Assembly (NCBI GenBank): GCA_965285935.1
Contig: OZ260665.1
Span: 55,490,001-55,554,000 of the forward strand
Source: Ophelia neglecta
Lineage: Eukaryota
Length of the DNA stretch: 64,000 nt
Reading direction: 5' to 3'
Shown: positions 1-64,000 of the stretch, in pieces
Position numbering within the stretch: position 1 is the stretch's first letter
Layout: the number at the start of each line of letters is the position of its first letter
The notes under the pieces: model-generated
Seen by the model: only the letters and a program-made list of their open reading frames with translations
The model's database searches: none
Told to the model about the DNA's origin: nothing
Position numbers and translations under genes: made by a program

Positions 1-13952: not shown

Positions 13953-16294
13953 TTGATTTTTCATAAAACTGTAAGTATTAGATCTACCTTATCAGATCTA
14001 CCATTTAGTGAGAACATTCCCTATAATTTCTAAATATAACTTACACCATCTCAGCCCGATTTGGGCCACATTTCATCTCTGTCCTACTTTGACCATCGAC
14101 TCGTTTGTTTCGTGATCAAACTTAGATCATGGTAAACTATTAACAAGTGATTATTGCAAGTGATATCAATTTTTTATTTTGTTGCATGTTTGTTTACGGT
14201 TTGAGAGCTGGGGATTGATGTATTGATGTGTGGTGCTGTGGCTGCTGGTTTCTGATTATTTCAGACCGATGTAATGGATTACACTAGAGTTATGATATGG
14301 CGTTGCCTAACGAGTATCCACTCCCGTTTTTTAGATATTCAAACGATTTTATTTAATTTGTAATTTCTTTAAATCATCACTTATTTGAATAAATATTCCA
14401 AAAGTTGAACGTTCGTCTGTATTATTGTTTTATTACTCAAACATACCGTGGAGAGTTGTTATTATTGATCTTATGAATATTGATATTTGACAGAGGGACA
14501 AGTTATTTGCTGAATTGCCTTGTAAAATGGCACGTAACATCACTATTTGAAACAAATAAGGAGTTAGAATGAGATTCATTTGTATTGATTGCTCAATTGA
14601 TTCGAATTAAGAATAAAGAAAATTGTGCAATACTGAAATGAAACGGATATTTTTCTTCCCAATTAATGCAATATCTTTGATTAGTAGTGCTATACAATGA
14701 TTTCAATCAAATTTCTTTCTGATACTCTGCAGTGGGTATAACATTTGTAATATTTTTGGACAGTAAAATCCCACAATAGAATGTCCCCTTTTATTCAGTT
14801 TATCTCGGTTAGCCGTCAGGTGTCAATTTGTACTTTCTTTCTAGTTCCTAGATCGGTCGGGGTCCTACTTCTTGAGCAGGATTGCATGCAGACGATACGC
14901 TGGTCAACTTGCCTAAAGTAGCAACTATAGATGAGACCCTGCTGTGAAATAAATCACTTCTAATATTGAAGAAGGCGTCACCATTTTTGTGGCTCTTCGA
15001 AATCAACGACTGTTTCATTCATTGCTTCTTTAGCAAGGTCTGCCGGGTGTTCGCTCCTCTTAGCAATAGTATTTTTAACAATATATCGTTAGGAATTAAA
15101 GTCAAGGTTATGAAGAAAGTAAATGCCGTCATTGTTTTTTTTCTTTCTATAATTCATTCTACTAATATCACTTCAAACTTGCTACTAATTGTTCACACTA
15201 AAACTATCATAATGCGAAGCAAAATCGGAAATGAACTTGTGAAAAGTAAAATAATAGCAAAGACAGGCCAATATCTGTTCGCGTGGGAAGTTCAAAATGA
15301 ATTAATCGTAAAAAGTATCAATTGAAAAGCAGTCAGGCAATAAAACAGATTTTATTATATTATTAATGAAATACATTGATACCTTTCCCAATGGATGAAG
15401 ATTCGTCATGAATAAAAAAAAAGTGAATTCTGCTTATTAATTAGTCATATATTTTCAATTAGTATAGGGATTGAAGAAAGATTTCAGGATGAGACATTTA
15501 CCTGAAGTAAAAAAAAAGATTCCTACATACTAATATAAGCTAGTGTTTGAAACACTAGGGTGAAACGATGGTTATGGATATAAGTTTTACTGCTAGATTC
15601 GCAATAACATCCTTATTATTCCCGAGAGCTGCCAAATCCGAAACTGTTTAAGCTCGAATTAATGTAGTGTTTAAAAGCAGAAAAACTGGGATAACCAACA
15701 AACAAACAAACGTTAATAAAAGAAAGCGAACCAAATTAAATCATAGCATAAAACAATTCTGAGTTAAGAAAAAATAACATAATACATAACTGTATGCATG
15801 TAAAATAGAATTAACCAAACATATATTGCATGTAATGATTGTATGAGATGACATTGAAGGTCAGTATAAGCATGCTTCAACTTATATAAATGTGTCTTAT
15901 ATACAGGTCTATACATTTAAATTGAGAAACACTGACTTAGCCAAGCCAAGTGACTTGACAATTAATTTATACATTAGATTGACATTAATAATATAAATAT
16001 AGCAAATCAGAATTTACAATCCAATGCCGGGTGTTTCTTTTACGATTCCAATAAATGAAATTCATATTTTGATGAGTTTACTACGTGTATATAGATTTTG
16101 CTTATTAATGTGCTTATATTTCGAATGAAATGAACTTTATTCTGCATTGGCAACTTCTAACCATATGGTAGAAAAGGAAAGATATGATTAATTTTGTAGC
16201 AGGCACATGACATAACTAGGATTAATGATAAATATATCAAAACAAAGACTATAAACACATGGGAACTTTTAATTCAGTCATGGGTGGTAAAAAA

Positions 16295-17034
16295 TCATGT
16301 TATCGATGAAATGCCACTTAAACTGTCTTCATACATCTCGTCCATGTCAGCTGTGGCCAACTTGGAGCTGATTGTGTTGAATGATCTGAGGGACGCGCTC
16401 ATGCTGGGGCTGCTGGGCAAGGAGGAGCTCGTCCTGCTGAGTACTCTGCAGTCCCCGTCTTTTGCTCGGGCACGCCGTCTTTGCACGCATTTCAATGTCA
16501 ATACAACTATTGCTATCAAGTTTATAGCTGATATACTGATAGCAACTGCCGGACAAAACATTAAGATAGAATTACAAAGGTGTACATTGGGTACTAGATA
16601 ATGATGTGGACAAGTTCTTAAAACTTCTGTCTCTTTCTGCATACCTTATCCTAAATCATGTAAGATTCTATATTTTTACAAATATCAATTATGATATCAG
16701 TAAGTAAGATAAAGTCGAGGCCTTTATAACACAAAGCATGATTTTGCTGTCCCAGAACGGTGATAAACAAAAGAATGTCCAATTGATTTGTTTTCTCACC
16801 ATTGAATCTCCAATTTTAAAATAACAATTATATATTAGGCCTTACGGTTCGATTGTACTTATATATCGCAACAGCTTATATTTGGTTCGACCGGTCATGC
16901 CAAACTAAACAATCAATAAAGTAGTCTCAAGGACCTAAACCTACCGATGACACCATAGGTTATCGTGGATGGAAGGACTTGGTTCTGTGATTGAGAATCA
17001 AGCTTATTCTCTCCTATCTGTGGTTGAAAGGCAC
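16295..17034 (-). CDS. Gene A juxtamembrane region, TM helix and cytoplasmic tail
   Basis: 16945-17034 [30 protein letters not shown] joined to 16295-16545 [29 protein letters not shown] (hydrophobic stretch then basic stop-transfer)...[32 protein letters not shown]. Confidence 0.82.
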
Positions 17035-20000
17035 CTGTGGAGAAAAGCATTAGTATCGGGTTGTAAAGCTAATTATATATGCGCTAACAATGAACCAGTG
17101 TGGTTCGCCCCGGTGTACAATGCGTTTGATCAGGACAGATTTGTCATCCCATCACATATCGTCGTTCTTAATCAATATACATTACCATTACTGTTTTATG
17201 CAGTTTCTCAACCGTTTAATGATTTCTTTAAGCTTCTTTGCAATACTTCTTTTCATTTTGTTTGCAGCTGGTGGCTCCCTTTTCACTACAGATTCTTTTT
17301 TATAACAGGGTCGACATTTTACCTTGGTTACCCGAACAGAAGAAGCTGCCGTAAGTGTTGAGACAGCCAGAATTTCCACAGCTATCTGTTTGAAGCAGGC
17401 ACTCATCGACATCTAAACAAGTACAGGTAACGTATAATGAAAATAAAATCAACGTACAAAACTGCCAATATAGAGGCTTAACCCCCCCCCCCCCCCACAG
17501 AAACACACACACACTCACACCACCACCGCCAACACCACTTCTGATCCCATGCTTTCGGAAAATGTTACGGAATAAATAGTTCACTCTCTATCCAATGATA
17601 TAAGTTCATTGAATGTTTGATAACGGATAAACGGCTGCTCAGAATTAAAACGACCTGTACATAATTCGCAAATCCACAGAAATAGGTTCTAAAGGGAAGT
17701 CTACATAAGACTGCTGGATTACTGAGATGGGTACAAAACTAACAAAAGAATATGAGTTTCTCCAACGTTTCTTCTTTGTTTACATAAATTTGGTTGTTGT
17801 TGTCATGGTTAGGATATTTATATAGAGACAGATAGATAATAAAGAGTGATTTCAAATTAAAGGTTATAACAACTTAAGCATTAATATTGAATAACGAATG
17901 TATAGCAATAAAAAGAAAGTTAAGAGAGAAACACAAATGCATTCAAGCATACATGCCACATATAGTATTATGACGTACAAATATAGTGCAAAGAAATTAA
18001 TCACAAAACATGAACGCATAGGTTGATTACCCAGGGACCGGGGAGGGAGGTAAGCCCCCTCTCCCTCTATGTTGTTGCTATGTGTATTGGGCATCAACTT
18101 GCCTGTTAAAGGGTAGCTTGATGGGTGGTTGAACAATTAGCTTATTTTTAAAACTCATAATGAAATTATGTGTATATCCACAAGACAAAATCGACATGGC
18201 ATGCACAACAATATTATATAAAGACAAGGAACCAAATGGTAAATATAAGTATAAGACAATGAAGTAAAGTTCTTTACAACAGGATTTGATATCAACTACC
18301 ATTTTAATCGTAAGATTTTAAACAATGTTTTCTGGAAATAAGGCTTTGACTGCTAAATGAAACGGTGCCGGCATAACGCGATGTATGAATATGAGAATTT
18401 ATCTGACCTATACAAAGACGCCCATCCGGAGAGAGTCGGAAGCCATTGGAGCATCCACAGTAATAACTCCCCAGTGTGTTCACACACCTGTCGGAACAAC
18501 CACCGTTGTTCTCATCACACTCATCATTATCTGCATAAGTAAAAAGCGCAACGATGCTGTTTTCAATAAAAGACATTAAAAGCCATAAATATAGACTTGT
18601 CCTTTTGTTTTCTCACAGTGACACCGTTCCAGTTTATTCTGGCAGTTTATTTTGTTAGAGATTGTCCGGGGCTAATAACCTACCTTCGCAAGTAGTACCA
18701 TTAACTGGCTCCACGGTGTCGCCGATCTTGCAGAAACATATTGTTCCAACTTCTCCAAAATGACGACAGTAGAAGTTATCTGGATAGATCGATATCATTT
18801 AAAAAATAGAAATAGCTATGCACGAGCCACGAGGACAGCCTTGCGAACATTAAAACGAGAAGTACAAACGTTTGATTGCAAACCTGTTTGCGGTGTGGGG
18901 GGCGGAGGGGTCGGCCTTGTTAACTCACACATATCAAACACAACATCTTCGCGGATTCTTCCCAGGTCTCTAAACAGCTCCACAGTCCAGTAGGTGGTAC
19001 CTAAGGTTTGAGGCAAGGATGAGATTGCCTGGAATGAGAGTGAATTGAGTCATCTATTTAGTTACTTCTGAAAGTTGAACGCAGTGTGCCAATGTGATAA
19101 TGTATTATTCCTTACTTTTAATATTTTTAAGCTTGTTGAAGACAATTGTTATTTACGCTTTTGCCTCATGAAAATAGATAACTAATACACATTTGGCTGG
19201 TGTGGACGGGCTACGGTTTCTGCTGACGTTTTCAGTTTTTTTTCAGGTGACAATGCGTTTTTGATTGACGTAAACGGGCGTGGATACCGGCAAGAAAAGC
19301 CGAATCATTAGTCAAGAAAAAGGCCATTAGTTCGATCCGAAACCAGGAACCAGGAGCCACTGCCCCCACTGATCAATAATCTCTTGCTCACCAAAAGAAA
19401 AGGAGAGTCCCTAACATTCTGGGCTTTTAACCCAAGTTTTCCTCATCAAATATATCGCATAACTTTGTTTTAATATTCTTTTTTATATACCACACCTGCA
19501 GTTCTTCTCTGTTGACACTGCTGGAGATGCCGACCGCCATGATGTGAATGCCCTGGGCTTTGGCAGCTACGGCAGCTGGAATTGTGCGACCGGTGTCGAT
19601 TGTGGACTCTCCATCTGAAACAGATTGTACAACATGCATTCTTAATGCGGTAAGAATAAACTTGTGTCTAAGAATGGGCTAAGTATTATTGTCGTAAATA
19701 AACAAAAGAACGAAACAGATTAGTGATTTGCCATTTATTAAACTCTTAAAACATTCTTCAATCAAGCAGGAAAATTCATGTAAATGGCATCACCGGTAAG
19801 AAGAATGGCAACGTTTGGCACGTCAGGTCTGTCCCCTCGGTTTACTAAGAACTGCTCTGTGCGCATTCGATCTAAAGCCTCGGCAGTGTTTGTGCTGGAA
19901 CCAATTATCTCAACCCTACGGATTGCATCCTGGAAAAAAAATCATAATACATTTGCACTCTTCGCCATTCGTTATCATAATTTATAGCGCTATATGTACC

Positions 20001-23000
20001 CTATTATAATCAACATGGATAGAAAACCAAAAGATAATTTTTTATTAGGAAGACGTATATTAGGTTTCTGCCAACGACAACATAAGTGAAGCCTTACCTG
20101 TATTTGTTGTTTGGTGTCGTACCAGCTAAGATAAAATACGGACTGAGCAAAGCTAGCGAAGTTGACGAGGCCTACTCTAGTTCCAAGTTGTCCTATCTCA
20201 AGAGACTGGACAATGTCCATCATAAACTGTTTCATGTCTAGAAAAGCCTGAGACCCGGCAAAGTTAACACTACCAGACGTGTCAACCATGAAGACAAGAT
20301 CGACTGCACAGACTGAAAACGAAGTCACCATACACACCAGAATGTCGTAGTTTGAGGTAAGTTAATATATAGTGCATGTGGAAACATATTGTACACGATT
20401 AGACAGCTCTAGTCTATTCGAATCGAATGTTGATTGAAATGCACTTCTTTGACCATTCAGACATGTCAACTTCCGTAAAAGAAACTAGCTGACGCTCTTT
20501 CCACAAAACTGGACGGGCGTGCATGACATTATTTCAAAGTACATGTTTATGATAATAAATGGGGGAAATGAAAACTGTATACTTCACATGAATGCACGCG
20601 AAAAACGTTGTATATCTAATTATTACCATTGTAGTATAAAAGCCTCGACTGCGAAAAGTGATAAAAGAGATAGCTACAGATTAAGGACCTGTGACTAGTG
20701 ATGGCTTACCGTCGGCAGGGATAACATTGATGGTGGTAGTTGAAGTTGTGGGGGCTGGTGTTGGAAATGGAGTGGGAGCTGGGGTAGGGGATGGAGTTGG
20801 AGGAAAGGTAGGAGGTCTTGTTGGAGGGGCAGATTGCGTGTTTCTTAATGTCGTCGTTGTCAGGACTTCAGTACATAGCTGCCCTGTCAACCTGTCTACT
20901 AACAAAGGCAAAGAACTCCCCCTGGATACCAGAAAGAAATCTTCGTTAAAGTCTCCCAGGGTTACATCCTGTAGTTCACTGACCAATGCACCAGCGTTCT
21001 GTGTGACACCGATCGCTTTAAACTCTATCTCATTGTCTGCTGCTTCCAGTGCAGTCAACCGAGTCAACGGTGGATCGTCTGAAATACCATCTGTTATCAA
21101 CAGAGCCACATTGCGGGCTTCTGGACGATCTCCATTGTTGACCTCGCCAAACATCTCGTAAGTAGTAAAGTATATAGCGTCTGCCGTATTCGAACCCCGG
21201 CTGGTCGGTCTTGGTGCCAGCAAAATATCCTGTTGCATGTCTGGTTTATTGTTATGTGTGTTGAGTCTGAATACGCTGTTAGCCTGGTCCGTATATGTGA
21301 CCATACCAACGTTGGCCTGGCCTGGACCCACATTGAGTTGTTCCGTCAGAGAGGCGAGGAAAGCGAGCGTTGCCGGCCAGTCAACAGCCGGGTCCCCATC
21401 CACAACAAACACCAAATCAACTAGACAATCTACAGAGAACAACATCTAGTAAGAAAACCAATATCATCACACAATAAACAACAAAATATGTGATAAACAC
21501 AAAGCAAACGAGTACAGTACTAAACATAATAAGACATGTTTATCGATGATCAAAAACTATTCAAGACAGCATGCCAAGCTATATACAGTAACATCAAAGA
21601 TGGATACAAAACTGTGAAACAAGTCAAGCAAAAATTGAAACAGCCATGCCCATGTGTGCTGAGTACTTATGTCTTACTGGTTTCTACTTGTCGTCTGTAC
21701 CGACGTTTCTGCTCGGTGGTGTACTCCTCCTCAGCTCGCATCACCGCCTCTCGTCTCTTCCGGCCACTGGTACCTAGGAACACCGAAAGGTTGCATTTAC
21801 TATCAACACCAGGACATATTGATATTGTTCATGCTCGGTGGCGCTTTGTTGATATTCTGTTTAGTAATACGAATCTACTCATGTGACCCATAAATATTAT
21901 CTATCATATTTGTCGATTTATCAGGATAAAATGTTGTTTTTTCACCGGGTACCTGGACAGTTGTAGTTGCTGTTTCTGATCTGAAATCCCTCATTACACA
22001 TACAAAAGTAACTATCATATGTATCTCGGCAAATCTGGGCACACGTCGCCTGACTCCGCACACATTCGTTCGTGAACATTGCTTAAAAAAGAAAATAATC
22101 ATATCACTAAATATAGGTCATGGAACATGACAATCTACTCATGAGGAAAAGCCTTGGAACATACATTTTCCTGAAAACTTTATGAAAAATATGTATTTGT
22201 TTACCGCCTTCTGCTGTTCCGGGTGGTCCTGGTGGCCCAACAGGTCCAGGGGATCCTGAAACAGTCAACTATTTGTATCAAATACCACATGACTCGTAAT
22301 TACTTAAGACTGTAATATATTAAATGGACACAGATGTATTTATTAAATTCTAGACAAATTACAAATGATTAACTATTTGTGAAGCAAATGTCATTGCACC
22401 TACCGATACCGGGATCTCCTCGCGGACCTGGCGGACCTGCGCCACCCTGCTGCCCCGGTGGGCCCATTGAACCAATGGGTCCTGGTTCGCCCTGGATCCC
22501 ATTTCGTCCTTTTTAATTGAGAAGAAGAGTACAATATTATCAAAATATTATCAAGCCACTCCGATCATGTCAAACGTATATAAACGAGACAGCACCCTTC
22601 TGAATAGGCGCCCTCTGGCAAACGTGAACATCTATTGCAAGCCTATTTACCTGCTGGCCCCTCAGGGCCAATAAAGCCCCTTGGTCCCTCTGGACCTGTG
22701 CTGCCTGGGATACCTGGCTCTCCGTTACGTCCAGGTGGTCCGGCTTCTCCCGACCTGCCTGGGTCCCCTGAAATAAAACACGTTTGAAGACGTCAGTCCA
22801 AAATTCAAGAAAAAAAGGGAGTTGATAATCGTCAGAAAATGCAAAACAATTGTTCCAAAATCATTATAAACTAACGAACTTGTTAACTAATGAACTTGTT
22901 AAATAAAAAAGGAAACATAGGCCTAGGATCTTAGGAAGAATGGCATACATGCAATTGGAAAGGCCGTTTTCAATACCTACCCGCTTGGCCAGGAAACCCC

Positions 23001-26000
23001 CTCGGTCCAAAAGGCCCAGTACTCCCGGGTGGGCCGGGCTCTCCTGGTCTGCCATTCTCGCCAGGGATACCAGATTGTCCAGGCTCTCCTAACCAAGTAT
23101 ATTAGGCAACTCCATATTATACACACGAATAAAGAATAATGTCAATAGATTCAATATACCAGGATCTTGGCTCTTTTTCTACCCACGAGCATCTTTAAGG
23201 GAAAATGATAGCGGTAGAAGTATAACCTCGACTTCCAGGTTCTCCGTTCCTCCCAGGCAAACCGGGATTTCCTGGTGGGCCTGGTTGTCCGAATGGCCCC
23301 GTGGCCCCAATCCTCCCGTCCCGACCAGGTATTCCGGCCGATCCACTGGCACCAGTAGGACCAAACGGCCCTGTTGCGCCTAGAAAAAGAGACAGTAGAA
23401 CCTCCAGCACTTAACAAAGGCTTTATTCCGTATTTTACATAGCCATATATTTACACAGGTAGGCCAAGTCATTGTCCAGGCACTGATTTTTTTCCGAATC
23501 ATGTATCAAAGTTACCTGATTATGTAAACCTACCAGTAGGTCCCGTCGGTCCGTTGTCCCCAGGACGGCCAATGCGGCCTTCTGGACCCGGAGGGCCAGA
23601 GGCACCAGGCCTGCCAGGTCTTCCTTCCGGGCCAATAGATCCTTAAATCAGAACAAATAGGCCTTCGTTCCGAGAGATGTAACACTTTGCATTGACAGAA
23701 TATCTTGCAAGTATGTCCCAATCCCCGAGGTCGGTCAAGCGTTATTTATTCTTAGAGGGTTGTATTGATCTAATAGACCTACCTGGTTCTCCGGCGAATC
23801 CCCTGGGCCCAAAGGGACCGGTAGACCCTGTAGGTCCTCTGGCACCTGCCACACCCGTGGACCCCGTTGGCCCGTTTCTTCCGGGCGGGCCAATACCACC
23901 AGGAGCACCTGTTATGGTTGTCAAACATAAATCTTATTTACATCAACAGCCTTGTTAAAGTGACGGATACGTTGTTGGCAATAGACGTAGGCAGGTAAGT
24001 TATAGTTTGAGAGCTGCGTATTTAATCCTAGAATGTCACTGAATTACAAACATACATTTATAATCGTTGTAGTGGTCTATCGCGGCACTATACACCTATA
24101 CCAACCCTCTGATCCCCGCGGCCCCGGCTCGCCATCCCTGCCGGGCTCCCCATTCCTGCCGGGGACCCCGGTTTGTCCATCCCTGCCTGGTTGACCTGAA
24201 GGCCCGAGCTCTCCTGGCGGTCCTCGGCTACCTGGTTCTCCATTTCTGCCAGGTTCACCTGGCCGACCAGACTCCCCTGGCTCTCCGGTAAAACCAGGTG
24301 GTCCTTGACCCCCAATACGGCCAGGCTCTCCTGGAGGTCCTGAGCTGCCGGTATCACCACGTCTACCCGGCTCCCCAGATCTCCCCGTGGGACCTGGAGA
24401 ACCTTCACGGCCTTCGGCACCAGTCGGGCCTGGGAACCCTCGAGCTCCCGGCTCACCATTACGGCCTGGCTCTCCTGGCCGTCCCTCAGTGCCTTGAAAT
24501 AAATATCGTCTTGTAACAAATATCTTTCCTGCAGCTTAACATAAACATTCAGAAGTTTATGTTCATTATAGTACTATTTGTCAAAACATTGGAATAATGT
24601 TTGTACATAACTTCGGTACTAGTACACCCCAGCGCCCTCCGCATTCAAGCACTATAAACCTCAGAATGACGCTATTACCTGTAGCCCCGGTTTGACCTCT
24701 GTCTCCATTCGACCCGGTGGCCCCTGTTGGGCCGAGAGGACCAGCTCGACCAGTCGCTCCAGACTGACCACGTTCCCCCATCCTTCCTGTAGGAAGAAAA
24801 CTTACATGTTACGTATCCTAATACAAGATGGAGATAAACATAAAGATTGTTTAAATGTTTAAATACAGCGAGAATCACACCTGGTTCGCCTGGTCGCCCA
24901 GCCTCCCCCTCGGAGCCCGGCTCTCCTGAGCGCCCTGGTTCGCCTGGCGGTCCAAGCGGCCCGAAAGGCCCCGTCGGCCCTCGCTCTCCAGGGGGTCCTG
25001 CTGGACCTTTAATGAGACAATAACGCAAATGTGTACTACGAACACAGTTCTTATTATAAACATATACTCAATTGGTGCCACTCGTCAAATTTATATTACA
25101 CATAAATAATATATAAATCTCTACTGTACGGAGGCTTTCAGAATTAAGTGACATGTATACCAGATGGACCACTTTGACCGGTTGCCCCTGGTTCTCCATT
25201 TCGTCCTGGCTCTCCAGACCGCCCGGTCAATCCCGTGGCCCCCGACCTCCCCGGAGGGCCTATGTCCCCAGCCCTGCCAGCTTCTCCATCACGCCCTGGT
25301 TCTCCCCTTGGCCCTGAAAAGTACGAAGATTAGCAAAACACTAAGTAAAACTGTTGTTCCCCTGAAGTATCTTATCAAAATAAAAGATTTGCCGAGTTTT
25401 CGAAGACTATCACCACCACCAACCTCTTTCACACACAAAAAATATTGTTAGGCATAATCGCATATTCAAATATCCTACCTCAGTACAACTTTAAGACCTA
25501 AAATTTATAGTACACGGCAACATACGTGTTGTTGCAAAAAGCTGATTTTCTTACCCCTACTTTCTCGCAGAAATCGCTAATCCCGCGCGATTATGACACA
25601 ATTCGGTGGCGGTGCCGAGCGGCGGTAAATGTCAAATAGGCTATGTTGCCTAGTAGTTAAATTATCCCCAGGGTCCCCAATTATTGTGATAACATAATTA
25701 CCTATTTCTCCCACGAATCCACGATCACCTTTGATGCCGATGGGACCGATGGGCCCCGGTGGTCCGGATGGCCCTAAAGGCCCGGTAGGTCCTGTAGATC
25801 CAGCCCGGCCCTGTTCTCCCTGAATACCCTGTCTACCAGGCTCTCCATCACGACCTGAATCACCCTGCTCTCCCTTGGGACCAGTGGCCCCTGTTCTCCC
25901 TTCGTTTCCTGGCTCTCCTCGCTCCCCTATCCTCCCTGCATTAAAAAAAATAGTCTTAGATCTTTAAAGTGTTTTCTGTATGTTGAATAACTGGCCTGGT

Positions 26001-29000
26001 TATAACATGCACAGATGTACTGTGTTGGCTTTTCTTATAGGTATTGTTTTCTATTACATCCTAAAACTGTTTCAGTTGCAACGTACTTGCGTAATTATGT
26101 AGTTGCAACCTTAAGACAAGAAATACCAACAAAGTCTACGGTTGGTGGCACAAATCTTGGGGCCCGGGAACAAAAATTATGGACGGCGGAGTCGGTGGGC
26201 TATAACAGTTACTGTACAGGCAATATGGTGAAAATCGGTATAATCATTCATGAATGTAAAATGTATTGCATATTACTGATACTATACCTTTTTCTTATTG
26301 GCTACGTTGCCTGTTATTGAATAGACACAGACATAGATATAAATGCATATCCATTAATAAGATGGTTTAATTCTATTCATAATGCACTAGGCCTATTTGC
26401 TTATTGAAATATAGGCCTATTGGTGTTATTACGAAACGACACATATCCACTTTATGGAGGGCTTTAGTTCTTATTGTTCCACGCCAATCTATATGTGACT
26501 TTATTTGTTATTACATTATTCCAACTCAGGCACATTGGTCAATCTACCTGGCTCTCCGGTATCCCCCTGCCTGCCCGGCGGTCCTTCTGCTCCTCGTACC
26601 CCGGGGGGTCCGATCTCTCCAATGAATCCACGGGGACCCAACTGCCCGGTAGCTCCGGTTCGTCCCGGAAAACCTCGCTCTCCGGGCTGCCCTCGCTGGC
26701 CTTTTAGGAAAGGCAACGAATGATGTTATTACATAGGCTTAATTTAGAAGAAAAATTGCTGTAGGGTTGTTTATTAGTCGTTCAATGATTGTGATTCTAA
26801 TAAAATCGTGATTACCAGTGCCCCCAGTCCGTCCGATAATACCAGGCTCTCCCTGGACGCCCCTAGGCCCCGGCCTGCCTTCGGGGCCTGAGGCTCCTGT
26901 AGGACCGATTGGTCCGATACCGCCCGTTGCACCAGTTTGTCCCCGCTGGCCAGGTTCTCCCGAGAACCCTCGCTCCCCTGGCGGACCCGTGGGTCCGGTA
27001 TTCCCATCTCGACCGGCAACCCCAGGCCTACCTTGAAGTCCTGTGTTGCCTGAAGCGAAAGATCAGTTCTGAATCATTTTATGCCAATTCAACTGCCAAT
27101 AGGAAATTGTTTTTCCAGGCAATTCGGTAACAATATAATACATATACAATATAATTAAGAAGAAAGTGTTAGAAAACAGTAATAATGTATCCAGCAATCA
27201 AATATATTTATACGCCCATAGCCTAATGCATAGCCTCATGAATATAAAATGAAAGTGTATATTGAAATATGCCTCAAAGACCACCTCTCTATTCAGACAA
27301 CCTGTCAATTCGGACTATACTTATATGAAGACCCTGCTGTGCACTTTCAAAGTGAAATAACCTGTCTAAACAGACCACCACCCAAATCAGACAAAAATTG
27401 TACAATCCCTTGAGTGGTCTCAATTCACATGCTTCACGGTACCCAATATATATATTTAAGAGTACAATCCTACCAGTGTCTCCGGGCCTTCCTTGTACAC
27501 CCTGTGGGCCCTCCGCTCCCCTCGGACCTATTGGTCCAATGCTGCCTGTGGCCCCAGGGCGACCATCCTCGCCTGGAAAACCCTCCGCTCCAGGTCTACC
27601 GGGCTCACCGGGTTCTCCTACACGACCCGGTTCTCCAGTGCGTCCTGTCAGCCCAATGGAGCCAGGCAGGCCCACTTCGCCCCGCTCTCCCCTCTCCCCG
27701 ACACGACCTAAACACAATTACCAAATCATATTATGGGTGCTCATCGTGGGGTTTTCCTATAACGTTATAATTTATGTTATTGTACTATACTGTGAAATTC
27801 CAGCGTTGCAAACTAGTATACAGGTATTAACTTACCCGGTGTCCCAGGGTTTCCTGCTGGGCCCGGATCTCCGGGAAAACCCCTCGGTCCCTCCCGTCCT
27901 ATAGTTCCAGTTGCGCCTGCAGGCCCCGTGCTACCTGGAGGACCAGCTGTTCCAGTCGAACCTGTCGGGCCAGGTCTTCCTGCCGTGCCTAGTCTCAAAA
28001 TAACAAGATTATATTACAATAATAGTCTATGCGTATATCTAACTATAATTAAGTATTTCAAATAGCAGCAATAGGCCCGATAATTTTTTTATGGCATTCT
28101 TACTATAGGCAAATAATAGCTCACATTTTTGTGCATCAGTATAAATCGGTTAAACAAATAAGCACTTGGTTAACTGACCTCATTCAAGTTATCGTGATAT
28201 TTTGTTTAAGATAGTTGAAATAGGCCTACTGTTTGCAAGCAAGTGTTGATAACAAAATATAATTTCGACTGCGTTTGGTTTCTTTCGCATAAAGGTAACT
28301 TTGCCCGGAGCAGTTTGCCAGCCTTTTTATTCTCATGACTTAAATGGTAAATAGTTTAAGCTTTTCCAAATAAAAACTAACGGTTCCAAGTATTTTGGCA
28401 TAGTCTATTATTTCAGTAAGAACAAATTCCGTGGAATCGTTGTCAAACCTAAACGCCAATAAATGAACAGCCCAACCTGTGGCTCCTGTCATTCCGTTAC
28501 GACCCGGTTGTCCATTTGCTCCTGGGCTTCCCGTTAATCCCCTTAAGCCGGAGCTTCCAGACTCTCCTTTCTGACCGGGATCGCCTCTCGCGCCGTCACG
28601 GCCGTCTCGACCGGGGGGACCTTCCTCTCCCCGGGGCCCGGTCCAACCAGTTCCTCCTGTCAGACCGGTGATACCTACATCACCCTTGTCACCTGGAAAG
28701 AACATGTCGACCTTCATGTTAAGTATATATAATTCATATATCAATTCGTGCAAGAACCTGTCTTTGTTTGTTATGGCTAACTGTAATATATCTCCAGCTA
28801 TTTTAATCGTAAATTCATCAATCGCCATAAAGTATATGCCCCCCAGTAGTTTACCTTTCTCTCCTGTTCTCCCGATTGGTCCATCTCTACCCGGATCTCC
28901 CCGGGGGCCTACAGGGCCAGTAGGCCCGATCGGTCCCGTAGATCCGCTATCTCCTGGCCGACCGATGACTCCAGTAGCCCCCGGCTGGCCAGTTCTACCC

Positions 29001-32000
29001 GGAGCTCCCTCCAGACCTCGCGGACCCTCTCTACCCTCTAGACCAGTGGCTCCACTGGCTCCAGTTAAACCACCAATACCTGACGATAACAACAACTTAT
29101 GCTTCAATATCAAGGTGCTGTGAATCAGATTAATGTTGAAGATGTAATTGCACACTCTGAGTGTCTCGGAAGGACTACACCGTAAGGCGTCGGTATTGGG
29201 TGGATATCAAACAGGTTAATGTACGAGTTTACTCTACGGTAAAAAAAACTCGTCTGTGGTCATTTTTTATCCATTTTGTAGCCTCGAAATCAGAACATTA
29301 TCGAATACACCTAACTAACGGACAAAGTAAAGAGCCGATTACTGCTGCCAGGCTATTTCATTATGATAGGTCTTATCTTATAATCTACTAGGTATTGGTT
29401 TATTGATTAGCTGTGGTACCTGTAGCGGTATTGGAGTATATACTTTACGTGTATGTTATTTTTACCTGTAGCTCCTGTTCGGCCATCATCGCCTTTCTGT
29501 CCATTGTCGCCCTGTCTACCCGGAGCGCCGGCTGGCCCTGTCCTCCCGATAGGGCCTGAAGCTCCCGTGATACCCCTGGGACCCTCCCGACCTGTGACTC
29601 CTGTACTTCCCGGGGACCCATCTCGACCAGCGTCTCCCAGGCTGCCTTTAGAACCTTTGTCCCCTTTCCTACCGGTCTGACCAGCCTCGCCTGACAATAA
29701 CAGTGTACAATGGAGATGAGACAAAAAGGAAATAACATTTGAATAAGCACATTCCTGCAAATCCGGTGTATCAGTCTGATTGGAAGGGTAGAAGGACAGG
29801 CTATCGCTTAAATTTGGGCACTAAACGCAAATCATGTTAAGGAAAATACAAGTGATTAGAGGGGGTTGTTTCACCTCGTTCGCCCTGCCTCCCGGGGTCA
29901 CCCTGAGGCCCAAACGGCCCAGGCCTACCGTCTCGGCCGGGTATACCCTGTGTACCGGTAGCGCCACTCCGACCTGTTGGCCCTAGGGGACCTAAAACAG
30001 CAAAAGGATATATAAGTCTTCTTTATCAATCAGTAAATATTTCCCTAATAGACTGATATTAGTCCTGTTAACCTCCTGTACCTGCACTTCCTGTAGATCC
30101 AGTGAATCCCCGTGGTCCAGTTGCCCCCGTTGGACCGGTCACTCCCGGGCGACCATCCTCCCCGGAGAAACCCCTTGGACCCTCTCGCCCGCTGGCCCCG
30201 GTTGCTCCTGGCGACCCTTGTCTTCCCTGAATTCCCTGGGAACCTGAGGGACCTATTGGCCCAGTCTGACCGGTTGATCCCATCTGACCGGGTTCACCCT
30301 GCCTTCCATCACGTCCTGGTTCCCCGGAACGACCAGTGGCTCCCGACTGCCCATCAGAACCACTTTGACCAGTTGCTCCAGTTTGTCCCAGAAACCCTCG
30401 TGGACCAGAACTTCCTGTATTGGAAAGCAAATATCACTCGATGGCCTCTTCAGTTAATCTACCCAAATTTAATTAGGGCATGAATATTTGACTGACTGTG
30501 TAAACACTCTTGTATGAAATCCTACCCCTCTCTCCTGGTCTTCCTGGCTGTCCTGTTGCTCCTGGGTTACCCCTGGGGCCTTCTCTGCCTTCAGGACCAG
30601 GGATGCCGGGACGACCTTCGGGTCCTGTGATACCGGTGGCCCCACTAGAACCACGTGGACCAGATGATCCTTAAAACAATGAAATTGTGTAAATATTTAA
30701 TTAAATTAGGATGATTTGTTATTATTGTCTACATACTTTTTATTTTGAAGAATTTCAAACTGGTAAAGTAGGAATGCAGTGCAAAAACCTGAGGCGCCCG
30801 TTGTCCCGCGTGGACCAGCCTCGCCGGTGGCACCCGGGAGACCATTTCTTCCCGATGGTCCTGATACAGAATAATATGAATCAGTTATTGTAAGTGGTAA
30901 ATGGCATATGAGATCCTTTTAAACTAGCAGCGTTTATGTTAGGTATCAAGACTTCCTGGAAAGCTATATAATGAACGTAGGTTATGAATATAAAACTGTT
31001 CATGTCACTAATGCTATGCCTAATCAAGGGTATCTATAGGTAAATCACATACAAGTGAGCGCTTAAAGATTCTGTACACTGAATTATAGCCAAAATATTC
31101 ATTGTTATTGTCCATGTCATTGGTAAAAGACTGAAAGCATTGAGTTCACACACCGGGGTTACCGTCTCTGCCGTCTTGCCCGGGGCGACCGGTGTCTCCC
31201 TGACGTCCGGGTTCTCCAGGCCTCCCGTCCGTCCCGTCTCGTCCGGGCAGACCAGATGTACCAGTAGCCCCTGTTCGGCCAATTGGTCCAGGACGACCTT
31301 CAATGAGACCAAAATCAGGCTGTATGATTAACTGCAAATTCCCGCGTTCAATATTTTCATGGCTTTTATCTCTAAACCTACCCTTCTCACGAAGGTGCAC
31401 ATTCTGTAGGCGTGATAATCTATACAGTGACTTTTCTTTTTTTTGTCTAACATGTCTATTGGGTCTCTTTTAGCAGAGGGAACCGCACCACCATGATTTA
31501 GTATTCTTGGGTCTCTGGATGGATTCAGAAACTTTATTTATTGTGAATAGACTGAGCGGTTAGAGTGTTGTTGGTCTCGCTTACCGTCGGCTCCCGATAA
31601 GCCGACTGGCCCTCTTTCTCCCGGTGAACCCGGCTCGCCACGCTCTCCTCGGAAACCCTGCTCTCCTATGGCACCAGCCGAACCAGAATCACCTATAATA
31701 TAAACACAGTGAAAATCAAAACTAGACCTTTTACCTGGTTTAATGGGGGGCTGCGATTTAAATGCTCTCGAATGTTTATGTTTTAAATGTCCAAAGGCCC
31801 TTAAATAATTCCAAACATCACTTCAAGTTTGGAGTAACTGAGTGGGATAAAATGATTATCCAATTAGGGATTATTGAAATTTGTTCAAAGGCGGCTTGTT
31901 TTCAGAGGTACATCTTAATTTCTATTATACTGTCCAGCTTTATAATACATATATGCCTATATCTAAATATAATCCTATCTGCGAAAAAAGGTCGAATAAC

Positions 32001-35000
32001 CTGCGATAAAAGGTTAAATGGTGATGAACTGGTTTACTATACTCATTTCCTTCTTGACATTTTAACGGATAATGAGGCAATTAATTATAAATGGACATCA
32101 AAGTCCATAATTAAGAACTCCGTTCGCAAACCCTGAAGCCCTATCTAAAATTTCTCTGTAAAGATTGCCTATAGTGTATACCTCTGTCTCCTTTGGGTCC
32201 AGGAGGTCCTGTTTGCCCGGTACTGCCCGTGTAGCCTCGAGGACCCAGGGGGCCTGTCGCTCCACTCTGACCATCTCGACCGTCACGGCCATCTAAACCT
32301 ACAACCATGCAACGCGGGGAGAACAAGTTGAATACTCTGTATTATATCGGATTAATTACAGATTTAACATTTAAAACAATGCACTGACATGTCTCCTCAA
32401 TCCAGCGGGTGCTTTGCACATGAAATAATAATTCATGATTATTATGCTTCAATCTGTTTTTTGGAAACTTATAATATTCATATTCTGTTGAGGCTCGATT
32501 CACCAGGCTTTACCTGGAGGTCCTGAGGAGCCTCTTTGTCCACTTGCGCCCGTGCTGCCGTCTCTGCCAGGTTGTCCGTCTCTCCCCCTTTCTCCGGGAG
32601 ACCCCTGCGGCCCGCTCGGTCCTATAGCACCTGTCGTACCTCGTCGACCGGACTGTCCAGGATCTCCGGTCCTTCCTGGCGGCCCCGGGCTGCCATCACG
32701 CCCGGGCTCTCCTCGAGAACCAGGGGGGCCAGATGGACCTACAAACACCCAAGGAGGATAACTGAATAATAGGTTATATTTAACAACCTAATCTATTCTC
32801 AGACGGAATTAATGGAAATTACTGACCTATTGGTCCTGTGCTGCCATCCCTTCCACTACTACCAGTGGCACCCGAGGGACCCGGCCTTCCCGTCAGTCCT
32901 GTGGCTCCTGTCAACCCCGACCGACCAGTCATACCTGACACAGCAGAAAACTTACATGGATAAGGTTACTCAAAATATAATCATATTTACTCAATGCTTA
33001 AGGGCAGTTCAGGCCCCTGTGTCGAATATTGTCTTGTAGAAAACTGTTGTTGGTGAAGGTACTACGCTTGCCCACCTGTAGCGCCGGTAATACCCGGCCT
33101 GCCGGTGTCCCCTGCGTCTCCCTTTGAACCCGGACCACCCCGCTGTCCCTCGGGCCCCGGGCTGCCATCACGGCCTGGTTCTCCAGCTTCACCTGAAACA
33201 CATTAGGGTAGACTTATGGCCAATTCAGAACCGCTCCAATCGGAGCGCTGGATCTATGGGCCTACAGTCTGAATGTAACGAGCTTGGAAACAAGGTAAAG
33301 TGACATTCCCGAAAAGAAACTTGCCTGCTATCCCCCTTTCGCCGGCAGCGCCTGATCTTCCCGGTAGCCCATCTCTCCCGGCTTGCCCCGTTGGCCCAGG
33401 CCGGCCGTCCCGACCCGCCGGACCCATGCTTCCTGTCTGCCCAGTTCGTCCTGTATAACCGGTGGCCCCAGACGTGCCCGATTGCCCCTTCTGTCCGGTG
33501 GGTCCAGGTCGTCCGTCTGTACCTCGGATCCCAGCCTCTCCCCTGTCACCCTTATCACCGGGTCTGCCTTCAGCTCCTGAAAGTAAAGTTATACAATCAT
33601 AGAAGTGAGTTTGAAATGTGACTATACACATACGTCAGGAATACTATCAGAAAAGTCACACAAGCGCAACAGAAGCCTGCATCATCATGTTCTTTCATTG
33701 GGTAAGGCCTTTAGTTTAGGAATTTATTGTAAATAGAAAGTGTTTTCAAACCGGGACTGCCGACTGCCCCTGTTCGTCCTTGTCTTCCGTCTGGTCCAAG
33801 GGGTCCAGTTGGGCCCGTGGGTCCCGTTGGACCAGTGGGCCCTGTTCTCCCCGGGTCTCCCTGCCGCCCACTAGCACCGGTCGCCCCAGGTGGTCCGGAG
33901 AGGCCGGTAGCCCCGGATTCTCCATTCCTGCCACTGCTCCCTGTCGAGCCCGGCTCTCCGCGCTCTCCAGGCCGACCCTGTGGACCTTCTCTACCCGACG
34001 CACCTAGGGTCAGACATTAACAGAAATTAGGCCTGAACAGTCTTGTTCTACAATAATTCGGAAGAAGGGGCTCTCACATTGTCCATCAGCGACTCGTCCC
34101 CAATTAATTAATAAACCAAGCTAAATATAGATTTTACCTGTAGCCCCGGAGGGTCCCGGGCTGCCCGATGACCCTGTGGCCCCGGTGATTCCAGACCTCC
34201 CCGGAGTGCCCTGAGATCCGGGCTGTCCATCCCGACCCGAAGTGCCTTGAGGACCAGTTGGCCCCACTGGACCCGTCTGCCCGCTGGGACCTTCAGGACC
34301 GCTCGGGCCAACGGGTCCTGAAAATTGACGTTCCTATATATTACCACTTTGGGGACTGGACTTTAAACATTAGTTCTGTCATTTTACAACAATCAATCAA
34401 CAATATTATTAGTTACTCTCATTTAATGTCTAACGGCTAATCAGCTTCATTATGTAGACCAAATTGAAGAGAGACCTGTATGGCCTGTGGCCCCTGTTCT
34501 TCCAGCCCGACCATCGCTCCCCTGGGGTCCTGTGGATCCCGCTTCTCCACGGGGACCCTGTGTGCCTGTCGCTCCGGTCCGCCCTGTAAATAGTATCAAA
34601 TGGTCCAGCACATGCATGTCCTTTGGTTATAAATATCATGAATAAAAGTTTACTACGAGCCGCATAACATAGACTAGTATAGGATTCAACACAGACATAT
34701 TATCTAGACCCACATAAGCATTATTTGCTTCAGGAGTCTTTGTTGGTTTTATTATTTACTTTTGTATACTAATGTTGTTGTTAATAAAATAGTACTACTA
34801 CTACATATATACATATATCCTTACCGGTTTGTCCGGTAGCTCCCGTAATTCCTCCTCCAGTACCTCCCGGCCCAGTCGGCCCCGGCAGGCCGGGCCTACC
34901 CGGAGGTCCTGGCGACCCAGGAGGACCGGGGGGACCTAAAATAACCAAACAAGAATTTACTACCTCGCATAATTAATGTAACAAAAATGTATATCGCAAT

Positions 35001-38000
35001 TATTTCATAAATCAACAACTAGATTAAACCTTCCTATACTTTTAACCTGAATTTCAGTAAGGCTCTTGGTCATGTTACACCAAAATTTCATAATTATTGA
35101 CTGAAAAAACTAAGATTCACCAGCTATGGGTTTGGGACAAGCAAGTTCCACAACTTTATTGACTAGCGACTTGGCGGCGAGGTCGTCGAAGCTGGCCACG
35201 GTGACGACATCGTTTTCGCCGGTAGCGATCACACTGAGCTCTCCTCGGTTCACCTTCTCGGTGATGCCCACGGTGATCATGTGGATATCAGCCGAGCGCA
35301 CCGCGGACGCCTGGGGTATAAGATCTATCAATCTCACGTTACTTTGACCGTCAGTGATCAAAATACCGACATCTTCTATCTGATAGCGGTTGCCATTGTC
35401 TGTGCTGAACATCTCGGTCCTAGAATTAATAAATTTCATTAGGACTTGAATTAGATCTAGCTAATTATTATTCTAGATTTCAACAGCCTGGTCCATGCCA
35501 TCCTTTTCTTAAGATTCATTGGTGATTACGGGTGCTAAACTGCAGCTGGTCTGATGTGAATACTTATTTTTATGGTTGACATATTTTGCATCTATTTTTG
35601 CTTCTAGTAGTTGGATCAATAAAATTATGTATCATTGGTTTAATACATAATTATAGTTAATTTCTATTCTAAGAACTGAAGAAATGGGGGTGGTGGGGGC
35701 ATATCAGGTATGTGCATAAAGCATCATCTACCTGACCAACACTGACACAATGAATTACCAATTGCCACGCCTTTCATTATCACATAGTATTACTACAAAT
35801 AAGTAAAATTCAATTGCAGTTCTCAATATAAGCGACGATGGAAATGTTTATACACAATTAAAACACATCTACATTAAGTTTGTCTTAAACTGTGCTGTTA
35901 GAAGGAATTTCCCCACATTGATGTCCATCTGCCGTAGCCAAATATACCTGAGTAGGGCAGTGGCAATAGAACTGAATTGGCGAGAGTTCCTACCTGAGAA
36001 ACTCTAGAGCCCCGGGGGTGTTGGTTGAGCGACCCATGTAACCAGCAGACTTCACCTTAGCAGCGATCTCCTCTCGAGTAAAAAGACTACTCAGATAAAA
36101 GTGATATGTCACATCGGCGCTGTAGAGCATCATACCTATGTGAACCGTGTTTGGCCCCACCTTAAAATACCAAATTATTATCATAAAACTCATAATTGAG
36201 AATTAAATTCATTCAAACTGGATCACGTGTGCTACTTGTGCCTTGATGTATCACTAGGCTAAAATAAAAAAAAAATTCTATAAAGAAAAGGAGTTACCTT
36301 AAATTTGTAGACAATGTCGACTATAAACTGCAGGATGCGGTCCCAGTTTCTTCCGTCCTGCGCGTTGATGCTGCCCGAAGAATCCACGACAAACACTAAG
36401 TCAACATCTTCTTCGCAGACTTTTAAATCAACCAATCAAGTAGTAAAATTTATGTTTGTCAAAACCCATGATCATTGACAAGTAATTCAGATTAAAACAA
36501 CAGATATCAACACTCTATATTAACTATCTTCACCAAAATGTAGTAACAAGTTAATATGGTTATGCATAATTATAAACCAAGGCGTTAGGTCACACTACAT
36601 TATAAGCTTATCTATCAGCCCATGCATTTTCAGCTTTACACTAGAGTTAAGCGCATGCAATGGTATAGGAAACCCTGGTCTGTATATTTTTACAGACAGT
36701 ACAAAATATACTTACATTCAAGTTCCGGGGGACTAGGGGAGGGATATGTGGTGGGTGGGGAAGGTGTTAGGTCAGGTAATGTTGTTTCCGGAGGATAAAT
36801 TCCATAATAGCAAGCCCCTTGGATCATTTTAATAAACCCCACCTCGTACATCCGGCCAAAATCTGGAATTCGTATGACGTCATTTTTAGAAGAAGCTATG
36901 CTGCGCAGTTGTTGGGTATCTTCTTCAGTCATGGTGATTCCTGTGGCTATTATATTTATACCAGCATCCTTTGCCGCACGGGCTTCTGGGATTGTATCAA
37001 GCATTCTTTCATTGGCCACACCGTCCATGATGACAATGGCCACATTAGGTATATTTTGTCTATCTCCTGCTGACTGCCGGAACACTTGTTCGCGCATGAT
37101 CTGTAGGCCGTCTGCTGTATTGGTGGTGCCACCTATGAATGTAATTCGCCCCAAGGCGCCTAGCAGCTTCTCCGTGTCGTTATACCGGTTAAGGGGGAAC
37201 TCTACCTGTCCCCTGTTGCTAAATACAATAACTCCAACTCTCACGTGATCGTATCCCACATTAAACTGTGACACTACTCTTTTTAGGAAGTTCAATAGTA
37301 AATCCCAGTTATAGGGATACTTTTCGTTAATGCTCCCTGAGGAGTCAACCACAAAGGTCAGGTCTAGATCTTTAAGGCACACTGCAAAGGAGTATTAATG
37401 TAGAGTGGATGAATGAAGAAAGTACGACAATAGGTTATAGGTTAGTAACCAGAAGACACTGAAATAATTGTCAAATAAACCACGCTCAACTACATATACA
37501 ACCAAAGACTTTTAATTAGCTCGAGAAAGTTGTTGCTGGGGATCTTAAAGGCAAAGGAATTATAGTTTCCGTATGTTGCTGACAAAACCAACTAAGACTT
37601 GTAAGACCAGAGGGTGTCCAAGGCACCTTCAACTCCAAGATTAACATGAAAGGGGTCAGATTTGTGAGCTGTGGAAAAGTGAATCATAATCCCTGACTTG
37701 CACACCGAATAGCTCGAGTATGATGTGGTAAGACCTGAAGCGTTATGAAATAAGGCTTCATAGGATAACACTCTTCGTATTCAAAATGAATCTTAGCTCA
37801 ACATGCTGTGACATTCATTAGTAAAAGTAGATAAAACTGCTTTTGACTAATGATGTAATCTATAGTACCACACTTTAATTCAAAAATGTTAATAATTACA
37901 TGCACACTAAGCAAATTGTAAGTGACACGTCATACTGGATAGTTTTTTAGAATATTTTTGCATCATTGTAATTGATGATAAGGCATTGGACTGCACTCTT

Positions 38001-39653
38001 ATCAATTTGATTACCTATCTAAAAGAATGCTATCTACAGAGAAATGAGTAGATTGTAAACCCCTGCCTAGAAGTCATGTGCTTGGAGGAGTCGATGACGT
38101 ATCATGCTAGGTTATTTGGAATCGTGCTTGTATTCCTCGGGTACAGGTAAATGGTTTTTCTACGGTTTCCCATGCACAGTGTATATCTTGTCATGCGACT
38201 TACCCGGCGGCGGAAGTTGGCAGGCGACATCCACTAGATCTGACAATATGGAGTTGAGCGAGGCGAAATCCTTCACCTTGACTGTCTTGTTGTTGGAAGA
38301 CATGAGTCTAAGTTCTTTTTCATTAATGGCATCTGTGATTCCCACACAAACTATATAGATTCCGTATTTTTTGGCTAGTTCCGACTGGATGAGGGTATCG
38401 TCCACCCTCTCATTGGCTATTCCGTCGGTGACAAGAATGATGATGTCCCTCACGTCCGGCCGGTCTCCGCGACTCGCGTTGAACACCAACGTCCGCGCAA
38501 GCTCTAGCGCATGCGCAATATTAGTCCGACCACCAACATACTTTATCTCCTCAATTTTTTCCGAAACTTGGTTTGCATCCTCGGTTTCTTCCAAGTAGAA
38601 CTGGACTGTGGCGACATTACTGTACTTGACAGCGGCAATCTGAACAGTGTCCCTCCCTATGTCCAACACCGGACTAGTGACTATCTCTTGTAAAAACTCT
38701 ATCATCAATTCCCAGTTCGTTCGATTTTTTTCTGTTATGCTACCCGAAGCATCGATAAGAAATGTTAAATCTGCTTTTTGGCAATCTGGCGACGAAAAAC
38801 AAAGGATGATTATCAAAATTATTTCGATTGGCTTTAAAAGACCTTATCATGTTGGTGGTAGTCCCACCAAATACCAACAGCAGGTATCGGATGCCCTAGA
38901 ACTAGATACTTTCAGATCTAGAGACATTATGGCACTTAGCTAAGCTGGATTATTTTAATGTGTCACTATGTACATTTGAAAATCTTTATCGGGTCAGTAC
39001 TAATAGATACGCAAAACCGATTATAAATTACCATTGGCATTGCTAAAAAAAAATCCACACATGTATAAATATTTTGCGAAGCGAAGCAGACTTAAGTTGA
39101 GATTATATTCACTGCAGAACCTAAACCTATAATCTAGATTATTCTATATGACCATGTCAGCCCCCATGCTCCTGACTTTACCTCCTGGGATGAAGTCGAC
39201 TTTGGCATTTTTCGATCCCTGACAGTCTGAAAAATAGCAAAGTTTTCTTTTAAGAACATAATTGACACTCATGCTACATTTTGTATGATTTGTCGTGAAT
39301 AATAAATGATTGTCTTGATCAATGGTCAATTAATGGGCCAATTATAAATCTATTTCATAAAGATTCCTTCGCTACGGAGTGCATGATTAGCAGTACAAAC
39401 TTACCTTAAGATAATTGTGGGTATTTTGGACTAAAACCTTACTATAATAATTATTATCATCATTATTGGTATATTGTTGGAACAATACTCACCCACCGAT
39501 GCAAGCACAGATAGTGTCCACAGCACAAGTAAGCCCTAGAAAATAAATTAGACTGTTATTAAGGTGTAAATCCAAAAATATCCATTGCTAGTTTATAGTT
39601 AACAAATAGTCTTCCAGGCACAGTTTGTCTATCTGTCTTACCGGATGCATCAT
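16295..39653 (-). CDS. Gene A: giant VWA-collagen-VWA-EGF type I transmembrane collagen (~3219 aa, 54 coding exons)
   Basis: Manually spliced exons 5'->3': 39642-39653, 39493-39535, 39182-39226, 38204-38785, 36716-37381, 36298-36419, 35994-36160, 35121-35419, 34 collagen exons from 34825-34935 down to 22205-22255, 21946-21975 (least certain), 21678-21773, 20710-21429, 20098-20312, 19794-19929, 19496-19614, 18884-19028, 18684-18779, 18408-18530, 17323-17412, 16945-17034, 16295-16545. Phases are compatible at the junctions and the total of 9660 nt is divisible by 3, ending in TGA. Confidence 0.88.
17323..18779 (-). CDS. Gene A Cys-rich module, Ca-binding EGF and truncated EGF
   Basis: 18684-18779 [32 protein letters not shown]; 18408-18530 [41 protein letters not shown]; 17323-17412 [30 protein letters not shown]. 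Confidence 0.9.
18884..20312 (-). CDS. Gene A VWA domain 5 (four exons)
   Basis: 20098-20312 [11 protein letters not shown]...RVGLVNFA; 19794-19929 SSTNTAEAL...[15 protein letters not shown]; 19496-19614 DGES...IMAVGIS; 18884-19028 [16 protein letters not shown]...FDMCE. Confidence 0.9.
20710..21429 (-). CDS. Gene A VWA domain 4 (degenerate MIDAS) plus mucin-like Pro/Thr stalk
   Basis: [12 protein letters not shown] (DxSxS lost)...GSNTADAI...[16 protein letters not shown], then [32 protein letters not shown]. Confidence 0.9.
21678..21773 (-). CDS. Gene A linker exon with two furin-type sites ([32 protein letters not shown])
   Basis: ttcctag|GT ACC AGT GGC CGG AAG AGA CGA...ACC A|gtaag; 96 nt, phase 1-1, in frame with the VWA4 exon. 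Not in the ORF track. Confidence 0.8.
22205..34935 (-). CDS. Gene A collagen triple-helical domain (34 exons, 5613 nt, ~1870 aa)
   Basis: Exon lengths 5'->3': 111, 108, 180, 252, 252, 117, 108, 225, 117, 108, 144, 72, 144, 342, 117, 225, 225, 216, 153, 234, 234, 153, 234, 153, 126, 108, 387, 126, 108, 153, 108, 117, 105, 51. All are phase 1-1 (split Gly codon) and the 31 central ones are multiples of 9 nt. Confidence 0.93.
35121..36419 (-). CDS. Gene A VWA domain 3 (three exons)
   Basis: 36298-36419 [40 protein letters not shown]; 35994-36160 [14 protein letters not shown]...[11 protein letters not shown]; 35121-35419 ...[11 protein letters not shown]...ITVGIT...ACPKP. Confidence 0.9.
36716..37381 (-). 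CDS. Gene A VWA domain 2 plus Pro/Thr-rich linker
   Basis: [11 protein letters not shown]...RVGVIVFS...[10 protein letters not shown]...VAIVIMDG, followed by [23 protein letters not shown]. Confidence 0.93.
38204..38785 (-). CDS. Gene A VWA domain 1 (single phase 1-1 exon)
   Basis: [11 protein letters not shown] (MIDAS)...[10 protein letters not shown]...[17 protein letters not shown]...VGIT, flanked by Cys; ag/gt boundaries. Confidence 0.93.
39182..39653 (-). CDS. Gene A exons 1-3: signal peptide and N-terminus [33 protein letters not shown]
   Basis: ATG ATG CAT CCG|gtaaga at 39653-39642; ttttctag|GGC TTA CTT GTG... at 39535-39493 followed by gtgagt; tttcag|AC TGT CAG... at 39226-39182. 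Hydrophobic core, then a plausible cleavage site near VDC/QG. Confidence 0.75.
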
Positions 39654-39839
39654 CTTCACTGACAAGATTATGAAGCTGGATACAGAGGAAGTCGAGGTTC
39701 AAACGCTTCTTGGCATGATGGGGACCGTGCAATTAAAAAGAATGATCGGAACAAGGATCACAGGTATGTCTTCAGTAAGCTTTGGGTGTTCAACAGTTCT
39801 TTTTAGAACGAGGTAGAGTCTGTTGGGTTCTTAAAAATC

Positions 39840-40045
39840 GTCCGCCCACGCATCTACGCACTTGTACTAATCAGCCATATGAATTCACGTATCCCTGTCA
39901 ATGACCGATCATTTTCGAGGACAAGTTTGAGAAAATTGTATCTCTCATTCCCCCAGGATGTGAGAGAGTACGAGATTGTGTTAACATAAAAGGAGCTCTT
40001 GGACAGCGTAGGAGTTGACGTGAATATCATCCAATGATTGGAATA
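39840..40045 (-). promoter_or_regulatory. Candidate proximal promoter of gene A
   Basis: GC box ccgccc (~39842), CRE-like tgacgt (~40017) and back-to-back ccaat/attgg (40031-40041), 200-400 bp upstream of the ATG. Motif matches only. Confidence 0.25.
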
Positions 40046-42769
40046 CAATGGCGATGTACGGTGAAAAATCTGGCACTAAATGGCCATATCCTCCCTCACC
40101 AAGGACCCAGCAATCTTAATACAACTTCGTAATATATTCTCAATGGGAATTTTAATTGAAAGGTTTTCCCAATTACTATTCAATTCAACCGCTACGATAT
40201 TTAATGATGATGATTAGGCCTTATTGAACTTCATTTCTGCTTGGTCATGTTGTGTGACTTTTGACATTCCGGACAGCGCGATGTCATCATTTCACGGTCT
40301 ACACGCAGTAGAAGGTCACACTAATTACCAATTTATTAATGAAATTTCAGTGACTCGTGTCTAATACATATCCATCTTGAACTTAACATTCCCATGAACA
40401 GGCGGTGAGAAAAGGGGGTTTGCATGTTTCCTGTCCGTGAGAAATGGCTACAAGAAACTCTCATCTCTCACAAGAAAGTATCCACGTTGGCCTACGATCA
40501 GAGCCTTGTTCGATTCGATCGATCAGTATCACGTGTCAAAAGTCGTTGATTAACGAGCTATCTCCGTGGTGATGGACGGAGCATATTGATCCTCACAATT
40601 TAGGGACCGACCATTCTATTTGGTGGCGATTTTTATTTTAGGGGGCAACAGAATTTTTTTCTATTTCTGACGGAAAACTTTGTTGCTTTCCTCTAGCTCT
40701 CAATGAAATTAATTTGTTCGTATTACACTACATGCTCTCTTTGAAAATCAGAATAAACGTTTAGTAATGCCGCTCTTGGCTAACATATTTTGTTTCACTG
40801 ATCGGGCGAAAAAAATAGAAAGAGAGCATTTAGTTATTGTAATCTGATTTAAAACGGGTCATTCTTGTGGATGAGCGACGCGTTTTGGAACTGAACCACA
40901 CTGAAAGTACCCTCCCTACCCTCACCTACCCTTCCATCGTTTTTTATCTAGCCTTGTAAACGGCTCGATAATGCAGAGTCATGACATGCAAGCCGGACGG
41001 GACGAGTGCTCTTGGCAATAGAATGGTGAGCGACGAGATGGTGTATCAACGAAGGCTGATCACGTTTACAAACGGAAACCACATCCAGGTCACGCGAGGG
41101 CAACATCTGACACGGGTTGTCGACATTACTACTAACAGTTAAATTGGATCTGGCAGAAATTGACTTCTAGAGGATTGGTCGGCCAGAGGTTAATCGCCGA
41201 GTCATTATTTGTGGCCATGCTAGCTCTATTCTTTAATATGAATAGGTAACACATAGGTTTGGAGATAAAAACTGTTTATTTGGCCTAGATGCATAGTTGC
41301 AACCTCTAATAGTGCTTATGAAGTTTGACATTCAAACACTAAAAGAAACTACAACTTTAGATCCAGAAAGCATTGCAAAATAAATCTCATAATTGCCAAA
41401 GGCAAATGTTTGTGGTTTAAATCATTTTACCATTGTGCAAGTTCTCCATTGGTTGCCTTTGGTGTACCTCAGACGGCGGAAAACTTTTGAAAATAATTTA
41501 ACCGAGCTAAACTAATTATGTTTAGGCCTAGTGCGACCGATGCGTTGCTATTATAGATTCATAATAACCTCCCAAGACACTGCTACACATATCGTATGTA
41601 TGTGTTACGTTATTTAATGTAATATACTAGTAATCTAGGCAGTCCAGATATGTTTTCTGCCTTTTTTGGCCAATCACAAGCCAGGTTGGCCAACTTTATG
41701 ATTGCCTTGGGAGTTCTGCAGGGGGCAGCACTGTATGCAATAATTGCTATTAAGTTCAGTGCAACCTATAATACTCGCGTACACGCAAACCTGATTTGGC
41801 TCGCGAGTGTGTATATAATTTATTAAATTAAAGGAAGAAAAAAATAGATTATTCATTATTAAAATATCAGATTTAACAGTTTCCCGATTCAACCCACAAC
41901 TGAATGTAATTTTAACCCGATGCAGCGGAGGAGGTAGGCTGTTTGCAGAATAGACGAATAGGAGTAAATATATTGGTTGGGGCTGAGTTTAAGACGTGAT
42001 ATGGTAGGGTTTAGAGTGGTAGTGTCTGTATATTGAATATTTTGACCGGAGAATGAGGTATCGGCTATGGTGTGGGGCAGTTTTGGAAGTCTTACAGGTC
42101 CTAATTTCATACATATAATAAAATTACCCGATATCAGACTTACATAATAGATCGTTTGAGATGAACAAATGATTTGATTTGTGCTATGCACTCGTGGAAG
42201 AACGAAATTCACATCAACAAGTATTGAAATAAAAATCTATAATTTGGCATACAAGGAAAAGCCTAGTTTATATGAGTGCCTGCAGCAATACATCAATGAA
42301 AAATCGCCCTTACAAAAGGCAATGGGAATCTTGGACATGAGTGCCCTTTTATTTCTGATAATATATTGCCATTAACATGTATTACTTTGGTGGCATTATT
42401 CAGTCAAATTGTTGACTTTCCTCCTGTCGTCTGCTAGTCAGCAGATGCAAAGCGAAGGAAATGTTTTTCAAAAGCGTCTTACTGTGGTAAGCACGACACC
42501 TTAATTGTCCCCAACATATGTTTAAGGGTAATTGGCTATGTTTACACTGTTCATTACTTTGCTTCCCACACTTTGGCAAATAGGTTTTTTTCTTGTCATG
42601 ATGGGTATATTTTATGATAGGTCATGTGCACCTCAGGTACAAACATGAACTTTCTACTGTCTGGAAAATACGTTATGTTAATATAGCAATGCAAAGTAAT
42701 ACGCCTTACAATCAAATAGTACACAGCTTAGATTTGATCAGAGATAGCGTGGATCAAACAGTATACAAT

Positions 42770-42960
42770 GGGAGCATTCATAATGTGTCAGCGGGAGGGG
42801 AGGGGGAGGGCAAACGGTGAGGGATAAACGACTATGTGTTACGGGCCCACTCCTAGAAAGTGAACAAAACAATTCTCCTCCCATTCGTTGAGTTGAAAAA
42901 GTATAACCCCTCACCCCCCCCCCTTCCGTTATTCCCACGGGCTTTTTATGAACACTGGGT
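42770..42960. mobile_element. Possible degenerate foldback MITE
   Basis: gggagcattcataa and a G-tract on the left mirrored by a C-tract and ttatgaacactggg on the right. Confidence 0.3.
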
Positions 42961-45532
42961 AAACATATTTGGCTATTAAAACACACGTTTTTAAATTTAT
43001 TTTCAGTACTGATTCTTAGAAATGGGTCAAACCGAGATGAAGAAGGAGTAAAGGCAGCTAACTTATAAATATGTGAGAAAAATTGAGGCGAGCTGCAATT
43101 ATTTCTCGATTTGGCAAATAAATATAAGAAAATATCACCACATACGACCACTGTGAGTAGGGCACCAAAATAGGCCTGGGGGGAAATATAAAATAAAAAA
43201 AGGATGAGAGTTCTTACAAGTGGAGATACATAACAGAGACTGGCTTGGAGTTCCGATGTTGATCAAAATAGGCTTATAAATAACAAAGTGGACTGGCTGA
43301 AATTACTAAGTCATCATCCTCGCATATAGCTCTACGAAAATATCACCTAATTGCTACAACGCCCCTCCCGCAGGGGTATTGTTAATCCTACAAAGGTATG
43401 CTCAATGAAAATCAGCCCTCCCCCCAACTTTCTGTCTTGCCCCCCCCCCCAACGCCGCACCCCTGACGATATATTTTGTCGGTTTCCTAATGTTACAATA
43501 GTCCAACGTAAGCAGGAAACATTCGGTAAGGGAGATCGGGGCTCATTGGCACCTGGTCGGACATCCCAGGTTTCGACTCTGTTATCAAGGGTGATGGCCT
43601 CAGTGTTGGGCTTTGTTGCTTTCTGAGGGACAACCTTTCTTTTCCCGAAACACTTCATAATGAGAGGATAGCTTGAAATGCCAGCGCTCAGATTTTGCCC
43701 ATCCAAATAAAGTGTTTCTCTATTCCTATAGCCTCCTATTTCTACATATTATTGGCAAGTTGAAGTTGATAATAGTTTTTCTTTCCATATATTAATTCTC
43801 AAATGAGAGACAAAATACCAATATATTTGTAGATTTTTGACACCTAATAATCATACAATCAAAAGACAGATGTCCATGATGGACCACAGTGGGATACCTA
43901 GTCTTTGGCTCATTAACTCACTGCCCCAGTATTCTCTTGATAGACATAAGAATAAAGAATACGTTTATTTATTTAATTAATTAAGGTGATGTCATTAGTT
44001 GGATGCTATAAACTCGTTGGAGCTTCCATTTTATTCTCCTTCCACTATTATCGTTTTCTATTTACGATTGAAAATATGTATTCCTATGGATATGATATGT
44101 AGTAAATAAACTTCACTTCAATTTACAATAAGAAGTATTAAACTGGGGACAAACTACGGGCCCCTAGTTGCTATACATTATTGACCTAGACCAATAACCC
44201 TTAGCCATAATGGGACACAACAGTTGGAGAAGTTGCATTTAGAAAGCAATATAAGATGTATTTTAGAAAGTGCAGAATAGTGTCGGTGATGAAGTCTACT
44301 TACAATAATACACATAATATGAGCGGAACAGTAGATTGTTGCATTTTATCTTCGAGTGACCTTTTAAAAATCGCGGAAGGTCACACGTCATTTGTTTACA
44401 TTTATCTAACCGCAGGCCTTAGCGACGTTCATAGATACCACAACAAACTTTTACAAACCCTTAGCAACATAGTGGATACCACAACAAACTCTGACCGCAT
44501 TACGTCACGGTTTCCATGGTGCCAGACTTGACGAGCGATGGACTGAGCCATTGTCAAATCTAGTCTGGGGGAGTTAATTGTTACATCATACTTGGAAAAG
44601 TATGAAGTATTTTCTACTTAACTGTTTTACCAAGGAATGTGATTGCTTAAATAATAACTAATTATTTTAAGTTATTACAAATTCACAAACTGTTTTTTCA
44701 TAAAAGTTTATGTCATTAAAACATAATTAAAACACCTTAACCCCCTTTGCATTATGCGCGACATGGTTAGCCCAAGTCGGTCAGCGACCTCTTACGAATC
44801 AAATTCATTCATAAAAAACTATGAATGGGAGACACGATCAACCTATCTGGCTGGATTTAAATAGCCAAAGGTAAACTAGTAAGCAGTATAGAAGGCCCTT
44901 CCGAACTTGACAAAGTAAAACAAATAGTTTATGGCAATTAAGCAGCCGTGCAGACCCCACCACTCTCTTTATTTGTCTATTTGTCAACTTTCCACTCCAA
45001 ACCCTCATTGAGTTACTAATCTCTATACATTCTTTCCTGTACTTAAAATATATGTAATGAAAAATGACGATTTATTTCATCACGACTACCAGCCTTTAAA
45101 TCGGCTATTGATAAAATTCGCAGGTGCGGAGGCTATGCGAAGGCTGGGGTTAATTTTAGGGTTAGGGAAACGGTTAGGGACAAGATTATAAAGCCTTAAA
45201 ACCAATGTTATGTTAGTTTAGGTACATTTGGTCCATTAGTCCCTAGTCTCCCCTTTATATAACGTTGATTGTAAAATGGAGTTTCCCGCTCCTTAGTAGA
45301 CGGTTTCATTCAACAATGTATGAAAAGTTGTACAACTTTCCCACAACCTTAACACCTTACAATAAAAACGCTCTGCCAAGCATTTTCCGTGATGTATTAA
45401 ATTGGAATTATACCCATGACGTTTTAATTACAAATGACGGGTAAAAATCAGTGGCTTGTTTAAAAAAACATCATGGAGTCATTGATATAGCTTTATCTAA
45501 ATTTGTATTTATTATATATTACAAAGAATAGA

Positions 45533-45598
45533 GACACGGTGTTAACTTAACTGCCGTTTCCTTATCCTTTGGACGGGATATTAAAGAGGCAAGTGTCT
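45533..45598. mobile_element. Possible SINE central-domain remnant
   Basis: Reverse complement ctttaatatcccgtccaaaggataagg...gttaag resembles a conserved invertebrate SINE core as I recall it; unverified. Confidence 0.25.
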
Positions 45599-47238
45599 TA
45601 ATGAATATCTTAAAGGCCGGCATAATTTCGTTTACACGTGTATTTACGCCCATTTCAGAAATAATTATTACCATATTTCGAGCGTATGTCCTGAGGCTCA
45701 TTATTTCTTCATTGTCGAATATCAAGTGATAGATAACAATTTCAGAATTGTTCGCAATAACATTATTACGTTTGTAATAGTTAGGTTACTCCCCTGACAC
45801 AATTTGGGACAACGGTTCATTTGGCAACTAATGCCAATTATACGAATGGGTGCTAAGCCGATAATAGGTGTTTTTTGCACCATGACATTAGGTGGTTATT
45901 ACATCAGTCAGAATAACTTACCAGACATAAACCGGACGATGTATTCCACGGCAGCTTGTATCCAAGCCCCTTGCTTTTATAATAAAACATATTCTCCATA
46001 TTCTGCGCACCTCAAATAAAAAAATGCTGTATAAAAATAACTATATATCCATCCTAGGTCAAGACGAGTATGCCGTTACATGGTAGCGATCCTGGACATT
46101 GATCTGATACTGTTTTGGTGAACAGCCATTTTGCATTGCAGGTAACACCTATTAGTCATTCCTCAGCACTGCTCAGTATCCGCTGGTCAGCATCCCTTGT
46201 GCCGAAACCGCGTGCATTCAAGTATGTCCGCCAGCATTCATGCATGCATCAGACGGCCAGCCGGGGCTGATAAGGACTTCTCCTCGCTTCTGGCATAATG
46301 GCCAGATCACCCCTATCTATACGTAACTTTTGTATTAATTTTATAATACTGTCTGTAAGCAAGCGTGTGTTTCATATTGCCTTTGAGTATTCAGTAGATG
46401 GAGGTTGAAGCCAGTGATGCGAGGAGATATTCCAGGGGCACCCTGGCATTTCTTCGCATACTGTGCAAACTTTGCACGTGCAGGCAGACGCGGTCCGGTT
46501 AATAATTAACGACATCAACAGTTCATCAACCAAACCATAATTAGACATCTAATTAGAGATGAGTTGAGTACTGTCATCAGTCATGCATGAATGGTGATAC
46601 TCGACTAAGGATCAACCGGCGTCACGACATAAGCGCATCTCACACTATCCCTGAATCTAGAACAATATTAGGACTATGTCCGACACAAGCTTCGGCGGCA
46701 GTTTGAGGGTTTCAAGCCGCGATGATATCACTGTGAAGAGGAAATGTAAATAACGAGTGTTGTATCTAGCGGGATCTCTATTTCAGTATCTGGCACTGAG
46801 GAATTCCTTTTGGAAAAACTTCAATCCAAATGCAATTCGGTAGAATTGCTAGACACATGTTCGGTTAATGAACAGAAATATGTTGTATGTCTGCTTAATA
46901 AATACGAAAAACATAAACTGGCAGAAGAAAAGTATATGAGGATTTCGATGAAAAACACAGCAGAATGTACTCATAAAAGACACATTCTGGTCAATGTATC
47001 TGCAACATTCTCCACAATTATTTTCGCTCCCAACTTTGAATAACTAAATAGCACTAAGATTTCTAAAGCAAAGCAATCAAAATTCGTTTCGTAAGGCGGA
47101 AGATGGTAAAGCGGTTCCTAATTAATGAGAAGGATCAAATTGAAACATTAACGGGTTTTATTTGGTACTGCGAAGTACATGCTTAAAAAGGACCCTAGAA
47201 CCAGAGCATGACTAGGTGTCATGAGTAAACATCTTTGA

Positions 47239-47540
47239 CCTACCAGGGCATATTGACATGTCAAGAGTAGGCACCATTAACCAACCAGGGCATGTTGACA
47301 TGACAAAAGTAGGCACCAGTAACCAACCAGGGCATGTTGACATGACAAAAGTAGGCACCGGTAACCAACCAGGGCATGTTGACATGTCAAGAGTAGCTAC
47401 CGTTAACCAACAAGGGCATGTTGACATGACAAAGAGTAGTCACCGTTAACCATCCAGAGACATGTCAAGAGAAGTCACCGTTAACCGACCCAGGCATGTT
47501 GACAGGTTTAAAGTAGTCACTTTTAACCAACCATGGCAGG
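47239..47540. repeat. 42-bp minisatellite, about 7 copies decaying rightwards
   Basis: Unit ccaaccagggcatgttgacatg(a/t)caa(a/g)agtaggcacc(a/g)(g/t)taa; explains ORFs 47212-47427 and 47258-47449. Confidence 0.92.
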
Positions 47541-49049
47541 ATAATATATCAATAGTGGCCATCGTCCATCAGAGCATGCTCACATGTCAGACTGGAAACC
47601 GTTGATAACTACAAGCTGATGTGGGGGTGCCAGAGAAGCCAAACGCCAACTAGGTCGGCTTTTCATATCTGAGTAGGCACCGCGCTGACATAAACGAAAT
47701 AATAATAATTATACCGTGATATATCATACAGGCAGCCGACACTGAAATTCTATGGCCATTCAAACTTCTCCCAGTAGCCACTTTGTCGGCACATTTTTAC
47801 ATGTTGATATAGTTGTACGGTGAATTATTTTAAAACATGTAATTTTTCCATGTGTAGATTAGTCAGCATTTCTAACTATTTTCCCTGCAGTCTGTGTATG
47901 CCCATGTGTTGTAAAGAAGACGAATTCGCATGCTGGAACTGCCGTCGTTTACCTCATGAAAGTTCCCTGAAAAGTCTCATGAGAAAATGTAAATTGCCAT
48001 TAAATCATCAAAGAAATACAATGGAATATCCTCGTTTTGCGTTGATCAGTTTAACTTTTCGGATCATTGAGCACACACTCTGAAGAACGGATGGATAATA
48101 GCATAATATAACAAGAGCCGACAAGAAGACATATTCAGATGTACTTTTGACGTAGGGTTATCAATTCAAATTCACTTAAAAGCGAGGTGGATTTTGACAA
48201 AGGAGAACATTATTATATAATATTGGTATTGTTAATGAATCGGTTTTCATCAATTCAATATCCATGGTAAAAGACGGACCACTTAAAGCACTTAATATAA
48301 ATGTATCACTTATTGTGATAATTTTATTTCACATTACTCAACATCATTGAATTATATAAAAGTATAAAATATAAGTATGGACATTGACCTTGTAGAATCT
48401 CCTGAGACCTGGCATGATCACCATTGAAGCCCGTAGGTAGAGATTATATGTCTTTCGAAACAGGTTCGAACATGGAACATGGTCTATCAGTTAGTACAAA
48501 CAATTAATCTTAATGTCTATTGTAAATTGTTATAACTATATCTAGGGTTTGGTTGATGATCTTGTCATTCAAATTATGCATTTACCCTGGAAGCATCCAT
48601 GCGTTCATTTCAACAATCAAGCTGATGTATATTCTTCTTTTCATCGCTTTAATTTCCTAGTACATGTATGTTGTGAGTATAATTATGAACTGTACACAGA
48701 TGTTCTTCCTCCTCTTAAACTTATACATTATGTTAATGTATGTTATGGTATAATTAATGGAATAATTAACAACATGTTTTTGGCTTAACAAAGATTAAAC
48801 TCACTAATACATAATGTATGAAAGAATAGTTATATGTACAAAAGGTTTATGATTCCACAGTCGTACTAGCTTTTTTTCCTCCCTTCTTTTCGTTTCGAAT
48901 TCCAGGCAGTCTAATTCTCGTAATGAAGTCTGCAAAACATCGGAAATTATATGATGTCCATTGAGTATTAATAAGTATTCAAGACATAGTAAGTACGACA
49001 TGAGTATTATAAACATAAGTATTGTGTTCTAATGCTGATGCTGCTAGCA

Positions 49050-50862
49050 TTACGATAGGGAACTGATGCTGCTAGGAGACACGGAGAGACCGTCAGAGTC
49101 ATCCGTGTCACGTCCCCGAGAGAATTTTGAGGCGTAGTTGTTGAATCCTAGGGTGCTTGCTTCTGGCATGAAGGTAGATTTGCTGCCTGAAGTGGATGGT
49201 CTGTTGTCTGCGGCCCGCCATCGGCGGACTGCCCTGACTCCGAGGATCAGGGCGCCTATAGCCAGGGCGGTAAGCACAGCGCTCAGGGCCGAGGCGAGGC
49301 CGACGGTTGCCGTGCTCACCCCACTACCGGCCGCCACCGAGCCTACACCGACACCGGCCTCGGCAATCAAACCCTGGGCTGTAACAGACAAAAGGTAAGC
49401 TTATGGCATTGCTTTGTGGCTGTATACTGTTCGAAGATATCCATAATTAAGGCTTATTATTCCATCTAGTAATTATTTGTTGTTCTTTTTTAATCATAAA
49501 TGGGACCAATACTATAAATTGAGTAGTAGTATTGAGTTGTTCTTACCGCGGTTCTGCTGACAGAAGTAGCTGCCGTAGGTGTTGACACAGATGCTATTAG
49601 AACACGGGTTGCTTTCGGTACACTCGTTGATGTCCTCACAACTTCTTTGATTACTGTCTAAACGTAATCCATTCCCGCATTCGCATCTGTACAGTATAGA
49701 AATGAATCTTATGAATCTTGTCTTTATACAATATAATTGAATATAGTTTTAATGTTTGTTAAAGTCATTGCTGTCCCTTAAAATATAAATACACAGTATA
49801 CATTAATTGTATATATATTAATAGGAATTTTAAAATAACTAAATATTAGAATAATCAATTGTCAGATTATGTAATAATTACTTATATCTTAATTTATACT
49901 ATAAAGAAAAAATCCAGAGCCTGACAGGATGGGCGTGGCATCATTTGATGTGTACACCCAGTAATTGGATACATTAATTATACATGATATTGTATTAAAT
50001 GGCATGAATAACAAAAATGGAAATAGAAAATATAAATACACAGAAGCGATAAAATATGCAAAATAACAGTGCACACATCGTTTCATAATGTTTAAAAAGA
50101 CAAATCTTCAATCAAGTGAATAGTATCAATCAAATAATACTAAAATGTAGCAACATTCAATGTAAATGTAAAATCAGCTGAAATACTGTTTTAAAGATGA
50201 ATCACTGGCCATTTATATGTGGAAGATTATAGGTGGAAAGATTATATGTGGAAGATTATATGTGGAAACATGTAATGAATACGATTGCCTAGTAACATAA
50301 GAATAAATGTCACTACTGGTTCGAAACTACTTCTATACTGAAAATGAATATGCCAACTTTTATCTGTAAAATATATTGCACGAATGTTTTAATAACGATT
50401 TTTGGAATAGGATCCTTTCCTTGCCCTAATGACGAGCAAGCATGGAATGAATTATAAAATCTCGCCTGTAGCTGCCGCCGGTGTTGACACAGGAACCCTC
50501 ACATCCTCCATTGTTCAAGTTACACTCATTGATGTCTACAATATAAAGAGCATAACAAGAAAGTTAATATACTGCGTCACCCCTATGACTATACGCACAG
50601 TGTAGATAGTGATGACTCTACCTCCCGGTACGGTCATCACTACCTACACTGTGATACTAGCAGGAATGAGAGGTCAAATCTTTGTACCCCAGTTCTGCTC
50701 ATCAGCTATGCTGTAGGAAACGACAGGAATAATGAGATATGGAATATGAAAATTATGTCTACTTGCCCTCACACTCCGAGCCGTTGACTGGCCTGTGATC
50801 ACAGCGGCCGAAAGGACAGAAGCACTGGAGGTCTGCCACGGCTGTCTGACGACAATACGTAC
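49050..50862 (-). CDS. Gene B Cys module, EGF repeats, TM helix and cytoplasmic tail
   Basis: [32 protein letters not shown] / [41 protein letters not shown] / [29 protein letters not shown] / ...[31 protein letters not shown]...[34 protein letters not shown]. Confidence 0.87.
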
Positions 50863-53800
50863 CTTGAACACAATAACATCTCAACCTAAGTCACTGGCTC
50901 ACATTCTTTACGTACAGCCATCAAATTAAAATTAATGTCACATTTACCGTGCGTTGTTTAATATCCCGTTTCAAAATTTCAAATCATTGAAGAGTTGCAC
51001 CTATAGACAAGTAAGATCTACATTTCACCAATGCAGTTTAAAAATGCCAACATTACAGTCCCGCAGTGTTTTATTAAGTGAAATTAAGCTTTCTTTAGAT
51101 GCTCAGCTTGAAAGCTGCCCTATTTTCCTTGTCACTCTTTATGGTGTCTCCCAGGGGAGGTTACACATGACACCTGCGATATTTCGAGGTTAGCTTCCGA
51201 GGGACCCAATGGCTTGAGGCTTAGGGCTTTGAGGGTTTTTATTTCTTACCGAAGGTGGGTCTGCATGCAGCCCTGATCAGTGTTTCAGTGATTCCTGACA
51301 AGGACCGGAAGTCGGCTGCCATGTAGTAGTTAGAGTTGAGGCGTTGGGGGTTGGTAGACATTGCTCTAATTTCGTTCTCATCCACGCTGTTGGTGATACC
51401 GACACTAAAAACTGTGATGCCACGATTCTTGGCCACAAGAGCTTCAGGGATTGTACGAGCCTGGTCGATATTACTGCGGCCGTCTGTAAGGATGACCACC
51501 ACGTTATGGACCTCCACACGGTCCCCTCGGGATTCCGTGAAATGCTCTGCGTAGGCCGCCTTTATTCCGGCGGCAGTGTTGGTTTGTCCGCCGACATAAG
51601 ATGTCTGTCTGATAGCATTTCTCAGGTCGCCTTCGTTGTAATAAGAGTCGAGGTAGAATATATTATTAACAGAGTCGGCGTATCGGACGAGCCCCACTCG
51701 TGAATTGTACCGGCCGATGGTCAGACGGTCGGTGATGCTGACCACAAACTCAAGCATCTCACTCCAGTTGTCATAGTCACCATTTGGTGGATTGGCAGCG
51801 CGGATGGAACCGGAAGAGTCGAGAACGATGACCAAGTCCATCTGTATAGTCGAGCAATCGACGGTAACACCAGAACACGTCTGTGAGACCAGGGTCTCCA
51901 CCACCTAACATATACGAAACATTTATATTGAATCCTCTCTTGGTTTCATAAAACATAAAATTGAAAATGAAAAAGATAAAATAAATAGAGAAAGGTCAAG
52001 AAAGGTGACCTTAAAGTTGATAAAGCACCCTTGCTCATAACACTTGCAAACTGGTGCAAAGTTTGCAACAAATGACATGTCCAGTATCCGTAATTATAAC
52101 AGATTTATCAACCCATTATCCAGGTTACTATTTTGCCAATGCTTAACGTTTTGCACAATTCCGTTGTTCCTATATATACCGTGGTTTTGGTGCCAAGATA
52201 TATCAACCTTAAACCCCATCATATTAAATAACGCTGTAGCACGCCACGAATTTAACGAACCTGTAAGAATGTTTTAAACATATGTGGCATTTCTGGCATT
52301 CGAACGCACAACCCTTACGATGGCACCACCTTGCCCAACATAACCAGCAAATTTGCTTACAGGGGCTTAGCTGTTCTTTTTGTCTTACCTCGTCAAGAGC
52401 CCCGAAAGAGACACTTGTGAAGTAGTTCTGATCTCTGATCTGTGGGTCGGACGACATTTGTCTCAGCTCGTTCTCGTCGATGGCCTGAGTTACTCCTACC
52501 GAGTAAATCTTAATGCCAGCTTTACGGGCTGTTTCAGCCTCCGGAATGGTCCGGTCCTGGAATGGTCACAACAAACGTCAGTATGATTACCAGGAGAAGT
52601 AGTACCAAGGGTACTTTATTGTAAAGAACGATTTACCAGTCAAAGCTAAAAAGAATCTTGTTCAGAAACGTTTGAAATGTTAAAGAGCTCCAAAACTGTT
52701 CAAAGAGGAAAAGGCTGGATGGGGGTTCTTAGTATTAGCTTCAAAGTATGTTGGGTGCGCGCGCGCGCGTGTGCGTGTGTATGGGGGTGGGGTGGGGGGG
52801 TGGGGTGGGGGGGGGGGGGGTCAAGTAGCTCTTAATATAAAGTCACCTTTTAGAAGCGTTTTTGGATAATAATTTCCCTAAAGGAGTTTTATACTTCGGC
52901 CTAACTGAAGGTTTAAAGTAAACGGGCGCCTACCCTATCATAAGTAGATACACCGTCTGTGATGACGATGGCGATGTCGTCAATATCTATGGTAGAGGAA
53001 AAACAATTTCAATGTTTATAATATATGCATGCCTAAACATCATATTCGTCAGAATTAACATATTAAATTACACTTAATTATGAAAACACACTTTGCAGAA
53101 TGTAAAGACACAACAGGGAAAAACATTTATATTTATATACATAATATATATTAACATTTAACATATTGGTATGTATCAAATATGGATCAGTGACCATCTT
53201 AATTATTCAGTGACCAGCTTGACGTCGTCTCAAATTGATCAGAGGTCACATCAACTAATCAGTTAGCTGACCAATGAGTAGCCGGGGTCCCCAATGACCA
53301 GGCAAAATAATCCACCAGTGGTCACAACATAAACTAGCCACCGTACCACCAGGGCTACTCGCTAGTTACAATCACAAACTCATAACCATATAACTATTTT
53401 GTAAATCATAAGAGATCAGTTGCCACATTAACTGATTAAGCAGTGACAAACTTGGGTGCCTCGGTAATTTAACATACCTGTTCGATCGCCGCGGTTCCTT
53501 GTGAACTGTTGAGTGCGCATGACTAGGAGACCTCCGGAAGTGTTTGTGTTGGAGCCGACGTAGGAGATACTACGGATAGCGGCCTTCATATCGTTCTTGT
53601 TGTAGTACGAGTTGAGGTAGAAGACGTTTTCTCCAATGTCCGAGAACTTGACCACACCCACTCGGGTTTCGTCCTCACCAATGTTGAGGCGTTCGACGAC
53701 GCTGACTAAAAATTCTAACATGGTTTGCCAGTTGTCACTAGAGCCATCTGGCGGGTTATTGTCCTTGATCGACCCGGAGCTGTCCAGCACGAACACCAAA

Positions 53801-56800
53801 TCAGCTTTGGAGGTAGCGCAAGATGAAGAACCTATCAAAATATAAATCATTTTTTTTAAATTTCATAGTTAACATAATTGTTAAAAAATAGTAATAAACA
53901 AGATATTATAAATATAGGAACGCAAGTCCCAATCACACAAGCACACACAAGCCATAAACCAAGAAAAAGAACAAAACTAGAAAATACACACTATGTAGGT
54001 GACATATAATATAACATAACAAATATGGGATGAAATATTAGGAGAATAATTATACAAATAAAAGTAACAATCAAATATATATAAATCAAAATGATTTAAA
54101 AAATGTGAAACAATAAAAAAAACTACAGAGTGGAAACAATGGTGTGATACAAAGAGACCCCACACATGGACAGTGTCAGGGGAGAAAATAAGATAAAATA
54201 GCCAACGGACCGAGTAACTGTTAGCGTTGCACCTTTTTTTTTTATATTAATACCGTAGTAAGGGAATTAACGACGGATTACTTCAACATGTTTTAAACTT
54301 GTGCAGGAAGAAACACTATTTATAATTGGTGGAATGGAGTTCCAGAGCGGAGGCTCTCTATGTTGGAATGATTTTTTAAATTGTGGTTTAGGGAAGTATT
54401 AATGATCAGACTGTTTTTATTATTGTAGCGTTATATCTTGTCATAAACCCTGGCTTTCTTAGTTGGGTATTTACAATATCAAAGCAACTCCACATTAAGT
54501 GATTTTGGAGAAAAATATATACATACTGTTGTTAAACTAAAAGAAAACTTTAGGTGATTGATGGAGACTATTGTTAGTATCACCTGTGTGCCATGGAGGG
54601 CCAGATATTATGTTTATATTAATATTTATTTTGTTTTGTATCAGGACTTATATCAGGACCTACCTGAGCATGTGAGTTCCTGACCAGCGACTAGGTAGCC
54701 GGATTCGCAGGCGCAGAAGTAACTGTCATAGGTGTCGACACACAACTGAGAACAGCCACCGTTATCGTACAGACACTCGTTAACCGGGCACGAATCTGAA
54801 AACAACAGGTACTTTGTAAATTTTCTACTTTAACTAAATAGTTGTGTTAATAACAGGATATTCTATTTTACTATTGGCATTCCGTAAAATAATGGAATTT
54901 TATTGTCAGTACATGTATATATATAGCAATTAATCTCACCTCCGCCGCCGCCGGTTCCTGACGAACCAGGGGGCCCGGCAGGACCTGTGGCTCCTGTGCG
55001 GCCGGAGGGTCCGGAAGGTCCGCTGTCTCCCCTAGGTCCAGACGGCCCAGACGGTCCCGTGTGACCAGTGGCTCCAGTACGACCGAAACCTATAATACAA
55101 GAGCATGCCAAGCATCAATTCTCTGAGATGATAAGAATTGAAATATAACGGTGATAAGTTTTGGCGACGATTCTGCGGCTGTTATTGTAAAAGTCTGCCA
55201 ATAATGCGATAAATCCAATTTCCTTAGTAAGAAAAGGTTTAACTTAGTAATAAATACCATACAGTTTGAGGGTCTGCTTCAATAAACGGATTCTGTAATG
55301 GATTACCTGCAGGGCCAACAGGTCCCGTGTGTCCGGTGGCTCCAGTCCTGCCATCACGACCACTTTGTCCCGCGGATCCTGTTGCTCCAGTTCGCCCATC
55401 AGGACCGGACGGGCCAGTAAATCCCTGGCGGCCGGTGTGACCAGTAGCCCCAGTACGACCCACACCGGGTTGACCGGTATGTCCTGTCGAGCCATGGTTA
55501 CCCGAAGGCCCGGTGTGTCCTGTGGCGCCAGTGCGTCCTGGACCGCCAGAGCGACCAGTAGCCCCCGTCATACCAGAACTGCCGGCAGGGCCTGTGGCGC
55601 CGCTGCGACCACTGGTTCCTCGAGCACCGGTTGCTCCTGTCAGACCAGTAGGTCCAGTAGACCCACTGGCGCCTGTAGCTCCGGTGCGGCCGTTGGGACC
55701 TGATGGACCGGATGGTCCCTCACGACCGGTTGCTCCTGTAAGTCCAGCAGGCCCAGTGTGCCCGGTGGCGCCAGTACGGCCAGACGGACCAGACGGACCC
55801 GAGGGCCCGGTGAATCCTTGGCGTCCAGTGTTTCCAGTTGAGCCTGTAAATCGCACAAATTGATTAGCCCTACATCAATTGATAAATATATTTGTATAAC
55901 ATGTTTTAAACCGTATTATATATTATGAAATTTGTGACTTACCTGTTCGTCCAGAGGGTCCGCTTGGTCCAGTGGAACCTGTGTCTCCGCGGTTTCCTCT
56001 GGGACCGGTGTTGCCAGTAGCTCCTGTGCGACCCGCTGAGCCAGCAGAACCCGTCGCTCCTGTCCTGCCGTCTCTGCCATTAGGACCAGTAGGCCCGGAC
56101 GGCCCCGTGTTTCCGGTTGCTCCTAAAAGGGAAAGGGGATGATTCAAACGAAAACACGTAGCTTATAGATATAATGTCCAAACCATCACAATTTATTCAA
56201 ATTAGTATAAGTATATAGTATAGAAAAAAGGTGTGTAGATATGTTATCATAGAAAACAAATTTGGTATCCGTCAGAACAAGTAAATAAACGTGCAGCTGT
56301 TGATATATTTATACAACATTGATCAGTTCAAGTTTTATGTATTACCACCCATAAATTATAGTCAGAATTAAAAGTTATACAAAATTAGGCCTACTAGATT
56401 ACAGATGCTTTCAAGTTTGGCAGACTTTGATAATTATCTAATCTATTTAGTCGAGTTCTTAGACTTACATGCGCATTATGAATATATCTATAGATTATTT
56501 AAACAAAGACCTACCCAACAATATGCAGAAATTATTAAAGTCTAGAGACTAAGCAAATATACATTAATTTTACATAACATTAATATTAAAAAACCTTACA
56601 CATGCGCACACACTAAACACACGAGGATTAAGTGTCAAATGTGAAGCGACAAAGACTAAGTTAAATAAACAAATAAAACAACAGTACAAATAAACTCATA
56701 GGGTAAGATTTACAAATACAGACAAAAGAACAGATTATTAATAATGTTTCTACATAACTATCTTATATATCTTTTACTTTGTCCGAGACCTGAAAGATAA

Positions 56801-59800
56801 TAGGTTTGAATGATGCCAACCTGTTCGTCCATTGGGACCAGAGATTCCTCGCGGGCCGGTGGCTCCGGTCCGTCCAGTTGGTCCTGCACTGCCTGTAGCG
56901 CCAGTTCGTCCATTTGGTCCGCTGGGACCGGTGTCGCCTGGGCGTCCAGTATTTCCCGTAGACCCAGTGCGGCCAGAAGGTCCGCTGGCGCCCGTCGGCC
57001 CTGAGGACAAATAACTACTTTGTTCAAAACTGCAGAAGATTGGAATTATATTGAGCAGATTGTCAGTTGATCAATGGGATCAAATCAATGTTGGTAGGTA
57101 CTGTACCTGGTCTTCCGTCCCGCCCTGTAAAGCCAGTGCTGCCAGTAGATCCTGTTCTTCCGTTCGGTCCGGAGGGTCCTGAAGGACCCGTAAAACCTTG
57201 TTCTCCCGAGGCACCGGTAGCCCCAGTTCGTCCTGAGGGGCCTGCTGACCCTGTGGCCCCCGTGCGGCCTATTGGTCCAGTAGCCCCGGACGGGCCCCTT
57301 GGTCCCTCGCGGCCACTAGATCCAGTAGCTCCTGTCCGGCCTGGCCTTCCTTCAGGTCCGCTGGGTCCGGTGGCTCCAGTCCGGCCAGTATTACCTAATA
57401 GTCATATATTTATGTAGACTGACATTCAAGTATAAAGTTTTTATTTGTCTGACTGGAAAAAAGGAAACTGGCCTATCTTTTAATCCAAGCATACTGGTAT
57501 CTTTACATAAATATGTCAACTTTTAAAAATACCAGGTACATGCCTTTACCAGGTTTTGAGGCAGGATTTTATAGATCACTATTGTCCGGTTGACAATATT
57601 CGCGTATTTTAATTGAGACCTCCTAAGTGACTGAAAAAATGTTTTATTATGGATGTGGTCTGTTTAGACAGGCTATTTTTACTTTAAAAGTATATAGTTT
57701 GATTTTATAATAGTGGTCTGTATTGTCAGGTGGTCTGAATAGGGAGGTGTTCTTTACGGCTGGTTTTCACTGTAGTTATATTTGATAGTGTTGTTTACCT
57801 GTGCCCCCGGTCCTGCCAGACGGTCCCTCGGGCCCAGTGGGTCCAGGACGACCTGTTTGACCAGTGTTGCCAGTAGATCCAGTCCTTCCCGGGGGTCCTG
57901 AAGGACCAAAGTCTCCTCGGGGCCCGGGTGGGCCTGTTTGCCCTGTGGATCCAGTACGGCCAACACGACCAGTTTCACCTTAAACGCAACGACATATTTA
58001 TTTGTAGGCTTAACTCCATATACTTGTGAACTTAAAAGAGACGGGTTCTCCATAGGACGAGTGTCCATCAGGGCAGTCATTCCTACTCTCGGTGATGGCT
58101 AATTTTGCGATAAACAGGCCTAAGTGGAAAACCGCAGTTTTAAAACAGCGTTCTCAAACGTTATGAAATAAAATTATACAGTGCAACCTATTGATACAAT
58201 TCCACATTTAAGATTTCAAATCATTTATTTCAGCTGAGATATGATATTTTAATCGATACTGCCTTTTGCATCGGCTGAGATACTGCTATCTTCCATTGTA
58301 TTAATCACATGATACTGCTTTTGCCAATGTACTGATCATATGATACTGCTTTTTGCCCTTGCATCAGCTTTGTTACTGCTACCTGCCATTGCGCTTATCA
58401 TAGGATACTGCTTTTGCCTTTGTTCTAATCATACACTACTGCCAAGCGTAGAGGTCACGTCCATTAGTAGTAGTAAGCTTACACTCTGGAGGGGTTGATT
58501 AAATCGCATATTTTTATACAACATTGTGCATTGTAATTGGTATTATATCTAGATGAGCTGTGGGAAAGGCATACCGGTTGATCCTGGGTTGCCAACGCGT
58601 CCGGTGTTTCCAGTAGAGCCGGTTCGCCCTGATGGCCCAGCATTTCCTGTGGCTCCTGTCCTGCCGTTAGGGCCAGGGGGACCAGTGTTTCCGGTTGACC
58701 CAGTGCGCCCCAGTGGTCCAGAGGGTCCACTAGGCCCAGTAGCGCCAGTTCGACCTAGAGATAACCAGCAAATTATAACCATGAACGCTTCTCTGTGGTC
58801 CTACATCGCAACCTTTGCCTATTTCACCTATAAACATTTACTGTGCCATACTTTAAATTTATGAACGAAACCTTTGACAACTTTAAGCTAAGTCGTTAAC
58901 GGGTTATAATCTTTTGTAAACATGTTTATTAAACCACAGCAATTAGCGCACCTGATGGTCCGGGGGGACCAGTGTTTCCAGTACTACCGGTCCGACCGAC
59001 ACCCCCGGTGGACCCGGTTGCGCCGGGCCTGCCAGCTGGACCTGTAAAGCCGGTACCGCCAGTCCTTCCTATTCCAGTGGCTCCAGTCGATCCATCTCTG
59101 CCAGTGGCTCCTGTTCTTCCCGCTGAACCAGTGAACCCGGTGGCTCCAGTACGGCCGATAGGGCCAGAGTCACCTCTCGGGCCAGTTGCACCGATTGGGC
59201 CTGGGAAAGGGAGAGTCACACATGTGTTATATAAAAACGTAACTGTCATTCCCTCCTGCTATAAAATGGACAGTCAATTCTGGTGTTATCCTTCACTTAA
59301 ATGGAGAAGATGGGCACCAAGTAGTATACAAGGACTATGCACTCGAGGATAATCTTACAAACATATTACCTACACAATAATATACGTTTTAACTGCCGAA
59401 TAGAGGCCTACCCGTAGTTCCTGTTGATCCAGTTCTACCCCTGGGACCGGTACCTCCTGCCGGCCCAGTTGATCCGGGAGAGCCTGTAGCTCCCGTCCGT
59501 CCCACACCACCTCGTGCACCTGTGGCTCCAGTCAAACCAGTCGGACCTGTGTTTACAATGAGAGAAGGTTTCGTAACAGAGTTTCAGATAACTCTAAGCA
59601 GGCCCAATATCATGATATTCTAGAAATTGCCGCTTAGTATAGTTATGCAAAAGTAGTCGACCATATTTTACTCAATCCATGGGCGTGAATGGAGTGGGTC
59701 ATTTTCATTATTAAAGTTTTGTGACTATACCTGTAGAGCCCGATGCTCCGGTCCTTCCAACGGGTCCAGACGAGCCGGTAGCTCCGGTGCGTCCCAGGGG

Positions 59801-62800
59801 CCCGCGACCTCCGGTGGCCCCAGTAGGGCCGGCAGGGCCCGAGGACCCGGTGGCTCCAGTGCGACCGATGGGTCCTGCAGGACCCGTTGGGCCTGGTCCG
59901 CCAGTAAAACCTGTGGCTCCAGTACGCCCAATGCTTCCGGTAGCTCCAGCAGGTCCTATTGCATTTATAATAATGAATCAATTAATATGGACTTTATTTT
60001 TCCTTATATAAATGGTTCTGGATAAATGACAGGGTTCGATATCAAAGTCCACCTAACGGATGTTATGTGAACTAACGTGCCTGTTGAGCCAGGAGGTCCG
60101 CCTGGTCCGGTATTTCCGGTAGAGCCTGTTCTTCCCCTGGGTCCAGCCGGTCCAACCGGCCCAGTCGATCCTGGTTGGCCGGTATATCCAGTTCCTCCTA
60201 TTATATTTAAATCCAATGGTTGTCAATGTGATTTCGGTAATTTTATCATTCAAGTGAGAGGAACCGGGCTCCTCAATATATATTAAGCACAACAAAACAA
60301 TTATTCTTTAGGCATCTACATGGCTCTCTTTCTGTTGAAAATCGGGTTCCTCACTAAATAATCATAATATCATAAAGCAATACTATGGAACTTATATTTG
60401 CAACATTTCAAGTTCTATAACCAAAGGGATAAACTTCTCACCCGTATTTCCTCTAGGGCCACTGCCGCCTGTAGCTCCCGAAGGACCCCGGGCTCCTGTA
60501 TTACCTGTTGATCCCGTACGGCCGATAGGACCTGTTTGACCCACAGGCCCGGTGGGCCCCGTAAAACCTCGGTCACCAGTTAAACCAGTGGCACCTGTAC
60601 GTCCGATAGGCCCGGTCTGGCCTCGATCACCCTTTTCTCCCGTATTACCTGAAAACACTAATCAGCTATACAACGATTAAGGAACGAGGGGGGGGGGGGG
60701 GCATTTAAATTAGCAAAGAAATCAAATATTAGCTTGGAATTTAAAGAAAAATGAAGTAATTAACCAGTTGCTCCTGCGACTCCAGTTTCTCCGGTGGAGC
60801 CAGTCCTTCCTCGTGCCCCGGAGCCCCCAGTGGCGCCAGGCATGCCCCTCTCTCCTGTAAAGCCAGTAGCTCCTGTCCGCCCGATGGCATCTCTTCCGGG
60901 CGGTCCTTCCCGTCCAGTAGCTCCAGAGCGTCCTCGGGGTCCAATAGATCCAGTAGATCCTGTACGACCACGAGGGCCATCTTGTCCTTGTTGGCCAGAT
61001 GGGCCTGAGAAAGTGTGTTACATTAATTTTGTGACCAAGGTTAATAAAGTCTCCAGTGAAACATTTATAAAAAATAATTAAATTATAACCATCCATTGTG
61101 ATTTCGGTTCACCAGAAAACTATAACAGACAAGTATAAAAGATCTACCCGTAGATCCTCGGATTCCTGGTGGTCCCCTCTGGCCGGTAGCCCCTGTTCGC
61201 CCTGTGGGTCCGAATTGTCCTGGGGGCCCAGTAGATCCAGGCGAACCCGTACTCCCAGTCCTGCCTCTGGGACCATCCTGCCCGGTAGCCCCAGTAGCGC
61301 CTGGGCGGGCAGGCGCTGTAATGGAAACGTACAACTCAATCAACCAATACATTTAGTTACATTTTCCTGCAAATAATTGTCTTGTTGTCTTGATTCAGAT
61401 CATGTGTTTGCAGTTATTGGAATCATTGGTATGTATGCCTTGCCTACTGTTTTTAATTCAAAATTAATGATAACAATATATATGTCCTTTACTAAGATAA
61501 ATACGGCTGACATAACCAGGGAGATAATATAAAGATGAACGTCAGTTAGGGGCTTCCATAGGATTACCAGGGGACGAGGGAGGTTTAGAAGAAAAAAACT
61601 GCAATTAGGCAGTCCATCTTATTAATAACCTTAACTTGCCTAAAGCATACCCGATGAGACAAAGCTAAGCCCCTCCCCTCCCTCCCCTCGAAATCCAATG
61701 GAAACACCCTTCAAAGAGTATCTTTTTATATCCGTTTATTTTGGCATACTGACCTTTTTGCCTCTGCACAAATGAAGTCAAACATAGCATTAATCAAGTG
61801 AATACAATTTATTTGTATGTGTATAGACTTTTAATTGTATACAAGTGAGTGCAATAACCATACATGCCTGGTGGAATAATAATTATACTTAATAATAAAC
61901 TGCATGCTCATGGACAATTGTGCAAAAAAAGAGTAATACTCACTGGTCCAATTGAGACAAAACAAGAAATCTCAAGGTACATCATTCCAGTATTTGAAAA
62001 GTGACCCCCCCTCCCCGACAATTCGTGAGTAGGCCTACGTAGGAAATTCAGAAAATTATAGAATGAAAATGGGTGCTATGAGCCTAAGGCTGAAATTAAT
62101 GTAAATACAGCTGTAGGGATTGGAATAAACAGAGAGAGGCGACACGGCAGTAGAGATAAGAAGTATAGGATTCTGTAAGATCAGGTGCTTCCTTTGAATG
62201 GAAGCACAGAGGTGCGGCTGTTATCTTACTTGGAGGCGGGGCGGTCGGGCAGGCGACGGTGACCAGGCGGTCCAGGGTGGCCGTCAGCTTGATAAAGTCA
62301 TCGACAAAGAGCACGTCATCAGGCGTGGAGGCCACCGCGTTCAGCTCCGCTAAATTTATCTCCTTGGTTATACCAACCGCTAAAATTCTTATGTTATCCC
62401 GTTTGGCCGAATTGGCTTGTGGGATTGTGTCTGCCTTTCGTTCAGTCGACTCTCCATCTGTGATGAGAATGGCGACATTCTGGATGTTGGGGCGGTCTCC
62501 CCTGCGCGTGGTAAACAGTTGCTCATGCATCATCTGCAGACCATCGGCCGTGTTGGTTGTCCCTCCGATGTACGGAAACCGCCGGATGTGATTTACAAGC
62601 TCATTTTTGTTGTTGTAGGTATCGAGGTAGAACTGAATTTCAGCATTGTTGCTGTACACGACGGCGCCAACCCGTGCATCATTGCTGCTGATGGTGAACC
62701 GCTCGACAACCGTTCGAACAAAGGTTAGCACTCTATTCCAGTTCGAGCTATCCTGTGTGTTGATGCTTCCCGAGGAATCGATGACAAATACCAGATCGAT

Positions 62801-62817
62801 TGCTGCAACGCACCCTT
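49050..62817 (-). CDS. Gene B (5'-partial): paralogous VWA-collagen-EGF-VWA-EGF type I transmembrane collagen with Thr-rich helix
   Basis: Exons: 62230-62817, 61148-61315, 60765-61004, 60442-60648, 60081-60197, 59731-59955, 59412-59546, 58952-59200, 58575-58754, 57799-57978, 57107-57394, 56821-57000, 55943-56122, 55307-55843, 54940-55089, 54664-54795, 53478-53831, 52934-52986, 52389-52556, 51250-51904, 50767-50862, 50466-50535, 49547-49686, 49050-49378. Continuous frame to TAA; start codon not found in the window. Confidence 0.88.
50213..50268. repeat. 14-bp tandem repeat x4
   Basis: ttatatgtggaaga repeated. Confidence 0.8.
50596..50653 (-). other. 21-bp inverted repeat (hairpin) in a gene B intron
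   Basis: cacagtgtagatagtgatgac, 16-nt loop, gtcatcactacctacactgtg. Confidence 0.85.
51250..53831 (-). CDS. Gene B two C-terminal-side VWA domains
   Basis: 53478-53831 + 52934-52986 + 52389-52556 ([11 protein letters not shown]...NTNTSGGL...IAIVITDG...IYSVGVT) and 51250-51904 ([11 protein letters not shown]...GQTNTAAGI...VVILTDG...FSVGIT). Confidence 0.92.
54255..54646 (-). mobile_element. Decayed 3' fragment of an L2/CR1-group LINE ORF2 in a gene B intron
   Basis: Minus strand reads LIQNK...PWH... and [19 protein letters not shown], resembling the LQNKAIR...GPxLWNSLP C-terminus of LINE RT proteins; broken by frameshifts. Confidence 0.45.
54664..54795 (-). CDS. Gene B EGF-like domain directly after the helix
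   Basis: [44 protein letters not shown]; ttttcag and gtagg boundaries. Confidence 0.9.
54940..61315 (-). CDS. Gene B collagen helix (14 exons, 3036 nt, ~1010 aa)
   Basis: Gly-X-Y dominated by [15 protein letters not shown] and GPS; exon lengths 168, 240, 207, 117, 225, 135, 249, 180, 180, 288, 180, 180, 537, 150. Confidence 0.93.
57612..57774. mobile_element. Degenerate pogo/Tigger-like MITE in a gene B intron
   Basis: Repeated gtggtct motifs ending in ggttttcactg|ta, the same terminus type as the element at 10243-10392. Confidence 0.4.
58255..58443. repeat. Degenerate ~31-bp minisatellite in a gene B intron
   Basis: Recurrent gatactgct(t)ttgcc...atcata core, about 6 copies. Confidence 0.7.
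61548..61710. mobile_element. ~165-bp foldback MITE in a gene B intron
   Basis: Imperfect TIRs ggggcttccataggatt / aatccaatggaaacaccc, plus inner inverted pairs gggaggtttag/ctaagcccctccc and ttaggca/tgcctaa. Confidence 0.5.
62230..62817 (-). CDS. Gene B N-terminal-side VWA domain
   Basis: [16 protein letters not shown]...RVGAVVYS...[10 protein letters not shown]...[17 protein letters not shown]...ILAVGIT...ACPTAPPP. Confidence 0.93.
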
Positions 62818-63564
62818 CTGCAAAACGCGCCACGTGATTCAATAAAAAGCAACATCATCGACATATGAAGATTAAAGAACTAGCATTTAAGCAAATAATC
62901 ATGTTTTAATACAGTATTCTATTTTATTTTTCAAAGTATGGCATTTGCCATTCCTTTTACTTCTACTTAATTTACTAGCTGCATACATTAAGCCGCAAAA
63001 TTAAAAGACTAGCAAGCTTCTAAGCCTACAGTAAAATAAATTGTAGACCTATAAACGGCGTGTACAGAAAGGTCTTTAAAATGTATGACATTAAATTCTA
63101 ATATACAGACAAAATGGAAAGTCTTAATTCTTGAAAGCATCCTACATATAATGCGAACTGGGTTGTTTTTCGACTTCGAACAATTTTGAAGATCTCTGAT
63201 CATTCGTGTGGGAAATATTTAAAGCCAATTCCGATCGCTAGAGATTGAATTCTTCACTTTGCATATAAAGATATAAAGACCATATATGCAAAATCTCGTC
63301 GAAAAGACTTCATAATAAAGTTAGGCCTAATTGTCATAGTTAGGTATATTGTAATAGTTAGGTATATTGTTATAGTTACTTATTTGGGCTCTCTGACCTG
63401 GTGTCTTGTATAAACATAAAATATTATAATTATAATTGTCATAATGCATTGCTATACGCCATATATTTAGGTATGCAATCGCCCATCGAAGGACGCAGAC
63501 AACACTGGATTCTAGTTCTGTGTAGCCTATTAAAATGTGCATGAAGCTTCATACTTTAGATGTG

Positions 63565-63567
<3 letters not shown>

Positions 63568-63606
<39 letters not shown>
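63568..63606. repeat. (AT)n microsatellite
   Basis: Pure AT dinucleotide run. Confidence 0.95.
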
Positions 63607-63610
<4 letters not shown>

Positions 63611-64000
63611 ATGTGTGAGGGTGTAGGTGCATGTGTAACACTCGTTTCAAGTGACTAATTGCAAAGTATAAAATGAGTTGGAAAACCTCACCCCCTATAG
63701 GCAGAAAAACAAAAAAAATGAAAAAATAATGAAAAACTAACTCCAAAACCTTTTACCTTCAAGTATCCCCCTAAAACAGTTGATGCAGATAACCGGTGAA
63801 TAAAAGGTTTTGAAAAAACAAAAAAGCGCCCGATCCACATCCACATAATAGTGAAAGCTAGCGCATAGCCAAGGAAAGCAATATGTTAAACCTGCCATTA
63901 GGCAGTTTGTAAGCTTGTTTAAAAAACACAACACCTGTATCATGACACCCACTACGGTTAAACTTGATCCAAGTCCATTTTATCCTTGCACGCAATGTAG

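What the first reader, a model, noticed from the sequence alone, without database searches (positions are those of the whole stretch)
21678..21773. Dedicated exon with two furin sites between the helix and the membrane-anchored half of gene A
Seen: a 96-nt exon encodes [32 protein letters not shown], two R-X-[K/R]-R sites just after the last Gly-X-Y exon. Established: R-X-K/R-R is the furin consensus, and furin sheds collagens XIII, XXIII and XXV. Inference: the VWA4-VWA5-EGF-TM half acts as a membrane-bound C-propeptide that registers the chains and is then cut off, releasing a VWA3-collagen rod. Gene B has an EGF at this position and no such site that I could find, suggesting a shed (A) versus retained (B) division of labour.
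Basis: partly seen in the sequence, partly recalled or inferred. Interest (0 to 1): 0.8.

Follow-up and report, generated by a model that had tools for sequence, protein, structure and literature searches.

The report
Gene-specific furin-site hinge exon in collagen
One of several neighbouring membrane-anchored collagen genes of an invertebrate carries an extra 32-codon exon made of two textbook furin-type cutting sites, placed so that cutting would free the collagen rod from its membrane anchor; the exon looks real but neither its expression nor any cutting could be tested here.

Summary
The exon is there. On the minus strand, 21773..21678 (96 nt, phase 1-1, AG/GTAAGA borders) reads (G)[31 protein letters not shown].

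The exon does not follow the last Gly-X-Y exon directly, because an EGF exon (22081..21953) lies between them. Gene B therefore does not have an EGF "instead". Both genes have the EGF, and gene A alone has the extra hinge exon.

Two further paralogs also join EGF to VWA through only 3-5 residues, and none has a candidate exon there. The hinge peptide is unique in the genome.

By splice-site scores, GC content, codon usage and frame fit, the exon is very probably coding. Its two R-X-[K/R]-R motifs are the only ones in the coding frames of genes A and B. The genome encodes proprotein convertases.

No RNA run, ortholog or proteomic evidence was available. Cleavage, shedding, the "membrane-bound C-propeptide" idea and the shed-versus-retained split therefore remain inference.

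Best reading (about 0.45): a convertase-cleavable hinge that releases VWA1-3–collagen–EGF from a VWA4–VWA5–EGF–TM stub. That would be a mirror-image variant of the known furin-shed membrane collagens.

The scan's other notes on this locus come from the same window.

The parts
22205..22255 (-). Last Gly-X-Y exon of gene A (…[17 protein letters not shown]), phase 1-1
   Evidence: Sequence and frame read. It closes a helix of 33 detected exons and 603 triplets.
21953..22081 (-).
   Evidence: Translation. Pfam FXa_inhibition/EGF_CA-type matches. It is 44% identical to gene B's EGF exon. Acceptor and donor scores lie within the range of true sites.
21678..21773 (-). Hinge exon, 96 nt, phase 1-1: (G)[31 protein letters not shown]
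   Evidence: Sequence and translation. Intron-only splice scores: acceptor 6.5 (true mean 7.5), donor 5.9 (true mean 4.5); it is the best of 18 frame-compatible candidates in the intron. GC is 0.57 against 0.33-0.35 in the flanks, a value reached by 1% of intronic windows. Codon log-odds are 0.50 bit/codon in frame and about 0 in the other frames. The exon is unique in the genome.
21751..21762 (-). Convertase motif 1: R-K-R-R, predicted cut before E-A-V-M; 7 residues after the last Cys of the EGF
   Evidence: motif rule from established knowledge (R-X-K/R-R).
21709..21750 (-). Acidic core [14 protein letters not shown] between the two basic blocks; the Tyr is flanked by Glu (possible sulfation site)
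   Evidence: The whole hinge is 52% charged and falls on the disordered side of the charge-hydropathy plot.
21691..21708 (-). Convertase motif 2: K-R-R-Y-R-R, predicted cut before Q-V-E-T-N; 5 residues before the first Cys of VWA4
20710..21429 (-). VWA4 exon (720 nt, phase 1-1): a VWA domain with a degenerate MIDAS (DGDPA), closed by an N- and C-terminal Cys pair, then a Pro/Thr-rich stalk
   Evidence: Translation. Pfam VWA match, 1.4e-23. Acceptor tgttgttctctgtAG and donor G|GTAAGC read.
16295..16642 (-). Last coding stretch of gene A: transmembrane helix ([20 protein letters not shown]) followed by [11 protein letters not shown] and a Ser-rich tail
   Evidence: ORF. It is unique in the genome at E<=1. 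The basic residues lie on the C-terminal side, so the orientation is inferred to be type I.
53832..54795 (-). Comparator in gene B: EGF exon 54795..54664, then an 832-nt intron and the VWA exon from 53831. The EGF-to-VWA link is 5 residues, with no candidate exon carrying a basic motif

Best explanation
Gene A encodes a type I membrane-anchored collagen. Its order is VWA1-3, a helix of about 600 triplets, EGF, hinge, VWA4, Pro/Thr stalk, VWA5, two EGF, TM and a cytoplasmic tail.

The 96-nt exon is a real coding exon. It may be constitutive or a cassette, since skipping it keeps the frame. It lengthens the EGF-to-VWA4 link from about 5 to about 34 residues. The added piece is a disordered, highly charged hinge whose only recognisable features are two proprotein-convertase (furin-type) sites flanking an acidic Tyr-containing core.

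Inferred mechanism: the chains trimerise while tethered to the ER membrane. A furin-type convertase in the trans-Golgi or at the cell surface then cuts at RKRR|EA and/or RRYRR|QV. No disulfide spans the hinge. The VWA1-3–collagen–EGF trimer is therefore released into the matrix, and VWA4–VWA5–EGF–TM stays behind as a stub.

What is shown and what is inferred:
- Shown: sequence, frame, splice signals, coding character, uniqueness to gene A, and presence of convertase genes.
- Inferred: expression, cleavage, release, and any chain-registering role of the C-terminal half.
For: Evidence that the exon is coding:
- The acceptor is as good as the median true acceptor, and only 1.4% of decoy AGs match it.
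- The donor GTAAGA scores above the true-site mean, and the exon is the best of 18 frame-compatible candidates in the intron.
- GC is 0.57 against 0.33-0.35 in the flanks.
- Codon log-odds are 0.50 bit/codon in frame against about 0 out of frame, and 2.5% of stop-free intronic windows reach that value.
- The stretch is not a repeat.

Evidence that the motifs are specific:
- They are the only R-X-[K/R]-R in the coding frames of genes A and B.
- This is the only spliceable motif-bearing candidate exon in genes A, B, Z and C1 and three other collagen-EGF loci.
- Shuffling the residues reproduces two motifs in 2.4% of trials.

Evidence on accessibility and enzymes:
- The hinge falls on the disordered side of the charge-hydropathy plot, whereas the EGF and the VWA core fall on the folded side.
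- The flanking EGF has six Cys and VWA4 has a terminal Cys pair, so no bridge spans the cut.
- Convertase P-domain loci are present.

Precedent: furin shedding of MACIT collagens and COL-99 (PMC4678570). BLI-4-dependent processing of nematode cuticle collagens, some of them predicted transmembrane (PMC10538796). Convertase cleavage in the C-terminal region of collagen VI alpha3 (Heumüller et al. 2019, cited).
Against: No transcript evidence exists. The only runs holding the locus are three DNA runs of one sample.

No ortholog was found, so conservation is untested. Paralogs B, Z and C1 lack the exon. It is therefore probably a young, gene-specific exon, and such exons are often minor cassette forms.

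Consensus sites are not always used. Basic clusters could instead bind glycosaminoglycans. The signal peptide of gene A was not located, so topology rests on domain types and the positive-inside rule.
Confidence: 0.45

Rival explanations
1. The exon is real and expressed, but the basic blocks are not cut. The hinge serves as a charged spacer or as a heparin/glycosaminoglycan-binding or sulfotyrosine-bearing interaction site, and the collagen stays membrane-anchored.
For: GRKRRE and QKRRYRRQ also fit clusters of basic residues of the heparin-binding type (own knowledge). The acidic EEEY core suggests a modification or interaction site. No cleavage evidence exists.
Against: Both blocks fit the stricter R-X-[K/R]-R form rather than merely being basic. 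Their arrangement is reproduced in only 2.4% of shuffles. The hinge is predicted to be disordered and lies between closed domains. Convertases are encoded.
Confidence: 0.2
2. The stretch is a pseudo-exon: an open, GC-rich piece of intron that is never or hardly ever spliced in. Gene A then joins EGF directly to VWA4, as its paralogs do.
For: Skipping keeps the frame (G|AT = Asp) and gives a junction like that of B, Z and C1. The exon is absent from all paralogs and unique in the genome. There are no RNA data.
Against: Splice scores match those of true sites, and the stretch is the top candidate in the intron. GC and frame-specific codon usage are exon-like, with only 1% and 2.5% of intronic windows reaching those values. 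No comparable motif-bearing candidate turned up in the other gene regions scanned (gene B and parts of five related loci).
Confidence: 0.17
3. The hinge is cut, but as a maturation step of the Notch S1 or integrin-alpha kind. The two halves stay together non-covalently on the membrane, so cleavage changes conformation or mechanics rather than shedding the collagen.
For: Furin-cut membrane proteins that remain heterodimers are well known (own knowledge). VWA and EGF domains are interaction modules.
Against: No cysteine is available to bridge the cut. Cutting at both sites would remove a 20-residue piece and leave little to hold the halves together. Nothing here shows that the EGF and VWA4 interact.
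Confidence: 0.1

Closest known systems
MACIT membrane collagens (collagens XIII, XXIII, XXV; C. elegans COL-99)
   Same: Membrane-anchored collagens whose collagenous ectodomain is released by furin-type convertases at R-X-X-R/R-X-K/R-R sites next to a non-collagenous linker (PMC4678570).
   Different: MACITs are type II proteins. They have an N-terminal anchor, a juxtamembrane site, short interrupted helices and no VWA or EGF domains. Here the anchor is C-terminal (type I). The sites lie C-terminal to a helix of about 600 uninterrupted triplets and several hundred residues from the membrane, and the protein carries five VWA and three EGF modules.
Collagen VI-type chains (N-terminal VWA domains, helix, two C-terminal VWA domains), including convertase/BMP-1 trimming of the alpha3(VI) C-terminus
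   Same: The VWA–helix–VWA–VWA order is shared. The best-scoring database matches to VWA4 are named collagen VI-like or collagen XII-like multi-VWA proteins. The C-terminal region of alpha3(VI) is cut by proprotein convertase(s) (Heumüller 2019, cited).
   Different: The collagen VI helix has about 110 triplets (seen in the hits) against 603 here. Collagen VI has no EGF after the helix and no TM. Its convertase cut removes distal C-terminal domains, not the VWA domains adjoining the helix.
Nematode cuticle collagens processed by BLI-4
   Same: Many are predicted membrane-anchored and carry a consensus furin site whose cleavage is needed for secretion and matrix assembly (PMC10538796).
   Different: They are small, have interrupted helices, type II or signal-peptide topology and an N-terminal site. 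They share no domain with gene A outside the helix.
Cassette exons that encode a cleavage site (for example exon 6 of Kit ligand)
   Same: A short, frame-neutral exon whose main content is a proteolytic site deciding between membrane-bound and released forms (own knowledge, not tested here).
   Different: Alternative use of the gene A exon has not been shown, and the protease class differs.

Membership tests
Proprotein-convertase (furin-type) substrate | R-X-[K/R]-R motif with Arg at P1 and P4 | tested here: met
   RKRR and R-Y-R-R (preceded by K-R). They are the only such motifs in the coding frames of genes A and B.
Proprotein-convertase (furin-type) substrate | Site exposed in the secretory pathway or extracellular space, in an accessible linker | tested here: inconclusive
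   The hinge is on the disordered side of the charge-hydropathy plot. It lies between an EGF and a VWA, N-terminal to a TM with basic residues on its C-terminal side. The signal peptide was not located. No structure model was made, because the exons may not be joined.
Proprotein-convertase (furin-type) substrate | Convertase present in the organism | tested here: met
   Six matches to the P_proprotein domain PF01483 above the cut-off on chromosomes 1, 7 and 8, two further matches covering halves of one more domain on chromosome 7, at least six loci in all.
Proprotein-convertase (furin-type) substrate | Cleavage observed (fragments, neo-N-termini, inhibitor sensitivity) | not testable with these tools
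   No RNA or protein data for this organism.
MACIT collagens (XIII/XXIII/XXV/COL-99) | Type II topology with N-terminal cytosolic and TM segment | tested here: not met
   The TM is in the last coding stretch, 16642..16295, downstream of all domains.
MACIT collagens (XIII/XXIII/XXV/COL-99) | Juxtamembrane furin site in NC1 and several interrupted collagenous domains | tested here: not met
   The sites are separated from the TM by VWA4, the stalk, VWA5 and two EGF. The helix has 603 triplets in 33 exons, and every exon detected reads Gly-X-Y throughout.
Collagen VI-type chains | N-terminal VWA domain(s), helix, two C-terminal VWA domains | tested here: met
   Pfam VWA matches on both sides of the helix.
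Collagen VI-type chains | Helix of about 335 residues; secreted, no membrane anchor | tested here: not met
   603 triplets against about 110 in collagen VI-like hits. A TM is present.

The most novel reading that the evidence does not exclude
A type I membrane collagen uses its VWA–EGF–TM C-terminal half as a membrane-tethered C-propeptide. The half gathers and registers three very long chains in the plane of the ER membrane. A convertase then removes it at a purpose-built hinge. This would be a third route to collagen assembly and release, beside soluble fibrillar C-propeptides and the N-terminal coiled coils of type II membrane collagens. The hinge exon would have been gained in only one of several tandem paralogs, as an evolutionary switch from retained to shed collagen, possibly for an apical or cuticle-type matrix.
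Probability: 0.15. Interest if true: 0.65.

Novelty: new variant of a known kind. Interest (0 to 1): 0.4.

Why it matters
If the hinge is used, it would be the first case I know of in which a collagen is released from a C-terminal (type I) anchor by a convertase site placed directly after the helix. The natural paralogs without the hinge would serve as built-in controls.

That would give a simple experimental handle on two questions. One is how very long, propeptide-less collagens are registered and exported. The other is how gain of a single small exon can turn a membrane collagen into a matrix collagen.

If the hinge is not used, the finding is just a charged linker in one member of a lineage-specific gene family.

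Tried and rejected
1. RNA evidence. The one run search found only three DNA runs of one sample. Laying them showed 21 variable places in 4 kb, none in the exon; about 0.5 would be expected there, so this has no power.

2. Orthologs.
- The exhaustive HMMER search with the VWA4 exon gave 2448 hits, but the top 150 are multi-VWA and collagen VI-like proteins. None combines a long helix, EGF and a C-terminal TM.
- The word-based search in the matching length range gave one weak hit.
- The metagenome contig scan gave none.
- Conservation in orthologs therefore stays untested.

3. Joined model. Full-length searches and a structure model of EGF–hinge–VWA4 were therefore left out.

4. Repeat or transposon origin of the exon: rejected. 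The intron and exon are single copy, and the peptide has no second match at E<=10.

5. 'Two-exon module insertion' (hinge plus VWA4 gained together): not resolvable. All VWA domains are 27-37% alike.

6. Signal peptide of gene A: not found by a simple scan.

7. Organism. A stop-free COX1 piece found only unnamed hits, the best 96% identical. The best local VWA hits are from molluscs. I take this only as 'probably a lophotrochozoan'.

8. Heterotrimer of A with B: unlikely along the whole length, because the helices have 603 and at least 281 triplets.

Full report
WHAT IS IN THE SEQUENCE

The gene lies on the minus strand. The minus-strand sequence reads ...ttcggtgttcctAG | GTACCAGTGGCCGGAAGAGACGAGAG...GTAGAAACCA | GTAAGAcat. 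The exon is 21773..21678, 96 nt. It starts with the last two bases of a split Gly codon and ends with the first base of an Asn codon, so it is phase 1 on both sides. Its translation is (G)[31 protein letters not shown](N).

RKRR (21762..21751) and R-Y-R-R inside KRRYRR (21708..21691) both fit R-X-[K/R]-R.

CORRECTIONS TO THE ANATOMY

Upstream, the last Gly-X-Y exon is 22255..22205 (…[17 protein letters not shown]). It is not followed directly by the hinge exon. Another phase-1-1 exon, 22081..21953, lies between them. It has a strong polypyrimidine acceptor and reads [42 protein letters not shown]. It has six Cys, matches EGF-type Pfam families, and is 44% identical to the EGF exon of gene B at 54795..54664.

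Downstream, the VWA4 exon is 21429..20710 (acceptor tgttgttctctgtAG, donor G|GTAAGC). It reads [18 protein letters not shown]…GQLCTEV, followed by a Pro/Thr-rich stalk. Pfam scores it as VWA at 1.4e-23.

The order in gene A is therefore:
- three N-terminal VWA domains
- a helix of 33 detected exons and 603 triplets
- EGF
- hinge
- VWA4 and stalk
- VWA5
- two EGF
- a TM helix followed by [11 protein letters not shown] and a Ser-rich tail

COMPARISON WITH PARALOGS

In gene B the EGF exon ends …TCS, and the next exon begins [21 protein letters not shown] after an 832-nt intron.

I found two more family members through the EGF and VWA exons:
- Gene Z lies 16 kb downstream of the window (L013). It has collagen, EGF, VWA, two EGF and TM.
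- A copy on contig C1 (L014) has a helix rich in G-R-T-G-A-T-G, then EGF and two VWA.

In all three paralogs, 3-5 residues separate the last EGF Cys from the first VWA Cys. In gene A the distance is 34 residues, and the whole difference is this exon.

I listed every AG…GT pair in the corresponding introns that keeps phase 1 and an open frame. The 96-nt exon is the best of 18 candidates in gene A. No candidate in B, Z or C1 has a basic motif; the candidates there are AT-rich hydrophobic strings.

I ran a wider scan of genes A and B, the held parts of Z and C1, and the stretch downstream of the helix in three other collagen–EGF loci. It looked for spliceable phase-1-1 candidates carrying R-X-[K/R]-R and returned only this exon and a shorter 69-nt version of it.

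The peptide has no second match in the 762-Mb genome at E<=10. The intron with the exon is single copy.

IS THE EXON REAL?

No RNA run holds the locus. The three holders are DNA runs of one sample, probably the source of the assembly. I therefore used internal evidence. Splice matrices were trained on 48 collagen exons of genes A and B.
- The acceptor lies at the 46th percentile of true acceptors, and 1.4% of decoy AGs equal it.
- With intronic positions only, the acceptor scores 6.5 (true mean 7.5) and the donor 5.9 (true mean 4.5).
- GC is 0.57 against 0.35 and 0.33 in the flanking intron pieces, and 1% of 96-nt intronic windows reach that.
- Codon log-odds, trained on the VWA, EGF and tail exons, are 0.50 bit per codon in the proposed frame. 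They are -0.04 and 0.04 in the other two frames, 0.23 for the held-out VWA4 exon and -0.07 on average for stop-free intronic windows. Of those windows, 2.5% reach the exon's value.

I put the chance that this is a genuine coding exon at about 0.8-0.85.

Two cautions apply. The exon is frame-neutral: skipping it gives G|AT = Asp and a junction like that of the paralogs. It is also gene-specific. It may therefore be a cassette exon with partial inclusion.

ARE THE MOTIFS MORE THAN CHANCE?

The motif rate in all six-frame open segments of the window is 0.00085 per residue. Pairs within 32 residues occur at four places, and three of them are wrong frames of known exons.

In the correct frames of genes A and B there is no other R-X-[K/R]-R. 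Shuffling the 32 residues gives two separate motifs in 2.4% of trials. The basic residues are thus arranged as two blocks around an acidic core, not merely abundant.

WOULD THE SITES BE REACHABLE?

The hinge is 52% charged. It lies far on the disordered side of the charge-hydropathy plot (0.27 against a boundary of 0.46), while the EGF and the VWA4 core fall on the folded side.

Site 1 is seven residues after the last EGF Cys. Site 2 is five residues before the N-terminal Cys of VWA4, which in this class of VWA pairs with the C-terminal Cys (GQLC). No cysteine is left to bridge the cut.

The genome has at least six loci with the convertase P domain.

MECHANISM

The best-supported reading is a convertase-cleavable hinge. 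Cutting at either site separates the VWA1-3–helix–EGF part from the VWA4–VWA5–EGF–TM part. Cutting at both also frees a 20-residue acidic peptide with basic C-terminal residues.

Cleavage itself is inferred, as is everything downstream of it.

Nothing here tests it.

The 'shed A, retained B' idea rests only on the absence of the motif in B. B could be released by other proteases.

Helices of 603 and at least 281 triplets make an A/B heterotrimer along the full length unlikely.

COMPARISON WITH KNOWN SYSTEMS

Nematode cuticle collagens, many predicted to be type II transmembrane, need BLI-4 and their consensus furin sites for secretion (PMC10538796).

[quoted passage not shown] 2019, as cited).

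Gene A shares the principle but fails the defining features of MACITs: topology, site position and interrupted helices. It also fails those of collagen VI: helix length and absence of an anchor. Details are in the membership table. I therefore file it as a new variant of a known kind, not as a member of either family.

No protein with this architecture appeared among the 150 best of 2448 hits. The closest local matches are multi-VWA proteins named collagen VI-like or XII-like, several of them from molluscs.

Annelid cuticle collagens are described as having globular domains, very long helices and, in Riftia, glycosylated Thr in the helix (PMC11766948). The Thr-rich helices of gene B and the C1 copy recall this. 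I could not identify the organism, so it stays a lead.

VERDICT

The feature is real at sequence level, specific and plausibly functional. It lacks any evidence of expression, conservation or cleavage. Interest is moderate.

Noticed in passing
window 21388-21402 (-), start of the VWA4 exon: VWA4 of gene A has DGDPA where the metal-binding MIDAS motif D-x-S-x-S should be. The corresponding post-helix VWA domains of gene B (LDSSGS), gene Z (VDASGS) and the C1 copy (IDSSGS) keep it. So the domain next to the hinge is the one that has lost the usual ligand-binding signature.
   Followed up: partly
window 21709-21750 (-): The core between the two basic blocks reads AEEEYTTEQ, a Tyr with three Glu before it. 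This fits the usual context of tyrosine sulfation. Double cleavage would free this piece as a small acidic peptide.
   Followed up: no
window 20711-20850 (-): The VWA4 exon ends in a Pro/Thr-rich run ([33 protein letters not shown]). This is probably an O-glycosylated mucin-like stalk between VWA4 and VWA5.
   Followed up: no
window 21704-21705 (-): A GT inside the hinge exon would give a 69-nt, frame-keeping short form (…EEEYTTEQK) with only the first basic site. Its donor score is 3.3, against 5.9 for the main donor.
   Followed up: partly
L013 (G000:C8:55470001-55480000), minus strand: A third tandem family member lies 16 kb downstream of the window. It has Gly-X-Y exons, an EGF 50% identical to gene A's, one split VWA, two EGF, and a TM with a Ser-rich tail. 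It has no hinge exon.
   Followed up: partly
L014 (G000:C1:106916001-106926000), minus strand; L018 (C8:62033000-62042999); L019 (C5:25274000-25283999): These are further collagen genes with G-R-T-G-A-T-G-type helices (Thr/Ser in the Y position), each followed by a homologous EGF. The C1 copy continues with two VWA domains like gene B. The pattern recalls annelid cuticle collagens rich in glycosylated Thr (PMC11766948).
   Followed up: partly
window 22410-34935 (-) and 54863-61352 (-): I counted 603 Gly-X-Y triplets in 33 phase-1-1 exons for gene A, all exon lengths being multiples of 9. With the same strict rule I counted at least 281 triplets in 15 exons for gene B.
   Followed up: yes
window 21373-21374: One of the three DNA runs carries CC>AG here. 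On the coding strand this is a silent Pro change plus Ala-to-Ser in VWA4 (DWPA to DWPS), so the sequenced individual is heterozygous in coding sequence of gene A.
   Followed up: partly
window 38160-38816 (-), 51239-51904 (-), 53428-53850 (-), 62096-62842 (-): Several VWA domains of genes A and B carry an R-G-D triplet in the same loop (SRGDRPD, SRGDRVE, NRGDRTG, RRGDRPN). VWA4 of gene A has NGDRPE instead.
   Followed up: no
window 39182-39227 (-): A short open stretch with good splice signals lies upstream of VWA1. It reads [14 protein letters not shown], like the first strand of a VWA domain cut short, and may be a remnant or a small exon. The signal-peptide exon of gene A was not found.
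   Followed up: no

What the first reader, a model, noticed from the sequence alone, without database searches (positions are those of the whole stretch)
54940..61315. Gene B helix uses Thr/Ser instead of Pro at the Y position
Seen: a hand count for exon 55307-55843 gives Y=Thr in 31 of 59 triplets, Ser in 13 and Pro in only 2 ([12 protein letters not shown] motif); the other helix exons look similar and Lys is nearly absent. Established: the cuticle collagen of the vent tubeworm Riftia pachyptila is hydroxyproline-poor and stabilised by O-galactosylated Thr at Y. Inference: B is a glyco-Thr-stabilised, largely prolyl-hydroxylase (oxygen)-independent collagen and a candidate gene for annelid-type cuticle collagen chains.
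Basis: partly seen in the sequence, partly recalled or inferred. Interest (0 to 1): 0.78.

Follow-up and report, generated by a model that had tools for sequence, protein, structure and literature searches.

The report
Threonine-rich membrane-anchored worm collagen gene
A worm gene encodes a collagen rod that has threonine where most collagens have (hydroxy)proline, as in the sugar-stabilised cuticle collagen of vent tubeworms, but the rod is short and tied to the cell membrane, so a much longer sister gene is the better cuticle-fibre candidate.

Summary
On the minus strand, 14 exons (61315 to 54940) encode about 1,007 residues of Gly-X-Y. Y is Thr 51.5%, Ser 14.5%, Pro 6.6%, with one Lys; Thr at X is 0.9%.

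This is protein-level selection, not a young DNA repeat. All four Thr codons are used. Equal-sized exons are random at third codon positions. Thr positions, exon sizes and helix breaks recur in a paralog (C1:106.92 Mb) and in a homolog from another species, although synonymous sites are saturated.

Gene B is not a free fibre chain. It reads signal peptide, several VWA domains, a 0.29 µm helix, EGF, two VWA, EGFs, a C-terminal transmembrane segment and a short tail. The genome looks annelid.

Thr glycosylation is plausible but untestable here, and no RNA data exist. The cuticle-chain claim is weak: published cuticle collagens reach 2.4 µm. A 1,720-triplet, 68%-Thr gene at C8:46.01 Mb with the same anchor fits better.

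The scan had already noted that giant gene, and a proline-rich giant pair, on other DNA of this genome.

New here: a recurrent G-R-T-G-[A/S/G]-T-G motif, 44 copies.

The parts
62099..62842 (-). Last N-terminal VWA domain exon, directly upstream of the helix. More VWA exons and a signal-peptide-like exon lie beyond the window end, at C8:55554001-55561431 (= L048).
   Evidence: Pfam VWA E=3.9e-45. Upstream VWA exons. Signal-peptide-like exon at L048:7258-7431(-).
61148..61315 (-). Helix exon 1: a short lead-in of five residues, then 17 triplets.
60765..61004 (-). Helix exon 2. Contains break 1, an Ala-Ile pair (60883-60888) in place of Gly-hydrophobic, followed by GRTGATG.
60442..60648 (-). Helix exon 3 (23 triplets). 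The C1 paralog and L001 have an exon of the same size.
60081..60197 (-). Helix exon 4 (13 triplets). Its donor is G|GC, i.e. a GC-AG intron.
59731..59955 (-). Helix exon 5 (25 triplets).
59412..59546 (-). Helix exon 6 (15 triplets).
58952..59200 (-). Helix exon 7. Contains break 2, Gly-Ile-Gly at 59067-59075. This break is conserved in the C1 paralog and in L001. One RGD at 59169-59177.
58575..58754 (-). Helix exon 8 (20 triplets).
57799..57978 (-). Helix exon 9 (20 triplets). RGD at 57911-57919.
57107..57394 (-). Helix exon 10 (32 triplets).
56821..57000 (-). Helix exon 11 (20 triplets).
55943..56122 (-). Helix exon 12 (20 triplets). RGD at 55983-55991.
55307..55843 (-). 59 triplets plus break 3, Gly-Val-Gly at 55458-55466.
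54940..55089 (-). Helix exon 14. It starts with break 4 (Gly-Phe-Gly across the exon 13/14 junction) and ends in a Gly-rich run. RGD at 55025-55033.
54656..54805 (-). EGF-like (FXa_inhibition/EGF_CA) exon directly after the helix.
   Evidence: Pfam E=1e-11. 44% identical to the equivalent exon of gene A and 38% to an EGF exon of the C8 giant.
53431..53850 (-). C-terminal VWA domain 1, first half. The second half lies in a further exon near 52227-52565.
   Evidence: Pfam E=9.4e-25; blastp to gene A.
51242..51904 (-). C-terminal VWA domain 2.
   Evidence: Pfam E=3.2e-41
50429..50563 (-). EGF_CA-like exon.
   Evidence: Pfam; blastp to gene A.
49515..49748 (-). cEGF / EGF_CA exon.
   Evidence: Pfam E=1.4e-8. 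47.5% identical to gene A's exon and 54% to the C8 giant's exon.
49050..49400 (-). Last exon: a hydrophobic stretch of about 21 residues (transmembrane), followed by Arg-Arg-Trp-Arg, a Ser-rich tail of about 65 residues, and the stop codon at 49050-49052.
   Evidence: Translation. A weak tail match to gene A. The same RRWR stop-transfer motif follows the TM of the C8 giant.

Best explanation
Gene B encodes a type I (C-terminally anchored) cell-surface collagen of an annelid.

Its domain order is signal peptide, several VWA domains, a helix of about 1,007 residues (about 0.29 µm) with four one-residue-type breaks, EGF, two VWA, EGFs, a transmembrane segment and a short cytoplasmic tail.

In the helix, Thr (51.5%) and Ser (14.5%) fill the stabilising Y position in place of Pro/Hyp. 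This is organised around a recurrent G-R-T-G-[A/S/G]-T-G unit. The composition is maintained by purifying selection and is shared by a sub-family of anchored collagens in this genome.

The most likely mechanism, which is inferred and not shown, is that the Y-position Thr residues are O-glycosylated in the secretory pathway. The sugars would then supply the helix stability that hydroxyproline supplies elsewhere, as in the Riftia cuticle collagen.

Gene B itself is a short, membrane-tethered, VWA-bearing member of the family. It is more likely a pericellular or apical-matrix linker than the giant fibre-forming cuticle chain. That role fits the 1.47 µm, 68%-Thr paralog at C8:46.01 Mb better.
For: SHOWN
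- Composition and position specificity.
- Intact phase-1 exon chain with canonical splice sites.
- VWA, EGF and TM modules on the same strand and in the same order as in gene A.
- All four Thr codons are used: ACT 69, ACA 44, ACC 41, ACG 18.
- Equal-sized exons are 50-65% identical in protein but only 27-42% identical at third codon positions.
- A paralog at C1:106.92 Mb has the same exon sizes and Y = Thr 45 / Ser 20 / Pro 4.
- Homolog L001, from another species, has pS 0.65-0.75 against gene B. Even so, Gly is 143/143 identical, and Thr/Thr is kept at 59 Y sites against 38.6 expected. Across gene B, the C1 paralog and L001, 36 sites are Thr in all three, against 16.9 expected. The Gly-Ile-Gly and Gly-Val-Gly breaks are also conserved.
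- GRT is followed by G[ASG]T in 40 of 41 cases, against a 23% background. The same coupling holds in the paralog, in L001 and in the C8 giant.
- The C8 giant has about 1,720 triplets, Y = Thr 68%, EGF exons and a TM segment followed by RRWR.
- Annelid-type haemoglobin linker genes are present.

FROM THE LITERATURE
- Riftia cuticle collagen is stabilised by glycosylated Thr, and (Gly-Pro-Thr)10 folds only when galactosylated (PMC11766948, PMC11923368, PMC10141479).
- Cuticle collagens have a very long helix, up to 2.4 µm (PMC11766948, PMC2443231).
Against: - There is no expression data of any kind. Transcription, tissue and splice pattern are therefore unverified.
- Glycosylation cannot be read from sequence, and the responsible enzyme is unknown.
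- Membrane anchoring rests on a hydrophobic stretch plus a basic stop-transfer motif in the last exon, not on experiment.
- Attaching the upstream VWA exons and the signal-peptide exon (outside the window) to gene B is an inference from strand and order.
- Unmodified Thr at Y might be enough for a helix in a cold-living animal.
- A short anchored chain could still be a minor cuticle component.
Confidence: 0.6

Rival explanations
1. One reading: gene B is itself a chain of the annelid cuticle fibre collagen, a glyco-Thr helix that works independently of prolyl hydroxylase.
For: - The Thr/Ser-rich, Pro-poor Y position resembles what is reported for Riftia cuticle collagen (PMC11766948).
- The genome looks annelid.
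- Annelid cuticle collagens are said to carry globular domains (PMC11766948), and gene B has VWA domains.
- Gene B shares its anchor module with the giant Thr-rich gene.
Against: - The rod is 0.29 µm, against the very long helices (up to 2.4 µm) described for cuticle collagens (PMC11766948, PMC2443231).
- Two better-sized candidates exist in the same genome.
- The chain is membrane-anchored.
- Twenty-two Y-Pro residues remain, and several P4H genes are present.
Confidence: 0.12
2. The Thr residues are not the Riftia-type galactosyl-Thr stabiliser. Either they are unmodified and the helix is simply of low thermal stability, adequate for a cold-water worm. Or they carry mucin-type O-GalNAc glycans. 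In the second case the rod would act as a hydrated, protease-resistant, mucin-like cell-surface coat, with stability a side issue.
For: - Thr/Ser/Pro/Ala-rich sequence is the usual substrate context of mucin-type glycosylation (general knowledge).
- Gene B is cell-surface anchored.
- X-position Pro is still 27.7%.
- Composition-matched relatives in the databases are bacterial and viral collagen-like proteins, which use other sugars (PMC11923368).
Against: - (Gly-Pro-Thr)10 without sugar does not fold (PMC11923368).
- The strict restriction of Thr to Y (171 versus 3 at X) and its positional conservation point to a helix-geometry role, not a general mucin-like composition.
Confidence: 0.25
3. 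The gene is a decaying or unexpressed duplicate in a collagen gene cluster, and its composition is a relic.
For: There is no RNA evidence. The gene sits in a cluster of paralogs.
Against: - All 14 helix exons and all flanking domain exons are open, with usable splice sites.
- Every Gly in the compared exons is conserved despite saturated synonymous change.
Confidence: 0.03

Closest known systems
Riftia pachyptila cuticle collagen (Mann et al. 1996, as cited in PMC11766948, PMC11923368, PMC10141479)
   Same: Animal (annelid) collagen. Thr, not Hyp, dominates the stabilising Y position, and proline is low there.
   Different: - That protein is known only as a biochemical entity. I found no gene for it in the searchable literature.
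- It is a very long fibre collagen, whereas gene B's rod is 0.29 µm, carries VWA domains on both sides and has a C-terminal membrane anchor.
- Glycosylation of gene B is untested.
Giant annelid collagens (about 5,000-5,700 triplet-pattern matches; the longest Alvinella prediction is 8,859 aa) reported for alvinellids and Eisenia (PMC12403961, Table 1)
   Same: Same phylum. This genome has equivalents at C1:92.97-93.09 Mb with X-Pro about 40% and Y-Pro about 22%, close to the published 33-40% and 22-33%. They also carry VWA exons upstream.
   Different: Those are proline-rich at both X and Y, with only about 5% Thr at Y. Gene B is about one ninth of that length and is Thr-rich.
Collagen VI / VWA-flanked collagens and matrilins
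   Same: VWA domains lie on both sides of a triple helix, and EGF modules sit next to VWA as in matrilins. The nearest named VWA hits are 'cartilage matrix protein-like' and 'collagen alpha-1(XII)'.
   Different: The helix is about three times longer than the collagen VI helix (general knowledge), has no Cys, and is Thr-rich. Gene B has a C-terminal transmembrane segment.
Vertebrate membrane collagens (XIII, XVII, XXIII, XXV)
   Same: A collagen rod held on the cell surface. Neighbouring gene A was reported by this scan to have furin sites suggesting shedding (untested here).
   Different: Those are type II proteins anchored at the N-terminus (general knowledge). Gene B has an N-terminal signal peptide and a C-terminal anchor, the opposite orientation.
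Bacterial and giant-virus Thr-rich collagen-like proteins (BclA type, Pithovirus)
   Same: Gly-X-Thr-rich helices. They are the best-scoring hits for the helix exon. Thr glycosylation is documented for BclA (PMC11923368).
   Different: The resemblance is in composition only. Gene B is an intron-split animal gene with VWA, EGF and TM modules and has no BclA-type C-terminal domain.

Membership tests
Collagen superfamily (Pfam PF01391) | Long uninterrupted Gly-X-Y repeats | tested here: met
   Pfam Collagen E=5.6e-28 on exon 13. 332 triplets with four short breaks.
Riftia-type glyco-Thr cuticle collagen | Thr dominates the Y position and Hyp/Pro is scarce there | tested here: met
   Y = Thr 51.5%, Pro 6.6%.
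Riftia-type glyco-Thr cuticle collagen | Thr carries galactose units that stabilise the helix | not testable with these tools
   This needs glycoproteomics. Only the literature precedent is available (PMC11923368, PMC10141479).
Riftia-type glyco-Thr cuticle collagen | Very long triple helix (micrometre scale) forming cuticle fibres | tested here: not met
   Gene B's helix is about 1,007 residues, or 0.29 µm. Cuticle collagens reach up to 2.4 µm (PMC2443231, PMC11766948). The C8:46.01 Mb paralog has about 1,720 triplets, or 1.47 µm.
Riftia-type glyco-Thr cuticle collagen | Made by the epidermis and deposited in the cuticle | not testable with these tools
   No RNA runs are available for this organism.
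Riftia-type glyco-Thr cuticle collagen | Annelid origin | tested here: met
   Eryth_link_C (PF16915) genes at C9:13.86-13.88 Mb score 61 bits, and none of the control genomes matched. Giant collagens like those published for annelids are present (PMC12403961). The species was not identified.
Collagen VI-like VWA collagens | VWA domains N- and C-terminal to the helix | tested here: met
Collagen VI-like VWA collagens | Short helix of about 335 residues containing Cys; a secreted microfibril protein | tested here: not met
   The helix is about 1,007 residues with no Cys. A terminal TM exon is present.
Membrane collagens of vertebrates (MACIT, XVII) | Type II orientation with an N-terminal signal-anchor | tested here: not met
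   The hydrophobic segment followed by RRWR lies in the last exon, before the stop codon. A cleavable-looking signal peptide lies upstream.
BclA-type bacterial collagen-like proteins | Bacterial gene with a C-terminal BclA/C1q-like trimerisation domain | tested here: not met
   Gene B is intron-split, with animal VWA and EGF modules. PF18573 occurs only in the bacterial hits.

The most novel reading that the evidence does not exclude
The G-R-T-G-[A/S/G]-T-G unit is the acceptor sequon, or helix-clamping unit, of a still unknown collagen threonine glycosyltransferase. On this reading the C-terminally anchored Thr-rich collagens form one assembly system for the annelid cuticle. Short VWA-bearing members such as gene B would sit on the epidermal cell or microvillar membrane and nucleate or tether the giant Thr-rich fibres.
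Probability: 0.15. Interest if true: 0.8.

Novelty: new variant of a known kind. Interest (0 to 1): 0.55.

Why it matters
That threonine-linked sugar can replace hydroxyproline in an animal collagen has been known from protein chemistry for about 30 years (Riftia). In the literature I could search, no gene, sequence rule or enzyme is attached to that result.

This locus and its relatives give gene-level sequences. They show that Thr at Y is an old, selected trait of a whole sub-family and not a vent-specific oddity. They also supply a concrete repeated motif that can be synthesised and tested, and the motif could be used to look for the transferase.

Separately, the family is anchored by its C-terminus, the opposite way round from the known membrane collagens.

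Tried and rejected
- Species identification via mitochondrial COI: a 129-aa stop-free piece was searched. It returned 4,823 unnamed COI fragments and no usable names. The phylum call therefore rests on the haemoglobin linker domain.
- Word search with helix exon 13 and the ESM Atlas: both returned only bacterial and viral Thr-rich collagen-like proteins. The 0.55-1.75x length window excludes full-length animal collagens, so this says nothing about animal relatives.
- RNA evidence: no RNA run holds the locus. Read laying was not used, because only DNA contigs of the probable source sample were offered.
- Mann et al. 1996 is not held in the library, so the published Riftia peptides could not be compared.
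- Paper searches for Gly-X-Thr animal collagens found only bacterial cases.
- L001 was first taken as the ortholog of gene B. The VWA comparison shows it is nearer the C1 paralog, 60% against 51%, so it is cited as a sub-family homolog.
- The whole-library protein search was not run. The operators flagged it as costly, and no claim here rests on absence of relatives.
- Structure prediction was not run, because collagen rods are uninformative for it.
All searches were exon by exon, by reference. Exon translations were concatenated only inside local scripts, for counting.


Full report
OBSERVATION

The window is animal DNA of about 37-48% G+C. On the minus strand, a six-frame scan for Gly-X-Y runs finds 17 runs between 61301 and 54932. 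A second, larger set, gene A, lies between 34937 and 22212.

Inspecting the flanks shows that every run starts just after an AG and ends at G|GT. The Gly codon is split between exons, so all exons are phase 1. Three pairs of runs are separated by only six bases and belong to single exons. Exon 4 uses a G|GC donor.

I find Thr 30 (31 with the Thr of the break), Ser 13 and Pro 2 in 59 triplets.

Over 332 triplets, the Y position is Thr 51.5%, Ser 14.5%, Arg 6.9%, Pro 6.6% and Ala 5.4%, with a single Lys. The X position is Pro 27.7%, Arg 19%, Ala 15.7% and Ser 12.7%, with Thr 0.9%. The Y-versus-X asymmetry for Thr has Fisher p = 1.5e-59.

IS IT MORE THAN A REPEAT ARTEFACT?

Several results say it is.
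- Thr at Y uses all four codons: ACT 69, ACA 44, ACC 41, ACG 18.
- The four 180-nt exons are 50-65% identical as protein but only 27-42% identical at third codon positions, which is near random. They are old duplicates held in composition by selection on the protein.
- A paralog at C1:106.9238-106.9293 Mb has the same series of exon sizes (216, 126, 234, 144, 135/117 ... 297, 189 ... 153, counted as runs). Its Y position is Thr 45%, Ser 20%, Pro 4%.
- A contig from an ENA assembly, locus L001, carries a VWA exon followed by collagen exons of the same sizes. It belongs to another species, with about 66% nucleotide identity in the VWA exon. It is somewhat nearer the C1 paralog than gene B: VWA identity is 60% against 51%.
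- Against gene B, synonymous sites are saturated (pS 0.65-0.75). Yet all 143 Gly are identical, and Thr is kept at 59 Y sites against 38.6 expected by chance. Across gene B, the C1 paralog and L001, 36 Y sites are Thr in all three, against 16.9 expected.

A finer pattern also emerged. GRT triplets are followed by G[A/S/G]T in 40 of 41 cases, against a background of 23%. This gives 44 copies of G-R-T-G-[A/S/G]-T-G in about 1,000 residues. The same coupling holds in the paralog (29/32), in L001 (11/14), in the giant Thr-rich gene described below (63/66) and, more weakly, in gene A (7/15).

All four helix breaks have the form [Gly/Ala]-hydrophobic residue, directly followed by this unit. Two of the breaks are conserved in the paralog and in L001.

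WHAT THE GENE IS

Everything lies on the same strand.
- Upstream of the helix is a VWA exon at 62099-62842 (Pfam E=3.9e-45).
- Beyond the window end there are four or five more VWA exons and a signal-peptide-like first exon.
- Downstream of the helix, in order: an EGF-like exon (54656-54805); a VWA domain (53431-53850 plus a second exon); a second VWA (51242-51904); EGF_CA and cEGF exons (50429-50563 and 49515-49748); and a last exon (49050-49400).
- The last exon encodes about 21 hydrophobic residues, then Arg-Arg-Trp-Arg, a Ser-rich tail of about 65 residues and the stop codon.

Gene A has the same downstream order and a weakly similar tail.

Gene B is therefore predicted to be a type I membrane protein with a 0.29 µm collagen rod between VWA blocks. 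Assigning the out-of-window exons to gene B, and the membrane insertion itself, are inferences. No RNA run exists for this organism.

GENOME CONTEXT

The genome is 762 Mb, and the window is C8:55490001-55554000. It contains genes with the erythrocruorin linker C-terminal domain (61 bits; none of the control genomes matched), which supports an annelid. A COI search gave no names.

A Pfam Collagen scan of the genome, followed by composition counts, shows at least three kinds of large collagen.

1. A head-to-head giant pair at C1:92.97-93.09 Mb. X is Pro about 40% and Glu about 25%. Y is Ala 28, Pro 22, Arg 21, Ser 15 and Thr about 5%. These values are close to those published for the giant collagens of alvinellids and Eisenia (PMC12403961, Table 1).
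2. A giant gene at C8:46.0118-46.0324 Mb on the minus strand. It has about 1,720 triplets (about 1.47 µm) and Y = Thr 68%. Its helix is followed by EGF exons, two of which match gene B's EGF exons (38% and 54% identity), and by a TM exon followed by Arg-Arg-Trp-Arg.
3. The short Thr-rich pair: gene B and the C1:106.92 Mb paralog.

Gene A is intermediate, with Thr 21% and Pro 23% at Y.

Thr at Y is therefore a trait of a sub-family of C-terminally anchored collagens, and gene B is one of its short members. The genome also has several prolyl 4-hydroxylase alpha genes, two clusters of which are on the same chromosome.

COMPARISON WITH WHAT IS KNOWN

The Riftia cuticle collagen is reported to owe its stability to many glycosylated Thr residues. 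[quoted passage not shown] Cuticle molecules up to 2.4 µm were measured (PMC2443231, citing Gaill 1991). Ac-(Gly-Pro-Thr)10 is a random coil unless every Thr carries beta-galactose (PMC11923368, citing Bann 2000).

I found no paper that assigns a gene to the Thr-rich cuticle collagen. The Alvinella genome paper reports giant collagens but discusses only proline.

My recollection that the Riftia cuticle molecule is about 1.5 µm long is from memory and could not be checked here. If it is right, it matches the C8 giant, not gene B.

VERDICT

Gene B's helix chemistry resembles the Riftia case, and glyco-Thr stabilisation is the best available mechanism. I put it at about 0.5-0.6, and it is inferred.

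The cuticle-chain assignment is weak, at about 0.12. The rod is five- to eight-fold too short, the chain is anchored and VWA-flanked, and better-sized candidates sit in the same genome.

'Oxygen-independent' is overstated, because 22 Y-Pro and 92 X-Pro remain per chain and P4H genes are present.

I classify the finding as a new variant of a known kind. Its main value is as part of a family that makes the old Riftia question testable at gene level, and in the recurrent GRTG[A/S]TG unit.

PROCEDURAL NOTES

All database searches were done exon by exon, by reference. The N run at 9989-10242 was left untouched.

Noticed in passing
window 54940-61315 (-), whole helix: The unit G-R-T-G-[A/S/G]-T-G occurs 44 times. 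40 of 41 GRT triplets are followed by G[ASG]T, against a 23% background. The same coupling is seen in the C1 paralog (29/32), L001 (11/14), the C8 giant (63/66) and gene A (7/15). It is absent from the proline-rich giant pair.
   Followed up: partly
window 60883-60888, 59067-59075, 55458-55466, 55085-55089 (-): All four helix breaks have the same form, [Gly/Ala]-hydrophobic (Ile, Ile, Val, Phe), immediately followed by GRTG. The Gly-Ile-Gly and Gly-Val-Gly breaks are conserved in the C1 paralog and in L001.
   Followed up: partly
window 60079-60081 (-): Exon 4 ends at a G|GC donor (a GC-AG intron). All 13 other helix exons use G|GT.
   Followed up: no
window 59169-59177, 57911-57919, 55983-55991, 55025-55033 (-): There are four Arg-Gly-Asp motifs inside the helix. 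They are not conserved in the C1 paralog or L001 where those can be aligned.
   Followed up: partly
G000:C8:46011789-46032392 (-) and TM exon 46005706-46006215 (loci L033, L034, L039, L040): A giant collagen gene with about 1,720 triplets and Y = Thr 68% (top triplets GST, GAT, GPT, GFT). It is followed by EGF exons and a transmembrane segment with the same RRWR stop-transfer motif as gene B. It is a better size match to a micrometre-long Thr-rich cuticle collagen.
   Followed up: partly
G000:C8:46116092-46119190 (+) (L044): A further Thr-rich (about 40% at Y) collagen exon series lies on the opposite strand, about 85 kb from the giant gene.
   Followed up: no
G000:C1:92973435-93004797 (-) and 93057445-93088809 (+) (L005-L032): A head-to-head giant collagen pair with X = Pro about 40% / Glu 25% and Y = Ala / Pro / Arg / Ser, with Thr about 5%. 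Top triplets are GPA, GPS and GPR. VWA exons lie at 93011596 and 93053832. The composition is close to published giant annelid collagens.
   Followed up: partly
G000:C1:106919543-106930054 (-) (L051, L052): A paralog of gene B on another chromosome has identical helix exon sizes, Y = Thr 45 / Ser 20 / Pro 4, a VWA exon 53% identical (pairwise alignment; 51% in the genome search) and a TM exon 42% identical.
   Followed up: partly
G000:C7:10037213-10040722 (+) (L018, L026, L028): A 681-aa open frame holds an extremely regular collagen-like repeat. Y is only Ala (52%) or Arg (48%), and X is Gln 40 / Glu 39 / Lys / Arg. No proline is among the commonest residues at either position. Its nature is unknown.
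   Followed up: no
G000:C9:15404785-15408420 (-) (L029): A single open frame of 1,054 aa is collagen-like, with Y = Gln 28 / Ile 17 / Lys 16 / Pro 14 / Glu 14 and X = Pro 45 / Asp 16 / Val 16. It appears to have no introns.
   Followed up: no
L048:179-5783 and 7258-7431 (-) = C8:55554179-55561431: Upstream of the window there are four or five more VWA exons, some joined by Thr/Pro/Gln-rich linkers, and a signal-peptide-like first exon. This is probably the N-terminal part of gene B.
   Followed up: partly
G000:C8:62018803-62027816 (+): A tandem array of at least six VWA exons, 42-49% identical to gene B's VWA. Locus L002, from the same ENA sample as L001, shows a similar array of eight VWA genes.
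   Followed up: no
G000:C8:55957958-55963195 (+): Prolyl 4-hydroxylase alpha N-domain matches lie only about 0.4 Mb from the collagen cluster. One match contains a TGA.
   Followed up: no
window 63560-63650: A TA-rich microsatellite, which reads as Tyr-Ile repeats in translation, lies between the VWA exon and the window end.
   Followed up: no
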